Assembly (NCBI GenBank): GCA_035695685.1
Contig: DASRRN010000715.1
Coordinates: 1 to 42,616 of the forward strand
Length of the DNA: 42,616 nt
From: Acidobacteriaceae bacterium
GTDB taxonomy: Bacteria > Acidobacteriota > Terriglobia > Terriglobales > Acidobacteriaceae
Direction: 5' to 3'
In this document: positions 1 through 42,616 of the stretch, piece by piece
Position numbering within the stretch: the stretch's first letter is position 1
How the letters are laid out: each line of letters opens with the position of its first letter
The notes under the pieces: model-generated
The model's input: only the letters and a program-made list of their open reading frames with translations
What the model was told of the DNA's origin: nothing
Database searches by the model: none
Translations under genes and position numbers: made by a program

Positions 1-1
1 C

Positions 2-68
2 TCATTTCGCAGGTGATCTGCGGGCCATTCGCGGGTCATTCGCGGGCGATCTGCTGGCCATCTGCTAA
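2..68. repeat. Six head-to-tail ~11-bp repeats (helically phased array)
   Basis: Units are tcatttcgcagg, tgatctgcggg, ccattcgcggg, tcattcgcggg, cgatctgctgg, ccatctgctaa. Units 3 and 4 are identical in 10/11 positions. The array ends 30 bp upstream of a -35-like box. Confidence 0.8.
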
Positions 69-97
69 TTAATGTTGCTCACGGTGCAACGTTTTTC

Positions 98-125
98 TTG
101 ACACTTTATATATACCTGATATATA
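98..125 (+). promoter_or_regulatory. Sigma70-like promoter candidate for the clamp-loader-like gene
   Basis: TTGACA (98-103), 16-nt spacer, TATATA (120-125), in an AT-rich patch within a GC-rich genome. Confidence 0.4.
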
Positions 126-146
126 TGTTGTATTCGTAATCAATCG

Positions 147-174
147 CGGGCCCAGCCCGTACCACTGAAAGGTG
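147..174 (+). promoter_or_regulatory. Conserved 28-nt 5' leader element, copy 1
   Basis: CGGGCCCAGCCCGTACCACTGAAAGGTG is identical to 891-918 and ends 6 nt before ATG 181. It contains the SD-like GAAAGGTG. It can form GGGC-CCA-GCCC and CACU-GAAA-GGUG mini-hairpins. Confidence 0.7.
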
Positions 175-180
175 ACTACC

Positions 181-846
181 ATGTTTGACCTATTCACTAA
201 CTCCCAGCCACAATCCAGCCTAGACTTTCCCGTTTCCCTCACAGAGCGGTACAAACCGCATTCCATCGCAGAGTTTGTAGGCCTCGCCAAACCAAAGGCC
301 TTTTGCGCCAAACTCGCCGCGCGTCCCTATGCTTCCGCATGGCGCTTTGTTGGCCCGAGTGGCACAGGTAAAACCACCATGGCCATGGCGCTTGCGGAGA
401 TGATTCCCGCAGAGGTTCACCACGTCCAATCGCAGGAATGCAACCTAGAGACGCTGGAGCGTGTTTGCCGTACATGCCAATACGTGCCGCGCATGGGCTG
501 CAAGGTGCATTTAATCCTGGTGGATGAGGCCGACCAGATGAGCCCGGCGGCCCAGCTCTATCTGCTCTCTAAGCTGGATGGCACAGAGCAGCTTCCCCAA
601 ACCATCTGGATTTTCACCTGCAACGAAACGGACCGCCTGCAGGATCGTTTCCTATCTCGCACACTCCCCGTGGAATTTTCGAGTTATGGAATCGCTGCTG
701 ATGCTGCCCAGCTCCTGCAGCGCATCTGGAGCGAGAATGCGCCGGCAAACTCGCCTGCTCCTAACTTTGCCCGCCTTGTCAAAGAGTCCAATAACAACGT
801 TCGCGAATCGCTGATGAAATTGGAATTAGAGCTGATGGTGGCCTAG
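181..846 (+). CDS. Clamp-loader-like AAA+ ATPase (RFC small subunit / DnaX-type module, no collar domain)
   Basis: Track ORF is 172..846; ATG 181 is preferred because the SD-like GAAAGGTG lies at 167-174. It has an RYKP..VG box, Walker A GPSGTGKT, Walker B LILVDEAD, sensor-1 FTCNE and an SRC-like LSRT. At about 220 aa it lacks the C-terminal collar. Confidence 0.75.
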   Translation: MFDLFTNSQPQSSLDFPVSLTERYKPHSIAEFVGLAKPKAFCAKLAARPYASAWRFVGPSGTGKTTMAMALAEMIPAEVHHVQSQECNLETLERVCRTCQYVPRMGCKVHLILVDEADQMSPAAQLYLLSKLDGTEQLPQTIWIFTCNETDRLQDRFLSRTLPVEFSSYGIAADAAQLLQRIWSENAPANSPAPNFARLVKESNNNVRESLMKLELELMVA

Positions 847-890
847 TTTCTCGCCGATCGCGCGCCAATCGTCCACGCATTACAACCTAG

Positions 891-918
891 CGGGCCCAGC
901 CCGTACCACTGAAAGGTG
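891..918 (+). promoter_or_regulatory. Conserved 28-nt 5' leader element, copy 2
   Basis: Exact copy of 147-174, again 6 nt upstream of an ATG (925). Confidence 0.7.
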
Positions 919-924
919 CTCACC

Positions 925-1047
925 ATGATGTTCACAAAGTTGTTCCCACTCTCTCTGCTTCTCTCGCTTGCCACAATTGTGGGCGCCGTTATCTATGCGG
1001 TGCTCGCAATAGCTGAACCTCTCACCATCTTGGCTGGGGGTCGCTAA
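925..1047 (+). CDS. Tiny hydrophobic (single-TM) protein, 40 aa
   Basis: Below the ORF-track cut-off. The ATG sits 6 nt after leader copy 2. The product MMFTKLFPLSLLLSLATIVGAVIYAVLAIAEPLTILAGGR is almost all hydrophobic. Its stop overlaps the next ATG (TAATG). Confidence 0.55.
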   Translation: MMFTKLFPLSLLLSLATIVGAVIYAVLAIAEPLTILAGGR

Positions 1048-1190
1048 TGCTGCCCACCCGTCCCTACATCTTTGAGACTGTGTTGCGCACCTGGCCGGCG
1101 ATCGGCTGGCGTGGCGCGTGGCGCATCCTTCGCGCTCTCGTCACTATCGGGTTTTGTATCCTGATGGTCTATCTGGTCATGCTCTTCTAA
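1047..1190 (+). CDS. Tiny membrane protein, 47 aa
   Basis: The start overlaps the previous stop. It has W/R-rich amphipathic N-terminal residues and a C-terminal TM helix (ALVTIGFCILMVYLVMLF). Confidence 0.5.
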   Translation: MLPTRPYIFETVLRTWPAIGWRGAWRILRALVTIGFCILMVYLVMLF

Positions 1191-1232
1191 ATCGCGCTTG
1201 GCCGGCGCGTGATCCCGGCCCTGGAGATAAAT

Positions 1233-1484
1233 ATGCAAAACACATATAAGGGACTAACTGCCCGCACGATCGCCGCGCAAATGATTGCTGATCCTGCCGA
1301 ACCAGCGATCTATCGAGCAACCATCGCAGGAATCTCATATCGCATACTTGCTCACCGCGATACTCTCCCGATGGCCAATGGCACTTATGCCTCTACGCTC
1401 GTACTTGAGACTTATGACGATCGCATCGTATTGAGCTGGGACGGCCAACCTTCCAGTGTTATCTCTGCGACGGTGCGAGCATGA
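1233..1484 (+). CDS. Hypothetical protein, 83 aa
   Basis: Track ORF is 1209..1484. ATG 1233 has GGAGA 6 nt upstream. The stop overlaps the next start (ATGA). Confidence 0.6.
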   Translation: MQNTYKGLTARTIAAQMIADPAEPAIYRATIAGISYRILAHRDTLPMANGTYASTLVLETYDDRIVLSWDGQPSSVISATVRA

Positions 1485-1633
1485 GCAATCCGCCGCATGA
1501 ACCTAAAATCGTCGCGATCGGTTCGTCGGTCCTGATGGGTGCGCGCGTCATTGCGCGCGCCGTCTCTAAGACCATGGCCAAACGCATCGCCAACGCGCTC
1601 AACAAACACATCCCAAACCGGGAGGGAGTCTAG
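1481..1633 (+). CDS. Hypothetical small basic protein, 50 aa
   Basis: Below the track cut-off. It has an ATGA overlap with the upstream stop and ends 2 nt before ATG 1636, so the packing argues for coding. Confidence 0.5.
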   Translation: MSNPPHEPKIVAIGSSVLMGARVIARAVSKTMAKRIANALNKHIPNREGV

Positions 1634-1635
1634 TC

Positions 1636-1905
1636 ATGGATCAACCTATCAAATCGCTCGCATGGCAGCCTGGCGGGATCCTCGGTCCACTTAAGGATGG
1701 TCATTATGTCCAGGTGGGCATGGGCGTGGGTTTCTATGTTCCCGAGGCTGATTTTCAGACCGTTCAGCGCCTAGCCAACGAAACCGGCAAAGTGCAGTTT
1801 CTCTCAGTCGATCGCCTCGGCCGGCCGCTCCGCGGATCTCGCGAGGAGCTGCTGGCTAATCCTGAGTGCGCCGGCGTCATTGCCTGGATCACTCCCGGCG
1901 CGTAG
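1636..1905 (+). CDS. Hypothetical protein, 89 aa
   Basis: Track ORF with a strong SD, GGAGGGAG, at 1621-1628. Confidence 0.65.
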   Translation: MDQPIKSLAWQPGGILGPLKDGHYVQVGMGVGFYVPEADFQTVQRLANETGKVQFLSVDRLGRPLRGSREELLANPECAGVIAWITPGA

Positions 1906-1933
1906 TGTTGAGCTAATCAGTAAACCAAGGTTT

Positions 1934-1972
1934 GGCCGGCATCCACATCGCAGCGGATGCCGGCCGATTTTT
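1934..1972 (+). terminator. Rho-independent terminator
   Basis: Perfect 11-bp stem GGCCGGCATCC / GGATGCCGGCC (1934-1944 / 1955-1965) followed by GATTTTTG. Confidence 0.75.
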
Positions 1973-1973
1973 G

Positions 1974-2053
1974 TTATTACGTAATTACATTATTACGCCC
2001 ATATTCCTATGCGCCGTATATCTCTTGTATATATCCCGCCGCGCTGCTATATA
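1974..2053 (+). promoter_or_regulatory. parA promoter/operator region
   Basis: AT-rich region. TTATTACG direct repeat at 1974 and 1990; palindrome ATTACGTAAT at 1976-1985; TTGTAT (2025-2030), 17 nt, TATATA (2048-2053). Confidence 0.45.
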
Positions 2054-2084
2054 TAAGGCGGATCCGATCGGAGGGATCCGCTTG

Positions 2085-2777
2085 ATGATTCTCACGGTAG
2101 GTAACACCAAAGGCGGGGTCGGCAAAACCACTCTCGCCATCAATCTGACCATCGCTCTTGCCCTGGACGGCGCCGACGTTCTTCTGATCGACGGCGATGA
2201 GCAAGGCACTGCCATGGCCTTTACAGAGCTGAGGAGCGCGCGCCGGCCTGGTGGCGCCGGTTATACCGCGGTTGCTCTCCACGGCGCCGCTATACGCACC
2301 CAGGTGCGCCAGCTGCAATCCAAATACGATCACATCCTGATCGATGTGGGCGGGCGCGATTCCGGCTCTCTGCGCGCCGCGCTCACCGTCTCGAACTGGG
2401 TGCTTATTCCCACCGCGCCGCGCTCGTTCGATCTGTGGGGCGTCGGCCAGACCGCCGATCTGGTGCTCGAGGCGCGCGAAATCAACGCCAATCTCAACGC
2501 CGCGGCCGTCCTCAATGGTGCGGATCCGCGCGGCCGTGACAATCTCGAGGCCCAGGCTGAGCTGGAGCAACTGCAGGGCATTGTAGCTATGCCGTATCGC
2601 CTGGTGCGCCGCAAGGCCTACCCAGACGCTGCAGCACAGGGCCTGGGCGTGGTTGAGCTGCCCGCGCACAATCAGGCCGGCCTTGAGTTTAACCAGCTGC
2701 TCGATTTTCTCTTTGAACCTCAAAGAAACTGGAAAGGAAACTATGACGATTGCACGCAATCCGAAAAAGAAGTCTGA
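2085..2777 (+). CDS. parA: ParA/Soj-family partition ATPase
   Basis: Deviant Walker A, GNTKGGVGKTT, right at the N-terminus (MILTVGNTKGGVGKTTLAINL), followed by LIDGDEQG. SD GGAGGGA at 2070-2076. The track start 1932 would read through the terminator hairpin, so it is rejected. Confidence 0.85.
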   Translation: MILTVGNTKGGVGKTTLAINLTIALALDGADVLLIDGDEQGTAMAFTELRSARRPGGAGYTAVALHGAAIRTQVRQLQSKYDHILIDVGGRDSGSLRAALTVSNWVLIPTAPRSFDLWGVGQTADLVLEAREINANLNAAAVLNGADPRGRDNLEAQAELEQLQGIVAMPYRLVRRKAYPDAAAQGLGVVELPAHNQAGLEFNQLLDFLFEPQRNWKGNYDDCTQSEKEV

Positions 2778-2976
2778 TGTCAAAGCCGATCGCAAGGCCA
2801 GCAAATTTATAGCGGGATCCACGAACGGCGCCGGCCGCGACCTGGTGCCGGTGCTCATCAACCTCGATCGCGCGTTTCTCAAGCGCGTCGACGCCGCCGC
2901 CGTGGTGCGTGGGCTCAGTCGTACCGGCTTTGTCACCTCCGTGCTCGGCGATCGCCTGGCGAGCGAGGGGCAATAG
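2743..2976 (+). CDS. Ribbon-helix-helix DNA-binding protein, ParG-like partner of ParA
   Basis: ATG 2743 lies inside track ORF 2653..2976, with GGAAAGGAAA upstream. The product has a basic flexible N-terminus, then an RHH pattern (VLINLDRAFLKRVDAAAVVRGLSRTGFVTSVLGDRL). It overlaps the parA 3' end by 35 nt. Confidence 0.65.
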   Translation: MTIARNPKKKSDVKADRKASKFIAGSTNGAGRDLVPVLINLDRAFLKRVDAAAVVRGLSRTGFVTSVLGDRLASEGQ

Positions 2977-3615
2977 TCCGACTTTCCCCGTACCAGACAG
3001 TTAGTCTGTTCCCGGAGATCCGGCAAAGCGGGAGGGGTGGGTCCGGGAGGGGAACCGAAGCGGTTTTCCTCCCGGAAGCCCCAGTTTCAGCAAACACCTG
3101 GCCGCTAGCCGCGAACCTAATAAATCCCAAGAATCGATCTGCCCTCGTTTTACAGGGTTTTTGCTCTGTTCACGGACCGGGGCGCAAGTCGTCAGCGTAG
3201 CCCGGAAAACCCGCCTTCCGGCAGGCAAACCCTTTACGGCGCAGTTCTCCCCATCCCCGTTGGGCGCTTCACCGCGGCGACAAGGCCATCAACGGCCGGG
3301 CGCTTACTTTGCTGGGGCTAAACTCTCACGGATTGTTTGTTGGGCGCTTCACAGCCACACTCATCCTGTACGCGTGTGCCCACCCCTGGGATGAAGTCAC
3401 CATGCAGAGGCGCGGCCAAGCGCAGCATCGAAAAGGTCTGGATTTTGTTTGGGTGTTGAATGAGTAACCTTCGCAATCTTGTCTTGGCACTTCCACGGTT
3501 GCAAGCGGTGCCGGGGCGTGTCAATATGAATCCGTGGGGGTGTAATGCCTCCGATGGTTCCTTTCCTCTCTTGTCTTGGCGGATTAGATAGAAAAGGCAC
3601 CCTCACAAACATCAA
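2977..3615. other. 639-nt ORF-free region (candidate centromere / structured ncRNA)
   Basis: No ORF here has a start/SD context. The region lies between convergent transcription units and carries several short direct repeats and GC stems (see findings). Confidence 0.6.
3259..3352. repeat. Direct repeats GTTGGGCGCTTCAC x2 plus one partial copy
   Basis: The exact 14-mer occurs at 3259-3272 and 3339-3352, 80 nt apart. A partial copy, GGGCGCTTAC, is at 3298-3307. Confidence 0.8.
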
Positions 3616-3647
3616 GGCCGGCACCCATCAGGGCAGCCGGCCTTTCT
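3616..3647. terminator. GC hairpin, likely terminator of the minus-strand operon (possibly bidirectional)
   Basis: Stem GGCCGGC / GCCGGCC (3616-3622 / 3636-3642). The flank is T-rich on the minus strand (TTGATGTTTG) and TTTCT on the plus strand. It lies about 25 nt downstream of the minus-strand stop at 3667. Confidence 0.55.
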
Positions 3648-3648
3648 G

Positions 3649-3660
3649 CTGTATATACAG
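3649..3660. promoter_or_regulatory. Perfect 12-bp palindrome CTGTATATACAG
   Basis: Seen directly in the sequence, between the stop at 3667 and the hairpin. Function unknown. Confidence 0.35.
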
Positions 3661-3666
3661 AAGCTA

Positions 3667-3804
3667 TTACGGTGTGTTTTCAAAAAGCCAGCGGAGCCGT
3701 TGGTCACTCTCGCGCGAGAAACGGCCTGCGGCAAATTCGATGAAAATCGCCTTACAGTGCAGGATGGCTGCGAGCGTCCGCGCGTCGATCCTCTTCCAGT
3801 ACAT
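3667..3804 (-). CDS. Hypothetical small protein, 45 aa
   Basis: Internal ATG of track ORF 3667..3882, 2 nt after the stop of the upstream gene. GAAGGGA is upstream. The sequence looks helical (MYWKRIDARTLAAILHCKAIFIEF...). Confidence 0.45.
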   Translation of the reverse strand: MYWKRIDARTLAAILHCKAIFIEFAAGRFSRESDQRLRWLFENTP

Positions 3805-3806
3805 CG

Positions 3807-4142
3807 CTAATCGTCCCTTCGCTCTGCACACTTGCCGGCGATCGGTATGTTGTGCTTTGTGCCGTCCACTCCCTCCATCCACTTTCGGCCGCGCTCAAGA
3901 TAGCGGATGAACTCGACAACATTACTCTGAGCCAGGGCCACCAGCTTGCTGTGGTCCTCTTCGTATGCGATTAGCAGAGAGGTATTGAAGGGAAACATCG
4001 GAGGCGCCAGCGCTCCGCCGGCTTTCAGAGATTCGAGCGAGATCGGATCCGCCTTCTGCATCCGTCCCAGGTTGTCCGGTTCGATCACCACCACAATCAG
4101 GGTGCGCTTCTCTTCCGGTAAATTGAATATTCCACAAATCAT
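3807..4142 (-). CDS. Hypothetical protein, 111 aa
   Basis: Track ORF is 3807..4208. ATG 4142 (MICGIFNL...) forms an ATGA overlap with the DnaC-like stop. Confidence 0.6.
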   Translation of the reverse strand: MICGIFNLPEEKRTLIVVVIEPDNLGRMQKADPISLESLKAGGALAPPMFPFNTSLLIAYEEDHSKLVALAQSNVVEFIRYLERGRKWMEGVDGTKHNIPIAGKCAERRDD

Positions 4143-4975
4143 CGTTTCATTCTCCAGTCCGGTCCCGTCATGTCGACACTCACGCACATCTCCTGCAGCC
4201 GGCTCCACATGCGCATCCCGATGCGATCGCCCAGCGTCTCCTGACGTGTGGCGCGCGCGTACTCATTTTGTACATTTGTTACATTTCCGCCTGCCGGCAA
4301 ATTGGCCAGGTTGGTGGTTACGATCACGGGCACTATACGGTTGTATAGTCCTCCGATCAGTAGCTCGATGGTCTCAAACACCCAATCGCTCGGCCGAGCC
4401 GCGCCCAGCTCGTCAATCACCACCAGGTCTGCATTTAAAAGCGGGGCCAGAATCTGAGCCTGGCTTTCCTTGGCATCATCTCCATAGCTCGATCGCAATC
4501 GATCCAGGAGCTCGCGCACGTCGACAAAGCGGCCGTAGATTCCCTTCTCCTCAATCAGTTGGCGTAGCGCCGCCGCGGCCAGGTGCGTCTTGCCTACTCC
4601 CACACTGCCTGTAAGCATCAGGCCAAGTGTCCGCGGATTGGCAGCCAAACCGGGTACAAACTCGCGCACAAACTGCAGGCTCGTCATCATCGCCTTAGTA
4701 GTGGTTTCCGTCTTTTTGAAATTCTGAAAGCTGGCCTCGAGGTAGCCGGCCGGGATCCGCGATCGCGCAATCATCGCCTTATACCGCTGCGATGTCTGGC
4801 ACCTGCAGGGCGCCGAGCAGCGCACTCCGTCGACCAGGCGCGGCACCAGGCCGATGCCTCCGCATTCCGCGCATGCCGTCATGGTTTCGGGCGCGACCGC
4901 CGTCTGGTTTCGTTGACGAGGATCTTCAGGGCATCTGGATTCATTTTTCCCAGCTGAGCCGCTCCGCCCAGGCAT
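4139..4975 (-). CDS. DnaC/IstB-like AAA+ helicase loader with N-terminal Cys cluster
   Basis: Walker A GSVGVGKTHL, Walker B LVVIDELG, sensor VIVTTNL. The N-terminus has CAECGG..C..C.C. The start is ambiguous (4975 or 4882). Confidence 0.8.
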   Translation of the reverse strand: MPGRSGSAGKNESRCPEDPRQRNQTAVAPETMTACAECGGIGLVPRLVDGVRCSAPCRCQTSQRYKAMIARSRIPAGYLEASFQNFKKTETTTKAMMTSLQFVREFVPGLAANPRTLGLMLTGSVGVGKTHLAAAALRQLIEEKGIYGRFVDVRELLDRLRSSYGDDAKESQAQILAPLLNADLVVIDELGAARPSDWVFETIELLIGGLYNRIVPVIVTTNLANLPAGGNVTNVQNEYARATRQETLGDRIGMRMWSRLQEMCVSVDMTGPDWRMKR

Positions 4976-5073
4976 TGAATTTGCTTGAGCTTGAGGCCTA
5001 GCTTTTTTGCCAGCGCACTGTTAGCCGAGGGCGGGGCCCCGCGATGTGAATTGTGCACGCCTCTGGGCATGGC

Positions 5074-5415
5074 TCAGTTCGCCTTCGCGGCGGCGTTGCC
5101 GGGTCTGATTATCCCCGCGATTGGCACAATAGCCGCATGCGCGAACACGACCCCGGCAGTAGCGGCCTGGAGTGCAGCCCAGCGCGTGTTAAACAATGCT
5201 GCATCCTGGGGCCGGGGCGTCCGCTCGATCTGGCCGGATACCGGACTGGGACCGGCGTAATAGCTCAGATCAGCAAGGCGGATCACGAATAACTGATCTT
5301 CCTGGCCAGGCCCCATCAGGACACCTGGCGGTAGTTGGTAATCGCATTGCGGTTTCGACTCTGGATCCGCGCCTACAAAGAAGAGCTTGAGTTTCTTCCA
5401 AAGATTTTTCAGCAT
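5074..5415 (-). CDS. Hypothetical protein, 113 aa
   Basis: Track ORF is 5074..5613. ATG 5415 (MLKNLWKK...) has GAGGAG 7 nt upstream and overlaps the upstream stop. Confidence 0.55.
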   Translation of the reverse strand: MLKNLWKKLKLFFVGADPESKPQCDYQLPPGVLMGPGQEDQLFVIRLADLSYYAGPSPVSGQIERTPRPQDAALFNTRWAALQAATAGVVFAHAAIVPIAGIIRPGNAAAKAN

Positions 5416-5681
5416 CGAAATCTCCTCAGATCTCGTTCTAAAAGTTCTATTACTTGTTCCATGGTGGCCTCGGGCATGCGGATCCCATGGTGTATCCAAC
5501 CGCCAAATTTTTGAGGCGCCAACTTCCCAACACAATCTGGGCAAATTAATAGCGCGCCCTCTAGCCGCGCCGCCTTCGCGGTTCCTTTTGTGGGCCAGAT
5601 TGAGATGTGACACTGGTCACACCAAGCCAGCTCCGCATTGAGCAGCGATATAGTTCCGCAAATGATGAAGCATTTCTCCAA
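5409..5681 (-). CDS. Small Cys-rich (Zn-ribbon-like) protein, 90 aa
   Basis: The Cys pairs C..C and CPDC are separated by about 35 aa. The start is 2 nt after the upstream stop. Confidence 0.55.
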   Translation of the reverse strand: MEKCFIICGTISLLNAELAWCDQCHISIWPTKGTAKAARLEGALLICPDCVGKLAPQKFGGWIHHGIRMPEATMEQVIELLERDLRRFRC

Positions 5682-5682
5682 A

Positions 5683-6159
5683 TCAAATATCCTTCAGCGA
5701 AATTTGATTCCCGTCTTTGTTGATAAGTCCGGCTTTGTTGAGCTGGTAGACGATCCCCGGCACACTGCCTCGCGCGCAGCCGATGTGGATCCGCAATTGC
5801 GTTTGAGTCAGCGAACCATGCAGCAGGAGCGCATCGATTGCCTTCGCCGTCTGCCCGCCCAGCCTTTGTTTCCAGCTCTCCCAGGCTGCGCTAGATTTTT
5901 GCGCCTGCGGGTGGCTTTGCCTGGCTTCAATATCTAACGCGTCAATCTCGCCAAAAACCATCTGCAGGCCGCGGAACAATGGCTCAAGCACTTGGCGCAA
6001 TTGTGCAACGCCAACCTCGAGAGCGTGAGTTTTCTTGCGCTCATCGCGCAGCTGTTTCTCGAGGTCTCTTAATTGCTCGTTGCGGTTCGCCAGTTCCTGC
6101 TGCAGCGAGCGCATTTGGGCCTGCGCATCCGGCATCGCATTCAAGATAGAAAGGCTCAT
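5683..6159 (-). CDS. Coiled-coil protein with C-terminal winged-helix DNA-binding domain
   Basis: The N-terminus is heptad-like (LQQELANRNEQLRDLEKQLRDERKK). The C-terminus is wHTH-like (SLTQTQLRIHIGCARGSVPGIVYQLNKAGLINKDGNQISL). Confidence 0.6.
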   Translation of the reverse strand: MSLSILNAMPDAQAQMRSLQQELANRNEQLRDLEKQLRDERKKTHALEVGVAQLRQVLEPLFRGLQMVFGEIDALDIEARQSHPQAQKSSAAWESWKQRLGGQTAKAIDALLLHGSLTQTQLRIHIGCARGSVPGIVYQLNKAGLINKDGNQISLKDI

Positions 6160-6770
6160 GCGGCGCCTCCGCTGGCGGCCGTCAACTTCGCGCGAAATGC
6201 GCCCAGGGTCTGCGAAAGAATCGCCGGCGCTCCAACTCGCTGAAGGCCGCGGATATAGGTGAACGCCAGTTTCAGCGCCTGCATATTCAGCCGTGCCTCG
6301 TTGTACTGGTCAATAGCCATTACATATTCGTGGCGGTGGCCATGTGTCCCCGTAATCCAGGCTTTGGCTTGAATGCGCGCTTCGTTCAGTTTTTTGAATA
6401 GAGCCGGATCCCCGCCGTCTGGTGAGTCGGGGTGACATTTGCGCGCGCGATCGCGAAATACCTCATCAATCTCAGCCATCGTGGGCGCCGGGTTATCGAG
6501 GCCTAAAATCTGCTGCCAGGAAAAGTCTTCCGTCTTCAGTGAAAACCACACTGCCACTCCAGGATCCAGCTGCTCGCTTTCGTGGCGGCTGATGAGAATG
6601 GAAGCTGCTTTCATGCGCCCCAACTCCTCCACTAGCGCCTTGAAGTATTCTGTGCGGCTTTGCTTCCATGCCGGTTGCCGTTTGCGGTCCTTGATGCGCG
6701 TCCGATCAATGCCGTCCGGCCAGCGCAGTTTCGTCTCTTCGGTTACATCAATCGTTTTGTGAGCTGGCAT
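6156..6770 (-). CDS. J-domain (DnaJ-like, HPD motif) protein
   Basis: ILGLDNPAPTMAEIDEVFRDRARKCHPDSPDGGDPALFKKLNEA matches the J-domain helix II-HPD-helix III pattern. ATG 6770 (MPAHK) overlaps the upstream stop by 1 nt. Confidence 0.75.
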   Translation of the reverse strand: MPAHKTIDVTEETKLRWPDGIDRTRIKDRKRQPAWKQSRTEYFKALVEELGRMKAASILISRHESEQLDPGVAVWFSLKTEDFSWQQILGLDNPAPTMAEIDEVFRDRARKCHPDSPDGGDPALFKKLNEARIQAKAWITGTHGHRHEYVMAIDQYNEARLNMQALKLAFTYIRGLQRVGAPAILSQTLGAFRAKLTAASGGAA

Positions 6771-6940
6771 TATGACCCCTTCCCCGTCCATGGCGCGCCC
6801 TTTTTCGTGGGCCTCGCATCGAAGCTCAACTTTTCCAGGACCTCCTGGATAGCCTTCTCTATCGCTTCATTCTTATCCGCAGCTTCGATCTCCAAGCAAT
6901 CAGGTATAGTGCCCCAGATCACTACATCAAACTTTCGCAT
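6770..6940 (-). CDS. Hypothetical small protein, 56 aa
   Basis: Below the track cut-off. The product starts MRKFDVVIWGTIPDCLEIEAADKNEAIEKAIQEVLEKL.... The stop overlaps the J-protein ATG (TAATG). Confidence 0.45.
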   Translation of the reverse strand: MRKFDVVIWGTIPDCLEIEAADKNEAIEKAIQEVLEKLSFDARPTKKGAPWTGKGS

Positions 6941-7130
6941 TGGTTCCTTTCTCGAGCTCCGCCAGGGCGGTGGCCAGCTGGCGCTCCCGCTCCACCAGTG
7001 TCCAGGCCAGGTTATGGGTATCTAGTTCGCTCAGCTGCTCGGCCCGGTGGCGCTCCTCAAACTCGAGCTTGCCGCTCAATCCCGGCAGCCCCTCCACGCG
7101 CAACAGCAAGATCATCTCCGGAGTACGCAT
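6927..7130 (-). CDS. Hypothetical protein, 67 aa
   Basis: Track ORF in an operon context with a helical, charged sequence. Confidence 0.5.
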   Translation of the reverse strand: MRTPEMILLLRVEGLPGLSGKLEFEERHRAEQLSELDTHNLAWTLVERERQLATALAELEKGTNAKV

Positions 7131-7142
7131 CGCAACTCTCCT

Positions 7143-7502
7143 TCACAGTTCCAAGACGAACGCCAAAACTTCTTCAATGGTTATCTTGTCTTCGGTTAAA
7201 ACATCCTCCCAAGTCTCAACGTGATCGCTGAATCGGGCGTAATCCAACACGATCGAGCGCAGGGCCGCCCCCATGGCCGGCCTGGCCAGCATGCCGGCTT
7301 TGGCGATTGCCTGAGCATTGGCGCCTTCCTCCGCTTCCCCAAGGCCGCCGATAATGAGCGCGATGCCTCCAGGAGCATCGGGCGCTCTTACCACGAAGCG
7401 CGCGCCGCTCCAACCGCCCAATGGCGCGCTAAATTTCACTACTTCCCATGGCGGTTTTGTGTGCATCAGTCCCCCGCTTTCGGAATGTCGTAGGGCTTCC
7501 AT
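7143..7502 (-). CDS. Hypothetical protein, 107-119 aa
   Basis: Track ORF. The start is 7502 or 7466, and both have G-rich SD-like sequence upstream. Confidence 0.5.
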   Translation of the reverse strand: MEALRHSESGGLMHTKPPWEVVKFSAPLGGWSGARFVVRAPDAPGGIALIIGGLGEAEEGANAQAIAKAGMLARPAMGAALRSIVLDYARFSDHVETWEDVLTEDKITIEEVLAFVLEL

Positions 7503-7689
7503 CCTGGATTGCCCTCATTGAGCTTGTTGGCGATCGCGAGAAAGTTATATAGGCCAGCTTCTCCATGCCGTTCCTGCATGCGGATCCAGTTGCCATGCCG
7601 GCCATCATCACCAGGGCGTCCCACTCCTCCCGCGTCAAGGTGAGATTCAGTTGAACGCTGGTGCCATCCTCACTTACTTTGAACATCAC
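7429..7689 (-). CDS. Hypothetical protein, 86 aa
   Basis: Track ORF with an ATGA overlap on the ATPase stop. The 3' end overlaps the next gene, so the exact extent is uncertain. Confidence 0.45.
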   Translation of the reverse strand: MMFKVSEDGTSVQLNLTLTREEWDALVMMAGMATGSACRNGMEKLAYITFSRSPTSSMRAIQDGSPTTFRKRGTDAHKTAMGSSEI

Positions 7690-9020
7690 TCCTCCCCGTT
7701 GCGCGCGATCACCATGCCGTCTTCGAGCACAATGCCCACCTTGCCGCTCGAATCCACCTTGGCCATCCAGATCTGGAAATCATGCTCCTTGGCCATCTTG
7801 GCCAGCATCTTCAAGCCGTCCTCGTCCAGGGCCTCGCCGTGGCGGATCGAGAGCACGCGCAACTTGGGGTTGGCTGCCATGCCGATCTCGGTTGAGATCC
7901 GGATCTGCTCACCCTCGCCCAGGTTCTCGAGGGGTAGGCCTTTGTAGAGCACCTTGCTCTCGTCAAATACCAGGCCATCCACGGGGATCTTGGCGTTGGC
8001 CAGCATGTCCCGTTTCTTCTCGTCGCGCGCATCGATGGCCCGCGTGAGTTTGGTGCTCTCGGCTTCCTTCGATTCCAGGCGCGCTTTCAAAAGGTCGTAC
8101 TGCGTGCGCGCATCCATGGCCCGGTTGGTGCGTTGCGCTGCCTGCAGCTCCTGGGTGAGTGCGGTGACGTCGATCGGTTCGCCCGAGGGTGCATTCTTAT
8201 GTGCGGTGATAGCCTCGCCGGCGGACATGTCCAGAGATTTGCGCACATCTTGCGCGGCCTTTCTGGTTTTCTTCTGCTGCTCCAGCTGCTGCTCGAGGCT
8301 CCGAACCCTTTCATCCTGCTCTGCAATCAACGCTTCGTTATCGTCGATCGCTCTCTGTGCTGATGCCGCTTTCGCGGCCAGCCGTTCCTTGGTGATGAAG
8401 ACTTCCTGCGCCTTGCGGTTCAGGTCGCCGGCTTCATTCAGCTTTTTCAAAATCGCCTGCTCATCGATCTTCGCTTTAGGCAAACCTTCGATCACTGTCA
8501 TGCCGTTCATCTGGGCCTTTAGTTCTCTGGCCTCGCGGTTGACGTCGGTGCGCGCGGTGTAATCGGTTTCGTTCGCCGCATTCAGTTTTTCGATCGCTTC
8601 GGAGTCTACGCCGGCGACCTGGCGCAGCATCTCCACCTTGGCATCGGTATCCATGCGCACAAATTCGAGCGGATCGAAGGTGAGCGTACCGATAATCTTG
8701 TCCAGAAATTCCTGGGGCGTGGTATCCCGCGTCTTACCTTTGGCCATCTCGATGTTGATGGTTGGCAGGCCACCATCGGTGCAGGTGCGAGTCACTGTGA
8801 ATTCGCCGAAGTCGGCTTTCACTCTCAGCTTCTCCGCGCCCTTGCGCACCGCGCTCTTGGGCAGCGCTGCTTTGCCCTTCAACACAAACCACAGCGCATC
8901 AAGTACGCTGCTCTTGCCCTGGCCATTCTTGCCGGTGAGTTTCACCACATTGCCGTCAGGCCGGATCTCCACCACACGAATCTTTTTGAAATTCTCCGCT
9001 ACCAGTTCCAGGATCTTCAT
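7686..9020 (-). CDS. SMC/Rad50/SbcC-like ABC ATPase with central coiled coil
   Basis: The N-terminus reads MKILELVAENFKKI..LTGKNGQGKSSVLDAL (Walker A). A coiled coil of about 250 aa follows. The C-terminus has a signature-like LGEGEQ and Walker B LRVLSIRHGEALD. ATG 9020 is preferred over the track start 9089. Confidence 0.75.
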   Translation of the reverse strand: MKILELVAENFKKIRVVEIRPDGNVVKLTGKNGQGKSSVLDALWFVLKGKAALPKSAVRKGAEKLRVKADFGEFTVTRTCTDGGLPTINIEMAKGKTRDTTPQEFLDKIIGTLTFDPLEFVRMDTDAKVEMLRQVAGVDSEAIEKLNAANETDYTARTDVNREARELKAQMNGMTVIEGLPKAKIDEQAILKKLNEAGDLNRKAQEVFITKERLAAKAASAQRAIDDNEALIAEQDERVRSLEQQLEQQKKTRKAAQDVRKSLDMSAGEAITAHKNAPSGEPIDVTALTQELQAAQRTNRAMDARTQYDLLKARLESKEAESTKLTRAIDARDEKKRDMLANAKIPVDGLVFDESKVLYKGLPLENLGEGEQIRISTEIGMAANPKLRVLSIRHGEALDEDGLKMLAKMAKEHDFQIWMAKVDSSGKVGIVLEDGMVIARNGEE

Positions 9021-9193
9021 TTCGTTTTCGCCTTCCCTTTTTTCGGTTCTTTGATCGTCACTTCCAGGAGCACCATGGGCATGAAACATTTAGTGCAAAA
9101 CGGTGGATCCTCACCCCTGCAATCGGCCGCGGGCCGGTGCTCAATGGTTTGGCAGCCCACACATCTCAACTTGAATGTTGCGACCTGGGTCAT
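9017..9193 (-). CDS. Zn-ribbon protein, 58 aa
   Basis: Below the track cut-off. It has CVGC...CTKC and a lysine-rich tail. ATGA overlap with the ATPase start. Confidence 0.55.
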   Translation of the reverse strand: MTQVATFKLRCVGCQTIEHRPAADCRGEDPPFCTKCFMPMVLLEVTIKEPKKGKAKTK

Positions 9194-9202
9194 CCGCTTT
9201 AC

Positions 9203-9346
9203 TCACTTTCTGGTTGCTTTTTCGAGCAGATCGATCACCAGCTGCTGCAGGGATTTGCCTTGTTGGAGAGCCTGCATCTTCAGCTTGTTCACCACGGCCG
9301 AGTCGATCGCCGGGATCCGTAGTTGCTGCATTCCGTCCTTTGCCAT
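9203..9346 (-). CDS. Ribbon-helix-helix (Arc/CopG-like) protein, 47 aa; first gene of the operon
   Basis: Below the track cut-off. LRIPAIDSAVVNKLKMQALQQGKSLQQLVIDLLEKA fits a strand-helix-helix pattern. Confidence 0.6.
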   Translation of the reverse strand: MAKDGMQQLRIPAIDSAVVNKLKMQALQQGKSLQQLVIDLLEKATRK

Positions 9347-9353
9347 GTGGGCA

Positions 9354-9381
9354 ATGTTAGCATAACTGGCACAAGCGGCAA
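9354..9381 (-). promoter_or_regulatory. Candidate promoter for the RHH-led operon (near-leaderless)
   Basis: On the minus strand: TTGCCG (9381-9376), 16 nt, TAACAT (9359-9354). The -10 box ends 7 nt before ATG 9346. Confidence 0.3.
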
Positions 9382-9397
9382 AGCGCGATCGTAAAAG

Positions 9398-9456
9398 TCT
9401 GAAGGAAACTCTTCAGAGTCTGACGGAAAAAGAAACGGCGCCCCGAAAGGCGCCGC
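9398..9456 (-). terminator. Tandem rho-independent terminators ending the late (structural/lysis) transcript
   Basis: On the minus strand: CGGCGCC-loop-GGCGCCG (9455-9436) then TTTCTTTTT. A second stem, TCTGAAG/CTTCAGA (9417-9398), is followed by CTTTTAC. Confidence 0.65.
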
Positions 9457-9495
9457 ATCCTCTGTCTCGCTCTGGCCGTGCTCCGTTGTACCTCC

Positions 9496-9663
9496 TTACT
9501 TGGTGGCTCCCTTGGCCGCCGCCATGGTGTTAGTCCAGCGTTGGCGCAGCTGGTTTAATTCCGCCTTCGCTTCGGCGTCCATCTTAGTGCCATACTTCGT
9601 ACCGCCCCAGAACACGAGCACGGTATAAACCACAAATCCAACCGCATACATCCAGAAATGCAT
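9496..9663 (-). CDS. Small membrane protein, 55 aa (lysis-cassette accessory)
   Basis: Below the track cut-off. Strong SD AAGGAGGG. The product has an N-terminal TM helix (MHFWMYAVGFVVYTVLVFWGG) and a charged tail. Confidence 0.65.
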   Translation of the reverse strand: MHFWMYAVGFVVYTVLVFWGGTKYGTKMDAEAKAELNQLRQRWTNTMAAAKGATK

Positions 9664-9678
9664 GATTTCCCTCCTTTC

Positions 9679-10170
9679 CTAGGACTTATTCCCCGCCTTG
9701 ACCAGGCCGAGCACACTGACCTGAGAATCGCCCTGCATGCCGGCCACCTGCTTGGCCATTTCGATGCCGGCCGGGATGCCCACAAAGCCCAGCATGATCG
9801 TGGCGAACATCGCGTGCATGCTCATGGGCAGATCGATCGGCGCCTGGCCCACAAATCGGCACCCCGCATAATTCCAGATGTACATCAGGGTCATCGAGAA
9901 ACAGAAGAAGGCGCGCATCCCCATCATGTAGTGATCATTCGAGACATTCTGCGCCGCCGCCGCAATCACCTTGTTTTGCTGATCGATCTGGGCCATCGCC
10001 ATCTGGTTCTGCGAGTCCAGGAGATGCATCTGGGCCTGCGCCTTCAAGGCTGGATCGGGAATGAATTTGTCGATTAGATCCTTGCCCAGATCCGCGATCG
10101 CGCTGATGGGGTTGGCCGAAACCGCCGCTCCTGTTATCCCGCTCAAAACCGATGTAACTGCGCTTGCCAT
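9679..10170 (-). CDS. Holin, 3-TM type (resembles the GTA/phage holin family)
   Basis: ATG 10170 overlaps the endolysin stop, with SD AGGAGGAGG. The N-terminus has LIDKFIPDPALKAQAQ, followed by hydrophobic helices. The track start 10260 is rejected. Confidence 0.6.
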   Translation of the reverse strand: MASAVTSVLSGITGAAVSANPISAIADLGKDLIDKFIPDPALKAQAQMHLLDSQNQMAMAQIDQQNKVIAAAAQNVSNDHYMMGMRAFFCFSMTLMYIWNYAGCRFVGQAPIDLPMSMHAMFATIMLGFVGIPAGIEMAKQVAGMQGDSQVSVLGLVKAGNKS

Positions 10171-10613
10171 TATGCTGCCTCCTCCTGATTGAACAGTTCG
10201 AATTCCGCATGGCGCCGGATCCTCAGCGCCGCCACTTCCACATTCCCCGCATGATCCCAAGCCAGCAGCTGCTGGGCCGCCGCCTCGTATCTGCCGGCAT
10301 TCAGCTCCGCGAGTAGCGTCGACGTCGCCAGGCGTCCGGATCCGAGGTTAAAGACAAAATCGACCAGGGCATCAAACTGCCCCTGGGTGAGCTCGACCTT
10401 GACCAGCCGATTCACGTTGGCTTCTGCAATCAGGACGTCTTTTGCCACGAGCTCTTCGCCGATCGCAAAGGTGATGCCATTCGCAAACACTTCGCCGGGC
10501 AGCAGGCGGTGGCCGTAACCGATGGTTCTGAAGCCGGCAATATCCCGGTAGACGGATCCGCGAAATCCTTCCGATCGCTTCAGTAGTGTCAGTCCGGTTT
10601 CACTCAGATGCAT
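10170..10613 (-). CDS. Endolysin, GH24 (T4/lambda-type lysozyme)
   Basis: LLKRSEGFRGSVYRDIAGFRTIGYGH carries the E-x8-D-x5-T catalytic spacing. QFDALVDFVFNLG is also present. Confidence 0.9.
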   Translation of the reverse strand: MHLSETGLTLLKRSEGFRGSVYRDIAGFRTIGYGHRLLPGEVFANGITFAIGEELVAKDVLIAEANVNRLVKVELTQGQFDALVDFVFNLGSGRLATSTLLAELNAGRYEAAAQQLLAWDHAGNVEVAALRIRRHAEFELFNQEEAA

Positions 10614-10620
10614 AAGCCCC

Positions 10621-11085
10621 TCATCTCATGGTCGCCAGTTTCACCAGTGCCAGAATCAATCCGCCGGCAACGGAAAGCACGGTGATGGTCTCACCGATCT
10701 GGCGCACCAATCCAAAAGCTCCGCCGCGGCGCTCGGCATAGCCGCTCAGGCGTTTGATATCGTCGCTCTGTTTTCGGTTTTGCTCGATCACCTGGCTCCA
10801 TTGCTCATCCTCTCGTTTGCGGTCCTGTTGCCGTCGCAGCTCAATGTCGCGGATTTCCTGGTAAAGCCGCTGCACCGTGCCCCGCAATCCGGTATCGATG
10901 CCGCTCTTCATATCGCCATACACCGCCGCCCTCACATCGATCATGCCTTCGGCGATCACTTTAATGCCGGCCAGCTCGGCGCTGTGGCTCTGCAAGAGGG
11001 CCGCGAGCTGATGCGAGCGATCGCGCATCTCCTTCTCAAGCTCTTTCAGTTCCTCCTGGGTTTTCTCCTCTTCGGCCATCTGCAA
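10621..11085 (-). CDS. Coiled-coil protein with C-terminal membrane anchor
   Basis: Track ORF. It has a charged helical body and the C-terminal TM helix ITVLSVAGGLILALVKLA. Confidence 0.55.
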   Translation of the reverse strand: MQMAEEEKTQEELKELEKEMRDRSHQLAALLQSHSAELAGIKVIAEGMIDVRAAVYGDMKSGIDTGLRGTVQRLYQEIRDIELRRQQDRKREDEQWSQVIEQNRKQSDDIKRLSGYAERRGGAFGLVRQIGETITVLSVAGGLILALVKLATMR

Positions 11086-11109
11086 GCCTCACTGAATTTC
11101 TGGCGATCA

Positions 11110-14100
11110 TCAATTTCCCACGCAGCTAAACCGGATGGCATCTGTCCCGGTCCCGTTGAACGTCACACTCGACCCGCTGTTGTAGACCACATCGATGCCG
11201 TTGATTCCGGTCGAATCGTCCGGCGAGCAGACATAGGTCGAAGAAGATGTGAACACCGAAGCTCCGGTCAGCGTCACAGTCAGCGAGCCCGCCGTCAGCG
11301 TTCCCGAGCCGGTCACCATATGAGCTGAGGCTTGAATAGTTCCACTGGTGTTATAGAGCGGGGCAATCGAAGTCACGGCAACACCCCCATCAGTTGCGCT
11401 TCCATCGGCTGCAAACTTCGCAATATTGCCAGAAGCTCCGGTGCCATCGCTTAATTGCACCTTGGTTCCCGCTGTGCCATGAAAGCCGGTCAGAGTAGAC
11501 GGGAGCACGGTGTTTGCATTCAGCTGGTATCCGCCGAGCGTCGTATTGGCTCCAGGCAGCGCCCCCGAGGGCGTAATCGAGCCCGTATCCGTAAAGGTCA
11601 GGGTTGTCCCCGCCCCGATGGTCGACATGAACAGTTCCGCACCCGTCGTGCGTCCGTAGACCTTGTAGCCGGTCGCGCCCCGCACCTGCAGCCAGGTGAT
11701 GGTCGCCGTATTGGTGCTGGTGCCGCTGCCGGTGGTCACGCAGGTTTGAGCGCCGGGTAGAGTTTCTCCGTTCGCATTGGTAGCCGTGATGCGATAGCAG
11801 ACTTGGGTGGACGCCGCAATGGTGCCGCCCGTCGTGGCAGTCGTGGGTGTGTTCTGGGTTGGAGTAACAATCGCAATCAGATTCACGTTGCCTGCCGACT
11901 GGGTGCTGGCTCCGGAAATAAAGCCTGTCGCATCGGCTGCGACTGTGCCGTATGGGGCTGTGTTGTTTGGGATATCCAGAATCTTCTGATTGCTCGTACT
12001 GTCGGTGAACACAAGGTCAGTGTTGCCGTTGCCTGAACCTAAAATCCACCGCTGCGTCCCGGCCACAATCAGATCCCACTCGCAGCGTGCTCCAACATTA
12101 GCGGTGTTGCAGTAAAACTGAGCGCCGCCCGAGGCTGAGTTGAACGTAGATTTGACGCCTGATTTGGCCGTTGCCCCTGAACTGTTCACCTCGAAATCAA
12201 ACGCGGTGGCCGAAGTCGATCCGGCAGTGACGTTGTTCACTCCTACTACAAACTTGCAGCCCGAGGGCGCGGAAAAGCTGGCAGTCTGCACGCAGAAGTA
12301 AGACTGCGAATGCAGGTAATCCCAGACGTTCAGCAGCGAGGTGACGTCGATTTGCGCATCCGCGTTGGTGCGATAGGCATGAAACACCGACGCGAGAGGA
12401 TTCTGGCAGTTTCCCGCGACTGCCGGATTGCATAGTCCCGAGCCCTGAGAGCGGGGATCGCTGCTGCCGACATAAAGGTCGGTCGTCATGGTGCCGGTGT
12501 TGGCGACGGGGTTTGCATTTGCCCCAAATACTGTATTCAGGCCAAGGGCATTCCAGAGTTGCAGGCCATGCGCCAGGTTCTCATTCAAATTCGAGTGCAC
12601 TGAGAAATCCAGTTGCCCGCGCGCCTGCATATTGGCGGAAGTCTCGTTGAAGTAGTTGTCAAAATAGAAATAGCCGCTGGCCTGCGAAAACTGCCGCTCC
12701 TGATCGTTCGTCACTCTCGGGCAGTTGTTCCCGGTGTTCAGGATGTCGTAGCTGCCGGTGAACTCGAAATCGACAAGAGGATTGTTCGTCGTCCATTGGC
12801 TCGTATACTGCCCAAGCCAGTAACTGTAATCATGGAAGGTTGTCGGAGCGGCGGTGGTGGCCTGCTGGCATCCGCCCGTCCCGCCCGAAGTTCCATTCTC
12901 TTTCATCTCAAATGCAGCCACGGCGTAGTCGTCTGAAGCGAAGGCATTCCCGTTCTCCGTGGCCGATCCGTCGGCGTGGGTAAAGTTGGCTTTAAACTGC
13001 GAGCTTGAAAGTCCACTAGAAAGCACCGTCACCGATCCGCTATTCCCGGCCCCATCCTTGCCGTTCATGAACGCGCCGGTTACCAGACCGCCGACCATGA
13101 TCTTCTGTCCGGTCACAAACGTATTGGCCGCCGTGAAGGTGACGACATTCAAACTCAGGCTCCATGCTGTGATTTGCACGGGAGCGCCGGTCGCGGCCTG
13201 AAACCACGGTCCCACCACGGCGGTCGGGGTAGACACGCTGTCCGGCAGGCTCAGGCCTGGACGCGCAGTGCCGCCCACGTTGATGATGCCGTTACTAGCG
13301 GTGTTATACATCCCGACGCCGAAGACGTCGATCGCGCCTCCAGACGCAGAGACGGTCATCGTGTAGTAATCAGGCACCGCCTGAACCGTGGTCGTGACCG
13401 CCCCGATGGTCGATGCATTACTGAGCGACCCGGAAAAGATCGTGCATCCAGCCGGGCAGGCTCCCGACGCGCCGCTCGTGATCACGACCGTCATCGTTCC
13501 CGGGGTGGCGCTGCTAATCCCGTCCAGCAGCTCCTTGACGTAATACACGCGGAAGGTGTTGGCGTAGATCGAGGCACCGCCAGAGCCATAGGTCACGCTG
13601 CTGCTGGTTGCAATATTGGTGACGATGCCAGTAGGCGCACGGGTGAAATCGTAAGGGACCGTCGTGCCGTTGTTCTTCGTGATGGTTCCGGTGCTGGAGT
13701 TTGTCGTCATCCCACCGCCGCCAGACCCGCAAGGGATGCCGATGCTGGTCTGCAGCGAGCCGGAGCCGTTCATGTCGAACCCGGCAGCGCCGAGGCGACT
13801 CACCAGTCCGCAATAGATGATGAAGTTATGAAACAGGGCCGACGAATCGCCGTTCGGGATAACGCGGAGCTGAGAGGGACTATTCCCGCTCCCGGACTGC
13901 ATGTTGCCGATCGCGTTCAGCGTCGAATTGAGCGTATAGAAGTTTTGCGGCTGCGGGGCCCCGACCAGATTGCCCTGATGAGTCTGGCCAAGGTTAGGAT
14001 CGTCGCTCAAGAAAACAGCCGGAGAATCTGTGTAGCTCACGGTTTGCGACGCGGTAGGGGCCTTGATCACCGCCCCGGCAATGGCAGCGGCTGCGGAAGC

Positions 14101-14970
14101 ATCGGCATAAGCCTGCGAAGAAATCCCAGTCCCGCCAGTCCCAGGCGATGCCGTAGGCGTGGTCGGCGTGCCCGTCAGGGCCGGCGACGCGAGCGGAGCC
14201 TTGAGGCCGAGCGCCGTATTCAGATCGGTCTGCGAAGATAGCGTGCCCGTGATGGATCCCCACGCCGCTCCCGATCCGGTGCCGCAGGCCGCGCCCGCGT
14301 CGGCCAAGGTCATATAGCCGCCCGTGAGCAATGCGTTGATGCAGTGCCCATTCGTAAATCCGCTGCTCGGGAGCCTCACCGCCGCACCGCTCGCGTCGAG
14401 TGTCCCGGTGAAGACCGGGCTCGCCAGCGGAGCCTTGAGGCCCAGCGCAGTCGCCAGATCAGTCTGCGAAGATAGCGTGCCTGTGATTGATCCCCACGCC
14501 GCTCCAGCTCCTGTGCCGCAGGCCGCGCCCGCGTCGCCGATCGTCATCACCAGACCAGAAACCACGGCCGTCAGGCAATGGCCATTCGTAAAGCCGCTCG
14601 AAGAAAATTGAGTGGCAGCTCCGGTAAGGTCTACCGTTCCCGTGAACGCAGGTGAAACTAGCGGAGCTCCGCCCAGATTTGAAAGCGTGGTTGATGCCGT
14701 GCCTGATCCACTGAAGTCGATAGGCCCGGTCATGGTCCCGCCAGTAATCGGCAGGCCCGCGCCGATTGCCGACACGCAACTATTGGTTACTACGTTATAA
14801 AGCTGGCAGCCTGCGGGCCATGCGATTTGTGTATTCGGATTGATCTTGGTCTGAGCGTGACTCAGTGCAGCTATCAGCAGAAACCCCAGGACTGCCGGAA
14901 TGGTTTGCGCTAGCAGCCGCTCGCGTGGCCCGAATTGTCTCTTGCTGTTTTTAAACCACACAAAGCGCAT
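11110..14970 (-). CDS. Tail fibre / receptor-binding protein, 1286 aa
   Basis: It carries the tail-fibre repeat signature (LGLKAPLASPxFTGT). The sequence is G/T/S/A-rich and beta-rich, with an FN3-like segment (ITWLQVRGATGYKVYGRT). It sits at the end of the tail module. Confidence 0.75.
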   Translation of the reverse strand: MRFVWFKNSKRQFGPRERLLAQTIPAVLGFLLIAALSHAQTKINPNTQIAWPAGCQLYNVVTNSCVSAIGAGLPITGGTMTGPIDFSGSGTASTTLSNLGGAPLVSPAFTGTVDLTGAATQFSSSGFTNGHCLTAVVSGLVMTIGDAGAACGTGAGAAWGSITGTLSSQTDLATALGLKAPLASPVFTGTLDASGAAVRLPSSGFTNGHCINALLTGGYMTLADAGAACGTGSGAAWGSITGTLSSQTDLNTALGLKAPLASPALTGTPTTPTASPGTGGTGISSQAYADASAAAAIAGAVIKAPTASQTVSYTDSPAVFLSDDPNLGQTHQGNLVGAPQPQNFYTLNSTLNAIGNMQSGSGNSPSQLRVIPNGDSSALFHNFIIYCGLVSRLGAAGFDMNGSGSLQTSIGIPCGSGGGGMTTNSSTGTITKNNGTTVPYDFTRAPTGIVTNIATSSSVTYGSGGASIYANTFRVYYVKELLDGISSATPGTMTVVITSGASGACPAGCTIFSGSLSNASTIGAVTTTVQAVPDYYTMTVSASGGAIDVFGVGMYNTASNGIINVGGTARPGLSLPDSVSTPTAVVGPWFQAATGAPVQITAWSLSLNVVTFTAANTFVTGQKIMVGGLVTGAFMNGKDGAGNSGSVTVLSSGLSSSQFKANFTHADGSATENGNAFASDDYAVAAFEMKENGTSGGTGGCQQATTAAPTTFHDYSYWLGQYTSQWTTNNPLVDFEFTGSYDILNTGNNCPRVTNDQERQFSQASGYFYFDNYFNETSANMQARGQLDFSVHSNLNENLAHGLQLWNALGLNTVFGANANPVANTGTMTTDLYVGSSDPRSQGSGLCNPAVAGNCQNPLASVFHAYRTNADAQIDVTSLLNVWDYLHSQSYFCVQTASFSAPSGCKFVVGVNNVTAGSTSATAFDFEVNSSGATAKSGVKSTFNSASGGAQFYCNTANVGARCEWDLIVAGTQRWILGSGNGNTDLVFTDSTSNQKILDIPNNTAPYGTVAADATGFISGASTQSAGNVNLIAIVTPTQNTPTTATTGGTIAASTQVCYRITATNANGETLPGAQTCVTTGSGTSTNTATITWLQVRGATGYKVYGRTTGAELFMSTIGAGTTLTFTDTGSITPSGALPGANTTLGGYQLNANTVLPSTLTGFHGTAGTKVQLSDGTGASGNIAKFAADGSATDGGVAVTSIAPLYNTSGTIQASAHMVTGSGTLTAGSLTVTLTGASVFTSSSTYVCSPDDSTGINGIDVVYNSGSSVTFNGTGTDAIRFSCVGN
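14167..14685 (-). repeat. In-frame tandem repeat, about 77 aa (231 nt) x 2.3, inside the tail fibre
   Basis: The units begin LSNLGGAPLVSPAFTG, LATALGLKAPLASPVFTG and LNTALGLKAPLASPALTG. The block GDAGAACGTG.GAAWGSITGTLSSQTD is repeated nearly exactly. Confidence 0.85.
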
Positions 14971-15532
14971 TGATCTTGTCTCCTACCTGAGTGTTGAAAC
15001 TGAGAGTGATGGCCGGCCCAACCAAGGTGTAATCGGGCGTGGGTACAGCATTGGGGTCAAGGATCGTGCCGTTATAGATCACTGCGACCACGGGCGTCCC
15101 CGGCGCAAGATAATGCGAGCCTGGCACCGCGCCCACGCAGTCCCTGACCGCAAGCACTCCAACAGGAAATCCATAGGGTGGCATAATCTGCACCGCCTCA
15201 CTGAGGTCAATAGTTCCAGCACCATCGAAACGATACATGCCGGCTTGGATCACGTTCTTGTCGTCATCGAGCACCGCGATTTCGTAAAACGTCACATCTG
15301 GACCTGGCTCTATCACGTCATTGCCAAAGAGCTCGATCGAGAGCGGCCCCGCTCCGACCTGGGGCCCGACGATCTGGGGAATGGTGGCATCGGCGAGCAT
15401 GCAGGTTCCCGGTACCGCCGGCATCACGGGACCGGATCCGCACAAAGTGATGCGCAGATATCCGCCGGTATCGGCGCCCGCGAGAATGGTCTCGAGATGG
15501 GCGGTAAGCGTGATTTGCGGTGTCAGTGGCAT
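14951..15532 (-). CDS. Hypothetical tail-associated protein, 193 aa
   Basis: Track ORF, beta-rich, immediately upstream of and overlapping the fibre gene. Confidence 0.55.
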   Translation of the reverse strand: MPLTPQITLTAHLETILAGADTGGYLRITLCGSGPVMPAVPGTCMLADATIPQIVGPQVGAGPLSIELFGNDVIEPGPDVTFYEIAVLDDDKNVIQAGMYRFDGAGTIDLSEAVQIMPPYGFPVGVLAVRDCVGAVPGSHYLAPGTPVVAVIYNGTILDPNAVPTPDYTLVGPAITLSFNTQVGDKINALCVV

Positions 15533-15539
15533 TTGCGCC

Positions 15540-15944
15540 TCACTTGAAAAACCACACTGGACCGATGTGCGCCGTCCGGGGATGATCGTCTGCGCAATTG
15601 AGCACTTCTTTCTTGAACCAGGCCTCGATCGGGAAAGCCGGATCGATATAAAAGAGCGCCCCGCCAGTCAGGTCCTCTGTGATCTCCGACGTATAGAGCT
15701 CATCCAGCCGATTCAGAAACACCCGCACATTGCCGCTGCGCATGTTCGGTATATCCGGCGGATATCTCGTGGCGCACTTTGCCGGCGCCGACTGGGCCAC
15801 CTCGAGCCAATCGCCCCAGCCCTGGAAGACACGGTTACGCAGGACCTGGGCCACGGCCAGCATGTTGTTCACGCCGCCGTACCGCGCTCCCTGCTCGATC
15901 GCAAACTCTGCAATCTTCGCCCGTGTGAAGGTGTCGAGGTTCAT
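15540..15944 (-). CDS. Possible cell-wall hydrolase (SleB/CwlJ-like fold)
   Basis: MLAVAQVLRNRV..GW and GGALFYIDP resemble the SleB-type hydrolase core. This is a weak, by-eye call. Confidence 0.4.
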   Translation of the reverse strand: MNLDTFTRAKIAEFAIEQGARYGGVNNMLAVAQVLRNRVFQGWGDWLEVAQSAPAKCATRYPPDIPNMRSGNVRVFLNRLDELYTSEITEDLTGGALFYIDPAFPIEAWFKKEVLNCADDHPRTAHIGPVWFFK

Positions 15945-16234
15945 TCCGGAACTCCCGAGTGTCTCTTCAACATCGAGCTGGCCATTGCGTGAAATGTTTC
16001 GCGCGAACCTGTGCCATTCGCAAAATGTTCATAGTCGATGCTTCCATCGGAGTTAATGCAGCGCGCGGTAATGATCACGTCGGTGACGCGTCCCATCTTT
16101 CCGCTTCTCATCTCGCGGGCCCAACGAATCATCCGGCCGGTGCAGTCGTAGGGCGTTCCGATGTCAATCACGCGAAGCCGAGACCTTTTTTTCTGATCCG
16201 GCCAGTTCTTGGCGCCTGGCACAGTCTTGTTCAT
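15941..16234 (-). CDS. Hypothetical protein, 97 aa
   Basis: ATG 16234 (MNKTVPG...) forms an ATGA overlap with the upstream stop. The track start 16384 is rejected. Confidence 0.55.
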   Translation of the reverse strand: MNKTVPGAKNWPDQKKRSRLRVIDIGTPYDCTGRMIRWAREMRSGKMGRVTDVIITARCINSDGSIDYEHFANGTGSRETFHAMASSMLKRHSGVPE

Positions 16235-17112
16235 ATCGGTCTCCCCACTCTGATTTGCCGATAGACCTTCAGCTGCTCCCGGTACCAGCTTCCAGCTTCT
16301 CCGATCGGCGGCCCGAAGGCCTTGTCTACTTCCTTTTCCGTCAGGATCTCGGCCGCGATCAATACCAGCATTGCCGTCCGCCACCCGCGGTACTTCTCCT
16401 TGGTCGCGACGCCGTAATCATCGAATCGCATCATGCTCCACTCCGGACCTGGATCCTGGAGGCTGGTCAATGTGCGGCGGACTTTCTGCCCTTCGCGGCA
16501 AGCCATGTAGTTCTCAAAGAGCAGATCTTTCTGCCGCTGGGTGCTCACGTGGGCCAGCTCCTCGAGGTAGCCGGCTTCATCCATGGCGACGGGTGCGACC
16601 CAGGCGTTGACTCCTACCAGGCCGTGCCGTGTCCAGTCGTTCAACCAAATCCGCGCATCGCGGTGCTCTTCTTCCCTGGCATCTACGCCGGCTTGGCGAA
16701 GCTTGCGCAGCACCGCGCTCGCGTAGAGCGTGTTTACCAGGCGCTCTTTCTCATGCTCCTTGGCCCATCGCTCCTGACCTGGTAGCCGCTGGCGTTTGGC
16801 CTTCTCGCGGTTCGATTCGTAAAGCTCGAGGTTTTCATCGACCCAGGCCGAAGGATCGTTTTCCAGGCGCCTGAGATTGGCGATGGCTGGATCGTAGTGA
16901 CCTGGTGCATCGAACTCGCGATCAAAATCCAGGTTCTTCATCTTCGAGCGGACGCGCGTTCTTTGCCGCACCGCCGCCCAGTCGAATTCATCCCAGTCCC
17001 GCTCCTTCTCCGCGCGGCCGCCTTTACTCTCGGCTGCAGCCCGCGCCAGGCCGGGATCGTACTTCAGCGTCGGTGCGCTCTGGTGCTGAACCGGGATGAT
17101 GATATGCGGCAT
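16231..17112 (-). CDS. Hypothetical protein, about 293 aa
   Basis: Track ORF is 16231..17148. ATG 17112 (MPHIIIP) has GAGGA 5 nt upstream and ATG 17148 has no close SD. No family recognised. Confidence 0.55.
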   Translation of the reverse strand: MPHIIIPVQHQSAPTLKYDPGLARAAAESKGGRAEKERDWDEFDWAAVRQRTRVRSKMKNLDFDREFDAPGHYDPAIANLRRLENDPSAWVDENLELYESNREKAKRQRLPGQERWAKEHEKERLVNTLYASAVLRKLRQAGVDAREEEHRDARIWLNDWTRHGLVGVNAWVAPVAMDEAGYLEELAHVSTQRQKDLLFENYMACREGQKVRRTLTSLQDPGPEWSMMRFDDYGVATKEKYRGWRTAMLVLIAAEILTEKEVDKAFGPPIGEAGSWYREQLKVYRQIRVGRPI

Positions 17113-17185
17113 ATATGTCCTCAATAGGTTGCGTATATCTTCGAGCATTTCGTCGGCTGTCCTGCCTTCCCAGAAGAAAGGGTAG

Positions 17186-17214
17186 GGAGGGGTGGGCTCG
17201 ATTCCAACCCCTCC
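17186..17214 (-). terminator. Intra-operon hairpin (possible attenuator)
   Basis: 8-bp stem GGAGGGGT / ACCCCTCC with a 13-nt loop, followed on the minus strand by the pyrimidine-rich CTACCCTTTCTTCT. Confidence 0.3.
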
Positions 17215-17225
17215 GTCCGGTTGGC

Positions 17226-17867
17226 TTAGGTTGTCTGTCCCGCTACCGCCGCTGCGATCTTCTGGTTGGGAGTCAGATCGCCCGCTGCGGTCGTGACCTG
17301 GGCTTCCGGGGCCGTGCCTTCTTCCGGGATCGATACTGCTCCTACATCAAACACGAGCTTGATGCTGGTCAGCACAGGCGTGGGTGGCGGAGGCGGAGGC
17401 GCGAAATCGACCGTCACATCTTGGACGTCGGTCAGCTCCAAGCCTTCGGCCGTCTTGAGTGATGCGGTAACCTCGGCAACGCCCTCGGATACGGCCGTCA
17501 CTTCCGCGGTCTCGCCATCTGGATTTTCCTCGATCGTGGCCACCGCTTCGTTATCGATTTCATAACTGACGGACGGCATCACGAACCCATCGGGCATGGG
17601 GTTACCGTTCTGATCGAATCCAAGGACGGAAGCCGTGGCCACCTGTCCTGCTTCTTTGAGGGTTGCTGCTCCTGCTACTGGCGCCATGGCGCGTTCTCCT
17701 TTGGTTTGGTTATGAAAAACAAGTTCAATCATTTTTAGTTCCGGCTTCGTCCGGTGACGCCGCCAGAAATCTTCAAGCATCTCGGCCGCTTCCTGCTCTT
17801 CATGCAGTATCCGGTTGCGCCGCTGCTCCAGCCACGCCAGCATCCTGCGCTCCCATTCCTCCATCAT
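17226..17867 (-). CDS. Protein with Ig-like (Big_2-type) domain and poly-Pro linker
   Basis: The ATLKEAGQVATASVLGFDQNGNPM...EAVATIEENPDGETAEVTAVSEGVAEVTASL pattern is present, along with PPPPPP. Confidence 0.5.
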   Translation of the reverse strand: MMEEWERRMLAWLEQRRNRILHEEQEAAEMLEDFWRRHRTKPELKMIELVFHNQTKGERAMAPVAGAATLKEAGQVATASVLGFDQNGNPMPDGFVMPSVSYEIDNEAVATIEENPDGETAEVTAVSEGVAEVTASLKTAEGLELTDVQDVTVDFAPPPPPPTPVLTSIKLVFDVGAVSIPEEGTAPEAQVTTAAGDLTPNQKIAAAVAGQTT

Positions 17868-20671
17868 GGCTGGCCCTCCTGATTGACTGAAGGAGCGAAT
17901 ACTTTTCTATCTGTGCCGTCATTCATGTAAGCGTGCGTCCTATCGGCATAAGCGCTAGCTGAAGCATCTGAAGTGAAGATTCCGAGATGTTGACCCGTTC
18001 GGATGTATTGATCTGTCGCTCGATCTTGCAAGCGCTGCATTTCTTCGGAGCGGGGGTTTTTGTAATCCCGAGGAATTTTCCCGTTGGGAGTTAGAAAGCG
18101 ACCGTCCGCGATTGTCGGTACGAGCGCAAACTGAGGGGCATTCTCATATTTTCCGTTCCATGGCTGGCCGCTTTTATCTAGCGGAATAGTCATCGAGAAA
18201 ATGCTTGAATGCGATCCGTCGAAGTTCCGGATTGATGGGCGATGGTTCACGTCAATATTTCCCCGTTGGAGCATTCCGTCAATCGGCTTTCCTGCTTGTG
18301 GTCCTGTGTCATACGCGGCCCCGTGTTCCTCGTCTGTCTCTTGCTCTCTGTTTCCCTGTTGCGGAGTCTGTTGCTCCTGGAACGGAGTTGCGATCGCGCG
18401 TGCAATCAACGGGGCATAGTGCTGCGGGCTGAGATGGTTTCGCGCCGCAAAATCGAGCAGCTTGCCCACATTGGGATTGGTGGCCGCCTGGCGCATCACG
18501 TAGCGCATGCCATCGGCGAGCGCTGCGCCCGTCAGTGCACCGGTCCATGGATCAGCGCCGGCTAGATGAGCCACTGCGGCGCCGGCCATCGCGCCCATGC
18601 CGCCGCGGCCGACATGCCGGCCCATTTCGAGCATGGTTTCTTTGGCCACACCAGAAGCCGCGCGCGCCGTGCCGGCATTTGAGAGCAGCAGGGTGATGCG
18701 CTTCAGGTTGCTCACTCCCTCCTGGCCGATCAGCCGCTCCGCATCTGCGCGGTTAGTGCCTTGTCCCAGCCATGCTTCGAGGGCCCGGGTGCGACCGGTC
18801 ATGATGCGGGGCAGGCCTTGCGCGCTCTCTTCAGAAGTAATGCCGTTCATCATCCGCTCGGTCACATTGTGGAGATTCGAGAGAGTCATCGAATCGCGCC
18901 ATGCCGATTTGGCCGCCCGATAATCGGTGGGCGAGATCTCGCTGGCATGGCGGGTCATCAGATTGTTGATTGCCTCGTTGGCTTCACTTAACCGCACCTG
19001 CGCCGATTCGACGGCTTCCATGCTGGTCGCCGAACGGATCACCTGCTGGGCTTGTTTGACCTGGCCGTTGAACTTCGTGAAATCCCCGCCGCTCACTCGA
19101 TCGAGCGTTTCGTAGATTGGTTTGGCCGCGGCCTGCACCTGTGCCGCGGCGTCGCCGAAGGTATTCACCTGGCCCACAGCCGCCGTCACATCGGCCGGCG
19201 AGAAGCGCTGCACGTAAGGACTGGCGTGGTAGAGCCCCAGCTGCTCCTCGAGGGCCTTGTACTGGTCATCAATCAGGCCCTGCTGCTTGGTCGACAGGCT
19301 GTCATAGGTCGGACTTTGACGCAGATCGTCAAGCTGCTGCAGCCACGCCTGAGCCTCGTGTGGATTGGCTGTGGTCAGTGCCCCTCCGCCGCCGACGGTT
19401 TCGCCACGCGCTTCGGGCGCCGTTCCAGTGCGAATGTCGGCGCCGGTCCCACCTTCCGCGCCGGGGATAATCCGCCCTGTTCCTCCGATCTCTGCTGTGC
19501 GCGTCGGCGCGCTTCCAGTTTTGAAGCGTGGATCCTTGAATGCCGCGCGCGGTTCCTGCGCCGCCGAGTGCGCTATCTCACCAGTGGGCGTTTCCTTGGT
19601 CGGTGGCCCTTCGAGTCGGAAGGTGAACGGTTCCGCGCCCTCCGGAGCTGCGAGCTGGGGCACGGCTTCAGCCGCCGCATTCGCTGTACGGTTGCCGTAG
19701 AGATTCAGCCAGGTGAGCGCATTCCCTGCTCCCTGGCGTGCGGTGTTGCCAAGTACTGCTTGCGCACCTTCCTGCTGTGCCTCGGCTATCTTCGGCGCAC
19801 CCGCTGCGCTGGCTCCGGTAGGCTCGCCGGCATCGTTCACTTGTTCGGCCAGGGCCGGAATCTCTTCGCCGGCAATTTTGAGAGTCTGTGGCGCGCGCTT
19901 GAGTAGTGCCCTTCCTGCAGCTCCTGCAGCTTCGCCTGCTGTGCGCCCCGCCCCGCCGAATGCCGCGGCCTCGGCCGCCTGGCCGGGATCGAGAGTATGG
20001 CCGTAGGTCTGCGCGCCCATCAGGGTCGCATCCTTCGCGGCCTTCAGGCCCACCGCCAGTAGTCCCGCAATCTTGGGGTTGGCTTTGACGACCTGGGCCA
20101 CCTGCTGCGCCTGTTTCAGGTGCTCGGCCGCTTCGGCCGTGCCGGCCGCGGGCCCCACCATTTTCAAAAGTCCATCGGTCCCGATGTACTCGAGTACCTG
20201 TTCGCCCACGGCGCCCACGTTCTGCCAGAAGCCTTCCGGCTGCCCTCCGGAGCGCAACCAGTCCGCCGCATCTTTCATGTGCGCTGCCATGCGGTTGCCT
20301 GGGTTTTTGGTATCAGTCAGCGCCGCCGTGGCTTCTTCTTCTGTCGCGCCCGGGTGCGTGGCGATATAACCCTTGGTGTCGGGGCGCTGGATCATATCGA
20401 GCACGTTGCCCACCAGGTGCGCGCCCGAGTTCAGCGCGCCCCACAGCATTCCTCCGGTAGCCGGCGCCTGGTATTGCTCATCGGTTTCGTTCTCGCCGGT
20501 CAATCCTGCTTTCGCACGCTGCATGCCGGTAGCAGCGGGGCCAGGTCCTGGACTCCCAGCCCCGCTGACCGGCTGCCCGGCTACATGGGTTACCGCCCAT
20601 GGATCCGGAGCTTGGGGCGGCGGCGCCGCTCCGCCCGGTTGACCTACGCTGACTACATTCCAGCCGCCCAT
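17864..20671 (-). CDS. Large internal-virion/ejection-type protein (T7 gp16 position), 935 aa
   Basis: The call rests on synteny only. The body is Ala/Gly-rich and helical, with a distinct C-terminal domain carrying GNIDVNHRP. Confidence 0.45.
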   Translation of the reverse strand: MGGWNVVSVGQPGGAAPPPQAPDPWAVTHVAGQPVSGAGSPGPGPAATGMQRAKAGLTGENETDEQYQAPATGGMLWGALNSGAHLVGNVLDMIQRPDTKGYIATHPGATEEEATAALTDTKNPGNRMAAHMKDAADWLRSGGQPEGFWQNVGAVGEQVLEYIGTDGLLKMVGPAAGTAEAAEHLKQAQQVAQVVKANPKIAGLLAVGLKAAKDATLMGAQTYGHTLDPGQAAEAAAFGGAGRTAGEAAGAAGRALLKRAPQTLKIAGEEIPALAEQVNDAGEPTGASAAGAPKIAEAQQEGAQAVLGNTARQGAGNALTWLNLYGNRTANAAAEAVPQLAAPEGAEPFTFRLEGPPTKETPTGEIAHSAAQEPRAAFKDPRFKTGSAPTRTAEIGGTGRIIPGAEGGTGADIRTGTAPEARGETVGGGGALTTANPHEAQAWLQQLDDLRQSPTYDSLSTKQQGLIDDQYKALEEQLGLYHASPYVQRFSPADVTAAVGQVNTFGDAAAQVQAAAKPIYETLDRVSGGDFTKFNGQVKQAQQVIRSATSMEAVESAQVRLSEANEAINNLMTRHASEISPTDYRAAKSAWRDSMTLSNLHNVTERMMNGITSEESAQGLPRIMTGRTRALEAWLGQGTNRADAERLIGQEGVSNLKRITLLLSNAGTARAASGVAKETMLEMGRHVGRGGMGAMAGAAVAHLAGADPWTGALTGAALADGMRYVMRQAATNPNVGKLLDFAARNHLSPQHYAPLIARAIATPFQEQQTPQQGNREQETDEEHGAAYDTGPQAGKPIDGMLQRGNIDVNHRPSIRNFDGSHSSIFSMTIPLDKSGQPWNGKYENAPQFALVPTIADGRFLTPNGKIPRDYKNPRSEEMQRLQDRATDQYIRTGQHLGIFTSDASASAYADRTHAYMNDGTDRKVFAPSVNQEGQP

Positions 20672-22576
20672 CTACTTCGCTCCTTGAGGCTGCAATTGCA
20701 CTGGCTTGCCGTTCACCATCTGCCAGGTCTGGCCGTTACCGAAAGTCACGGTTCTGCCATTTGCATTCTGCAGGGCAGTCAAGGCTGCTGGCGGTAGCCC
20801 TGTGCCGGCGCCGCCACTCGGCTGCATTCTCGATCCCAGTCGGTCGGCATCCACTTGCTGTGCTTTGAAATCAGGATCGAGATTCTCGCGCGCCGCGGTC
20901 GCCGCCGCGGACATTTGCGGCATCGATGCCTCATAGGCTGGGCTGGGCGCTGAATTCATCCACTGCTGCTTGAATTCATCAAATTTGTCGCTCATCGATT
21001 TGGCTTGGGTAAGAATTGCCGCATCGCGTTTGCCGGGCAGCGTGGAGAGCAGCGTATCCTCAATTTTCTGAATCGCTGGAATCGTCGGGTTGCCATAGAA
21101 CTTCGAAAGCTCGACGGCTACGGTGTGCGCCTTGTTTGTGTAAGCCGTATAGGCCGGCGAGAGCGGGTTATGGCTGGCTGAACTGTTTAGACTTTTTAGC
21201 TCGTTCATGTGGCGCAATGCCGCGCTACCCGAATTGAGCTGATCTGCAATTTTTCCAGAGGTGAATTCCTTATAGGTTTTAGCGTAGGATTCCACTTTTG
21301 ACTTGTCGAAGCCTGGATATTTCTGCGCTACCGCGTCCATTATTTCTGGCTTTTTAGCCATGAGGTAAGACAGACGCTCCGCTCCTGTTCGGCCCGTGCC
21401 AATCAGGTCCACCAAGGATCCGCCGGCGCCGCCCGCCGTTGCTGCTGCTTCGTTATCTTCATCCCACTTCGTATCCGCGTCGGCTTTCCTCGCGTTCGCA
21501 TAATCGAGCGTGTTCTCAGCCTTCGCGCGTCCGCCTTCGCGCTTCTGATCCTCGGCTTTATGGAACTCATCGAGCGCATCTTTCGATTGCCCCATCAGCA
21601 GTTTCGAAGCCTGGTCATTGGTGATCGATCCGCTCGGAATGGTGAACGTCTCTTCGTTCAGCTTTCCGTCCTTGATCGATTTCACCGTGATGGGAATGTC
21701 TTTGGTGATTTTCGAACTCTGCCAATCTGGAGTTACCAGACCAACATGAAGTCCATCGACCTTGCCATTGCCGTCGATGTGGGGAATCGCCACCAGTCGG
21801 CCGTTAGCCTGGTGATCGTGCAATAATGGCGCTTTTTTGAACGCCTCAATCACAGCTGGCAAATCAGCATATACACCCATGTCCTGCGAGCCTTCGCCTC
21901 CATCGGCAATCATCTTGGTGAAGTTTGTTTCGCGTTCCGAGTCCGCCGCCGCCGCGTCCACCTGCGAGCGCCCCAAGCGGAAAGTCGATTCCGCGATCTG
22001 GTGCGAGAGTAGAGCATTTTGCGCGTTCGAAGTTGCAGCCTTTTGCTGCATCTCGAAGTCTTCGTTGGCTTGCTGGCGCTGTTGCTGTTGGCGCTGCTGC
22101 ACTTGCTGTTGCCTGGCTTCGATGCCCAGGCCGATCTTTTTTGAAGTGGATCCTGGTCCCGTGCCGCCGCCGGCCGCTGCGGCTCCATAGCCGGCCAGAG
22201 CTCCGGAGATGATGCGCTTCCACTGCTGGCCAGGTCCGCTCTTGACCGCGGTGGCCACCATCTTGCCAGTTTGCGGATCACGGGCCAGGGTCACATCCGA
22301 GGATCCGCCCAGGGCGTTCAAAATGCCGTGATAAACCTTCGTGCCCCAGCTGTCAGCCTTCTGCTGTTCGAGCGGGATCTGGTCATTTTCACCTGGAGCC
22401 AGATGCTCGACTTCAGGCTGTGGCGCACGATTGACGTTATCCGCCGGCGCGTTAACATTCGCAGTAGAAGAAGGCGCCGTCGTGGCGCCAGGGGTCGCGG
22501 CCGGCGCCGCATCGGAATTAGGCGAGGTCGGTGTGCCCGTCATTGGCTGCGTCCCGTTATCGACTTCAGTTTCCAT
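20672..22576 (-). CDS. Internal-virion-type protein (T7 gp15 position), 634 aa
   Basis: The call rests on synteny only. A poly-Q stretch (QQQVQQRQQQQRQQ) is present. Confidence 0.45.
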   Translation of the reverse strand: METEVDNGTQPMTGTPTSPNSDAAPAATPGATTAPSSTANVNAPADNVNRAPQPEVEHLAPGENDQIPLEQQKADSWGTKVYHGILNALGGSSDVTLARDPQTGKMVATAVKSGPGQQWKRIISGALAGYGAAAAGGGTGPGSTSKKIGLGIEARQQQVQQRQQQQRQQANEDFEMQQKAATSNAQNALLSHQIAESTFRLGRSQVDAAAADSERETNFTKMIADGGEGSQDMGVYADLPAVIEAFKKAPLLHDHQANGRLVAIPHIDGNGKVDGLHVGLVTPDWQSSKITKDIPITVKSIKDGKLNEETFTIPSGSITNDQASKLLMGQSKDALDEFHKAEDQKREGGRAKAENTLDYANARKADADTKWDEDNEAAATAGGAGGSLVDLIGTGRTGAERLSYLMAKKPEIMDAVAQKYPGFDKSKVESYAKTYKEFTSGKIADQLNSGSAALRHMNELKSLNSSASHNPLSPAYTAYTNKAHTVAVELSKFYGNPTIPAIQKIEDTLLSTLPGKRDAAILTQAKSMSDKFDEFKQQWMNSAPSPAYEASMPQMSAAATAARENLDPDFKAQQVDADRLGSRMQPSGGAGTGLPPAALTALQNANGRTVTFGNGQTWQMVNGKPVQLQPQGAK

Positions 22577-22582
22577 ACTTCC

Positions 22583-23203
22583 TCACAAGCTCCATCCCTT
22601 ACCGCCGGCATTTGCCGCCACGCCTCCCAATGCTCCCAGCACGTTGCCCCATACGCTCTCCTGCTCCTGGGTAATGGCGTTGGCCTCGCTATTCGCTGTT
22701 CCAGCTGCGTTGTTTGCCGATCCCGAAAAACTGTTGGGATTCCAGCCCGCGGCGAGATCCTCTTCGCCCGCCACCGCACCCTGCCACTCGTTATAGCCTT
22801 GCTGATAGCCAGCCTGCTGAATGCCCAGCTTCTCCGCACTCTCGGTCGCCGCTCCGGTGGCTAGCAGTTCCTCGTTTTCTTCGTTCTGGGGTCCGCCGGT
22901 CAAGTTCACATTGCTGGTGCCGCCGCCCTGGGTTGCCTGGTTCTCCTGGAGAGCAGTTTTCGCTTTGGCGTACTCCTGCGCGGTGCCCTGGGTGGCTGTA
23001 GTATTCAGATTCTGCAGCTCGGCATCGCTGAAGCCCATCTGATTAGGCCCTTTGGCCAGGATCGGCTCAAATTGTTTATTCAGCGTGTTCTGGATGGCGC
23101 TGAAATTCGAGTAAGCCGTGTTGTAGGCCTGGATTTGGGTCTGATAGAACTGCGCTTCTTCACTTTGCAGGCTCAATTGTGTTGAAGATGGTCCGCCGCA
23201 CAT
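22583..23203 (-). CDS. Internal-virion-type protein (T7 gp14 position), 206 aa
   Basis: ATG 23203 has SD AAGGAGGCAG and overlaps the upstream stop by 1 nt. The sequence is Q/N/G/A-rich. Confidence 0.45.
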   Translation of the reverse strand: MCGGPSSTQLSLQSEEAQFYQTQIQAYNTAYSNFSAIQNTLNKQFEPILAKGPNQMGFSDAELQNLNTTATQGTAQEYAKAKTALQENQATQGGGTSNVNLTGGPQNEENEELLATGAATESAEKLGIQQAGYQQGYNEWQGAVAGEEDLAAGWNPNSFSGSANNAAGTANSEANAITQEQESVWGNVLGALGGVAANAGGKGWSL

Positions 23204-23700
23204 CAGGCTGCCTCCTTTGGTTCCTCGGGGCGCCCAATCACGCGCACCATTTCGTTGGGGCTTTCGACAAATCCCAGACGTTTTTTCGCCATCTCCGCCA
23301 GCTCGCGATCCTCGGTTTCGAAGATCCATTCCTCGGCGCCGGCTTTTGCCAGCTGCACTTCGAGGTAGGCGATGCCTTTTAAGAGGGCCATGGCTGCGCG
23401 CCGCCGGCTCTTCGAGCTCTGTGCCGGAGCAAACTGGATGTTGACTCTCGAAGCTCGGCTGAGACGGATAAAGAACACGACTCCGGTTTTGTCCTCGAGG
23501 GCGCAGCAGGTAGGGCGCGGATCGGGTGCAATTTCGCCGTTCTCATCGGTTGCCAGGCCCATGAAAAATTCCGGATCGAGTACTCCGTTATGGCGCTGAT
23601 CGGCCTCAATCCAGGCCTCAAGCGCCGGGCGGTCCGCATCGGTCACCGCGCGGAGTGTGTATCCATCGAATTCAGCCAAAACGTTCTGCATATCCGGCAT
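23203..23700 (-). CDS. GNAT-like N-acetyltransferase-fold protein
   Basis: YTLRAVTDADRPALEAWI at the N-terminus, then beta strands and a helix (RRRAAMALLKGIAYLE), ending in AKKRLGFVE. The call is by eye. Confidence 0.45.
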   Translation of the reverse strand: MPDMQNVLAEFDGYTLRAVTDADRPALEAWIEADQRHNGVLDPEFFMGLATDENGEIAPDPRPTCCALEDKTGVVFFIRLSRASRVNIQFAPAQSSKSRRRAAMALLKGIAYLEVQLAKAGAEEWIFETEDRELAEMAKKRLGFVESPNEMVRVIGRPEEPKEAA

Positions 23701-23711
23701 ATATATCTCGG

Positions 23712-23936
23712 CTATTGCTTGATGATCGGCAAATAACGCCGGAAGGGCACCTGGCTGCCCCGGTAGAACTGGCGTGCATACACATCCGCCCCACTCGCCT
23801 GGGTGGGCAAACTGGCGATCATCAGCGCGCCCACCCCCTCACTGCCGCGCTCGATCGGCGGAACTGGATTCGCGATCGGCACCGGGTGGCTGGGTTCGAC
23901 CGCTGGCGCGCGTCCTATAACTCTGGCCGGCATCAC
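23712..23936 (-). CDS. Hypothetical Pro-rich protein, 74 aa
   Basis: Track ORF with an ATGA overlap on the upstream stop. Confidence 0.45.
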   Translation of the reverse strand: MMPARVIGRAPAVEPSHPVPIANPVPPIERGSEGVGALMIASLPTQASGADVYARQFYRGSQVPFRRYLPIIKQ

Positions 23937-26900
23937 TTCCTCGCTTTCTCGGGCAGCCGCCCGTAGATGGTGTGGGTCAACAGTTCATTCGGGAACGGCT
24001 CTGCCTTCCAGCTCACGGTGGTTTGCACGTGCCGGCACTTCACTGGCTGTGCATCCTGCATGGCCCAGAAGCGCCGCGTTGTGACGGTCTTTGAAGCCGG
24101 CAGATTGGGCGGATCGTTCGACACGTTGACCAGGTTTGAAAATGTTCCACTGATCTCGTCGTAGAGCAGCCCGATTGAAACCGGCGAGCTGCCCGCGAGT
24201 GCGATTTCTTCAGTGGTGACAAATTGCAGGCCGACTGTCGTTCCTGGCTGCGCCATCACCACGCTGCCAATGATGGCGGTGGCCACATAGGGCACATCGT
24301 TATCGGTCGACACGCTTGAATCGCGCATCAGAATGGGACCCTCCGCGGCCGGGCCCAATAGCAGACGTTTCTGACCGGGCAGGATTTCGACAGAGGCGAT
24401 CGCCTTTACGCCGCCAGTAATCAGCGCGCGCGGACTCCACACATTGCCGCTCTCAGGCGCGGCCACCGCGGCCATGCGGTACCAGCCTTCGGCGCCATCG
24501 GCCACATAGAGCGCCATGTCGGCACTCGATCCCTGGTGCCAGGCCATATAGGTTGCGTCCGTGGTGTATTGCTGGTTGAACAGATCTCCGATCGGGAATC
24601 CTACCTCGAGCTCGCCGGCGCCGGGATCCATCGAAACCACCTGGCCCGAGGTGAGCATGCCGTAAGCCGTCGATCCATTCACGGTGAAAGCATCTTGATT
24701 GGCCAGGCCCACACCCTGCTGAAAATTGATCACATAGAAAGGCGAAGAGGCCGTGCCCTGGCCGAGGACCGCCCACACGTCGGAGTTGGTGTAAACAATC
24801 ATGCCGATCGAGGTTGGCCAGCATGTCACGCCGAGCGAGGGGAAAGTGAACTGGTTTTTTGGCGGGAAAGCTTCGTTCCCGCTACCGGTGATGGTGTCCG
24901 GTCCGCCTGAGTACTTCAACACGTTTCTGACGAATCCCCAGATGCGGCCGAGGTAATAGCACTGCGGCGTGAATCCGGCCGGTGGCGGGTCGTTTGAGTC
25001 TGAGATTGGCGCGGTGATGAATTCATTCAGTGCGTCGTCCGGTTTAGTGTCGGTATAGATCCAGGATCCTGGATCCGATCCTACAGCCGGATTGGGAAAC
25101 TCATCTTCAAAAAGCAGCGTGGATCCGCCTTCGAGCGTGCGCCACAAAACAATGGTGTCAATTTGCGAATCATTGGGCAGGCCTGGCGCCTGGATGATTG
25201 CCTGGTTGCTCTGCGCCACAGTCAAGGGCAGGGAAAGAGGGCTGGCGGTACCAATGTGGCCGGTGATCGAATTCTTACCGCTGTAAGCCCAGATCCATGC
25301 GTCAGTGTTGGCCGGTGTGTAGGGGCCCGCATTCAGCCACAACTGTGTACCGTCGGCGGTACTCTTGCCGGCATCCTCCTCCCAGGTCGGTGCCGCCGCT
25401 CCGGATTCCCCCAGAGTTTGCGGCGTCTGCAGGTTGCCGTTCGCGTCCTCGATGATGTTGGCGGTGCTTACATTCTGCGCAGCTCCCGGCCACGCCGGCG
25501 CGGCTCCGATATTTGTCCAGACCACGGTATTGTCAGTCACCGTGGTGGCGTTGCCGTTTGTCCAATTCGGCGTACCGACGCCACTAGTCCCGGCGGTAGT
25601 GCACTCAAAGGCCACCGTCACAGTGATCGGAGTTTGGGTGAGAATCGCATAGGGCGGATAGGGGAATGTCTGCGCGGTGGTGATGTAGTAAGTGAAGGTC
25701 ACCACAACCACCGCACCCACTGCGTAAACTGTGGTCGCGGCCCAGTTCGGCGGCCCCAGGCAGGTCCAGGCCGCGGTGTTGTCGGCCGTCACCACGCCCA
25801 CAACCACGCTCCACGCCGGAGCCGCGCCTCCGGTTATGCCTCCCGTTGTCAGCTTCTGCACATTGCCGTTCGAATCGATGATGACGTAGGCCGAGGGCGC
25901 GTACCAGGTGTTCGCTTGCCAGGCCGGATAGATGCTGGGCGCGGGCGATTGCGTTACGATCGGCGCGACAGTCGGCGTTTGAATACCCCAGAGCTCGACA
26001 GCCGGGCCGCGGCAGATCCATATTGCCCCGCCATCTACGGTGGCTTGGCCGATATCAGTGCCCCATGCCGGCGCGACTGTTCCCGTGATGCCGTTTCCGG
26101 TGCTGGCGGTACCGGTCTCCGCGCTGAACGCGGTCAGTGGCGGGTTGCCTGCAACTACAACGTCAATAAACGAGACCTGGAGGCTGTTGTTCACCTGAAT
26201 GTCTGGCGGCGTGGCTCCATTGAGCGAGGGCACCGTGGTTAGCCCGCTCAGGTTCAGGCTGATGCCGTTGGGGATGGTCAGCGGAGTCAGCGGCGCAAAG
26301 AACAGGGTCACCAGCCGCGAGGGCGGCCCCGGCAGTCCTGACGCCACCACGCTGATGTTGGTGACGGTGGCGGCCTGCGCGCCCACGGCAACCTGCAGGT
26401 TGCCATTCGAGTCAACAATAAAGTCGCCTTGATTGAAGAGGGTGAGTGCGGCCCAGCTCTTCGCGCTGAGCACCCACTTTTCCTGATTCATGCCATCCGC
26501 GAAGTAGCAGATATTTCCGACGCTCTGAAAGTTGGTGCGCCCCGCATTCGGATCCTTATTCCAAAGCACCTGATTGTTAGCGGGTCCGGTCACATCGCGG
26601 ACCGTGGCGGGGTTGGCCGCCGGCGATACCAGGGCATTGCCGGTGTCGGGGGTGTCGGCATAGTTGTCGAAGCCCTCCACATAGAACGCCTGCTGAAGGG
26701 CCGTCAGGCCTGGGGGTGGGATGGTCATGGGATTGGGCGCGTAGCCGTTCAGCGCCGGGTAGGCGGTCAGCCCTGAGAATTTATATGTCTGCCCGGTCAG
26801 GATCCCCGGTACCGCCGTGGTGAACGTCACAATCACGTTGCCCGCCCCGTATGGACCCGGAGCGAGCCGGATCACCTCGACCGAGGCGATGGCCAGATTG

Positions 26901-27253
26901 TCGGGCGTGTTGTCGCCGTCGACCGACGACAAAACATGGATCTGCTCCGTAGATCCGGAAAAAGCACGGAATTCGTAGAAGCGATTGATAGGTGGAAAAG
27001 GCCCGGCGTTATAAACCGAATTGCCCGGCCGGCGCGCCAGAGTGAGCCGCGTGGTGATTTCGGTGTTCTCGCCGCCAATCAGCCGTTCAAAACGAATCGC
27101 GGAATAAAACTTCTGATAGAGATAGGGAACTGCGCCCGCGCCCAGCGGATTTCCCTGTGTCCACATGCCGGTAAAGAATTCATTGGTATGGAGAGCCGCG
27201 GCCGAGATCGGCTGAACCTGGGCACCTGCGGAAACGAGCGGAGATTCCGGCAT
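23933..27253 (-). CDS. Large tail (nozzle / tubular-B position) protein, 1106 aa, with W-motif repeats
   Basis: ATG 27253 (MPESPL) overlaps the upstream stop. The call comes from synteny with T7 gp12. The protein contains 4-5 repeats of ..IIDSNGNxQ..TGxxGxxxPxW..G..TxDG...W...G. Confidence 0.5.
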   Translation of the reverse strand: MPESPLVSAGAQVQPISAAALHTNEFFTGMWTQGNPLGAGAVPYLYQKFYSAIRFERLIGGENTEITTRLTLARRPGNSVYNAGPFPPINRFYEFRAFSGSTEQIHVLSSVDGDNTPDNLAIASVEVIRLAPGPYGAGNVIVTFTTAVPGILTGQTYKFSGLTAYPALNGYAPNPMTIPPPGLTALQQAFYVEGFDNYADTPDTGNALVSPAANPATVRDVTGPANNQVLWNKDPNAGRTNFQSVGNICYFADGMNQEKWVLSAKSWAALTLFNQGDFIVDSNGNLQVAVGAQAATVTNISVVASGLPGPPSRLVTLFFAPLTPLTIPNGISLNLSGLTTVPSLNGATPPDIQVNNSLQVSFIDVVVAGNPPLTAFSAETGTASTGNGITGTVAPAWGTDIGQATVDGGAIWICRGPAVELWGIQTPTVAPIVTQSPAPSIYPAWQANTWYAPSAYVIIDSNGNVQKLTTGGITGGAAPAWSVVVGVVTADNTAAWTCLGPPNWAATTVYAVGAVVVVTFTYYITTAQTFPYPPYAILTQTPITVTVAFECTTAGTSGVGTPNWTNGNATTVTDNTVVWTNIGAAPAWPGAAQNVSTANIIEDANGNLQTPQTLGESGAAAPTWEEDAGKSTADGTQLWLNAGPYTPANTDAWIWAYSGKNSITGHIGTASPLSLPLTVAQSNQAIIQAPGLPNDSQIDTIVLWRTLEGGSTLLFEDEFPNPAVGSDPGSWIYTDTKPDDALNEFITAPISDSNDPPPAGFTPQCYYLGRIWGFVRNVLKYSGGPDTITGSGNEAFPPKNQFTFPSLGVTCWPTSIGMIVYTNSDVWAVLGQGTASSPFYVINFQQGVGLANQDAFTVNGSTAYGMLTSGQVVSMDPGAGELEVGFPIGDLFNQQYTTDATYMAWHQGSSADMALYVADGAEGWYRMAAVAAPESGNVWSPRALITGGVKAIASVEILPGQKRLLLGPAAEGPILMRDSSVSTDNDVPYVATAIIGSVVMAQPGTTVGLQFVTTEEIALAGSSPVSIGLLYDEISGTFSNLVNVSNDPPNLPASKTVTTRRFWAMQDAQPVKCRHVQTTVSWKAEPFPNELLTHTIYGRLPEKARK

Positions 27254-27957
27254 CAGCTCTCCCTCGCCTTGTAGCGCTCGGCTGTTGCCAGCTGAGTGCC
27301 TTGCAATTGCGCCATCACCCGCGTCCAATTGGCGAGGAAGATATTGCGCTCGAGATCCGTGAGGCCGCCCTGCGCTCCTAACAGGGCGGTGATGAATTTG
27401 GCGTTGTACTCATTGAAGCGCGCGTCAAAGCCAATCAGGCTCATCAGCGCCAGGTGGCCCCACTGGCAGATGTAGTTTTTCTCATCCGGTACCGGCGCCC
27501 AGGTGAAACCGAGCGAAGCCAGTATCGGGGCCTTTTTTTGATAAATAAGAGTGACGTCGTAATTCTGATCCGGCGCCGGCGTGAGGCGGAAAGTGATATT
27601 GCCCAGGCCGTCATCGAGAAATGGCGCACAGAATGCCGGCCGCGCCTGCGATGCATCAATATGCAATAAGTTTCTGACCGCGATTTCGAAGGGCTTGCCC
27701 GCGGCCACTGCCTGCACGGTGCCACCTTCGAGAAAACTGAAATTGTCGAGTCCGCCGACAGTGGTGTCCTGCACCGCGGCGGCGAAGTTCACCAGGCCGC
27801 GATTCCAGGGCCACGCGAAAGGCGGCCCCAGCATGGTCTGCAGCACCAGGTTGGCCGAAGACAGGGCCGGCTCCATTCCGTTGATCAACACGGGCTGCTG
27901 CTCTAAAAAGCTGAGCTCCCAATTGATCGTGTCCTGGATGGTTTTGGTGCTCGGCAT
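27253..27957 (-). CDS. Tail adaptor/tubular-A-position protein, 234 aa
   Basis: The call rests on synteny. Its N-terminal region is similar to that of the 28130..29137 product (..F.W.WNR). Confidence 0.45.
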   Translation of the reverse strand: MPSTKTIQDTINWELSFLEQQPVLINGMEPALSSANLVLQTMLGPPFAWPWNRGLVNFAAAVQDTTVGGLDNFSFLEGGTVQAVAAGKPFEIAVRNLLHIDASQARPAFCAPFLDDGLGNITFRLTPAPDQNYDVTLIYQKKAPILASLGFTWAPVPDEKNYICQWGHLALMSLIGFDARFNEYNAKFITALLGAQGGLTDLERNIFLANWTRVMAQLQGTQLATAERYKARES

Positions 27958-28125
27958 TTACTTCCTTCTCTTCGTCTTCCATCGGCTTTGTTTCGAGTGC
28001 TTCACTTTGTGAGCCACGCCGGCCACAACAGCAGTTTTCAAATTCGGCGCCGGGATTCCGTGCATATGTCGGTAGGCGTTCCAGGCCTTGTATGCCGCCT
28101 TGCTCTTGAATTTTTCCGTTGGCAT
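27958..28125 (-). CDS. Small basic protein, 55 aa
   Basis: Internal ATG of track ORF 27958..28200. The product is Lys/His-rich and the stop abuts the next start. Confidence 0.4.
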   Translation of the reverse strand: MPTEKFKSKAAYKAWNAYRHMHGIPAPNLKTAVVAGVAHKVKHSKQSRWKTKRRK

Positions 28126-28129
28126 GTCA

Positions 28130-29137
28130 TCACCGCCCCGGCCAGACATTGTAGAGATACGGATTGGCGGGCCCGATATCGATACCGCCCTGGGGCGCAA
28201 CTACGCTGCGATCGGGAATGAAGCCGCAGTTGTCCGGCTCGCGATCGCCCTGCTTCATCGATTGCTCCATCGCCGCCATCCAGGTTTCATGCAGTCCGCG
28301 CGGGCCGTAATAGCGATCGCGCATCTGCGGGTTGGCGCTCATCTTGTAGCAGCCGCCGATGTAGCCCACGCGGAACCAGTTGGCATAGTCATCGGGAACG
28401 GGATTGATGAACTGCGAGGGCAGCGTGAAAGCCGGCGGAGCCTGCATCTGCGCTACCACGTTGACCTGATATACAACTCCCTGCTGTGGAGGCAGAGGCT
28501 TCAGCCGGAAGCCCTGCGAGTTAGGACCGGCCACGGTCCACACGCAGCTGCCATCGTTCACCGTGGCGCCTTCGGCCGAGTTCACGGGCAGCACCGGCGC
28601 CACGCCTCCCGTCGTTCCGTACGTCGTCAAAATCAGAATGTTGTTATTCGCATCCAGGATGTTGATCGCGGGATTGGTGGGAGTAATGACCGCGCCCAGA
28701 GGCTGGGTGTATTTCTGATTCGCTCCTGGCCACACGCCTTGGATGAGTTGGTTATTCGGGTACCAGGCCACCTTCGCCGGCGGGTTGCCTGAGATCGAAG
28801 TCACATCGAGATCGCGCACCGTTTCGATGGGATAAGTTGGCTTGGGAAGGGCGGTGTTATTGATGTCGATCCAATACGCATTCTCGAGCCACCCGATTGG
28901 CGTGGCCTGGGCCAGCTGCGCGTAATCCTGCTCCCAGCTGGAGGTATAGAACGGACGCACCTTCATCCGGTTCCATTTCCAATTGAAGCGCTGCGAAATC
29001 ATGTCGAGCATCACATCGGTGGCGATGCCGAGCGCTGTGGTCATTGAATAGCCGCCGGTGGGCAGCACCGGGCCCAGCTCGCCCATCGAACTTACGTAAT
29101 CGATGATCGATTGAACGCTGACCGTAGAACTGCCCAT
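28130..29137 (-). CDS. Virion structural protein, 335 aa (paralog-like to 27253..27957)
   Basis: Track ORF. The motif ISQRFNWKWNR aligns with GPPFAWPWNR in the neighbouring gene. Confidence 0.5.
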   Translation of the reverse strand: MGSSTVSVQSIIDYVSSMGELGPVLPTGGYSMTTALGIATDVMLDMISQRFNWKWNRMKVRPFYTSSWEQDYAQLAQATPIGWLENAYWIDINNTALPKPTYPIETVRDLDVTSISGNPPAKVAWYPNNQLIQGVWPGANQKYTQPLGAVITPTNPAINILDANNNILILTTYGTTGGVAPVLPVNSAEGATVNDGSCVWTVAGPNSQGFRLKPLPPQQGVVYQVNVVAQMQAPPAFTLPSQFINPVPDDYANWFRVGYIGGCYKMSANPQMRDRYYGPRGLHETWMAAMEQSMKQGDREPDNCGFIPDRSVVAPQGGIDIGPANPYLYNVWPGR

Positions 29138-29176
29138 AGGTGACCTCTAGTGCTCATTGGTGCTCGTTAGTGTCCG

Positions 29177-29650
29177 CTACGCCGCGTCCTGCGTAACCTC
29201 GAAGATCTTCGATCCGGAGGGCGAATTGTCGGTGGGATAGTCGAGCCACTTCTGCCACTCCGCCCACATCGCGCTATAAAGTGCGCGATCCGTTTTTCTC
29301 AGCGCAGCCTTGGGCTTCCACACTTCCTTGCCGCACCGGGTGCAGCTGATGCACATATCGCCATTGGGATAGGTGTTGATGTTGATCGAGTAGTTGGCGT
29401 CGGTGCCCTTGGCGAATTTGTTGTCGCGGCCGCCCTTGCGGTGTTTGCAAACCGATTGCCGGCGCAGGCGTTCGCCCTCGCTCTTCTCGAAGTCCTGCAC
29501 CTGGCGCGCGCGGTCATGCTCGAGGCGATCGCGCTTGTCTTTCCTCACCGCCATCTCTTCGCGCATGTGCTCAATCTGCATGCGCTTGTATTCGAGCTCC
29601 ACCGCTTCCAGCTCGCTCAGTTCCACAGTCATTTTCTTTGAGGGTGCCAT
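29177..29650 (-). CDS. Hypothetical protein with charged helix and Cys/His cluster, 157 aa
   Basis: Track ORF with the pattern CKH...CISCTRC. Confidence 0.55.
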   Translation of the reverse strand: MAPSKKMTVELSELEAVELEYKRMQIEHMREEMAVRKDKRDRLEHDRARQVQDFEKSEGERLRRQSVCKHRKGGRDNKFAKGTDANYSININTYPNGDMCISCTRCGKEVWKPKAALRKTDRALYSAMWAEWQKWLDYPTDNSPSGSKIFEVTQDAA

Positions 29651-29681
29651 GGCCGTATCTCCTGCAGGTGTTATGCATCAA

Positions 29682-29726
29682 GGGGCCGTTTTATGCAGCA
29701 AGCGGCCCCCCGTATGCGATTACGGG
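29682..29726 (-). terminator. Two adjacent hairpins just downstream of the capsid gene (possible partial terminator)
   Basis: Stems GGGGCCG / CGGCCCC (29682-29688 / 29703-29709) and CCCGTA / TACGGG (29709-29714 / 29721-29726). The T-tract is weak. Confidence 0.35.
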
Positions 29727-29727
29727 T

Positions 29728-30900
29728 TTAGCTGATGAGAGTTGGGGCGTCGATGTAGCGCGCGCGTCCCACCGTGTCCGGCACCACTCCCACCGCAAAG
29801 TTGAAGTTGTAGGCTGTCGACCCGCCGATCATCATCGCCGGGTCCGACACGCTGGCATCGTCGTAGCGCTTGGTGATCACTTTCAGGTTCCGCCAGTCGC
29901 CATCACCCAGCTCGGTCATTTCCTTCGCGCCCATGCTGATGCTGATCACCGCATCCTTGCCGTAGATGTAGGTGCGGAAGGCGGTCACGCCGGCATTCCC
30001 CAGATAGTTCAAGGTCTGCTTAACGATGGTGGTTTCGTAGAACCGCACGCCGGCCCATTCCAGGGCTTCTACATACTCGCCCTCGCCGCCGGGCAGCTCC
30101 TTCAACAAGTCCACGCCTTCCATGTGCCGCTTCAGAATGTCGGTGAACGAATTGTTGGCCGCGTCGTTCAGCGCATCGCCCCAGGCAAAGGGAGTAATCA
30201 GCCCGCAAAACTTTCCCTCTTCCATAGGCTTCACGTTGCGCCCGCGCAGCGAGGCCACTGCCGAGGTGATGTTGTTTTTGTTGAAGGGCACGTTGAAAGC
30301 GTTCTGCACGCTTACGCTCGCGTCAATCACGTTCAGCCCGTCGGTGGTGTTCTTGATCAGGTAAGCCACGGTCTGCGCGCACTGGTAGGCTAGCTCCTTG
30401 CCGCCGTTTTCAAGCGCGGGGTCGATCGCCAGCTGCATCGAGAAGCGCGAATAGTTGAGGTAATCGGCATAGTTGCCGATCACAATCTTGTCGGTGAGGA
30501 TGTTGATCGTCTCGCCGGCGGTTACGGTGCCCTCTGGGGCCTGGGCCAGGTCCGGACCAAACGCCACATATTCAAAAAGGTTGAGAGTGTTGCCGCTGTT
30601 CTCGGGCAGAGGCCTGCGCTCCACGCATCGGTAGTGGGGCGTTTCGGCCTTCAGGTTTTCGACAAAGTTTTTGTCGTAGTAATTAACCTGGGTCTGGGTG
30701 AGGTTCGAGGTGTTGTTCGAGGCCGGCGAGTAGCCGGCGCCGAGCTGGGTCTGGGTGGCCAAGGCGTTGCCTTGTTCCTGGATCAAGAAGGCGATGGCTG
30801 ATCCCCACATCGCCAACACATAGAGCACCGGCCGCAGAATGTTATTTACAAGCCAGTTTCTCCGCCGAAGGAATGTCTCATCCCTGCGAATCGAAATCAT
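29728..30900 (-). CDS. Major capsid protein (HK97-fold type)
   Basis: The size and the position after a scaffold-like gene fit a capsid protein. The pattern RPLPENSGNTLNLFEYVAF....APEGTVTAGETI....KIVIGNYADYLNYS is typical of capsid families. SD GGGAGCGG precedes ATG 30900. Confidence 0.65.
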   Translation of the reverse strand: MISIRRDETFLRRRNWLVNNILRPVLYVLAMWGSAIAFLIQEQGNALATQTQLGAGYSPASNNTSNLTQTQVNYYDKNFVENLKAETPHYRCVERRPLPENSGNTLNLFEYVAFGPDLAQAPEGTVTAGETINILTDKIVIGNYADYLNYSRFSMQLAIDPALENGGKELAYQCAQTVAYLIKNTTDGLNVIDASVSVQNAFNVPFNKNNITSAVASLRGRNVKPMEEGKFCGLITPFAWGDALNDAANNSFTDILKRHMEGVDLLKELPGGEGEYVEALEWAGVRFYETTIVKQTLNYLGNAGVTAFRTYIYGKDAVISISMGAKEMTELGDGDWRNLKVITKRYDDASVSDPAMMIGGSTAYNFNFAVGVVPDTVGRARYIDAPTLIS

Positions 30901-30943
30901 GATGCCGCTCCCGACTTCGCGGGGCGGTCAGTTTGCCTGATGT

Positions 30944-31816
30944 TTAGCTGGCCCGTCTTTTCGGCTTGTCCTGCTGCGCGTAAAACTCCGAACACCGCAC
31001 AAATTCGGGATCGGTAGTCATCAGCCGTTTCATGGTGGCCGCGCTCATCTTGGCAATCTGCTCCCGCGAGTACTTCAGACGATTGGCCGTCCTAGCCGGA
31101 GGCTGTCCGTGCATTTCGCTCGGACGCACGCCGGTTGAGTTCCGGGTGGGAGTCTTCGGTAGCACGGGCGCGGGAGCATTCCGCTCAGGCTGTGGGTCCG
31201 GTGACTGCGTGGGTGGTTCTTCCTCCTCGGGCTTTTGTTGCAGCAGTTGGGCTGCGGTCAGCTCCTCGAAGGCGCGGTGATAATGGGCTTTCTTGGTCAG
31301 ATCGCCATGTAGTTGTATATAGCGATACATCACACCCGCATTATGCGGGCAGACGTAGTAGTCAGGAGTTTCGGCAGTGAAAGCCTCCGCGGCTTCCGTT
31401 GCCATTCTCTCCAGCTGTGCTTCTCGGTCCGCCGGCGCGTTTTCCGTCGCCATGCGTAGATTTTCCATGGGGCCGACCTGGGATTCGATAATCCTGGTCA
31501 CCGCCCGGTCGACGGTAGCCGGATCATTCAATTCAGCCACGGCCGTCATGCGATCGGCAGGAGTCAGAGGCTTGGGAGCGTTGGAGCGGGGAGCGGGGGG
31601 ATTCGCTCCCGTTCCATTGCCTCCGTTGTTGCGCCTGAGCTCGGCGATCCGCCGGTTGGCGTTCGCCTGGGAATCAGCTAAGGCCTCGGCAATCTGTTCC
31701 TTGGTTCCGCGAAACACTGAAATGGGAATTCCGTCTTCCGGCGTATCTGACGTCACGGTCAGCTTCCATTGTGGAATGCCGTTTTTCGTGACTAACTCTT
31801 CCCACTGCTTCGCCAT
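30944..31816 (-). CDS. Scaffold-like protein, 290 aa
   Basis: It lies directly upstream of the capsid gene and is charged, Pro-rich and low in complexity. Confidence 0.45.
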   Translation of the reverse strand: MAKQWEELVTKNGIPQWKLTVTSDTPEDGIPISVFRGTKEQIAEALADSQANANRRIAELRRNNGGNGTGANPPAPRSNAPKPLTPADRMTAVAELNDPATVDRAVTRIIESQVGPMENLRMATENAPADREAQLERMATEAAEAFTAETPDYYVCPHNAGVMYRYIQLHGDLTKKAHYHRAFEELTAAQLLQQKPEEEEPPTQSPDPQPERNAPAPVLPKTPTRNSTGVRPSEMHGQPPARTANRLKYSREQIAKMSAATMKRLMTTDPEFVRCSEFYAQQDKPKRRAS

Positions 31817-31819
31817 GGC

Positions 31820-32170
31820 CTATCCTATTCCCTGCAGCACGTCATCCAAACTCGGTTTTTCCGGTGGCTCTTCTTCGGTACCGGTGCGGGTGCTGTAAGC
31901 ATTAAACACTTGTTTTTGAACGTAGGTAAAGAATAACCACGATGCCTTGGCCATGCAATGGCCTCCCAGTACCGCCTCCGGCTCGCCGGGCGAAGTGTTC
32001 AAATGCGCGGTCTCAAGCTCGATGCAGGCCTGCTCCATCACGTCCAGCAGGGCCTGATACCGAGAGTCCATATGCAGCTGCGCAAGCAGCTCCTGGGTCT
32101 CGGGCGATACCCGGACTTCCGTAACTTTGAGAGTGCGCGTGGTGCGGATCTTCAGTTCCATGAATGCCAT
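31820..32170 (-). CDS. Hypothetical protein, 116 aa
   Basis: Track ORF in an operon context. Confidence 0.5.
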   Translation of the reverse strand: MAFMELKIRTTRTLKVTEVRVSPETQELLAQLHMDSRYQALLDVMEQACIELETAHLNTSPGEPEAVLGGHCMAKASWLFFTYVQKQVFNAYSTRTGTEEEPPEKPSLDDVLQGIG

Positions 32171-32484
32171 CTCACGCGGACTCGTGATCGCGAATGCCGG
32201 CGTTGAATGAGCAGAGTGACTGCTTCACCCACTTTGCGCAGTTTTTTGAATGTTTCAGGCTGCGATTCTTCCGCCTCCCGCAGCTCTGTCGGCGTTGCGA
32301 GTCGCACGGTCATGTCATCTCGGAACATGAGAACAGATGCGCAATTGAGGCAGATGGTGCAGTCACCTGGCTCTGGTGACCTGGCACCCTCGCCCTCCGT
32401 CGCGGTTGAAGCATCCAACTGGTGGGCGCAAGCAGGGCACCGGGATTCTTTGTGCCGGAAAGTCTCGCCTATCTCGATCGCCAT
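32152..32484 (-). CDS. Zn-ribbon protein, 110 aa
   Basis: ATG 32484 (MAIEIGETF) overlaps the upstream stop. Cys pattern CPAC...CTICLNC. Confidence 0.5.
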   Translation of the reverse strand: MAIEIGETFRHKESRCPACAHQLDASTATEGEGARSPEPGDCTICLNCASVLMFRDDMTVRLATPTELREAEESQPETFKKLRKVGEAVTLLIQRRHSRSRVRVRWHSWN

Positions 32485-32726
32485 TATGCCCTCATCATCT
32501 GCGGCCCGCGCGCCTTGGTTATGCATTCAGGGTTCGAGCACAGCGTCTGCTTATGGTTCGCCCAGCTGCAGCTTTCGTCTTCCAGGAAGCCCAGCCCGGT
32601 GCAGGCATTGAAATCCGAGCATCCGCACTGCGCACAGATCCCGCGATATCCAGGCCTCTGCCGCGCCAGCTCGAGGGCCTTGGTGCGATCAAGCGGAATC
32701 ATTCTTTGGGGTGGCTTTTTCGTCAC
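32484..32726 (-). CDS. Cys-rich small protein, 80 aa
   Basis: Track ORF with 8 Cys (CAQCGC..C....C......C...C). Confidence 0.5.
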   Translation of the reverse strand: MTKKPPQRMIPLDRTKALELARQRPGYRGICAQCGCSDFNACTGLGFLEDESCSWANHKQTLCSNPECITKARGPQMMRA

Positions 32727-32926
32727 GTCTCTACTCCTGGAATTGTGGCCTGTGGTCTCACAATTTCATCTATCAGGATCCTCGGCCGCCATTCTTTGAG
32801 CGCGTTCTTACATTCCGCATTCACGCAGCGCCAGGTCATCTCTCCTTCGACATTCTCCATGAGGTTGCCACAGCCGCCGCATGTGATGTAGTCGATGACG
32901 ACCCCGTGTCCAGCTCCGCCGCTCAT
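32723..32926 (-). CDS. Zn-ribbon protein, 67 aa
   Basis: ATG 32926 forms an ATGA overlap. Cys pattern CGGCG...CVNAEC. Confidence 0.5.
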   Translation of the reverse strand: MSGGAGHGVVIDYITCGGCGNLMENVEGEMTWRCVNAECKNALKEWRPRILIDEIVRPQATIPGVET

Positions 32927-33135
32927 ATCTTTCCGCCCTTGTCGCGTTGCGATCTTGCGATCGCCGCGCAGGATTGAAGATGTGCAAGTATTCGAGGGTT
33001 GCGCTTGATCTTCCGATAGGCGTTCTGCAGAATGAACCACACCATCGCGCGGCTTATTCCTTCTATTGTCGCGATCTCTTTGATGGTCATGCCTTCGCCT
33101 TCGATGCGATCCATTACTTTGCCATCAATCCGCAT
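32923..33135 (-). CDS. Small HTH protein resembling sigma-70 region 4
   Basis: MTIKEIATIEGISRAMVWFILQNAYRKIKR fits the region-4/LuxR-type HTH pattern. Confidence 0.5.
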   Translation of the reverse strand: MRIDGKVMDRIEGEGMTIKEIATIEGISRAMVWFILQNAYRKIKRNPRILAHLQSCAAIARSQRDKGGKI

Positions 33136-33144
33136 GAATAGCCT

Positions 33145-35289
33145 TCAACCTCCTGCCGGCGCAAACTCGCTTTGTTCGATCGCGGTCCGGTCCCATTTGC
33201 GCTCATCCCATAGCGCCGCCTCGTCGGAGGCCTTGCCCATCAGGTCCTTGGCCAGGTCCGCTTCCTTGCTCTGGTCAATTTCCGCGCTCTTGGCGTTGTG
33301 GCGGGCGCCGATCGCCGCAATCTGTCCCTGCACGCGCTGCAGGCCCGGGTTATTTTGCGCGTACTTCTGCTGCTCCTGGGGCGTCATCGGCCGGATCAGT
33401 TCGCGCGCATCCTTCCATTCGCTTACTTCCATAAACATCTCGAGCAGCAGTTTCACGTCCACCATATATCCGGTCGCGTTGAGCTGCTGCACCAGCGGCT
33501 GATTCTCGAAGATCTGCACCATGAGGGGCAGCGCCTGGGCCATGGCTTTCTTGGCTGCCAGTTTGGCGCCGGCCAGGCAATCGAACATATCTTCCGACTC
33601 GTAGAAGTTCTGCGCGTCCAGCTCAAAGGCATCGCCCAGCTCGCGGCCCAGGATCTCGCGGATCTTCGATGGACTCATGCGATCTTTCACCAGGAAATCG
33701 ATGAGCTGGATAAAGGGCAGCAGGATGCCTTTTACAAAGTGGCCCACTGGCCCCTGAATTTTACCGGCGTTCGCAGCGATGATCCCGCCGGCGCCGGTCG
33801 CAGTGCGCGCGGCCGAGCTGCCGCCCTTGCCGGGCAGGCTGCCCTGAGTGAAGGCTTCGTCTGCGCCTGTGGTCGATTGCGCGTTCTGCGCCGCGGCTTG
33901 CAGTACGCTGAACACTTCGGGCGGGGTTTTCGGGGTCTCAATAATTCCGAATGCATCGCGCACGCTCTGCCCTGGCTTGGTGTCTACGTCTACGATTCCG
34001 CCCAGCCTCATCCGGATCTGCTGGGTGGGTGCATTGGCTCCGCGATCGCGCGCGTACATCGGATTGATGGCCATGCTCAAAAGGTCAAGTACCGCGTCCA
34101 CTAAACCTTTTTCAATGCGCTGGTCACTTCCGGCCAGGCGGCCCACACCGATGCCATAGCCGGCTTTGGGAATGTTCCAGAAGTTTGCGGCAAAGTAATT
34201 GAGGAAAGGGAAGCCGTGCTCTTCCTTCTTGATCAGCAGGCCGTTGATGCCGTCGGTGGTAAGGATCGCATAAACATAGGTCGGGTCGGTCCGCTCCATC
34301 ATCGCGATCGGCGCTTCGAGCGGATCCGCCGAACTCACTTCATCATCGTTCTGGGCATGATGGATGGCGTAGTTCTGACCGCCCAGGTTGAGCATCACCT
34401 GGCTGGGGTTGGCGGCGTTCTGGTCTCGATGCGCAAAAAAGTAATTCTTCAGCTCCTCTTCGCTCGGTATGTCGTAACCGCCGATTTGCTTGCCATCCTC
34501 ATCAAGCACCTTCTCCTCGCGCATTCGGTCGAGGTCTTTGTAGGTCGGATAGGTGAGATGGATGACGTACTTCGCTGACTTATGCAGCGCGTTCGGTTTC
34601 TTCCAGGTCGGATCCACAAACACCGAGCCCAGCTCGCAGCGCTCAAAGAAAAGCCCCTCGGTTGTGACTTCGGTATCGGTGACCACCCGCTCATCTGATT
34701 CCTTGGTGTGGATGGTCAGCTTGCCACCGAAGGGAAGCTGCTGTGTGATGGGTGCCTGCTTGGGGCTGCGCACTTTTTTGGTCTTAGTCTCCGTGGTCCA
34801 TCCGGCTTTCACAATCACGCTGCCGAAGTTCGTCATATCTTCGAGGGCCAACTCTGATTCGCTCTCGAAATCACAATCGTCCAGCAGCGCCCCGTAGAGC
34901 GTCGTCTTCGCGCGCGCCGTGGTTTGCGAGGTTGCAGGCCTCGGCCTGAGCAGGAAAGGCGGAGTCTCATAAAAGATGCCGCTCTTCATCGCCGGTACCA
35001 GCGAATTCACATGCTTGGCGACCGTGAAGCGGGAGATGTTGGCGCGGGCGACCGTGGATCCTTCGAAGGACTGATTGGTGCGCGGCGATTGGTAGAGTAC
35101 ATCGGCCTCGCGCCAATGCAGGTTCCACTGTTTCTGATCGAGGTAGGTTTTCGCGCGCTGCATATCCTGGATCACCAGCTGCACCGCGCCATCGTCGGTG
35201 TAGCGTGGATCCAGTCCTGGCTCCTGCAGCTCTACATCAGACTCCTCGATGTTCGCCGCCCCGTTCACTGCTCCCGCCAACGTCGCCAT
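33145..35289 (-). CDS. Portal protein
   Basis: At 714 aa it is the largest ORF between terminase and capsid. The acidic/aromatic pattern is typical of portals, and the call rests on size and synteny. Confidence 0.7.
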   Translation of the reverse strand: MATLAGAVNGAANIEESDVELQEPGLDPRYTDDGAVQLVIQDMQRAKTYLDQKQWNLHWREADVLYQSPRTNQSFEGSTVARANISRFTVAKHVNSLVPAMKSGIFYETPPFLLRPRPATSQTTARAKTTLYGALLDDCDFESESELALEDMTNFGSVIVKAGWTTETKTKKVRSPKQAPITQQLPFGGKLTIHTKESDERVVTDTEVTTEGLFFERCELGSVFVDPTWKKPNALHKSAKYVIHLTYPTYKDLDRMREEKVLDEDGKQIGGYDIPSEEELKNYFFAHRDQNAANPSQVMLNLGGQNYAIHHAQNDDEVSSADPLEAPIAMMERTDPTYVYAILTTDGINGLLIKKEEHGFPFLNYFAANFWNIPKAGYGIGVGRLAGSDQRIEKGLVDAVLDLLSMAINPMYARDRGANAPTQQIRMRLGGIVDVDTKPGQSVRDAFGIIETPKTPPEVFSVLQAAAQNAQSTTGADEAFTQGSLPGKGGSSAARTATGAGGIIAANAGKIQGPVGHFVKGILLPFIQLIDFLVKDRMSPSKIREILGRELGDAFELDAQNFYESEDMFDCLAGAKLAAKKAMAQALPLMVQIFENQPLVQQLNATGYMVDVKLLLEMFMEVSEWKDARELIRPMTPQEQQKYAQNNPGLQRVQGQIAAIGARHNAKSAEIDQSKEADLAKDLMGKASDEAALWDERKWDRTAIEQSEFAPAGG

Positions 35290-35292
35290 GGG

Positions 35293-35514
35293 TTACACCT
35301 TTCCGTTGAGTGCCACCGCTGCGTTAGCTGTCATCACCGCTTCGCGCACCATGCGGATCGCGGCCTGCTGGTCTGCGCAAGTCGGCGTGTTTTCGAGGAT
35401 AGTTAATGCAAAATCATGAGCCGCTGTACGCAATGCGCCATATTGTTCCTGCTGCAGCTCATTGGGAGCGTGGTATGTGAAAACGTCTTTTAGGTTGTCC
35501 TTGGTGACTGGCAT
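35293..35514 (-). CDS. Hypothetical protein, 73 aa
   Basis: Track ORF. The start overlaps the upstream stop by 1 nt. Confidence 0.5.
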   Translation of the reverse strand: MPVTKDNLKDVFTYHAPNELQQEQYGALRTAAHDFALTILENTPTCADQQAAIRMVREAVMTANAAVALNGKV

Positions 35515-35828
35515 TAGTTGACCGTCCCTTCGAGGGGAATCTTTGTGGCGTGCTCCCCTGGCATCTCGCCTTCGTCTTCAATAAAGAGGTGGGGCGCGAA
35601 CTCTCCCGGTAATCCCTCGATGGCCACCATTCCATCGAAATAAAGCGAAGTGCAGCGGTGGCCGGATCCTGGCGGCATGTGGCGAAACCGGATTGTTTTA
35701 CCGAGAAGACTTTTTCCGAGCAGCCACTGCTCTTTGATCTCCGGCGATCGCAGCGGCTCGTGAGGGCAGATCGTGGTGTTGTCCGCATCGTCGTATGTCA
35801 TGCAGCATTGGGAACACTTCCGCATCAT
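35514..35828 (-). CDS. Hypothetical Cys-containing protein, 104 aa
   Basis: Track ORF with CSQCC...C near the N-terminus. ATGA overlap upstream. Confidence 0.5.
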   Translation of the reverse strand: MMRKCSQCCMTYDDADNTTICPHEPLRSPEIKEQWLLGKSLLGKTIRFRHMPPGSGHRCTSLYFDGMVAIEGLPGEFAPHLFIEDEGEMPGEHATKIPLEGTVN

Positions 35829-36067
35829 AGGATCATCCTCAGCGGAAAGACCCGCGGCAAATCCGCCCGTGGCACCGGCGTCTCCCGTAGCTCTTTCTCA
35901 AATTGTGATTGATCGTCATCGAGTGATACAGCGATGCGGGTCACCAGGATCTGCACCTTGACGCCGCCCTCGGTCACGCCCTGCCAGATCCGCGCCGGCA
36001 CGCCAGATGTGGCATCCTCCGCAGCGATCTCAACAAACTCGTCAGTGCTCTCAATCGTGATTTTCAC
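35825..36067 (-). CDS. Hypothetical protein, 80 aa
   Basis: Track ORF, translationally coupled on both sides. Confidence 0.5.
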   Translation of the reverse strand: MKITIESTDEFVEIAAEDATSGVPARIWQGVTEGGVKVQILVTRIAVSLDDDQSQFEKELRETPVPRADLPRVFPLRMIL

Positions 36068-36507
36068 GCAAACCTCCGCATGATCTCCCGAGCCAGGCTC
36101 GTAGCCTGCTCTTTAGTTAGCGCCACATATCCCTCGGGATGTTGCGCAACTTCGAGCTGCTTCATTTGGCCATCGGGGGTGAGAATGACTTTTTTGAAGT
36201 TTACGGTGATTGCTTCATCGGGCATCAGTAGCGCGTATCCGTCCTCGAAGGCCTTGGCGGACGAGAATGATTGATAACCGTCTTCATAAACCACCAAGTA
36301 TCCGCCTGCCTTTGGATCAAATCGTTCAAGCCATCCGGCGTTAACACCAATGAAAATCGGCGTTCCTTTCGCTTCCAATGCGAGCATCGCGTATTGCATC
36401 TCCGCTGGGTCCATAACTGAGGGAGACAACTTCACTTCGAGAATTTTGGCGGCTCTTACGATCTTGTGACACTTCCAACGAAGCAGTAGCTCTAATTCTG
36501 ATTTCAT
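36064..36507 (-). CDS. Hypothetical protein, 147 aa
   Basis: Track ORF with an ATGA overlap on the terminase stop. Confidence 0.55.
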   Translation of the reverse strand: MKSELELLLRWKCHKIVRAAKILEVKLSPSVMDPAEMQYAMLALEAKGTPIFIGVNAGWLERFDPKAGGYLVVYEDGYQSFSSAKAFEDGYALLMPDEAITVNFKKVILTPDGQMKQLEVAQHPEGYVALTKEQATSLAREIMRRFA

Positions 36508-38162
36508 CCGCTCAACCCCGGCATCGCCTCGCTCAGATCATCATGGCTCGGCGGGTCCCATTCTTCCTCTTGAACTTCCATCACCGGCTCGCGCTCGGCG
36601 TATTCCCCTCGACTGTACACCCGGTTATAAGCGTCCTGATCGAGCTGCGCCTGCCAGGCCTCCTCATCCGACGTCTCAAAGCCTTCGGCCGCGATCGATG
36701 CCGGCAAATTGGCTGCCACGCGGCTGATGACCGAGGCGATCTCCTGATCCTCGACCATACCGAAATGATAAAGCTGGCGGAAAACCTCTTGCGCGTTCTG
36801 GATCCCGTCAGAGAAAAGCAGCCGGCCGGCAATCAGGTGCGGTTCGGCGCTCTTGATGGCCAGGGAGCGCGCGGTGGGATCCTGCAGGTACTCCGCCCAT
36901 TGGATCTCGATGCGCCAAGCATCCTCGAGGGCCTGGTTGCGGATGTGCTGCTCCATCGATCGGGCGCCTGGGGTTTCCTCGATCTGGATCCGGTGCGTCT
37001 CCCATTTTCTGGCTAGGGAAATGACCCGGCGCGCCAAGGCGGTGGGAGTGAGGGTGTCCCGTACCACTTCCATGATCGTCATGCGGCCGGCTTTTTCGGC
37101 GCCCACGGCCGCGGCGGCATATTTGCACTCGGCATATTCAAAACGCCATGCAATGTATATACGTCCGTTATCCGGCGTGTCGTCGTCAGATATTTTTGCA
37201 GCCTCCAGCCGCTCCATGGGGAAGGTGGGTTTGAAATTGCCTTCGGCGATGTTCATATATTGCGTCCAGAACGAGTTTTCATCCAGGTTCTTCTCACTTC
37301 TCAAGAACTTCCAGGACAATTGCTCGGGGAACTGCAGAATCACGTCATCCTCGGTCAATTGATCGTCTTCGAGCTTCAAAGCATGCGGTTTGCGGATATA
37401 AGCCGGCCTCCAGAGATAGACCCAGGTGTCATCCATCTTCTGAATCATGTCGCCATAGAGATCCATGGGCCCGTAGCGCGTCCCGGTCAGATCTAAGAAG
37501 CCGTGCTCGCCCATCATCTTCAGGTTGATGTAGAAGTTTTGCCGCACTTTGCGCAGCGCAAAGGCGGTTTGCGAGTTGCGATTGTCCTGCACGTCCTCGC
37601 TTTTCAGAATGTCGGGATGCCATCCGCTTAGGCTCTGCTCGATCGATACACCTTTCAAGGTTGGATCGCGGCGGTACTTGGTGCGCGCCGGCGTGATGAA
37701 GGTGCCCGCGGGCTGCAGTTTGGTGATGACATGCTCGGGGAAGAGCTGATGCAGGATGGTCTGGGGCATTCCGGCTGGGCAATAGAAGTGGCTCGCCACT
37801 TCGGCTACGAATGCATCCGCCAGGGGCGAGTCCGGAGAATTCGAGGCGGTCATGGCCATCACCGCGACCTCGGGGAAAGCGATGATCCACTGCACCGTGT
37901 CGGTGATGTTGAATGTGGTTTTGTAAGTTTTGCGTGGCAGGAGCACCATGCGTTTGTGTTTGCGGTGCTGATCCTCGATCGGCCTGCTCGGATCCTTCTT
38001 AATGAAAACGTCGGCCACCTGGCGGTGCCATCGTTCGCTGACCTTGGTGTAGCCGAGCACATACTTCGTGAGCCAGAAAAGATCGGTTTGCGCGCGCAAT
38101 CGCAGCTCGTCTCTGTATGCCGCGTCTTCCGCGATCCGCGCCACATCGATCTGGTTATGCAT
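36504..38162 (-). CDS. terL: Terminase large subunit
   Basis: Walker A-like LLPRKTYKTT and Walker B-like SGWHPDILKSEDVQD, followed by a C-terminal nuclease-sized domain. 552 aa, located upstream of the portal. Confidence 0.85.
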   Translation of the reverse strand: MHNQIDVARIAEDAAYRDELRLRAQTDLFWLTKYVLGYTKVSERWHRQVADVFIKKDPSRPIEDQHRKHKRMVLLPRKTYKTTFNITDTVQWIIAFPEVAVMAMTASNSPDSPLADAFVAEVASHFYCPAGMPQTILHQLFPEHVITKLQPAGTFITPARTKYRRDPTLKGVSIEQSLSGWHPDILKSEDVQDNRNSQTAFALRKVRQNFYINLKMMGEHGFLDLTGTRYGPMDLYGDMIQKMDDTWVYLWRPAYIRKPHALKLEDDQLTEDDVILQFPEQLSWKFLRSEKNLDENSFWTQYMNIAEGNFKPTFPMERLEAAKISDDDTPDNGRIYIAWRFEYAECKYAAAAVGAEKAGRMTIMEVVRDTLTPTALARRVISLARKWETHRIQIEETPGARSMEQHIRNQALEDAWRIEIQWAEYLQDPTARSLAIKSAEPHLIAGRLLFSDGIQNAQEVFRQLYHFGMVEDQEIASVISRVAANLPASIAAEGFETSDEEAWQAQLDQDAYNRVYSRGEYAEREPVMEVQEEEWDPPSHDDLSEAMPGLSG

Positions 38163-38168
38163 TACTTC

Positions 38169-38498
38169 TTACATCCCCGCCTGGATACCACCACCGCCGT
38201 CAGCCATTTCGGCATCCGGTGGTGCCGCTGCCTGCTGCGGTTCCATCTCGCCGGCTGGCGGCTGATCGCCCATGTGCTCTTGCATGTGCTCCTGGGCCGA
38301 TTCGACATCGGGCAGCACATGCTCCTCGGTGTGGTGGTGCGTGTGGTCCGCGCCGCCTGGTGTTCCCGTATGCCGGTGTACGTGGGCAATCACACCTCCA
38401 TTGTGGGCGCGTTCATAGTGCACGCTGTGTGTGTGCAGCTTCGCGCCTTCACGCTTGCCGCCTCCCAGCGCCTTCCTGACTTCATGCTCCTTCGCCAT
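38169..38498 (-). CDS. Histidine-rich acidic protein, 109 aa (sits where a small terminase would be)
   Basis: ATG 38498 has SD GGGAGAGG. About 17 His are present (HTHSVHYERAH..HVHRH...HTHHHTEEH). The track start 38603 is rejected. Confidence 0.5.
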   Translation of the reverse strand: MAKEHEVRKALGGGKREGAKLHTHSVHYERAHNGGVIAHVHRHTGTPGGADHTHHHTEEHVLPDVESAQEHMQEHMGDQPPAGEMEPQQAAAPPDAEMADGGGGIQAGM

Positions 38499-38515
38499 TG
38501 CCTCTCCCTCTCTCT

Positions 38516-38550
38516 GAAAATCTCCCGAGTGATTAGCGGCAACTCGGGAG
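38516..38550 (-). terminator. Hairpin plus short T-run downstream of the 194-aa gene
   Basis: 8-bp stem CTCCCGAG / CTCGGGAG (38522-38529 / 38543-38550), then ATTTTC on the minus strand. Confidence 0.4.
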
Positions 38551-38592
38551 TGTTCCCGCCGCTCCGGGTCTGGGGGTTGCCGCCCAGATTTG

Positions 38593-39177
38593 TTAGAAGC
38601 CAAGTTCGAAGTTGGCGAGGTTGCCGATATTCAAGCCCGCGGTCCCAAACGTGAGGGCCACGGCGAAGTAGAGAGCTGGATCGGTGGGAGCGACTGGGGT
38701 CACGCCGGCCGCACCCTGGTTCTGGATCACATTGGTGCCGTTAATGCCGGTCACGGTTGCAGCCAGCACCGCCGCGCCGTCATAGAGATCATTCACCAGC
38801 TGCGAGAAAACGCCGTGCATGATCCCGCTCTGCGAATCGAACTGGCAATCGGCCTGGATAAACCATGGCGCATAAGTGGTGGTTGCGATCGCGCGCGCCG
38901 TGCCAGATCCCAGCACTGTCCAATTGGTCGAGGTGAAGGGCACGGCTGGAATCACCAGCGCTGCGAGCAGGGTCGCTTTCAAGGTGTAGGCGCCGTTCAC
39001 GTAGGCATTGCCTTCGGCGCGGACTGTGAACTTCTTGGCCTCGATCGCCAGTTTGCCGGGCACGGCCAGCGCGGTGGGAAGAAGTGGATTGGAAAGCTGG
39101 GAGAATACCTGCGCGGTGGCGACATTGCCGATGACAGGATTCGAGGGGGGTGTGCGCTTGATCGCAAGACTGCTCAT
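38593..39177 (-). CDS. Beta-rich protein of unknown function, 194 aa
   Basis: Strong SD AAAGGAGAA. It has a 91-nt upstream spacer and a hairpin downstream. The product has few charged residues and ends ...LANFELGF. Confidence 0.6.
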   Translation of the reverse strand: MSSLAIKRTPPSNPVIGNVATAQVFSQLSNPLLPTALAVPGKLAIEAKKFTVRAEGNAYVNGAYTLKATLLAALVIPAVPFTSTNWTVLGSGTARAIATTTYAPWFIQADCQFDSQSGIMHGVFSQLVNDLYDGAAVLAATVTGINGTNVIQNQGAAGVTPVAPTDPALYFAVALTFGTAGLNIGNLANFELGF

Positions 39178-39268
39178 TGTCGATGTTCTCCTTTTAGGAA
39201 CATGGGCTCAAGATGTGGGCCTTCCCCTCAGAGTGCGCCAGTGTCCCGGCAATCTGCAAGTATCGAAA

Positions 39269-39634
39269 TTACACATTAATGGTTCCCAGGTGTGCTTCAA
39301 GCGGAGATGCGCCGCCGGAATGGCTTTCCTCGAGCTCTGCGGCGGCCGGCTTATTCTTCGGCCCGCGTTTGTTTCCCTTCTTCCATCCCCGCTTCACGCC
39401 GTGGGCTTTGTTGTACTCATTGCGCCACAGCGTAAAGAGCCGTCGTTGTTCCGGAGTACTCGGCCGGTTGCAGTTCCTACACCTGGTCATATCGCGCAGC
39501 ACCCGGCGCGCATTTTTCAGATCGCGCGCATGCGCATCGCTGCAGGTGACGGCCTTGCGCGTCACTCGCTCCGGGGCAATCGGTTCGCCGCAAATCACGC
39601 AATGAAACACAAGCTCGGTCAGATTTTTCGGCAT
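39269..39634 (-). CDS. Small Zn-finger/basic protein, 121 aa (paralog A)
   Basis: The N-terminus MPKNLTELVFHCVICGEP is shared with the next gene. It also has CRNC and a Lys/Arg-rich tail. Confidence 0.55.
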   Translation of the reverse strand: MPKNLTELVFHCVICGEPIAPERVTRKAVTCSDAHARDLKNARRVLRDMTRCRNCNRPSTPEQRRLFTLWRNEYNKAHGVKRGWKKGNKRGPKNKPAAAELEESHSGGASPLEAHLGTINV

Positions 39635-39948
39635 CGTAGTCCCTTCAGTTCGCGACGGTATAGTTCGCGGTCCTGTTCCAGTGTGGCTTGTAGGGCGTCC
39701 CGCTCGGCTTCTACCTTCTTTGCCCAGTCATAGTTGTCATTGCAAAGTCTATGGCTGGTTTCGAGGAGATCCCTGATTGCCTCGAAAGTCGACAACTGAC
39801 CTGTTGGGTTACATCGATACTTTCGCATCAGTTCGGCAAACTTTTCGATTTCCTCTTGCTGTGCCTGTATCTGCTGCTCAATGTCGGCGGGTAATCCTGT
39901 GCCGCAAATCACACAATTAAACACAAGCTCGGTCGGATTTTTTGGCAT
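39587..39948 (-). repeat. Duplicated 48-nt gene 5' end (39587-39634 and 39901-39948)
   Basis: gccgcaaatcacgcaatgaaacacaagctcggtcagatttttcggcat aligns with gccgcaaatcacacaattaaacacaagctcggtcggattttttggcat at about 90% identity. Confidence 0.85.
39619..39948 (-). CDS. Small protein, 109 aa (paralog B)
   Basis: The N-terminus is MPKNPTELVFNCVICGTG. The remainder is helical and unrelated to paralog A. Confidence 0.55.
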   Translation of the reverse strand: MPKNPTELVFNCVICGTGLPADIEQQIQAQQEEIEKFAELMRKYRCNPTGQLSTFEAIRDLLETSHRLCNDNYDWAKKVEAERDALQATLEQDRELYRRELKGLRCRKI

Positions 39949-40034
39949 CGCTCAGTGTCCCTTCAATTCATTCCAAAAACTGCGCGCCAGCCAGATCACC
40001 GCATAAGCTCCAAGCATCGCCCAGGTTAAATCGC

Positions 40035-40580
40035 TCACAATGTTTCCTCCACAATCTCCACCCGCACGTGTACACGTTCAGGTGTTCCATAAATTTTGTG
40101 CAGCTCATAGTCGACCACCTGGCTGTCGTCTTCATAGAGCACGCCGGTCAATCCGTCGGCGGTGCTCCGAGCAAGCTTGTCCAGGTCAGGTTTCACTGTC
40201 GGCCGAGCGCGTGTCGCCGGCGCAGATTTGGGACGCGCGAAAACAAAAGTGATGGCCACGCGTACCGGCACACCCGCCGGTGCCAGGAGCAGCTCATGCA
40301 GGCCTGCGGCGGCTTTCGCGCGCAGCGCCGCCCAGCCCACTTCATTGCGATAGGGATGGGTGCGCTTATTGTCGCTTTTGAAAATCGTGCCTGGGCTTCC
40401 ATCCTCGCGCACAATGGCGACGCCGCTCATGCTGCCCTGGGGTGCGGCCTTGCACTCGACGATGAATTCGATGGCTCTTACTTTAAGCAGTTGATTGACT
40501 GCTGCTTGAGCATTCTGTCCGCGCTCGATAAAGTCCGTCCATGCTTGTCGCTCAGCCTTCTGCGTCATCCTGGCCATCAT
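40035..40580 (-). CDS. rusA: RusA-family Holliday-junction resolvase (with N-terminal extension)
   Basis: VKPDLDKLARSTADGLTGVLYEDDSQVVDYELHKIY matches the RusA acidic catalytic core. ATG 40580 is chosen because the track start 40718 would overlap the divergent RHH gene. Confidence 0.7.
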   Translation of the reverse strand: MMARMTQKAERQAWTDFIERGQNAQAAVNQLLKVRAIEFIVECKAAPQGSMSGVAIVREDGSPGTIFKSDNKRTHPYRNEVGWAALRAKAAAGLHELLLAPAGVPVRVAITFVFARPKSAPATRARPTVKPDLDKLARSTADGLTGVLYEDDSQVVDYELHKIYGTPERVHVRVEIVEETL

Positions 40581-40633
40581 TTTTTCTGCATCCCGATTTC
40601 TTATGAAGTGTACCAGTGTTGTACCATGCCGCC
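40581..40633. promoter_or_regulatory. Divergent control region between the minus-strand and plus-strand arms
   Basis: The spacer is 53 nt. TGTACCA is repeated at 40609-40615 and 40620-40626 (11-bp phase), next to a T-run. Confidence 0.45.
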
Positions 40634-40876
40634 ATGTCCCAGAAAAGAATAGTTTCGAACCCTTCTCTTCGCATCGCGGATGGAATTTCGATCCGCGTCC
40701 GCTTCGCCAGTCATGCACAAATTGCGCTGGTTAAAACTGCCGCCGCGCGGCGCGGACTTGGCTTCAACTTCTATCTGCAGTCTGTGCTCCAAGCAGTCTC
40801 TGAGCAGGTGATGGCCGCGCCTCTCACAACTTCCCTTGGCCACCTTCTCGAAGCAGAAAATTCCCAAACGAAATAG
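40634..40876 (+). CDS. Ribbon-helix-helix regulator, 80 aa
   Basis: ISIRVRFASHAQIALVKTAAARRGLGFNFYLQSVLQAV fits a strand-helix-helix pattern. The track start 40616 (GTG) is also possible. Confidence 0.6.
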   Translation: MSQKRIVSNPSLRIADGISIRVRFASHAQIALVKTAAARRGLGFNFYLQSVLQAVSEQVMAAPLTTSLGHLLEAENSQTK

Positions 40877-40986
40877 GTATTCCGCCACTGCTCCAAGCAT
40901 GATTAGGAGCATTTTTGTTCGCGCCGTTTTTGATCGTGCATGCCCGATGCTCCGAGCATCGCTCCTGCATAACGAGGTATGGGCTA

Positions 40987-42036
40987 ATGAGTAAGAGTTC
41001 TTCCCCTTTTCAATCGAAGGTTGATGTGTTTATGCCGCTCTACATCGGTCGCTATCTCCAGGACACAACCGAGCTAGATGGTGCCGAATCAGGGTTCTAT
41101 CTGCATCTGCTCATGCATATCTGGACTACCGGCCCGCTGCCGAATGACGATCGCAAGTTGGCGCAGATCGCGAAAACCACGCCCGATGCTTGGAGCATTG
41201 CATCTGCATCGGTCAAGCATCGGCTCTTTTTAGGCTCTGACGGCATGCTTCACCAGCGCGGAGCTGAGCGCATAAAGGCTGAATGGGTGGAGAAACGATT
41301 GAAAGCGCACGAGAAAGCCCAGCTGGCGGCGAATACGAGATGGAAAAAATACCGGGAACAGAAGGCGAACAAAAACGATGCTCCAAGCATTGCTAGAGCA
41401 ATGCCCTACAACGGTAAAGTACAAGTACAAAAGCAAAAGCAAACCCCACCCACCCCGCCCCAGCTTCGCCAGGGCGGGCCCGATGCTCCGCACACCGGAG
41501 TGCTCCAAGCATCCGCACGGCGAACCTCGAGGCCGGCGGCGGCGGGAGCACCCGGCGGCCGATCGGCGGCGATGCTGGGCGGGAAAGTAAAGCAAATAAA
41601 AGGCGAAACGGCCAGAAACGCCCCTAGGACGCGTCCGAATAGGCAGGTTGAGGGAATCCATCCTAAAAATGTCGGCGACGGCGGGGCGATACCACATCTT
41701 TCTGTCGCTCCCGGTGCAAAAAAGGTGGTGCAACCTCAAAAAACAGATCCGAGGGAGCGGGCCTTCCAAGAGGAGATTTTTGCCTACTGGCGAGGTCAGA
41801 ATCCGGAGCATCCAGATTGCCCCTGGGGAGAGGCGGAATGGAGGGCGCTTCGAGCACTCCTTATAAAGGTGGCGGATTTATCACTGGGGCAGTTACGTAC
41901 AGCGCTGCGAAACCGCGCTGCTTCGGGCATTCCACCAGGCGTGTTTCCCGGCAAATGGCTGCGCAACATCCTCGACTATTCATCCGGCCCACTCGATCGC
42001 TTCCATAAGCCTCTGCGCAGCTCTCGTGTGATGTAG
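40987..42036 (+). CDS. DUF1376-like phage replication-associated protein
   Basis: PLYIGRYLQDTTELDGAESGFYLHLLMHIWTTGPLPNDDRKLAQIA matches the conserved N-terminal block of the DUF1376 family. ATG 40987 has GAGG 10 nt upstream. The central region is basic and low in complexity. Confidence 0.6.
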   Translation: MSKSSSPFQSKVDVFMPLYIGRYLQDTTELDGAESGFYLHLLMHIWTTGPLPNDDRKLAQIAKTTPDAWSIASASVKHRLFLGSDGMLHQRGAERIKAEWVEKRLKAHEKAQLAANTRWKKYREQKANKNDAPSIARAMPYNGKVQVQKQKQTPPTPPQLRQGGPDAPHTGVLQASARRTSRPAAAGAPGGRSAAMLGGKVKQIKGETARNAPRTRPNRQVEGIHPKNVGDGGAIPHLSVAPGAKKVVQPQKTDPRERAFQEEIFAYWRGQNPEHPDCPWGEAEWRALRALLIKVADLSLGQLRTALRNRAASGIPPGVFPGKWLRNILDYSSGPLDRFHKPLRSSRVM

Positions 42037-42278
42037 CTGTTCGTTGATATCGGCTACCCATGTAACAACCAGGTAACTGACAACGGCGCAGCTTTGTGCT
42101 CTAAGCATCCTGATTTGTCGCCGGCATCTCTCTGGCGGCCTGGCTGAGCTGCGATCAAGCCTTATGCTCCAAGCATTGCGTTAGCAGGCGACAAGTATCC
42201 AGGCCGGTGCGCCGTCGCCGGCGTTTTGTGGGTATGCTCCAAGCATGCGCATGCATAAGCGCGGGAGGGACTACGGGA

Positions 42279-42569
42279 ATGAAGGATGCATTAGGTAATG
42301 ATCTGAAGCCGGGAGACCTGGTGATGCTGAGTCTGGATCGGCCACAGGTATTTGGAAGAGTGACCGATGTGCAGGAGGGCGGGCTGATAACGGGCATGCA
42401 GAAGAACGGCGGTGCGCAGCTGCGTCCGTCGCGAGTGACGATCCTGGCCAACCATACGATCGAGGGGGATCCGCGCGTACCTGTGGGTTCGGTGGTCATA
42501 TTGCGCGATCCGGATGCAGAGAAACAGCGCGACCAACCGCCTGCGCCAGTCCTCGAGACTCCCAACTAA
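42279..42569 (+). CDS. Hypothetical protein, 96 aa
   Basis: ATG 42279 has SD GGGAGGGA (42263-42270). The track start 42207 is rejected. The product is beta-rich. Confidence 0.6.
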   Translation: MKDALGNDLKPGDLVMLSLDRPQVFGRVTDVQEGGLITGMQKNGGAQLRPSRVTILANHTIEGDPRVPVGSVVILRDPDAEKQRDQPPAPVLETPN

Positions 42570-42616
42570 AATAGCGCCGCTCTAGTAGCAACAGAAATAC
42601 CCTCAAAGGTGCGATG

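What the first reader, a model, noticed from the sequence alone, without database searches (positions are those of the whole stretch)
2977..3615. 639-nt ORF-free, repeat- and stem-rich region downstream of ParA/RHH: centromere, large ncRNA or something else
This is the only long non-coding stretch in a genome where most genes touch or overlap. It lies between the stop of the partition pair (+) and the hairpin ending the minus-strand operon, so no promoter is needed here.

Elements seen:
- GTTGGGCGCTTCAC twice, exactly 80 nt apart (3259, 3339), plus GGGCGCTTAC (3298).
- CTTGTCTTGGC twice, 92 nt apart (3478, 3570).
- At least five CCGGRA/TYCCGG boxes between 3010 and 3222.
- Stems CCGGGAGG/CCTCCCGG (3043-3075) and CCGGAA/TTCCGG (3202-3221).
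- A weak stem plus T5 (3142-3162).
- A GCAA tetraloop-like GGC-GCAA-GTC at about 3181-3190.

Hypotheses, in my order of preference:
1. A parS-like centromere for the adjacent ParA/RHH pair.
2. A structured non-coding RNA.
3. A decayed gene.
Basis: partly seen in the sequence, partly recalled or inferred. Interest (0 to 1): 0.7.

Follow-up and report, generated by a model that had tools for sequence, protein, structure and literature searches.

The report
New large structured phage RNA
The gene-free stretch after the ParA/RHH pair is most likely not a partition site but a roughly 680-base, highly folded non-coding RNA gene found in a small group of soil or peat phages and matching no described RNA family.

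Summary
The real unit is 2972-3655: a sharply bounded, ORF-free block ending in a hairpin plus T-run.

Seven distinct variants were found on about 16 metagenomic contigs. The block is as conserved as its flanking genes or more so (88/85/77% against 73/73.5/66% for parA-RHH). It shows no codon periodicity and no protein-family hit.

A multi-domain secondary structure is supported by compensatory base changes: 24 of 189 predicted pairs, against 11.2 +/- 2.2 in shuffles and 0-6 in slid controls. Several helices are also kept through different base pairs in the most distant variants.

In two variants the element lies 6-7 kb from the ParA + RHH genes. Several sister phages with the same par and DnaC-like modules lack it. 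The "iteron-like" 14-mer is one arm of a covarying helix, so the centromere reading is not supported.

No Rfam family matches in any variant, and there is no similar DNA in GenBank phages or PLSDB plasmids.

Best reading: an accessory large structured ncRNA made as the tail of the upstream operon on the + strand. The strand is inferred (about 70%). No transcript was tested and the function is unknown.

The parts
2972..3655 (+). The whole conserved element: a candidate ~680-nt structured non-coding RNA gene. The strand is inferred.
   Evidence: Conservation boundaries are sharp in 7 variants. nhmmer covers the full length at E 1e-158 to 1e-222. There is no ORF, protein-family hit or codon periodicity. 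No Rfam match.
2979..2984 (+). 5' arm (CGACUU) of a long-range or pseudoknot helix with 3186-3191.
   Evidence: All six base pairs are Watson-Crick in 6 variants. There are two independent compensatory changes: L006 CAACUU/AAGUUG and L099 CGACCU/AGGUCG.
3186..3191 (+). 3' arm (AAGUCG) of that helix.
2985..3018 (+). 5' hairpin: outer UC.CCG/CGG.GA, inner CAGAC/GUCUG (2994-2998/3004-3008).
   Evidence: Invariant in the five close variants. By my reading of the alignment and of the single-sequence fold, L099 keeps it as CCCCG/CGGGG plus CACA/UGUG.
3019..3114 (+). Long hairpin domain. Basal helices are 3019-3035/3098-3114. The apical 15-bp stem is 3043-3057/3061-3075, with two G.U pairs on the + strand.
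   Evidence: Three compensatory pairs in the apical stem: CCGG../..CCGG vs GUGG../..CCAC vs GCGA../..UCGC. By my reading, L099 keeps a 12-bp stem with a different sequence.
3136..3247 (+). Multi-branched domain: outer helix 3136-3148/3236-3247, then 3154-3161/3227-3233, and hairpins 3165-3176, 3177-3205 and 3210-3225.
   Evidence: RNAalifold consensus. The closing pair covaries, G-C 3 / A-U 2. By my reading, L099 changes GGGUU/AACCC to GGGCU/AGCCC. Identity to the window over 3119-3248 is 92-97% in L005, L017 and L096.
3249..3299 (+). Most conserved stretch (CCCCAUCCCCGUUGGGCGCUUCACCGCGGCGAC...GGCC), with only short predicted hairpins. It contains the first copy of the 14-mer.
   Evidence: Invariant runs of up to 25 nt. 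Identity to the window over 3249-3340 is 90% even in L006. CCCAUCCCCGUU.GGCGC is kept in L099.
3300..3413 (+). Long hairpin domain holding the second 14-mer copy as a helix arm (3341-3347/3376-3382), and the local helix 3383-3387/3406-3410.
   Evidence: Four base-pair combinations are seen for 3341-3347/3376-3382. Three are tabulated; the L099 and L111 versions are my reading. Four combinations are seen for 3383-3386/3407-3410: three, and the L099/L111 one (CCGG/CCGG) read. The outer helices 3300-3319/3395-3413 show several G.U to Watson-Crick switches. The pairing of 3324-3331 is ambiguous.
3415..3488 (+). Variable hairpin domain closed by GCCAAG/CUUGGC (3415-3421/3482-3488). It contains the first CUUGGCA motif.
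   Evidence: Least conserved segment: 54-63% over 3414-3533. Many compensatory changes in the 4-sequence fold, helices 21-23. The alignment of L096 is poor here.
3534..3606 (+). 3' domain: 10-bp helix GUGGGGGUGU/GCACCCUCAC (3534-3543/3597-3606) enclosing small hairpins, including the second CUUGGCA as a hairpin loop.
   Evidence: Seven-variant fold: one double compensation, and 11 G.U cells against 1 C.A cell on the + strand. The stem of the inner UGGC hairpin shows U-A 4 / C-G 2 / G-C 1.
3614..3655 (+). Terminal hairpin (3614-3622/3636-3644) plus T-run. It is an intrinsic terminator ending the element, and probably also stops the convergent minus-strand operon.
   Evidence: Inverted repeat I6. 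Two stem positions swap G-C to C-G in L099 and L111. The scan calls it a terminator in the element's orientation in L006 and L099. The tail is TTTTGATTT(T) in L005 and L006 and TTTTTCTT in L099. The window's own T-run, TTTCTGCTG, fails the scan.
2085..2976 (+). Upstream operon in the window: small ParA ATPase (2085-2777) and a 77-aa RHH protein (2743-2976). Its stop codon TAG lies inside the conserved block.
   Evidence: Pfam CbiA/AAA_31 and PHROG ParA-like. A profile of the RHH homologues matches CopG, E 0.0045.
1966..2057 (+). Context only: promoter/operator region of parA with short repeats. This is the likelier RHH operator or centromere.
   Evidence: TTATTACG palindromes and GTATATCTC/GTATATATC repeats. 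TTGTAT-17-TATATA is read directly from the sequence. Relatives carry TTACTGCAT-type repeats at the same place.

Best explanation
Window 2972-3655 encodes a large (~680 nt), multi-domain structured non-coding RNA belonging to a previously undescribed family.

Most likely route of expression (inferred):
- It is made on the + strand as the tail of the upstream operon, here parA-RHH.
- No terminator separates the stop codon at 2976 from the element.
- The transcript ends at the hairpin plus U-tract at 3614-3655.

Fold supported by comparison:
- The 5' end (2979-2984) pairs with a hairpin loop (3186-3191).
- Then come a long G-rich hairpin domain (3019-3114), a multi-branched domain (3136-3247), a nearly invariant stretch (3249-3299), two further long hairpin domains (3300-3413 and 3415-3488), and a 3' domain (3534-3606).

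Function (inferred):
- It is an accessory cargo module, present in some phages of a clade and absent from sisters.
- It sits in a variable region that carries accessory genes.
- I therefore infer a stable trans-acting RNA that works through its shape, as a scaffold or decoy for a protein or as a self-assembling RNA like other large ornate phage RNAs.
- I do not read it as a cis-acting DNA site.

Shown: boundaries, conservation, absence of coding signal, base-pair covariation, unlinking from the par genes, no match to known RNA families.
Inferred: that it is transcribed, the strand, and the mode of action.
For: (1) Seven variants with sharp common boundaries were found: window, L005, L017/L076, L096, L006, L099-104 and L111-114.

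(2) Nucleotide identity, element vs flanking genes:
- L005: 88 vs 73 / 83
- L017: 85 vs 73.5 / 84
- L096: 81.5 vs 79
- L006: 77 vs 66 / 68.5
- L099: 64.5 vs 63 / 66.6
- The core 3119-3413 is 89-100% identical in L005, L017 and L096.

(3) Not coding: no Pfam hit for any ORF in the region. Variable columns fall 82/84/103 by codon phase, p = 0.22.

(4) Covariation:
- 24 of 189 predicted pairs change on both sides, against 11.2 +/- 2.2 in shuffles (0 of 500 reach it) and 0-6 when partners are slid.
- 25 of 190 pairs with five sequences.
- Individual helices are kept through 3-4 different pair sets, including in the 64%-identical L099 and in L111.

(5) + strand:
- In six of the seven contexts the element starts 0-115 nt after the stop codon of a co-oriented ORF. 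In the seventh, L096, the contig ends at the element's 5' end. In all seven it ends at the terminator.
- The same hairpin would stop the convergent operon before it reaches the element.
- The hairpin is called a terminator on this strand in L006 and L099.
- The 10-bp helix 3534-3543/3597-3606 has 11 G.U cells against 1 C.A cell on +.
- The 15-bp stem at 3043-3075 has two conserved G.U pairs on +.

(6) No known family matches: Rfam at gathering and at E<=10 for the window and relatives. There is no tRNA or tmRNA.

(7) Accessory nature:
- Sister phages with homologous ParA, RHH and DnaC-like genes lack it.
- In L005 its neighbour on the terminator side is a gene for a 73-aa protein with the Pfam domain PF24729, Acb2_Tad1_hairpin. 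From my own knowledge, that domain occurs in phage anti-defence proteins.
Against: - No transcript evidence of any kind.
- The strand is not settled.
  - G.U versus A.C counts over helices shared by both strand folds are even: 9 vs 14 and 18 vs 16.
  - Helix 3383-3387/3406-3410 has a C.A mismatch on + in four variants, which would be G.U on the - strand.
  - Folding z-scores are slightly better for the - strand: window -1.1 / -2.9, L006 -1.9 / -0.7, L099 -3.2 / -2.8, L111 -0.5 / -2.9.
- Only 7 variants exist, five of them close. The consensus fold was optimised on the same sequences, parts of it are ambiguous (3324-3331, 3415-3533), and no R-scape-type significance could be computed.
- No sigma-70-like promoter was found on either strand near the element.
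- The window's own terminator T-run is weak.
- The proposed mode of action rests only on analogy and context.
Confidence: 0.62

Rival explanations
1. The same conserved structured RNA is made from the minus strand, or from both strands. It would start near the hairpin and run antisense toward the end of the RHH gene, acting as an antisense or independent RNA.
For: - Minus-strand folds are as good or better: RNAalifold -210 vs -198 kcal/mol.
- z-scores for the window are -2.9 on - against -1.1 on +, and for L111 -2.9 against -0.5.
- Helix 3383-3387/3406-3410 is fully canonical on the - strand in all five close variants, while four of them have C.A on +.
Against: - On the minus strand the element lies downstream of a terminator hairpin, which has UUUUUGUUU tails in L099 and L111, read.
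- It has no terminator at its far end.
- No promoter-like site precedes it in the window, L006 or L099.
- Helices 3534-3543/3597-3606 and 3043-3075 would carry conserved A.C mismatches.
Confidence: 0.15
2. The block is a cis-acting replication element of the phage-plasmid. Examples would be a transcript-primed (ColE1 RNA II-like, R-loop) origin, or another structured initiation site, lying between the maintenance operon and the replication operon.
For: - In every variant it lies next to the end of the operon that carries the DnaC-like loader.
- Its size and heavy folding recall RNA II (my own knowledge).
- G-runs at 3028-3053 on the transcribed-sense strand are the kind of sequence that favours RNA-DNA hybrids.
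- Conservation above that of the neighbouring genes would fit an essential cis site.
Against: - Sister phages with the same DnaC-like, clamp-loader-like and ParA modules lack it entirely.
- It ends in a terminator rather than at a processing site.
- No DnaA boxes, no iterons conserved across variants, and no AT-rich segment; GC is 0.53-0.64.
- The 5' third is replaced in L111.
Confidence: 0.08
3. The block is the centromere (parS/parC-like site) bound by the RHH protein for ParA-driven partition.
For: - It lies immediately downstream of a small ParA plus RHH pair in five variants.
- Some type Ib par loci have centromere repeats on both sides of the operon (my own knowledge, pB171 par2).
- The window has two 2-copy repeats.
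Against: - Only two-copy repeats exist. The second 14-mer copy is not conserved (L006 GTTCGGGACCGGAC, L017 GTTGAGCACTTCAC) and covaries with 3376-3382 as a helix arm.
- In L099 and L111 the homologous ParA+RHH pair is 6-7 kb away.
- L002-4, L095 and L097 have ParA-RHH but no element.
- The block stays 77-88% identical while the RHH protein drops to 58-68% amino-acid identity.
- Long-range compensatory changes have no rationale for a duplex protein-binding site.
- A more typical repeat-rich operator region lies upstream of parA at 1966-2057.
Confidence: 0.05
4. The block is a selfish or mobile non-coding cassette (a MITE-like element or intron remnant), or a decayed gene, kept by descent and without function for the phage.
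For: - Patchy distribution and different flanking genes in different phages.
- Upstream ORFs in three contexts simply run into the block's TAG.
Against: - It always sits at the same convergent junction, in a single copy per contig. No second full-length copy was seen in the window.
- I saw no terminal inverted repeats or target duplications in the end sequences. No dedicated search across the ends was run.
- No intron, ribozyme or other Rfam hit.
- Conservation equal to or above that of coding flanks, with invariant runs of up to 25 nt, argues for selection.
- No coding signal.
Confidence: 0.05

Closest known systems
ROOL and GOLLD RNAs (large ornate RNAs of phages and prophages)
   Same: - Size class: several hundred nucleotides.
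- Stand-alone intergenic location in phage genomes.
- Many helices with covariation, interspersed with highly conserved nucleotides.
- Patchy, accessory distribution, no obligatory protein-coding partner, and unknown function.
- ROOL and GOLLD form RNA-only homo-oligomeric assemblies (PMC12286853, abstract seen).
   Different: - No match to their covariance models, even at E<=10.
- Different probable host phylum: Acidobacteriota, by weak evidence.
- Different context: the tail of an operon at a convergent junction, next to a terminator.
- Oligomerisation is untested.
OLE RNA (ornate, large, extremophilic)
   Same: About 600 nt (PMC9723947, abstract seen), with intricate structure and long invariant stretches.
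   Different: OLE is a chromosomal RNA of Gram-positive extremophiles and anaerobes and is a component of a ribonucleoprotein complex (PMC9723947, abstract). From my own knowledge, it has dedicated partner proteins encoded beside it. Here there is no Rfam match, no conserved neighbouring protein family, and the location is a phage.
Type Ib partition centromeres (parC1/parC2 of pB171 par2; parH of TP228 parFGH), from my own knowledge
   Same: In the window the block adjoins a small ParA and a small RHH DNA-binding protein. In pB171, centromere repeats flank the operon on both sides.
   Different: Those sites are arrays of many short iterated repeats bound by the RHH protein, and they travel with the par genes. 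Here there is no conserved array, the block is unlinked from par in two variants, it is absent from sister par loci, and its variation follows RNA-type pairing.
ColE1 RNA II pre-primer (my own knowledge)
   Same: A structured transcript of several hundred nucleotides on an extrachromosomal replicon, next to replication functions. It has a G-rich segment.
   Different: - The block ends at an intrinsic terminator.
- No antisense RNA I-like promoter was found.
- The replicon has its own loader and initiator candidates.
- Sister replicons lack the block.

Membership tests
Type Ib partition centromere (site for a ParA + RHH pair) | An array of several short iterated repeats that serve as binding sites | tested here: not met
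   Only two-copy repeat families are found. The second 14-mer copy is not conserved and covaries as a helix arm.
Type Ib partition centromere (site for a ParA + RHH pair) | Physically linked to the cognate parA-RHH operon in all carriers | tested here: not met
   In L099 the par genes are at 2315-3292 and the element at 9321-10034. In L111 the par genes are at 3448-4397 and the element at 9593-10450.
Type Ib partition centromere (site for a ParA + RHH pair) | Present wherever the homologous par operon is present | tested here: not met
   L002-4, L095 and L097 carry ParA + RHH homologues but not the element.
Type Ib partition centromere (site for a ParA + RHH pair) | Specific binding by the RHH protein and ParA-dependent stabilisation | not testable with these tools
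   Needs EMSA or footprinting and a plasmid-stability assay.
Described RNA families (Rfam 15, including ROOL, GOLLD, OLE, introns, RNase P, tmRNA, 6S) | Match to the family covariance model at its gathering score | tested here: not met
   No match at gathering for the window and six relatives. Only chance-level hits at E<=10 (window) or E<=1 (L111). ARAGORN finds nothing.
Large structured ('ornate') non-coding RNA, as a kind | Longer than 500 nt, ORF-free, and conserved at least as well as neighbouring genes | tested here: met
Large structured ('ornate') non-coding RNA, as a kind | Multi-helix secondary structure supported by compensatory changes | tested here: met
   24 of 189 pairs against 11.2 +/- 2.2 in shuffles and 0-6 in slid controls. 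25 of 190 pairs. Helix-level checks in 6-7 variants. Caveat: few sequences, and the fold was derived from them.
Large structured ('ornate') non-coding RNA, as a kind | Expressed as a discrete RNA, with strand and ends defined | not testable with these tools
   No transcript data. The strand is inferred from context and from G.U patterns, with conflicting signals.
Large structured ('ornate') non-coding RNA, as a kind | RNA-only oligomeric assembly (as for ROOL and GOLLD) | not testable with these tools
   Needs SEC-MALS or cryo-EM.
Intrinsic (Rho-independent) terminator at 3614-3655 | G+C-rich hairpin followed by a U-tract | tested here: met
   9-bp G+C-rich stem. Called by the scan in L006 and L099 in the element's orientation. 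The stem covaries. The window's own T-run fails the scan's threshold.
Theta-type origin with DnaA boxes, iterons and an AT-rich unwinding element | DnaA boxes, conserved iterons, AT-rich segment | tested here: not met
   No DnaA box within 1 mismatch in the block. GC is 0.53-0.64. Repeats are not conserved.
ColE1-type RNA-primed origin | Primer promoter upstream, antisense RNA I promoter, hybrid-forming G-rich/C-rich segment, RNase H processing site | tested here: inconclusive
   A G-rich run is present at 3028-3053. No sigma-70-like promoter on either strand, though the consensus may not apply to this host. Processing cannot be tested.
Protein-coding gene or pseudogene | ORF or its remnants, protein homology, third-position variation pattern | tested here: not met
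   The longest ORF that lies inside the block is 77 aa and is not conserved. No family hit at E<=0.01. Codon-phase counts are 82/84/103, p = 0.22. Indels are not multiples of three.

The most novel reading that the evidence does not exclude
The block is a new class of large functional RNA from phage-plasmids of soil Acidobacteriota, with an activity of its own. It could be a self-assembling RNA architecture like ROOL or GOLLD, a large ribozyme, or an RNA decoy against a host defence or regulatory protein. It would be carried as a swappable cargo module at the junction of the maintenance and replication operons.
Probability: 0.2. Interest if true: 0.85.

Novelty: new variant of a known kind. 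Interest (0 to 1): 0.68.

Why it matters
Bacterial and phage RNAs longer than about 500 nt with intricate conserved folds are few. Each one found so far (OLE, GOLLD, ROOL) has turned out to be structurally unusual, and their functions are still largely open.

A further, unrelated family would add an independent case for asking what such RNAs do:
- It comes from a barely studied phage group, probably of Acidobacteriota.
- It has clean boundaries.
- It has natural "with" and "without" sister genomes.
- It has a modular variant in which the 5' third is replaced.

The result also corrects an easy mis-annotation: a long gap after ParA/RHH is not necessarily the centromere.

Tried and rejected
- **Exact-pattern scans.** Six patterns from conserved blocks were run on IMG/VR. 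One 18-mer was run on JGI metagenomes and one on GTDB genomes. Apart from L017/L076, all hits were chance matches. The 18-mer is not conserved in the distant variants, so absence from GTDB genomes is weak evidence.
- **What worked instead.** I looked up contigs that encode homologues of the flanking 111-aa and DnaC-like proteins.
- **BLAST of the region** against GenBank phages and PLSDB plasmids found parA only.
- **Strand assignment by counting G.U against A.C** on helices shared by both strand folds was even. A permissive strand-symmetric helix search was swamped by noise, and a stricter one was still mixed. Folding z-scores on four variants were inconsistent (one search timed out).
- **MAFFT Q-INS-i** for structure-aware alignment was not installed. 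L099 and L111 were therefore checked helix by helix rather than in one global structural alignment. No covariance model was built.
- **Candidate pseudoknots** between the G-runs (3030-3041) and CCCCAUCCCC or CCCACCCCU were rejected by eye, because L017's changes are not compensated.
- **A sigma-54 promoter reading** of TGGCAC-N8-TTGCA (3484-3502) was rejected because the spacing is 3 nt too long (my own knowledge of the consensus).
- **Search for trans targets** by complementarity in the window found one 13-mer, at the chance level by my own estimate.
- **Pfam on the ORFs flanking the element** in relatives found no shared partner family.
- **Literature searches** found no description of such an element. 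One preprint could not be opened.
Full report
**Observation**

- The exact 14-mer GTTGGGCGCTTCAC lies at 3259 and 3339. There are 2 matches against 0.35 expected, and 1 of 100 shuffles reached 2.
- The CTTGTCTTGGC pair is at 3478 and 3570, inside a 21-nt repeat.
- The CCGG boxes are present.
- The 16-nt inverted repeat at 3042-3057/3061-3076 is present.
- The weak stem plus T-run at 3141-3162 is present.
- GGC-GCAA-GTC is at 3181-3190.

Independent gene calls on an identical public contig (L001) leave 2977-3806 without a gene. Together with the ORF list, this makes it the largest gene-free gap in the window.

The neighbours are:
- a small ParA (2085-2777);
- a 77-aa protein whose homologue profile matches the RHH repressor CopG at E 0.0045;
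- on the other strand, a 111-aa protein (3807-4142) and a DnaC-like helicase loader (4139-4882).

**Relatives**

The region has no counterpart in GenBank phages or PLSDB plasmids; only parA matches. Contigs found through homologues of the flanking proteins gave seven distinct variants of the block:

| Variant | Coordinates and strand | Identity to window |
|---|---|---|
| window (= L001) | 2972-3655, + | - |
| L005 | 10852-11529, - | 88% |
| L017 (= L076) | 3932-4613, + | 85% |
| L096 | 1144-1816, - | 81.5% |
| L006 | 11415-12089, - | 77% |
| L099 (= L100-L104) | 9330-10035, - | 64.5% |
| L111 (= L112-L114) | 9593-10113, - | only the 3' two-thirds align |

In L111 the aligned part sits inside an 870-nt gene-free gap.

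- A profile search finds the block full-length in each variant (E 1e-158 to 1e-222) and nowhere else in about 115 fetched loci.
- The boundaries are sharp. On the left the block starts at AATAG-YCCGAC.
  - In the window the TAG of that motif ends the RHH gene.
  - In L005 and L017 the same TAG ends two different small ORFs.
  - In L099 it is non-coding, 9 nt after a TAA.
- On the right the block ends at the T-run after the hairpin at 3614-3644.
- The sequences beyond both ends are unrelated between variants.

**Selection**

| Relative | Element identity (%) | parA side (%) | DnaC side (%) |
|---|---|---|---|
| L005 | 88 | 73 | 83 |
| L017 | 85 | 73.5 | 84 |
| L096 | 81.5 | not on contig | 79 |
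| L006 | 77 | 66 | 68.5 |
| L099 | 64.5 | 63 | 66.6 |

- Segments 3119-3413 are 89-100% identical in the three closest relatives.
- Invariant runs reach 25 nt.
- Variable columns show no codon phase: 82/84/103, p = 0.22.
- Indels are not multiples of three.
- None of the ten ORFs in and beside the region hits Pfam at E<=0.01.

This is purifying selection on a non-coding sequence. The pseudogene reading is rejected.

**Structure**

- RNAalifold on four variants predicts 189 pairs in 28 helices. Of these, 24 pairs change on both sides while staying paired. The controls give 11.2 +/- 2.2 when partners are shuffled (0 of 500 shuffles reach 24) and 0-6 when partners are slid by 1-3 columns. 95.5% of cells are paired.
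- Five variants give 190 pairs, 25 of them compensatory.
- The fold was derived from the same few sequences, so I also checked individual helices in the distant variants:
- **2979-2984/3186-3191** (CGACUU/AAGUCG) is fully Watson-Crick in six variants, with two independent double changes: L006 CAACUU/AAGUUG and L099 CGACCU/AGGUCG. It joins the 5' end to the loop of hairpin 3177-3205.
  - **3043-3057/3061-3075** occurs as CCGG../..CCGG, GUGG../..CCAC and GCGA../..UCGC. By my reading of the alignment, L099 has a different 12-bp stem.
  - **3341-3347/3376-3382**, whose 5' arm is the second 14-mer copy, occurs as UGGGCG/UGCCCA and CGGGA/UCCCG. By my reading it also occurs as GGGAU/AUCCC (L099) and GGGAAU/AUUCCC (L111).
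  - **3383-3386/3407-3410** occurs in four versions. Three are tabulated. The L099/L111 version (CCGG/CCGG) is my realignment.
  - **3534-3543/3597-3606** is kept in all seven variants, with one double change and several G.U to Watson-Crick switches.
  - The **terminator stem** swaps two G-C pairs to C-G in L099 and L111.
- Parts of the fold remain ambiguous: the partner of 3324-3331, and the variable domain 3415-3533.
- Single-sequence folding energies are unremarkable.

**What it is not**

*Not a centromere.*
- There is no conserved array of iterated sites.
- The 14-mer repeat is not conserved as a repeat.
- In L099 and L111 the homologous ParA + RHH pair lies 6-7 kb from the element. There the element follows unrelated small ORFs.
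- Sister phages with homologous ParA, RHH and DnaC-like genes have ordinary genes, or no gap, at this junction. These are L002-4, L095, L097 (from a Terracidiphilus MAG) and, for the DnaC-like module, L098 and L115.
- The region upstream of parA (1966-2057) carries short palindromes and repeats. Repeats of a different sequence (TTACTGCAT-type) sit at the same place in relatives. It is the likelier operator or centromere.

*Not a classical origin.*
- No DnaA boxes.
- No AT-rich segment.
- It is absent from sister replicons.

*Not a known RNA.*
- No Rfam 15 family reaches its threshold in the window or in six relatives. Permissive scans give only chance-level hits.
- There is no tRNA or tmRNA.

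**Strand and expression (inferred)**

Evidence for the + strand:
- In six of the seven contexts the element begins 0-115 nt after the stop codon of a co-oriented ORF. In the seventh, L096, the contig ends at the element's 5' end. In all seven it ends at the hairpin plus T-run.
- The convergent operon meets that hairpin before it reaches the element. A + strand transcript of the upstream operon must therefore include the element. A minus-strand transcript would need read-through or an unseen promoter.
- The scan calls the hairpin a terminator in the element's orientation in L006 and L099.
- Helix 3534-3543/3597-3606 has 11 G.U cells against 1 C.A cell on +.
- The stem at 3043-3075 has two conserved G.U pairs on +.

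Evidence against:
- Helix 3383-3387/3406-3410 carries C.A on + in four variants.
- G.U against A.C counts over helices shared by both strand folds are even.
- z-scores lean slightly to the minus strand.

I put the + strand at about 70%. A promoter-like TTGTAT-17-TATATA sits at 2024-2052, read. The consensus scan finds no promoter on the + strand, and none next to the element on either strand. The host's promoters may differ from the consensus.

**Mechanism**

Shown: a discrete, selectively maintained, base-paired, non-coding module that is independent of the par genes and dispensable within the clade.

Inferred:
- It acts as a folded RNA in trans.
- The junction on its terminator side holds different genes in each relative. 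In L005 these include a gene for a 73-aa protein with the Pfam domain PF24729, Acb2_Tad1_hairpin. From my own knowledge, that domain occurs in phage anti-defence proteins.
- The module itself is swapped in part in L111.
- The closest analogues in kind are the large ornate phage RNAs ROOL and GOLLD, which assemble into RNA-only complexes (PMC12286853). There is no homology to them.
- A scaffold, decoy or self-assembly role is therefore my working model, held with low confidence.
- A cis role in replication, as an RNA II-like primer or R-loop, is the main non-trivial alternative.

**Context**

- The window is a roughly 42.6-kb phage-like genome with an SU10-type portal. No integrase domain was found among the roughly 20 larger proteins scanned; the smaller ORFs were not scanned. 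It carries its own par module, so a plasmid-prophage lifestyle is plausible.
- The nearest cultured relative by terminase is Tunturiibacter phage Tunturi_3, at 26% amino-acid identity.
- A sister contig is binned in a Terracidiphilus MAG.
- This is weak evidence for an Acidobacteriota host.

**Verdict**

The family is undescribed: a new class within the known kind "large structured phage RNAs". Transcription, strand and function remain to be shown.

Noticed in passing
window 1966-2057: The region upstream of parA is repeat-rich. It has overlapping palindromes around TTATTACGTAATTACATTATTACG, direct repeats GTATATCTC/GTATATATC, and a promoter-like TTGTAT-17-TATATA. Relatives carry TTACTGCAT-type repeats at the same place. 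This is probably the RHH operator or centromere.
   Followed up: partly
window 3649-3660; also 105-116 and 2016-2055: A perfect palindrome CTGTATATACAG lies directly after the element's terminator. TGTATATA-like words are enriched in the window (15 against 5.3 +/- 2.1) and cluster upstream of the clamp-loader-like gene, upstream of parA and here. They may be sites for a common regulator flanking the par operon plus the element.
   Followed up: partly
window 3646-3806: A 160-nt spacer lies between the terminator and the stop of the 111-aa gene. It has no similarity to the relatives, which carry accessory genes at this position. L005 has a 140-aa ORF plus a 73-aa protein with the Pfam Acb2_Tad1_hairpin domain at 10612-10833. 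L006 has an HTH protein and two other ORFs.
   Followed up: no
window 40812-40824: A 13-nt perfect complement to the highly conserved AGAGGCGCGGCCA (3406-3418) lies about 90 nt upstream of the + strand DUF1376 gene (40915-42036). By my own estimate, one such 13-mer match is about what chance would give, so it is not significant alone.
   Followed up: no
L005 11525-11710 (-); L017 about 3566-3715 (+): A small conserved ORF (MNR.ELR.KAFEIAAGLI..., 61 aa in L005) follows the RHH gene in L005 and L017 but is missing in the window. In the window, L005 and L017, three different upstream ORFs all end at the element's own TAG.
   Followed up: partly
L006 12095-12200 (-): The 115-nt spacer between the RHH gene and the element holds two copies of TACCGCGAWTTACCGC. 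They flank a promoter-like TTGACG-17-GATATA. This may be an independent, regulated promoter for the element in this variant.
   Followed up: no
L111 9585-10454 (-): This variant has a different, longer 5' part. It has a second GCGCCUACUU-like motif and a GCC-GAAA-GGC hairpin whose loop has the GNRA form on the element's strand. The 3' domains and the terminator are kept. The RNA appears to be modular.
   Followed up: partly
window 146-183 and 890-927: A 38-nt direct repeat (92% identical) flanks the clamp-loader-like AAA+ gene (172-846).
   Followed up: no
L097 (NCBI JBAWCO010000124.1, Terracidiphilus MAG); window 36504-38162: A sister 42.9-kb contig is binned in an acidobacterial MAG. The terminase's nearest cultured relative is Tunturiibacter phage Tunturi_3 (26% aa). 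The DnaC-like protein family of this phage group is large: 546 clusters at E<=1e-30.
   Followed up: partly

What the first reader, a model, noticed from the sequence alone, without database searches (positions are those of the whole stretch)
3667..9456. Separately insulated RHH-led 14-gene operon combining an SMC/Rad50-like ATPase, a J-protein, a wHTH protein and a DnaC-like loader
The late transcript is stopped by two consecutive terminators (9398-9456). A new unit then starts with a 47-aa RHH protein whose ATG is only 7 nt from a -10-like TAACAT, which suggests a leaderless mRNA (inference).

The unit contains:
- a Zn-ribbon protein and an ABC ATPase with a long coiled coil (7686..9020);
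- four tiny unknown proteins;
- a J-domain protein and a coiled-coil/winged-helix protein;
- another Zn-ribbon protein and an unknown protein;
- a DnaC/IstB-like AAA+ protein;
- two small proteins.

The operon ends at a hairpin (3616-3642). I see no Mre11/SbcD-type nuclease, RecT/Erf/Sak annealase, helicase, primase or polymerase.

It could be an unusual replication/recombination module. SMC-like and AAA+ ATPases under autonomous control are also typical of prophage-borne defence or exclusion cassettes, so the function is open.
Basis: partly seen in the sequence, partly recalled or inferred. Interest (0 to 1): 0.68.

Follow-up and report, generated by a model that had tools for sequence, protein, structure and literature searches.

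The report
Phage replication–recombination operon, separately promoted
This is a compact, separately promoted block of about 15 genes in a ~43-kb phage of soil Acidobacteria; it most likely supplies the phage's helicase loader and DNA-handling ATPase, not an anti-phage defence system, so it is a fairly ordinary module made of poorly understood parts.

Summary
A strong intrinsic terminator (9456-9435) closes the lysis genes. A promoter with an extended -10 sits 7 nt before an SD-less ATG of a 47-aa RHH protein. A tightly coupled minus-strand gene string runs to a strong terminator hairpin (3642-3616).

The layout recurs in at least eight related ~41-46-kb phage contigs, one binned with a Terracidiphilus MAG:
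- Core genes: an SMC/RecN/Rad50-fold ATPase (phrog_1499), a small ORFan (g11) and a DnaC/DnaI-type loader.
- The J-domain and coiled-coil/wHTH genes are a mobile two-gene cassette.
- The operon tail is an accessory slot; one relative carries an Acb2/Tad1 anti-defence gene there.

The ATPase family occurs in 242 phage records, beside RecT, Sak4, SSB, exonuclease, helicase or primase genes, and in only one plasmid record. PADLOC gives only generic P-loop matches.

Best reading: an RHH-autoregulated early or maintenance DNA replication/recombination operon. It probably works with a DUF1376 initiator and a 13-bp repeat cluster on the other arm. Defence is unlikely.

Corrections:
- g4 is frameshifted.
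- The loader probably starts at 4882.
- The second upstream hairpin is not conserved.

In passing: a conserved ~610-nt structured-RNA candidate with no Rfam match lies just downstream (2990-3600).

The parts
9435..9456 (-). Intrinsic terminator that closes the late/lysis transcript (stem GCGGCGCC/GGCGCCGT, loop TTTC, then TTTCTTTTT)
   Evidence: dG -21.8, z -4.2. Invariant in L003, L008 and L021.
9392..9424 (-). Second, weaker hairpin followed by CTTTTAC; not conserved in all relatives
   Evidence: dG -12.3, z -2.9. Present in the window and L003, absent from L008 and L021.
9354..9381 (-). Operon promoter: -35 TTGCCG (9381-9376), 16-nt spacer, extended -10 TGc-TAACAT (9362-9354). Tandem heptads TGTGCCA-gt-TATGCTA (9373-9358) overlap the -10 and are the candidate RHH operator.
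   Evidence: Sequence. The geometry and heptads are conserved in L003, L008 and L021. The operator role is inferred.
9203..9346 (-). g1: 47-aa ribbon-helix-helix protein. Its ATG lies 7 nt after the -10, with no SD (leaderless geometry).
   Evidence: Pfam FitA-like_RHH, E 2.4e-5 (24.7 bits, cut-off 27). Homologues at 76-87% identity lead the operon in L003, L008 and L021.
9017..9193 (-). g2: 58-aa Zn-ribbon-like protein (CxxC...CxxC). Its stop overlaps the ATPase start (ATGA).
   Evidence: Homologues in L003, L008 and L021. Other small Cys-rich proteins lie near the ATPase in L004 and L010.
7686..9020 (-). g3: 444-aa ABC-type ATPase with an SMC/RecN/Rad50 fold and a ~190-aa coiled-coil insertion; member of phrog_1499
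   Evidence: E 3.2e-85; Foldseek: SMC heads, Smc5/6, RecN, Rad50, RecF. Motifs.
7466..7686 (-). g4: small conserved protein, frameshifted in the window. The N-terminal part is in the frame starting at ATG 7686; the C-terminal part is in the frame ending at 7466.
   Evidence: An intact 72-aa homologue at L012 9598-9816 aligns to two frames of the window. A g4-like gene lies just upstream of the ATPase in L004.
7143..7466 (-). g5: ~107-aa conserved unknown protein (motif APGGxAxxxGGLGE-EE-ANA)
   Evidence: Homologues in L003, L004, L008, L012 and L021. No Pfam, PHROG, NCBIfam or PDB match.
6927..7130 (-). g6: 67-aa unknown protein
   Evidence: Homologues in L003, L008 and L021. No family match.
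6770..6940 (-). g7: 56-aa unknown protein. It recurs at varying positions in the operons of relatives.
   Evidence: Homologues in L004, L010, L012 and L020.
6156..6770 (-). g8: 204-aa J-domain protein. The J domain (HPD) is inserted in a phrog_9210 domain of unknown fold.
   Evidence: Pfam DnaJ, E 3.9e-5 (24.1 bits, cut-off 27.8). phrog_9210, E 8e-16. HPD invariant in 30 homologues. Foldseek matches only J domains.
5683..6159 (-). g9: 158-aa protein with an N-terminal coiled coil and a C-terminal winged helix. It forms a mobile pair with g8.
   Evidence: MarR 11/29, TrmB 6/29, TFIIE_alpha 6/29 members. Adjacent to g8 homologues in L011, L012 and probably L022 (a 216-aa upstream gene, homology not checked).
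5409..5681 (-). g10: 90-aa Cys-rich (CxxC x2) Zn-ribbon-like protein with a TTG start; specific to the window
   Evidence: No homologue in the related loci.
5074..5415 (-). g11: 113-aa ORFan-family protein, always just upstream of the loader in relatives
   Evidence: Only 11 clusters in 1.84 billion representatives.
4879..5070 (-). Possible extra 63-aa ORF (g11b) filling the g11-g12 gap. Its stop overlaps ATG 4882. Doubtful.
   Evidence: No homologues and no family match.
4139..4882 (-). g12: 247-aa DnaC/DnaI-type AAA+ helicase loader with an N-terminal Cys cluster (CxxCGG...C...CxC)
   Evidence: phrog_50, E 3.4e-46. IstB_IS21, E 1.8e-10. PDB: A. aeolicus DnaC 1.2e-21, DnaI, E. coli DnaC. NCBIfam. 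The conserved start is shown.
3807..4142 (-). g13: 111-aa unknown protein, coupled to g12 (ATGA overlap)
   Evidence: Homologues in L012, L021 and L004. No PDB match.
3667..3804 (-). g14: 45-aa ORF in the variable tail slot
   Evidence: No homologues. Relatives carry other genes here, e.g. XRE regulators and an Acb2/Tad1-like gene in L021.
3616..3642 (-). Terminator hairpin ending the operon (GGCCGGCTGCCC-TGAT-GGGTGCCGGCC, then TTGATGTTTGTG)
   Evidence: dG -31.3, z -5.6. Identical in L003 and near-identical in L012.

Best explanation
The block is the separately promoted DNA replication/recombination (early or maintenance) operon of a ~43-kb tailed phage of Acidobacteria.

Shown:
- The late/lysis transcript ends at a conserved intrinsic terminator.
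- A conserved extended -10 promoter lies 7 nt before the first ATG.
- 14-15 translationally coupled genes run to a conserved terminator.
- The gene families are as listed in the parts.
- The ATPase + g11 + loader core is conserved across related phages.

Inferred mechanism:
1. The 47-aa RHH protein is translated from a leaderless mRNA. It binds the tandem TGTGCTA heptads that overlap the -10 and so autoregulates the unit.
2. The DnaC/DnaI-type AAA+ protein uses its N-terminal Cys cluster to load the host DnaB helicase onto phage DNA. The genome encodes no helicase, primase or polymerase of its own.
3. Loading probably takes place at an origin on the other arm. There a DUF1376 (YdaU-type) initiator gene is studded with a 13-bp palindrome (40.0-42.3 kb).
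4. The SMC/RecN-like ATPase, with its small conserved partners (g2, g4, g5, g7), holds or processes DNA ends or branched intermediates during recombination-dependent replication or concatemer formation. This is inferred from its homologues' position beside RecT, Sak4, SSB or exonuclease genes in other phages.
5. The J-domain protein recruits host DnaK to remodel a nucleoprotein complex built by its partner, the coiled-coil/wHTH protein. This resembles DnaJ/DnaK action on lambda P-DnaB or P1 RepA.
6. The 3' tail is a swap-in slot for accessory genes.
For: Insulation and single-unit structure.

Conserved position and core in relatives L003/L005, L004, L008, L009, L010, L012, L020 and L021.

ATPase:
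- phrog_1499, E 3e-85.
- 242 phage records against 1 plasmid record.
- Neighbours are RecT + exonuclease + SSB + DnaJ-like + wHTH in Sansa; Sak4 + DEAD helicase + primase in Dragolir, with a DEAD/DEAH helicase downstream in EFC-1; and exonuclease + SSB + helicase + clamp in Sakai.
- SMC-like ATPases next to phage annealase genes are noted as uncharacterised in PMC8093625.
- SMC/RecN/Rad50/RecF fold.

Loader: phrog_50 E 3e-46, PDB DnaC E 1e-21, with Walker A GSVGVGKT, Walker B VVIDE and SRL read directly in the sequence.

J domain: HPD invariant; Foldseek matches J domains only.

wHTH at family level.

DUF1376 gene and enrichment of the 13-nt motif (18 matches, 3.3 expected).

No iteron array inside the operon.

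Lead regulator is an RHH in four genomes and an XRE-HTH in L010.
Against: - There are no expression data, so neither the timing (early lytic or prophage state) nor the leaderless start is demonstrated.
- The ATPase family has no characterised member. It lacks a canonical Walker B (hhhhDE) and a Zn hook, and no nuclease or annealase partner is present here. Its role is inferred from the neighbourhoods of distant homologues (22-37% identity).
- The candidate initiator and origin lie ~5 kb away across the contig ends, on the opposite strand. This is atypical for O/P-type modules.
- Six to seven small products have no detectable homology outside this phage group.
- The J/wHTH cassette also occurs in unrelated phage regions among glycosyltransferase genes, so it need not act in replication.
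Confidence: 0.65

Rival explanations
1. The unit is a plasmid-style maintenance replicon operon. It is expressed at a low, RHH-autoregulated level in the carrier (prophage) state of an extrachromosomal phage-plasmid. It supplies the helicase loader, and perhaps an SMC-like DNA organiser, for vegetative plasmid replication rather than for the lytic burst. This overlaps the best explanation and differs mainly in timing and purpose.
For: - ParA plus a small ParG-like RHH gene converge on the operon.
- No integrase was found among the ORFs scanned; none of the large ORFs tested hits an integrase family, though 3 of the 10 gave no match and not every ORF was searched.
- ArdC and DUF3560 plasmid-type genes lie on the same arm in relatives.
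- An RHH autoregulator and a leaderless first gene are typical of maintenance and immunity genes (established knowledge: lambda cI from PRM, CopG, omega, ParG).
- Related contigs are whole ~41-46-kb units. The one read from a MAG (L003) is entirely phage genes.
Against: - The ATPase family is almost absent from plasmids: 1 of 72,556 records.
- The family is present in phages whose records list no lysogeny genes near it.
- No plasmid Rep protein was found.
- The contigs may simply be packaged virion genomes. Three contigs start at the same place, which suggests fixed ends.
Confidence: 0.2
2. The unit is a defence, superinfection-exclusion or abortive-infection cassette. It is carried by the phage and built around an SMC-like ATPase and an AAA+ protein under autonomous control.
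For: - There are generic resemblances of the ATPase N-terminus to AriA, LmuB, PtuA, GajA and Old (E 4.5e-10 to 1e-5).
- Foldseek also lists retron-Eco7 and Lamassu LmuB among distant hits.
- The unit has its own promoter and terminator.
- Many of its small proteins are unknown.
Against: - The PADLOC hits cover only the P-loop region and are about 75 orders of magnitude weaker than the phrog_1499 match.
- No nuclease, protease, TIR, SIR2 or other effector domain is present.
- The core occupies the same position in all relatives instead of being a variable island.
- The ATPase family sits in the replication modules of hundreds of phages.
- The AAA+ protein is a bona fide DnaC/DnaI relative.
- A relative carries an anti-defence gene (Acb2/Tad1), not a defence gene, in the operon tail.
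Confidence: 0.07
3. The block is not one operon but a chance string of co-oriented genes, with internal promoters and read-through from the late genes.
For: - Only one consensus sigma-70-like site was found in the region, and it is internal (4176-4149).
- Acidobacterial promoters are poorly known.
- There is a 190-nt stretch between g11 and the conserved loader start.
Against: - Overlapping or closely spaced stop/start codons occur at most junctions.
- Strong conserved terminators are found only at the two ends.
- The promoter geometry is conserved at the 5' end.
Confidence: 0.05

Closest known systems
Replication/recombination modules of temperate Firmicute phages: SMC-like ATPase, then Sak4, then DEAD helicase and primase (e.g. 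Paenibacillus phage Dragolir gp51-57, Enterococcus phage EFC-1)
   Same: - The same ATPase family, with full-length alignment at 22-25% identity and a phrog_1499 match.
- The same early-region position, downstream of small regulators.
   Different: - The window has no Sak4, helicase or primase.
- It has a DnaC/DnaI-type loader instead.
- The Walker B region differs: FVLLDKLE in those phages, VLSIRHGE here.
Caulobacter phage Sansa gp68 region (ATPase, SAP-domain protein, RecT, exonuclease; a divergent wHTH, DnaJ-like protein and SSB)
   Same: - It has the closest isolated-phage ATPase (37% identity).
- A wHTH protein and a phrog_9210-type 'DnaJ-like' protein lie next to the DNA-metabolism genes.
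   Different: - Sansa has RecT, an exonuclease, an SSB and RNase H; the window has none of these.
- Sansa gp74 shares the flanking domain of g8 but not the J-domain insertion point.
Lambdoid O/P-type modules, especially Rac prophage YdaU (DUF1376) + YdaV (DnaC-like)
   Same: The genome holds both a DUF1376 protein (40915-42036) and a DnaC-like loader. Repeats inside and around the DUF1376 gene recall ori-lambda inside gene O. The comparison with Rac and lambda rests on established knowledge.
   Different: - The two genes are not adjacent. They lie on opposite strands in different transcription units.
- The loader has a DnaI-like N-terminal Cys cluster.
Rad50/SbcC-Mre11/SbcD, RecN, RecF and SMC head ATPases
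   Same: - The fold of the split ABC head with a coiled-coil insertion.
- Walker A, a Q-loop glutamine, a signature-like LGEGE and a D-loop.
   Different: - No Zn hook or hinge.
- No canonical Walker B DE.
- No Mre11/SbcD nuclease gene.
- Only 444 aa.
- Sequence similarity is limited to the P-loop region (E 0.015 to PDB Rad50).
Phage- and virus-encoded J-domain proteins (Rki of T4-like phage RB43; the J domain of SV40 large T antigen) and host DnaJ/DnaK action on lambda P-DnaB and P1 RepA
   Same: - An HPD-bearing J domain encoded by a phage.
- Rki was described as the first functional phage JDP (PMC3486835).
- Here the J protein sits in a replication operon next to a wHTH protein, as in chaperone-activated initiators. 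This analogy is inferred.
   Different: - Rki acts on sigma-32, not on replication.
- g8 has an unrelated phrog_9210 scaffold.
- No functional data exist.
Defence ATPases PARIS AriA, Lamassu LmuB, Septu PtuA, Gabija GajA and OLD
   Same: An ABC/AAA_15-type N-terminal P-loop region.
   Different: - No partner effector (AriB, LmuA, PtuB or a TOPRIM/nuclease).
- The matches are partial and weak.
- The family is phage-resident.

Membership tests
phrog_1499 (phage SMC-like ATPase family, function unknown) | Full-length match to the family profile | tested here: met
   E 3.2e-85, residues 1-437 of 444 on profile positions 3-423 of 427. Full-length tblastn hits in 137 phage records.
Rad50/SbcC | Walker A, Q-loop, signature motif and D-loop of an ABC head split by a coiled coil | tested here: met
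   GKNGQGKS, Q103, LGEGEQ aligned to LSGGEQ of Rad50, and ALD. Foldseek matches to Rad50 heads, E ~1e-9.
Rad50/SbcC | Canonical Walker B hhhhDE with a catalytic glutamate | tested here: not met
   The region reads VLSIRHGEALD. The acidic residue shifts position across the family.
Rad50/SbcC | CxxC zinc hook at the coiled-coil apex | tested here: not met
   No cysteine lies between residues 140 and 341; the only Cys is C80.
Rad50/SbcC | Adjacent Mre11/SbcD phosphoesterase partner | tested here: not met
   No product of the operon matches a nuclease or phosphoesterase family in Pfam, PHROGs or NCBIfam.
SMC proper | Hinge domain and long (>300 aa per arm) coiled coil; kleisin partner | tested here: not met
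   The insertion is ~190 aa with helices 140-172, 187-242, 249-275 and 285-341, and no globular hinge. A kleisin partner cannot be tested here.
DnaC/DnaI helicase loaders (AAA+ initiator clade) | AAA+ core with Walker A, Walker B, sensor I and box VII arginine; profile and structure-sequence match | tested here: met
   GSVGVGKT, LVVIDELG, VTTN and SRL read in the sequence. phrog_50 E 3.4e-46. PDB DnaC 3ecc E 1.2e-21, DnaI 2w58 and E. coli DnaC 6qel. NCBIfam scores are below the equivalog cut-offs.
DnaC/DnaI helicase loaders (AAA+ initiator clade) | N-terminal helicase-interaction domain (Zn-binding in DnaI) and actual binding or loading of DnaB | not testable with these tools
   A conserved CxxCGG...C...CxC cluster sits at the N-terminus. 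Its function is untested.
IS21 IstB transposition helper | Adjacent IstA transposase and IS ends | tested here: not met
   No transposase is present in the window's scanned ORFs. The gene is syntenic in all phage relatives.
J-domain proteins (Hsp70 co-chaperones) | HPD tripeptide between helices II and III of a four-helix J fold | tested here: met
   H113-P114-D115 are invariant in 30 homologues. The AF2 helices match Sis1, CbpA and DnaJ J domains (rmsd 1.8-4.7 A, 28-32% identity). The Pfam score of 24.1 is below the cut-off of 27.8 for this protein, but PF00226 is precomputed for many homologues.
J-domain proteins (Hsp70 co-chaperones) | Stimulation of DnaK ATPase | not testable with these tools
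   This needs a complementation or ATPase assay.
Ribbon-helix-helix (MetJ/Arc/CopG) regulators | beta-strand, helix, G-x-S/T turn, helix; profile match | tested here: inconclusive
   FitA-like_RHH E 2.4e-5, but 24.7 bits is below the cut-off of 27. Other RHH families match weakly. The pattern LRIPAID / AVVNKLKMQALQQGKS / LQQLVIDLLEKA fits by eye.
Known anti-phage defence systems (PADLOC-DB) | Full-length match of at least one core protein, plus its partner genes | tested here: not met
   Only partial P-loop matches were found (AriA E 4.5e-10, LmuB E 7.9e-9). No partner protein was matched.

The most novel reading that the evidence does not exclude
The operon and the conserved ~610-nt structured RNA immediately downstream together form the autonomous replicon of an acidobacterial phage-plasmid.
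- The RNA would act as a primer or regulator of replication (ColE1-RNA-II-like or antisense-like).
- The DnaI-like loader would bring in host DnaB.
- The phage-encoded J protein would recruit DnaK to activate its partner wHTH protein. That would be a bacterial-virus counterpart of chaperone-activated plasmid initiators and of the J domain of SV40 T antigen.
- The nuclease-less SMC-like ATPase, which lacks a canonical Walker B, would act as a DNA tether rather than as a Rad50-type processor.
Probability: 0.12. Interest if true: 0.75.

Novelty: new variant of a known kind. Interest (0 to 1): 0.4.

Why it matters
- It gives a clean, conserved and minimal genomic setting for phrog_1499. This SMC-like ATPase is found in hundreds of phages and has no characterised member. 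Here it has no nuclease or annealase, only a few small partners, and is paired with a helicase loader.
- It provides a candidate replication-linked phage J-domain protein with a fixed wHTH partner.
- It documents the genome plan of a group of phages that probably infect Acidobacteria (Terracidiphilus-type hosts), for which very little is known.
- None of this overturns current ideas. The value lies in annotation and in choosing tractable targets.

Tried and rejected
- PADLOC scan of ten products: only generic P-loop hits, so defence membership was rejected.
- Rfam at gathering level on the whole window, and at E <= 10 on 2900-3720: nothing.
- Search for iterons or an origin inside the operon: only two-copy chance repeats.
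- Exact look-up of the ATPase: not on record.
- Single-protein scans of genome contigs found nothing; viral contigs gave only the L003 phage.
- Exact-pattern scans for the RNA element in viral, metagenome and genome collections: only the same phages or chance coding matches.
- Exhaustive HMMER search with g11: 11 clusters, no informative fusion.
- Profile searches of g5 and g13 against the PDB: nothing.
- The non-J part of g8 has no Foldseek match; the model is only pLDDT 67.
- Literature search for phrog_1499 or an SMC-like partner of Sak4: only a passing mention of uncharacterised SMC/AAA genes near annealases.
- IS21 IstB identity for g12 was rejected, because there is no IstA and the gene is syntenic in phages.
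- The 278-aa form of g12 was rejected, because its N-terminal 31 residues are not conserved and are interrupted by a stop in L009.
- A sigma-54-like reading of GGCAC...TTGC at ~3505 was rejected by eye, for wrong spacing and lack of conservation.

Full report
CONTEXT

The 42.6-kb window is a tailed-phage genome. On the minus strand it carries, in order:
- RusA (40718-40035);
- large terminase (38162-36504);
- portal (35289-33145);
- major head protein (30900-29728);
- tail fibre (14970-11110);
- lysozyme (10613-10170);
- a GTA-type 3-TM holin (10260-9679);
- a 55-aa membrane protein (9663-9496).

On the plus strand, running across the contig ends, lie:
- a DUF1376 'primosomal' protein (40915-42036);
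- an AAA+ protein (172-846);
- ParA (1932-2777);
- a small ParG-like RHH ORF ending at 2976.

No tRNA was found. No integrase was found among the ORFs that were scanned. The finding occupies the stretch between the lysis genes and the convergent ParA unit.

Forty nucleotides after the last lysis gene there is a textbook intrinsic terminator (9456-9435; dG -21.8 kcal/mol, z -4.2). It is base-for-base identical in three related genomes.

The second hairpin (9424-9392) is weaker (dG -12.3). It is present in only one of those relatives.

- -35 TTGCCG (9381-9376);
- a 16-nt spacer;
- an extended -10, TGc-TAACAT (9362-9354);
- 7 nt;
- ATG (9346).

There is no purine-rich Shine-Dalgarno, whereas most downstream genes have one.

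In L003, L008 and L021 the -10 hexamers differ (TACTAT, TATCCT, TACCCT). All keep TGn, TAnnnT and exactly 7 nt to the ATG.

A more distant relative (L010) has TAAACT-N9-ATG before an XRE-HTH gene. L004 has a normal leadered arrangement. A leaderless first gene is therefore well supported as a conserved design, though not proven.

A tandem heptad, TGTGCTA-N2-TGTGCTA (window: TGTGCCAgtTATGCTA, 9373-9358), overlaps the -10 in all four genomes. It is my candidate for the RHH operator (inference).

From 9346 to 3667 the genes are packed with ATGA or TGATG overlaps, or with spacers of 14 nt or less, at most junctions. The string ends at a very stable hairpin (3642-3616; dG -31.3, z -5.6) that is conserved in relatives.

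CORRECTIONS TO THE GENE LIST

- The 86-aa ORF g4 is a frameshifted copy of an intact 72-aa gene in L012. The N- and C-terminal halves align to two different frames of the window. With the corrected frame its stop overlaps the g5 start at 7466.
- The conserved DnaC-like protein begins at the CxxCGG motif (ATG 4882, 247 aa). The 31 extra residues of the long ORF are not conserved, and L009 has a stop there.
- A 63-aa ORF (5070-4879) would fill the resulting gap with an ATGA overlap. It has no homologues, so it is doubtful.

WHAT THE PRODUCTS ARE

g1 (RHH). It matches FitA-like RHH profiles just below Pfam's cut-off.

g3 (ATPase).
- It matches phrog_1499 ('unknown function') over its full length at E 3e-85.
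- Pfam gives AAA_23, AAA_15 and SMC_N.
- An AlphaFold model built on 33 homologues has pLDDT 76. It shows a split ABC head and a four-helix coiled-coil insertion.
- Foldseek returns SMC, Smc5/6, RecN, Rad50 and RecF heads at E 1e-13 to 1e-8.
- Walker A, a Q-loop glutamine, a signature-like LGEGEQ (aligned by HMMER to LSGGEQ of Rad50) and the D-loop are conserved.
- There is no hhhhDE Walker B. The region reads VLSIRHGEALD, and the acidic residue wanders across the family.
- The coiled coil has no cysteine, so there is no zinc hook.

g12 (loader).
- It is a DnaC/DnaI-type AAA+ protein: phrog_50 E 3e-46; PDB Aquifex DnaC E 1e-21, Geobacillus DnaI and E. coli DnaC.
- It has an N-terminal Cys cluster reminiscent of the Zn-binding helicase-interaction domain of DnaI (comparison from established knowledge).

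g8 (J-domain protein).
- HPD is invariant in 30 homologues.
- The model matches only J domains in the PDB.
- The J domain is inserted into a phrog_9210 domain of unknown fold.

g9 (coiled coil plus winged helix). 11 of 29 homologues hit MarR, 6 hit TrmB and 6 hit TFIIE-alpha.

g2 and g10 each carry two CxxC pairs.

g4, g5, g6, g7, g11, g13 and g14 have no detectable family.

COMPARATIVE EVIDENCE

The ATPase has more than 1,400 homologues in metagenomes. Many lie on contigs of 41-46 kb. One (85% identity) is annotated by NCBI as from a Terracidiphilus sp. MAG, on a 43-kb contig made up of phage genes.

Eight related loci share the same plan:
1. tail genes;
2. lysis genes;
3. a non-coding gap with a terminator;
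4. small regulator(s);
5. the ATPase;
6. small genes;
7. g11;
8. the DnaC-like loader;
9. a variable tail;
10. then, convergently, ParA/ParG-like, ArdC or DUF3560, and AAA+ genes.

tblastn of every window product against these loci gives this picture:
- ATPase, g11 and the loader are universal.
- g5, g6, g7, g4 and g13 are frequent, but their order can change.
- g8 + g9 occur only in the window and L012 within this group.

g8 + g9 also occur elsewhere:
- They are adjacent in an unrelated phage-like contig (L011).
- In a 1.5-Mb contig (L022), a g9 homologue follows a 216-aa gene of matching size, which I did not test for homology to g8.
- Both of those contexts sit among glycosyltransferase genes.
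- The g8 and g9 homologue lists share at least 20 identical longest-contig lengths. The pair is therefore a mobile two-gene cassette.

Other points:
- At the position of g7-g10, L003, L020 and L021 instead carry a ~580-aa HerA/DUF87-type ATPase, with two wHTH-like repeats read by eye.
- The operon tail holds XRE regulators in L004, L009 and L012. In L021 it holds a gene that passes Pfam's cut-off for the Acb2/Tad1 hairpin domain, an anti-defence sponge.

WHERE THE ATPASE FAMILY LIVES

It occurs in 242 records of the phage collection: Vibrio, Arthrobacter, Streptococcus, Flavobacterium, Cellulophaga, Paenibacillus and others. It occurs in 1 of 72,556 plasmid records, on a 2.7-Mb replicon.

In annotated phages it sits inside DNA-metabolism modules:

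| Phage | Genes around the ATPase |
|---|---|
| Sansa | SAP-domain protein, RecT, exonuclease, RNase H; divergently wHTH, DnaJ-like, SSB |
| Dragolir | Sak4, DEAD helicase, primase |
| EFC-1 | unannotated genes, then a DEAD/DEAH helicase |
| Sakai | exonuclease before it; SSB, helicase and clamp after it |

A survey of Firmicute annealases also notes uncharacterised SMC/AAA genes beside recT (PMC8093625).

PADLOC gives only partial N-terminal matches (best AriA, E 4.5e-10) and no partner genes.

These facts make a defence cassette unlikely. They place the unit among phage replication/recombination modules.

HOW IT PROBABLY WORKS

Shown: an insulated, conserved transcription unit led by a small DNA-binding protein. 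It encodes the only helicase loader of a genome that has no helicase, primase or polymerase of its own.

Inferred:
1. The RHH protein autoregulates through the heptads over the -10.
2. The loader brings the host DnaB onto phage DNA.
3. The origin is probably not in the operon, because no iterons were found there.
4. The origin is more likely at 40.0-42.3 kb. There the palindrome ATGCTCCRAGCAT occurs about a dozen times in and around the DUF1376 gene (18 strand matches, 3.3 expected, 0 of 100 shuffles reaching that). This recalls ori-lambda inside gene O and the YdaU/YdaV pair of the Rac prophage (established knowledge).
5. The SMC/RecN-like ATPase and its small partners act on DNA ends or branched intermediates.
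6. The J protein recruits host DnaK to remodel a complex formed by its wHTH partner.

Whether the unit serves the lytic burst or low-level plasmid-type replication in a carrier state cannot be decided here. The following hints point to a phage-plasmid lifestyle:
- a ParA/ParG-like pair;
- no integrase found;
- plasmid-type genes (ArdC, DUF3560) in relatives;
- RHH control.

NOVELTY AND SCORE

The kind of thing is known: a phage replication/recombination module with a DnaC-like loader.

The variant features are:
- a phrog_1499 ATPase without an annealase or nuclease;
- a loader separated from its presumptive initiator;
- a J-domain/wHTH cassette;
- a conserved leaderless RHH leader.

Only one phage J protein has been characterised (Rki, PMC3486835), and that one does not act in replication.

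I rate the interest as moderate to low (0.4). The finding is a sound annotation target rather than a surprise.

SIDE OBSERVATION

The 650 nt between the operon terminator and the ParG-like gene are non-coding, yet they are better conserved than the flanking proteins. For example, L021 shows 88% nucleotide identity in this element, while its ATPase is 79% identical in amino acids.

Four versions were found: the window, L003/L015, L012 and L021. They support a common fold:
- 172 predicted pairs, 18 of them with compensatory double changes.
- On the three-sequence alignment, 18 pairs had double changes, against 7.3 +/- 2.0 in shuffles and 1-3 in slid controls.
- UUCG and interchanging GNRA (GGAA/GAGA) loops and many G-U pairs are seen on the minus strand.
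- The minus strand folds better than shuffles (z -2.6); the plus strand does not (z -0.75).

No Rfam family matches. Relatives L004 and L009 carry a 183-184-aa ORF at this position instead. This looks like an undescribed ~610-nt structured RNA of this phage group, and its function is open.

Noticed in passing
window 2990-3600, minus strand (between the operon terminator at 3616 and the ParG-like gene end at 2976): A conserved ~610-nt non-coding element that looks like an undescribed structured RNA.
- It is more conserved than the neighbouring proteins.
- 172 pairs are predicted, 18 with compensatory changes across 4 versions.
- It has UUCG and GNRA loops.
- The minus strand folds with z -2.6; the plus strand with z -0.75.
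- There is no Rfam match.
- It was found only in the window, L003/L015, L012 and L021. L004 and L009 have a 183-184-aa ORF there instead.

   Followed up: partly
window 40005-42246 (both strands; mostly within and around the DUF1376 gene 40915-42036): The 13-nt palindromic motif ATGCTCCRAGCAT occurs at about 12 sites (18 strand matches with up to 2 mismatches, 3.3 expected). There is none near the target operon. It is a candidate iteron or operator array and replication origin.
   Followed up: partly
window 1932-2976, plus strand: ParA (phrog_164, E 5e-42) is followed by a small RHH-looking ParG-like ORF that is conserved in relatives. No integrase was found among the ORFs scanned. Together these suggest a plasmid-like (phage-plasmid) lifestyle.
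   Followed up: partly
window 7540-7570 (inside g4): A one-nucleotide frame disruption relative to the intact 72-aa homologue at L012 9598-9816. It could be an assembly error, a real mutation or recoding; this is undecided.
   Followed up: partly
window position 1; contig starts of L003 and L010: Three independent assemblies start within about 200 nt upstream of the same AAA+ gene (172-846 in the window). This suggests fixed physical genome ends rather than random breaks of a circle. No terminal repeat was seen in the window.
   Followed up: no
window 146-183 and 890-927, plus strand: A 38-nt direct repeat (92% identical) ends in ...GAAAGGTG(A/C)(C/T)(T/C)ACCATG just before two plus-strand ATGs. 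It may be a shared 5' leader or regulatory element (D9).
   Followed up: no
L021 10612-10833 (homologous operon tail): A 73-aa gene matches the Acb2/Tad1 hairpin domain (E 2.3e-10, 40.9 bits, above the cut-off of 27). That is an anti-CBASS/Thoeris sponge, sitting in the slot where the window has g14.
   Followed up: partly
window 40616-40876, plus strand: An 86-aa ORF upstream of the DUF1376 gene has an RHH-like pattern by eye (ISIRVRF / HAQIALVKTAAARRG / FNFYLQSVLQAV) but no Pfam hit. If it is real, both arms of the genome are led by RHH proteins.
   Followed up: no
window 39269-39948, minus strand: Two adjacent small genes begin with near-identical 50-nt 5' ends (a 92% direct repeat at 39587-39636 and 39901-39950) and both start MPKN(L/P)TELVF(H/N)CVICG. 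One weakly hits a treble-clef Zn family.
   Followed up: no

What the first reader, a model, noticed from the sequence alone, without database searches (positions are those of the whole stretch)
40005..42254. Ten clustered copies of a 13-bp palindromic motif (ATGCT-N3-AGCAT) around the replication gene: candidate iteron origin or operator array
The sequence shows ATGCTCCAAGCAT, or a one-mismatch variant, at ten sites.
- Sites: 40005, 40784, 40888, 40947, 41186 (opposite orientation), 41378, 41500, 42096, 42164 and 42234. A half-site is at 41482.
- Significance: I did not notice the 11-nt core GCTCCAAGCAT anywhere else in the 42.6 kb. An 11-mer is expected far less than once by chance.
- Placement: five copies lie inside or at the 5' edge of the DUF1376-like gene, as the lambda ori iterons lie inside gene O. 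Three lie 68-70 bp apart in the 242-bp spacer 42037-42278. The last copy is fused to the palindrome GCATGCGCATGC.
- Context: the cluster sits beside the point (40581-40633) where the two transcription arms diverge.

From this I infer an origin of replication, or the operator set of the adjacent RHH protein.
Basis: partly seen in the sequence, partly recalled or inferred. Interest (0 to 1): 0.78.

Follow-up and report, generated by a model that had tools for sequence, protein, structure and literature searches.

The report
Replication-protein binding sites marking a phage origin
A 13-base DNA word repeated ten times around this phage's replication gene is real, and it sits at the same positions in related phages from several bacterial phyla, so it is most likely where the phage's replication-starting protein binds its own DNA; this is a familiar design, but this word and protein family have not been described before.

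Summary
ATGCTCCAAGCAT, or close variants, occurs at the ten stated sites (40005-42246). Eight sites have at most 1 mismatch and two have 2. Chance predicts about 0.1 such sites in the window, and the 11-mer core occurs nowhere else in it.

The motif is selected at the DNA level:
- It is read in all three reading frames.
- Its codons are fixed as GCT-CCR-AGC.
- One relative carries the site flipped, which turns a Trp codon into a Pro codon.

Site positions are conserved in relatives whose replication protein is only 38-67% identical: -100, -42, +190/199 (inverted), +391, +513, and 2-3 sites in the downstream spacer.

In 80 protein-seeded viral loci (495 kb), every exact ATGCT-N3-AGCAT lies inside the DUF1376 gene, 4-172 nt after the codons of a conserved helix ending AAxARW. 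Seven DUF1376 genes without that helix, including E. coli Rac ydaU, have no motif.

Best reading (about 0.6): these are the cognate sites of the DUF1376 initiator. They form an in-and-around-gene origin like lambda O/ori or SPP1 gp38/oriL, and the -42/-100 sites probably also act as an autoregulatory operator.

The RHH-operator idea is not supported, because relatives without the RHH gene keep all the sites. Binding and origin activity are untested.

The parts
40005..40017 (+). Motif copy AAGCTCCAAGCAT (1 mismatch). It lies between the RusA stop codon and the start of the 109-aa gene on the minus strand.
   Evidence: a comparable site is at -1051 in L139
40784..40796 (+). Weak motif copy GTGCTCCAAGCAG (2 mismatches) inside the RHH-like gene.
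   Evidence: equivalent sites at -194 in L004 and -188 in L142
40888..40900 (+). Motif copy CTGCTCCAAGCAT, about 100 nt upstream of the DUF1376 start codon. Candidate operator or origin site.
   Evidence: position conserved in L139, L004, L141 and L142
40947..40959 (+). Motif copy ATGCTCCGAGCAT, 40 nt upstream of the DUF1376 start codon. Candidate autoregulatory operator.
   Evidence: the only invariant block in the upstream alignment of six relatives
40987..42036 (+). DUF1376 (YdaU-type) replication initiator gene, 349 aa from the ATG at 40987. The model shows a winged-helix-like fold at aa 11-90, a long helix at aa 91-123, a disordered linker at aa 135-249 and a helical C-terminal domain.
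   Evidence: Pfam PF07120 E=2.7e-15; PHROG 'primosomal protein'; AlphaFold2 model
41186..41198 (-). Inverted motif copy inside the winged-helix coding region, read as D-A-W-S-I.
   Evidence: present at +190/199 in all close relatives and in a cultured cyanophage; flipped to DAPSI in P0021/L143
41326..41343 (+). Codons for AANTRW, the end of the conserved helix KA..KA..AA..RW. This helix co-occurs with the motif across different N-terminal domains.
41378..41402 (+). Motif copy ATGCTCCAAGCAT (read as D-A-P-S-I), directly followed by a degenerate unit TGCTAGAGCAAT. It begins 35 nt after the Trp codon.
41407..41446 (+). A-rich tract (62% A+T in a 58% G+C genome), followed by a C-rich run. Possible unwinding element; weak evidence.
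   Evidence: the encoded KVQVQKQKQ is conserved in relatives
41475..41481 (+). Half-site ATGCTCC.
41500..41512 (+). Motif copy GTGCTCCAAGCAT in the part of the gene that encodes the disordered linker, read as V-L-Q-A-S.
   Evidence: relatives read the same site as MLQAS or APSI, that is, in different frames
42096..42108 (+). First spacer copy, GTGCTCTAAGCAT (2 mismatches).
42164..42176 (+). Second spacer copy, exact. It is part of a 23-nt block, ATGCTCCAAGCATTGCGTTAGCA, which is nearly invariant in four relatives.
42203..42222 (+). G+C-rich hairpin followed by a T run (terminator-like), lying between spacer sites 2 and 3. Conserved in relatives.
42234..42254 (+). Third spacer copy, exact, fused to GCATGCGCATGC. 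It lies 45 nt upstream of the start of the 96-aa gene (42279-42569).
40616..40876 (+). Small RHH-like gene upstream of the initiator gene. Neighbouring context; probably not the binder of the motif.
   Evidence: no Pfam or PHROG hit; homologues only in L003/4, L141 and L142, and none in L139/L140

Best explanation
The 13-bp sites (consensus ATGCTCCRAGCAT) have palindromic half-sites, ATGCT and AGCAT, around a conserved asymmetric centre, CCR. I propose they are the cognate DNA-binding sites of the phage's own DUF1376-type replication initiator.

Proposed mechanism:
- Dimers of the N-terminal winged-helix domain, together with the following basic helix KA..KA..AA..RW, bind each site.
- The sites lie upstream of the gene, inside it and just downstream, nearly all in one orientation. 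Together they nucleate an initiator-DNA complex that defines the phage origin and recruits the helicase-loading machinery through the C-terminal domain.
- This is the design of lambda O/ori-lambda and SPP1 gp38/oriL, where the origin lies in the initiator gene.
- The two sites at -100 and -42 from the start codon probably also let the initiator repress its own gene, as plasmid Rep proteins do.

Shown here: the sites exist, they are non-random, they are selected as DNA, their positions are conserved, and across the family they are tied to the region just after the ARW helix.

Inferred, not shown: which protein binds them, that they act as an origin, and that they autoregulate.
For: 1. Enrichment and clustering.

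2. DNA-level constraint.
- The same DNA word is read as DAPSI, MLQAS or CSKH in different frames within one gene or between orthologues.
- [DN]APS[IM] is encoded as GCT-CC[AG]-AGC in 19 of 20 cases, and the Ser is never a TCN codon.
- The orthologue P0021 has DAPSI where all the others have DAWSI. That is exactly the site flipped.

3. Positional conservation.
- The sites at -100, -42, +190/199 (inverted), +391 and +513, and the spacer sites, recur in L139, L140, L004, L141 and L142, at 38-67% protein identity.
- In the non-coding alignments the motif blocks are the invariant columns.
- Over 63 sites all 13 positions are 81-100% conserved, including the centre CCR and the orientation.

4. Family-wide link to the initiator.
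- A motif-seeded scan found arrays inside DUF1376, Lin1244_N or unclassified replication genes, right after an AAxARW helix. Array periods are 11, 12, 18, 21-23 and 31-33 bp.
- In a protein-seeded sample of 80 loci, all 29 exact hits lie +4 to +172 nt after the Trp codon, and none lies elsewhere in 495 kb.
- 7 of 7 DUF1376 genes without ARW have no motif.

5. A distant relative, L005 (28% identity), has a classic array upstream of the gene: seven copies at 17-18 bp spacing (six exact plus one with two mismatches), plus sites inside the gene.

6. Replication context.
- The model shows a winged-helix-like domain, a long helix, and a disordered linker that holds the in-gene sites.
- Neighbouring genes in relatives are a DnaB helicase (L138) and a primase-helicase (L001).
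- SPP1 is the precedent: gp38 binds direct repeats of oriL located inside gene 38 (PMC6316719).
Against: - There is no experimental binding or origin data for any DUF1376 protein. Six papers in the held library mention the domain, and none came up in connection with a replication origin.
- The window has no tight array. Its sites are spread over 2.2 kb at spacings that do not follow the helical repeat (59, 68, 70, 122 and 192 bp).
- No convincing AT-rich unwinding element sits next to the sites. The strongest AT-rich segment and an 11-bp repeat array lie at window 6-144, which is about 400 bp past the last site if the genome is circular.
- The ARW helix is not sufficient: about 9 of 25 members of a second N-terminal family have no motif.
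- About 20 motif arrays have no ARW gene within 8 kb. An unrelated MarR regulator in Mesorhizobium has the same palindrome in its promoter region, so other proteins may be able to read this word.
- Foldseek gave no significant structural match.
- GC skew is uninformative.
Confidence: 0.6

Rival explanations
1. The sites are transcriptional operators and not an origin. A regulator binds at promoter-proximal positions (-42/-100 of the initiator gene, -45 of the 96-aa gene, about -60 of the 109-aa gene) to time early gene expression. The regulator could be the adjacent RHH-like protein, the initiator acting only as a repressor, or another factor.
For: - Three genes have a site 40-60 nt upstream of their start codon.
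- Each site is a palindrome, which is typical of operators bound by dimers.
- The cluster adjoins the divergent promoter region at 40581-40633.
- A Mesorhizobium MarR gene has the same palindrome twice in its divergent promoter region, so the word may serve as an operator.
Against: - Most copies across the family lie inside the replication gene, often as arrays of 11-33 bp period. That is not a promoter arrangement.
- The RHH homologue is missing from L139 and L140, which keep every site, and from the wider family.
- No sigma-70-like promoter was found in 39800-42616.
Confidence: 0.15
2. The sites are read by some other conserved factor, either a host protein or a second phage protein. They would then serve another replication-linked role, such as helicase or primase loading, copy-number control by handcuffing, a fork barrier, or partition. 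The initiator would recognise a different sequence.
For: - The 13-mer is nearly identical in phages of Acidobacteriota, Cyanobacteria, Proteobacteria and Planctomycetota. That is unusual for initiator-iteron pairs, which normally diverge.
- Arrays also occur without a nearby ARW gene.
Against: - No known universal bacterial DNA-binding site resembles it; this comparison with the DnaA box, parS and dif is from memory.
- The motif tracks a feature of the phage protein (the ARW helix) and not host taxonomy. It is absent from DUF1376 phages of the same host groups that lack ARW.
Confidence: 0.12
3. The three spacer sites (42096-42246) are packaging or terminus signals, that is, terminase-binding repeats like lambda cosB. 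The reason to consider this is that independent assemblies end just downstream of them.
For: - The window, L150, L003, L004, L140, L141 and L005 all end from about 60 bp inside the last gene of the replication module (L004) to about 215 bp beyond it.
- Three sites at about 70 bp spacing resemble the layout of cosB.
Against: - The motif follows the replication gene wherever that gene lies, including mid-genome in the cyanophage and in L143.
- The terminase genes are 4-6 kb away.
- The contig ends coincide with the point where homology between relatives stops. That is a common cause of breaks in metagenome assemblies.
Confidence: 0.05
4. The repeat is a by-product of a conserved peptide (DAPSI/NAPSI), of an RNA hairpin, or of chance.
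For: - In the closest 80 loci the commonest reading frame gives [DN]APS[IM].
- The word can form a hairpin with a 5-bp stem.
Against: - Five of the ten copies are non-coding.
- The coding copies use all three frames and both orientations.
- Codons are fixed.
- The hairpin is weak (-3.2 kcal/mol). The sequence itself is invariant, with no sign of compensatory base changes.
- There is no Rfam match.
- Chance expectation is about 0.1.
Confidence: 0.02

Closest known systems
Lambda O protein and ori-lambda (iterons inside gene O)
   Same: - The initiator has an N-terminal DNA-binding part and a C-terminal part that recruits the helicase loader.
- Its binding sites lie inside its own gene, in the region encoding the inter-domain linker.
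- Each site is itself an inverted repeat bound by a dimer (from my knowledge of lambda).
   Different: - No sequence or Pfam relation: DUF1376 versus Phage_rep_O.
- Lambda has four tightly spaced 19-bp iterons followed by an AT-rich region.
- Here the sites are 13 bp, spread over 2.2 kb, also lie upstream and downstream of the gene, and have no clear adjacent AT-rich element.
SPP1 gp38 (replisome organiser) with oriL inside gene 38 and a second site oriR
   Same: - The origin-binding protein binds direct repeats located within its own gene.
- Further binding sites lie elsewhere in the genome.
- Helicase loader and helicase are separate proteins (PMC6316719).
   Different: - A different protein family and a different repeat sequence.
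- The SPP1 origins have a defined AT-rich unwinding element next to the repeats.
Iteron plasmids with autoregulated Rep (pSC101, F, P1, R6K)
   Same: - Multiple copies of one short word sit around the rep gene.
- Copies near the rep promoter could give autorepression.
- Palindromic copies would be bound by dimers (from my knowledge).
   Different: - In those plasmids the iterons are asymmetric 17-22-mers bound by monomers, and only the operator is an inverted repeat.
- Here every copy has the same palindromic half-sites.
- No plasmid in PLSDB carried an ARW-type homologue.
E. coli Rac prophage YdaU (the named DUF1376 protein)
   Same: - The same Pfam domain.
- The same place in a lambdoid-type replication module, upstream of a DnaC-like gene.
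   Different: YdaU lacks the AAxARW helix signature, and its locus has no copy of the motif.

Membership tests
Phage origin made of initiator-binding repeats in or around the initiator gene (lambda O/ori, SPP1 gp38/oriL type) | Several copies of one specific short sequence clustered at the initiator gene and rare elsewhere in the genome | tested here: met
   10 copies lie in 2.25 kb. Only 1 site with at most 1 mismatch lies elsewhere in 42.6 kb.
Phage origin made of initiator-binding repeats in or around the initiator gene (lambda O/ori, SPP1 gp38/oriL type) | Repeats lie in the coding region between the DNA-binding domain and the C-terminal domain | tested here: met
   Sites at aa 131-135 and 172-176 fall at the start of, and within, the low-confidence linker (aa 135-249). 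In 80 related loci all exact sites lie 4-172 nt after the helix.
Phage origin made of initiator-binding repeats in or around the initiator gene (lambda O/ori, SPP1 gp38/oriL type) | The sites are conserved as DNA, independently of the protein they encode | tested here: met
   Three frames are used, codons are fixed, one orthologue has the site flipped, and non-coding copies are conserved.
Phage origin made of initiator-binding repeats in or around the initiator gene (lambda O/ori, SPP1 gp38/oriL type) | An AT-rich DNA-unwinding element next to the repeats | tested here: inconclusive
   Only a modest A-rich tract is present at 41407-41446 (62% A+T). The strongest AT-rich 40-mer is at 105-144, beyond the window end.
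Phage origin made of initiator-binding repeats in or around the initiator gene (lambda O/ori, SPP1 gp38/oriL type) | The initiator protein binds the repeats | not testable with these tools
   Support is indirect only: the motif co-occurs with the ARW helix, and the N-terminal domain is modelled as winged-helix-like.
Phage origin made of initiator-binding repeats in or around the initiator gene (lambda O/ori, SPP1 gp38/oriL type) | The fragment supports initiator-dependent replication | not testable with these tools
   This needs an experiment.
Phage origin made of initiator-binding repeats in or around the initiator gene (lambda O/ori, SPP1 gp38/oriL type) | Helicase or helicase-loader genes in the same module | tested here: inconclusive
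   In the window the AAA+ gene at 172-846 would be next only if the genome is circular. A DnaC-like gene lies at 4139-4975 on the other strand. In relatives a DnaB or primase-helicase gene follows directly.
DUF1376 / YdaU protein family (the gene, not the sites) | Match to Pfam PF07120 above its curated threshold | tested here: met
   56.9 bits against a cut-off of 30.1, E=2.7e-15.
Operator set of the adjacent RHH-like repressor | The sites co-occur with the RHH gene across relatives | tested here: not met
   L139 and L140 have no RHH homologue (tblastn E<=1e-4) yet keep all the sites. The wider family has the motif without this gene.
Operator set of the adjacent RHH-like repressor | The protein is a recognisable ribbon-helix-helix DNA binder | tested here: inconclusive
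   No Pfam or PHROG hit. The RHH assignment rests only on the sequence pattern.
Terminase recognition repeats (cosB/pac) | The repeats lie next to the terminase genes or genome ends, independently of the replication gene | tested here: not met
   The motif follows the replication gene even when that gene is mid-genome. terL lies 4 kb away.

The most novel reading that the evidence does not exclude
The short basic helix ending AAxARW and the palindromes encoded just downstream of it may form a portable 'reader plus site' cassette.
- The DNA-recognition element and its target would be inherited as one unit of under 200 bp.
- That would explain why the cassette is grafted onto at least three different N-terminal domains (DUF1376, Lin1244_N and unclassified ones).
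- It would also explain why the word has stayed almost identical in phages of at least four bacterial phyla.
- A corollary concerns the chromosomal arrays of the same word that have no initiator gene nearby, such as the Acidobacteriaceae elements L025, L036, L040 and L041. These could be satellites or integrated elements that borrow the initiator of such phages.
Probability: 0.25. Interest if true: 0.75.

Novelty: new member of a known kind. Interest (0 to 1): 0.6.

Why it matters
DUF1376 (YdaU, often annotated 'primosomal protein') is a large family of phage and prophage replication proteins. I found no paper describing a DNA target for it. This work gives a precise and testable candidate site, and a candidate recognition helix, for a large branch of that family. 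It would allow origins to be annotated in hundreds of uncultured phage genomes, including phages of Acidobacteriota, which have few genetic tools. It also raises the question of why this initiator-site pair has stayed nearly unchanged across phyla, when iterons usually diverge quickly.

Tried and rejected
- **Nucleotide search of cultured phages.** blastn of 39900-42616 against 50,697 phage records found no match.
- **Cumulative GC skew.** It falls steadily because most genes are on the minus strand, and shows no turning point.
- **Literature.** No paper in the held library contains the 13-mer or its variants in a microbial context. Six papers mention DUF1376, and none came up in connection with a replication origin.
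- **E. coli Rac ydaU as a model.** It has neither the motif nor the ARW helix.
- **Plasmids.** No PLSDB record covers the ARW region, so there is no plasmid origin to compare with.
- **Structure search.** Foldseek against the PDB gave no significant hit. The top weak matches are winged-helix regulators and DnaD.
- **RNA explanation.** There is no Rfam match, and the hairpin is weak.
- **Sigma-70 promoter scan.** Nothing was found in 39800-42616.
- **First attempt at a protein-seeded locus search.** The 11-sequence alignment was too diverse, so I used a 4-sequence alignment instead.
- **Motif-seeded hits that are unrelated.** The pair in Mesorhizobium lies in the promoter region of a MarR gene. 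The hit in a Levybacteria rhomboid protease gene (L039) is a coding coincidence.
- **Contig ends as physical genome termini.** I judged this less likely than assembly breaks at a mosaic junction.
Full report
**1. The observation**

- Four are exact ATGCTCCAAGCAT: 41186 on the opposite strand, 41378, 42164 and 42234.
- Four have one mismatch: 40005, 40888, 40947 and 41500.
- Two have two mismatches: 40784 and 42096.
- With at most one mismatch the window holds 9 matches, against 0.09 expected from shuffles. The only match outside the region is 36910, inside terL.
- The 11-mer core occurs seven times, all within the region.
- Scoring only the ten half-site positions, 9 of the 12 sites in the window fall in 5.3% of the sequence (P = 6e-10).
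- The spacings of 68 and 70 bp in the spacer and the fused GCATGCGCATGC are as described.

**2. Genomic context**

- The window is a tailed-phage genome of 42.6 kb. Terminase, portal, tail and lysis genes lie on the minus strand.
- A short plus-strand arm starts at about 40616. It holds an 86-aa RHH-like gene with no database hit, a DUF1376 gene (Pfam E=2.7e-15; PHROG 'primosomal protein') and a 96-aa gene at 42279-42569.
- RusA is the first gene of the divergent minus arm.
- The closest named homologue comes from a Terracidiphilus (Acidobacteriaceae) metagenome-assembled genome. The host is therefore probably an acidobacterium.

**3. The motif is selected as DNA, not as protein**

- In orthologues 31-69% identical to the window protein, the site after the conserved helix is read DAPSI in most, but MLQA in P0013.
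- The third in-gene site is read MLQAS in some orthologues and APSI in others.
- The site inside the N-terminal domain reads DAWSI everywhere except P0021, where it reads DAPSI. That is the same DNA word turned round.
- In 80 further loci, [DN]APS[IM] is encoded GCT-CC[AG]-AGC in 19 of 20 cases, and the Ser is never a TCN codon.
- Arrays in other phages step through all three frames. In L006, with a 31-bp period, they read DAPSI, CSKH and MLQAS.
- Half of the window's copies are non-coding.

**4. Positions are conserved while the surrounding sequence diverges**

- Measured from the start codon, sites recur at about -100, -42, +190/199 (inverted), +391 and +513. There are also two or three in the spacer after the gene. 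This holds in L139, L140, L004, L141 and L142.
- In alignments of the upstream region and of the downstream spacer, the motif blocks are the invariant columns.
- Pooling 63 sites from eight relatives, all 13 positions are 81-100% conserved. The centre is CCR in 58 of 63 sites, and orientation relative to the gene is conserved.
- The sites are therefore palindromic in their half-sites but arranged as direct repeats.
- A distant relative, L005 (DUF1376 28% identical; terminase and portal 30-37%), has seven copies at 17-18 bp spacing upstream of the gene (six exact plus one with two mismatches), and more copies inside it.

**5. The motif belongs to a much larger family**

- Scanning public collections for two copies close together found 23 viral loci and 35 genomic stretches.
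- In about 25 of these, the array lies inside a replication gene immediately after codons for a basic helix ending AAxARW. The gene is of DUF1376 type, Lin1244_N type or has an unclassified N-terminus. Array periods are 11, 12, 18, 21-23 and 31-33 bp.
- Hosts include Acidobacteriota, Proteobacteria and Planctomycetota, plus a cultured cyanophage, Plectonema phage Lbo240-yong2. In that phage the gene is annotated 'replication protein' and is followed by a DnaB helicase gene.
- As an unbiased test I seeded on the protein, not on the motif. In 80 viral loci (495 kb), all 29 exact ATGCT-N3-AGCAT hits lie in the gene, 4-172 nt after the Trp codon, and none lies elsewhere. About 90% of the non-redundant members have at least one motif-like site there.
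- As a negative control, seven DUF1376 genes without the ARW signature have no motif-like site in their roughly 5-12 kb loci. These are E. coli Rac ydaU and the phages of Bradyrhizobium, Acetobacter, Rhizobium (which has ARY), Pseudomonas, Azospirillum and Microcystis.
- A second protein-seeded sample, from a different N-terminal family, again placed every motif-like site inside the replication gene. Where the ARW helix could be located, the sites lie just after it. About 9 of its 25 members have no such site, so the helix is not sufficient.

**6. Structure**

- The AlphaFold2 model, built on a 16-sequence alignment, shows four regions:
  - a confident N-terminal fold of helices plus a hairpin (aa 11-90);
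  - a 33-residue helix (aa 91-123) carrying the conserved KA..KA..AA..RW stripe;
  - a disordered linker (aa 135-249);
  - a helical C-terminal domain.
- Two of the three in-gene sites fall at the start of, or within, the part of the gene that encodes the linker.
- Foldseek found nothing significant. The best weak matches are winged-helix DNA binders and DnaD.

**7. Interpretation**

- The most economical reading is that these are the initiator's own binding sites and that they define the origin region. This is the lambda O/ori and SPP1 gp38/oriL design (for SPP1; lambda from my own knowledge).
- The promoter-proximal sites at -42 and -100 are well placed for autorepression, as in iteron plasmids (my own knowledge).
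- I put about 0.95 on 'a selected protein-binding DNA element'.
- I put about 0.65 on 'bound by the DUF1376 protein'.
- I put about 0.55-0.6 on 'this is the origin'.

**8. What weakens this reading**

- The window itself has no tight array, and no clear AT-rich element sits beside the sites.
- A second candidate lies just past the window end. It consists of five 11-bp repeats at 6-61, followed by the most AT-rich 40-mer of the genome at 105-144.
- Some arrays elsewhere have no ARW gene within 8 kb.
- A Mesorhizobium MarR gene has the same palindrome in its promoter region.

**9. Rival readings**

- The RHH-operator idea fails the co-occurrence test.
- A packaging role was considered because several assemblies end just after this module. 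However, the motif follows the replication gene even when that gene is mid-genome. The contig ends also coincide with the point where homology between relatives stops.
- Peptide, RNA and chance explanations are excluded by the frame, codon, Rfam and folding results.

**10. Novelty**

- An origin made of initiator-binding repeats in the initiator gene is a known design.
- This motif, its link to DUF1376 and Lin1244_N proteins through an ARW helix, and its near-identity across phyla do not appear in the literature I could search.
- I file the finding as a new member of a known kind. It has one unusual property, the cross-phylum conservation of the site, which deserves follow-up.

Noticed in passing
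window 6-61 and 99-151: Five direct repeats of 11-bp period (units like CATTCGCGGGC and GATCTGCGGGC) are followed by a TTGACA...TATATA promoter-like sequence and by the most AT-rich 40-mer of the genome (105-144, 80% A+T). One more repeat copy lies at 140-151. All of this is upstream of an AAA+ (clamp-loader/DnaC-like) gene at 172-846. This is itself an origin-like or operator-like arrangement. If the genome is circular it lies about 400 bp after the last ATGCT site.
   Followed up: partly
window end 42616; L150, L003, L004, L140, L141, L005 contig ends: Seven independent assemblies end close to the end of the replication module, from about 60 bp inside its last gene (L004) to about 215 bp beyond it. 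L150 ends at the same base as the window. Homology between relatives also stops at this point. The cause could be a mosaic junction that breaks assemblies, or a real terminus.
   Followed up: partly
L139 5126-5301: In the nanopore-derived relative, a near-perfect palindrome of about 176 bp with an AT-rich centre (50-nt arms 100% complementary, 36-nt inner arms 97%) lies 85 bp after the stop codon of the 96-aa gene. It is flanked by a diverged 41-nt inverted repeat (83%). It could be a cruciform or telomere-like element, or an assembly fold-back.
   Followed up: partly
window 39269-39948 (minus strand): Two adjacent small genes (121 and 109 aa) share an almost identical 16-residue N-terminus, MPKNxTELVFxCVICG, and then diverge. 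The 121-aa gene has weak zinc-ribbon and HNH-like hits.
   Followed up: partly
L025 1648-1694, L036 3015-3073, L040 1835-1881, L041 5428-5474, L027 314-360, L046 1207-1281: Acidobacteriaceae chromosomes carry intergenic arrays of the same palindrome (centre TGA/TCA or CCA). In L025 the array lies between an unclassified 481-aa protein and a 231-aa protein, and the same 231-aa protein recurs beside the L041 array. No ARW-type gene lies within 8 kb. These could be integrated elements that use the same word.
   Followed up: partly
L028, L030, L037, L042, L043, L045, L054, L055 (Mesorhizobium): Two copies of TATATGCTCSRAGCATATA, 36 bp apart start to start, lie beside a MarR-family gene (in the three loci inspected, L028, L030 and L037), in what looks like a divergent promoter region. 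This looks like an unrelated cellular regulator with the same palindrome in its promoter region.
   Followed up: partly
window 40987-42036 versus flanks; L003/L004: The initiator is only 52% identical to its L003/L004 orthologue. The neighbouring 96-aa gene is 86-89% identical and terL and portal are 89-90% identical. The replication gene is therefore a fast-evolving or exchanged module, yet its sites persist.
   Followed up: no
L002 2526-2613: In a 41.7-kb viral contig, three exact copies and one weaker copy of the motif lie in a 430-bp intergenic gap between tail-module genes, not near a replication gene.
   Followed up: no
many loci, e.g. L058-L137, just after the motif: In most DUF1376-ARW genes the motif run is followed by codons for (Ser-Pro)n, which make a long pyrimidine/purine-asymmetric tract (TCNCCN repeats). 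In the window the equivalent place holds an A-rich run followed by a C-rich run (41407-41470). These tracts may be part of the DNA element and not only a protein linker.
   Followed up: no
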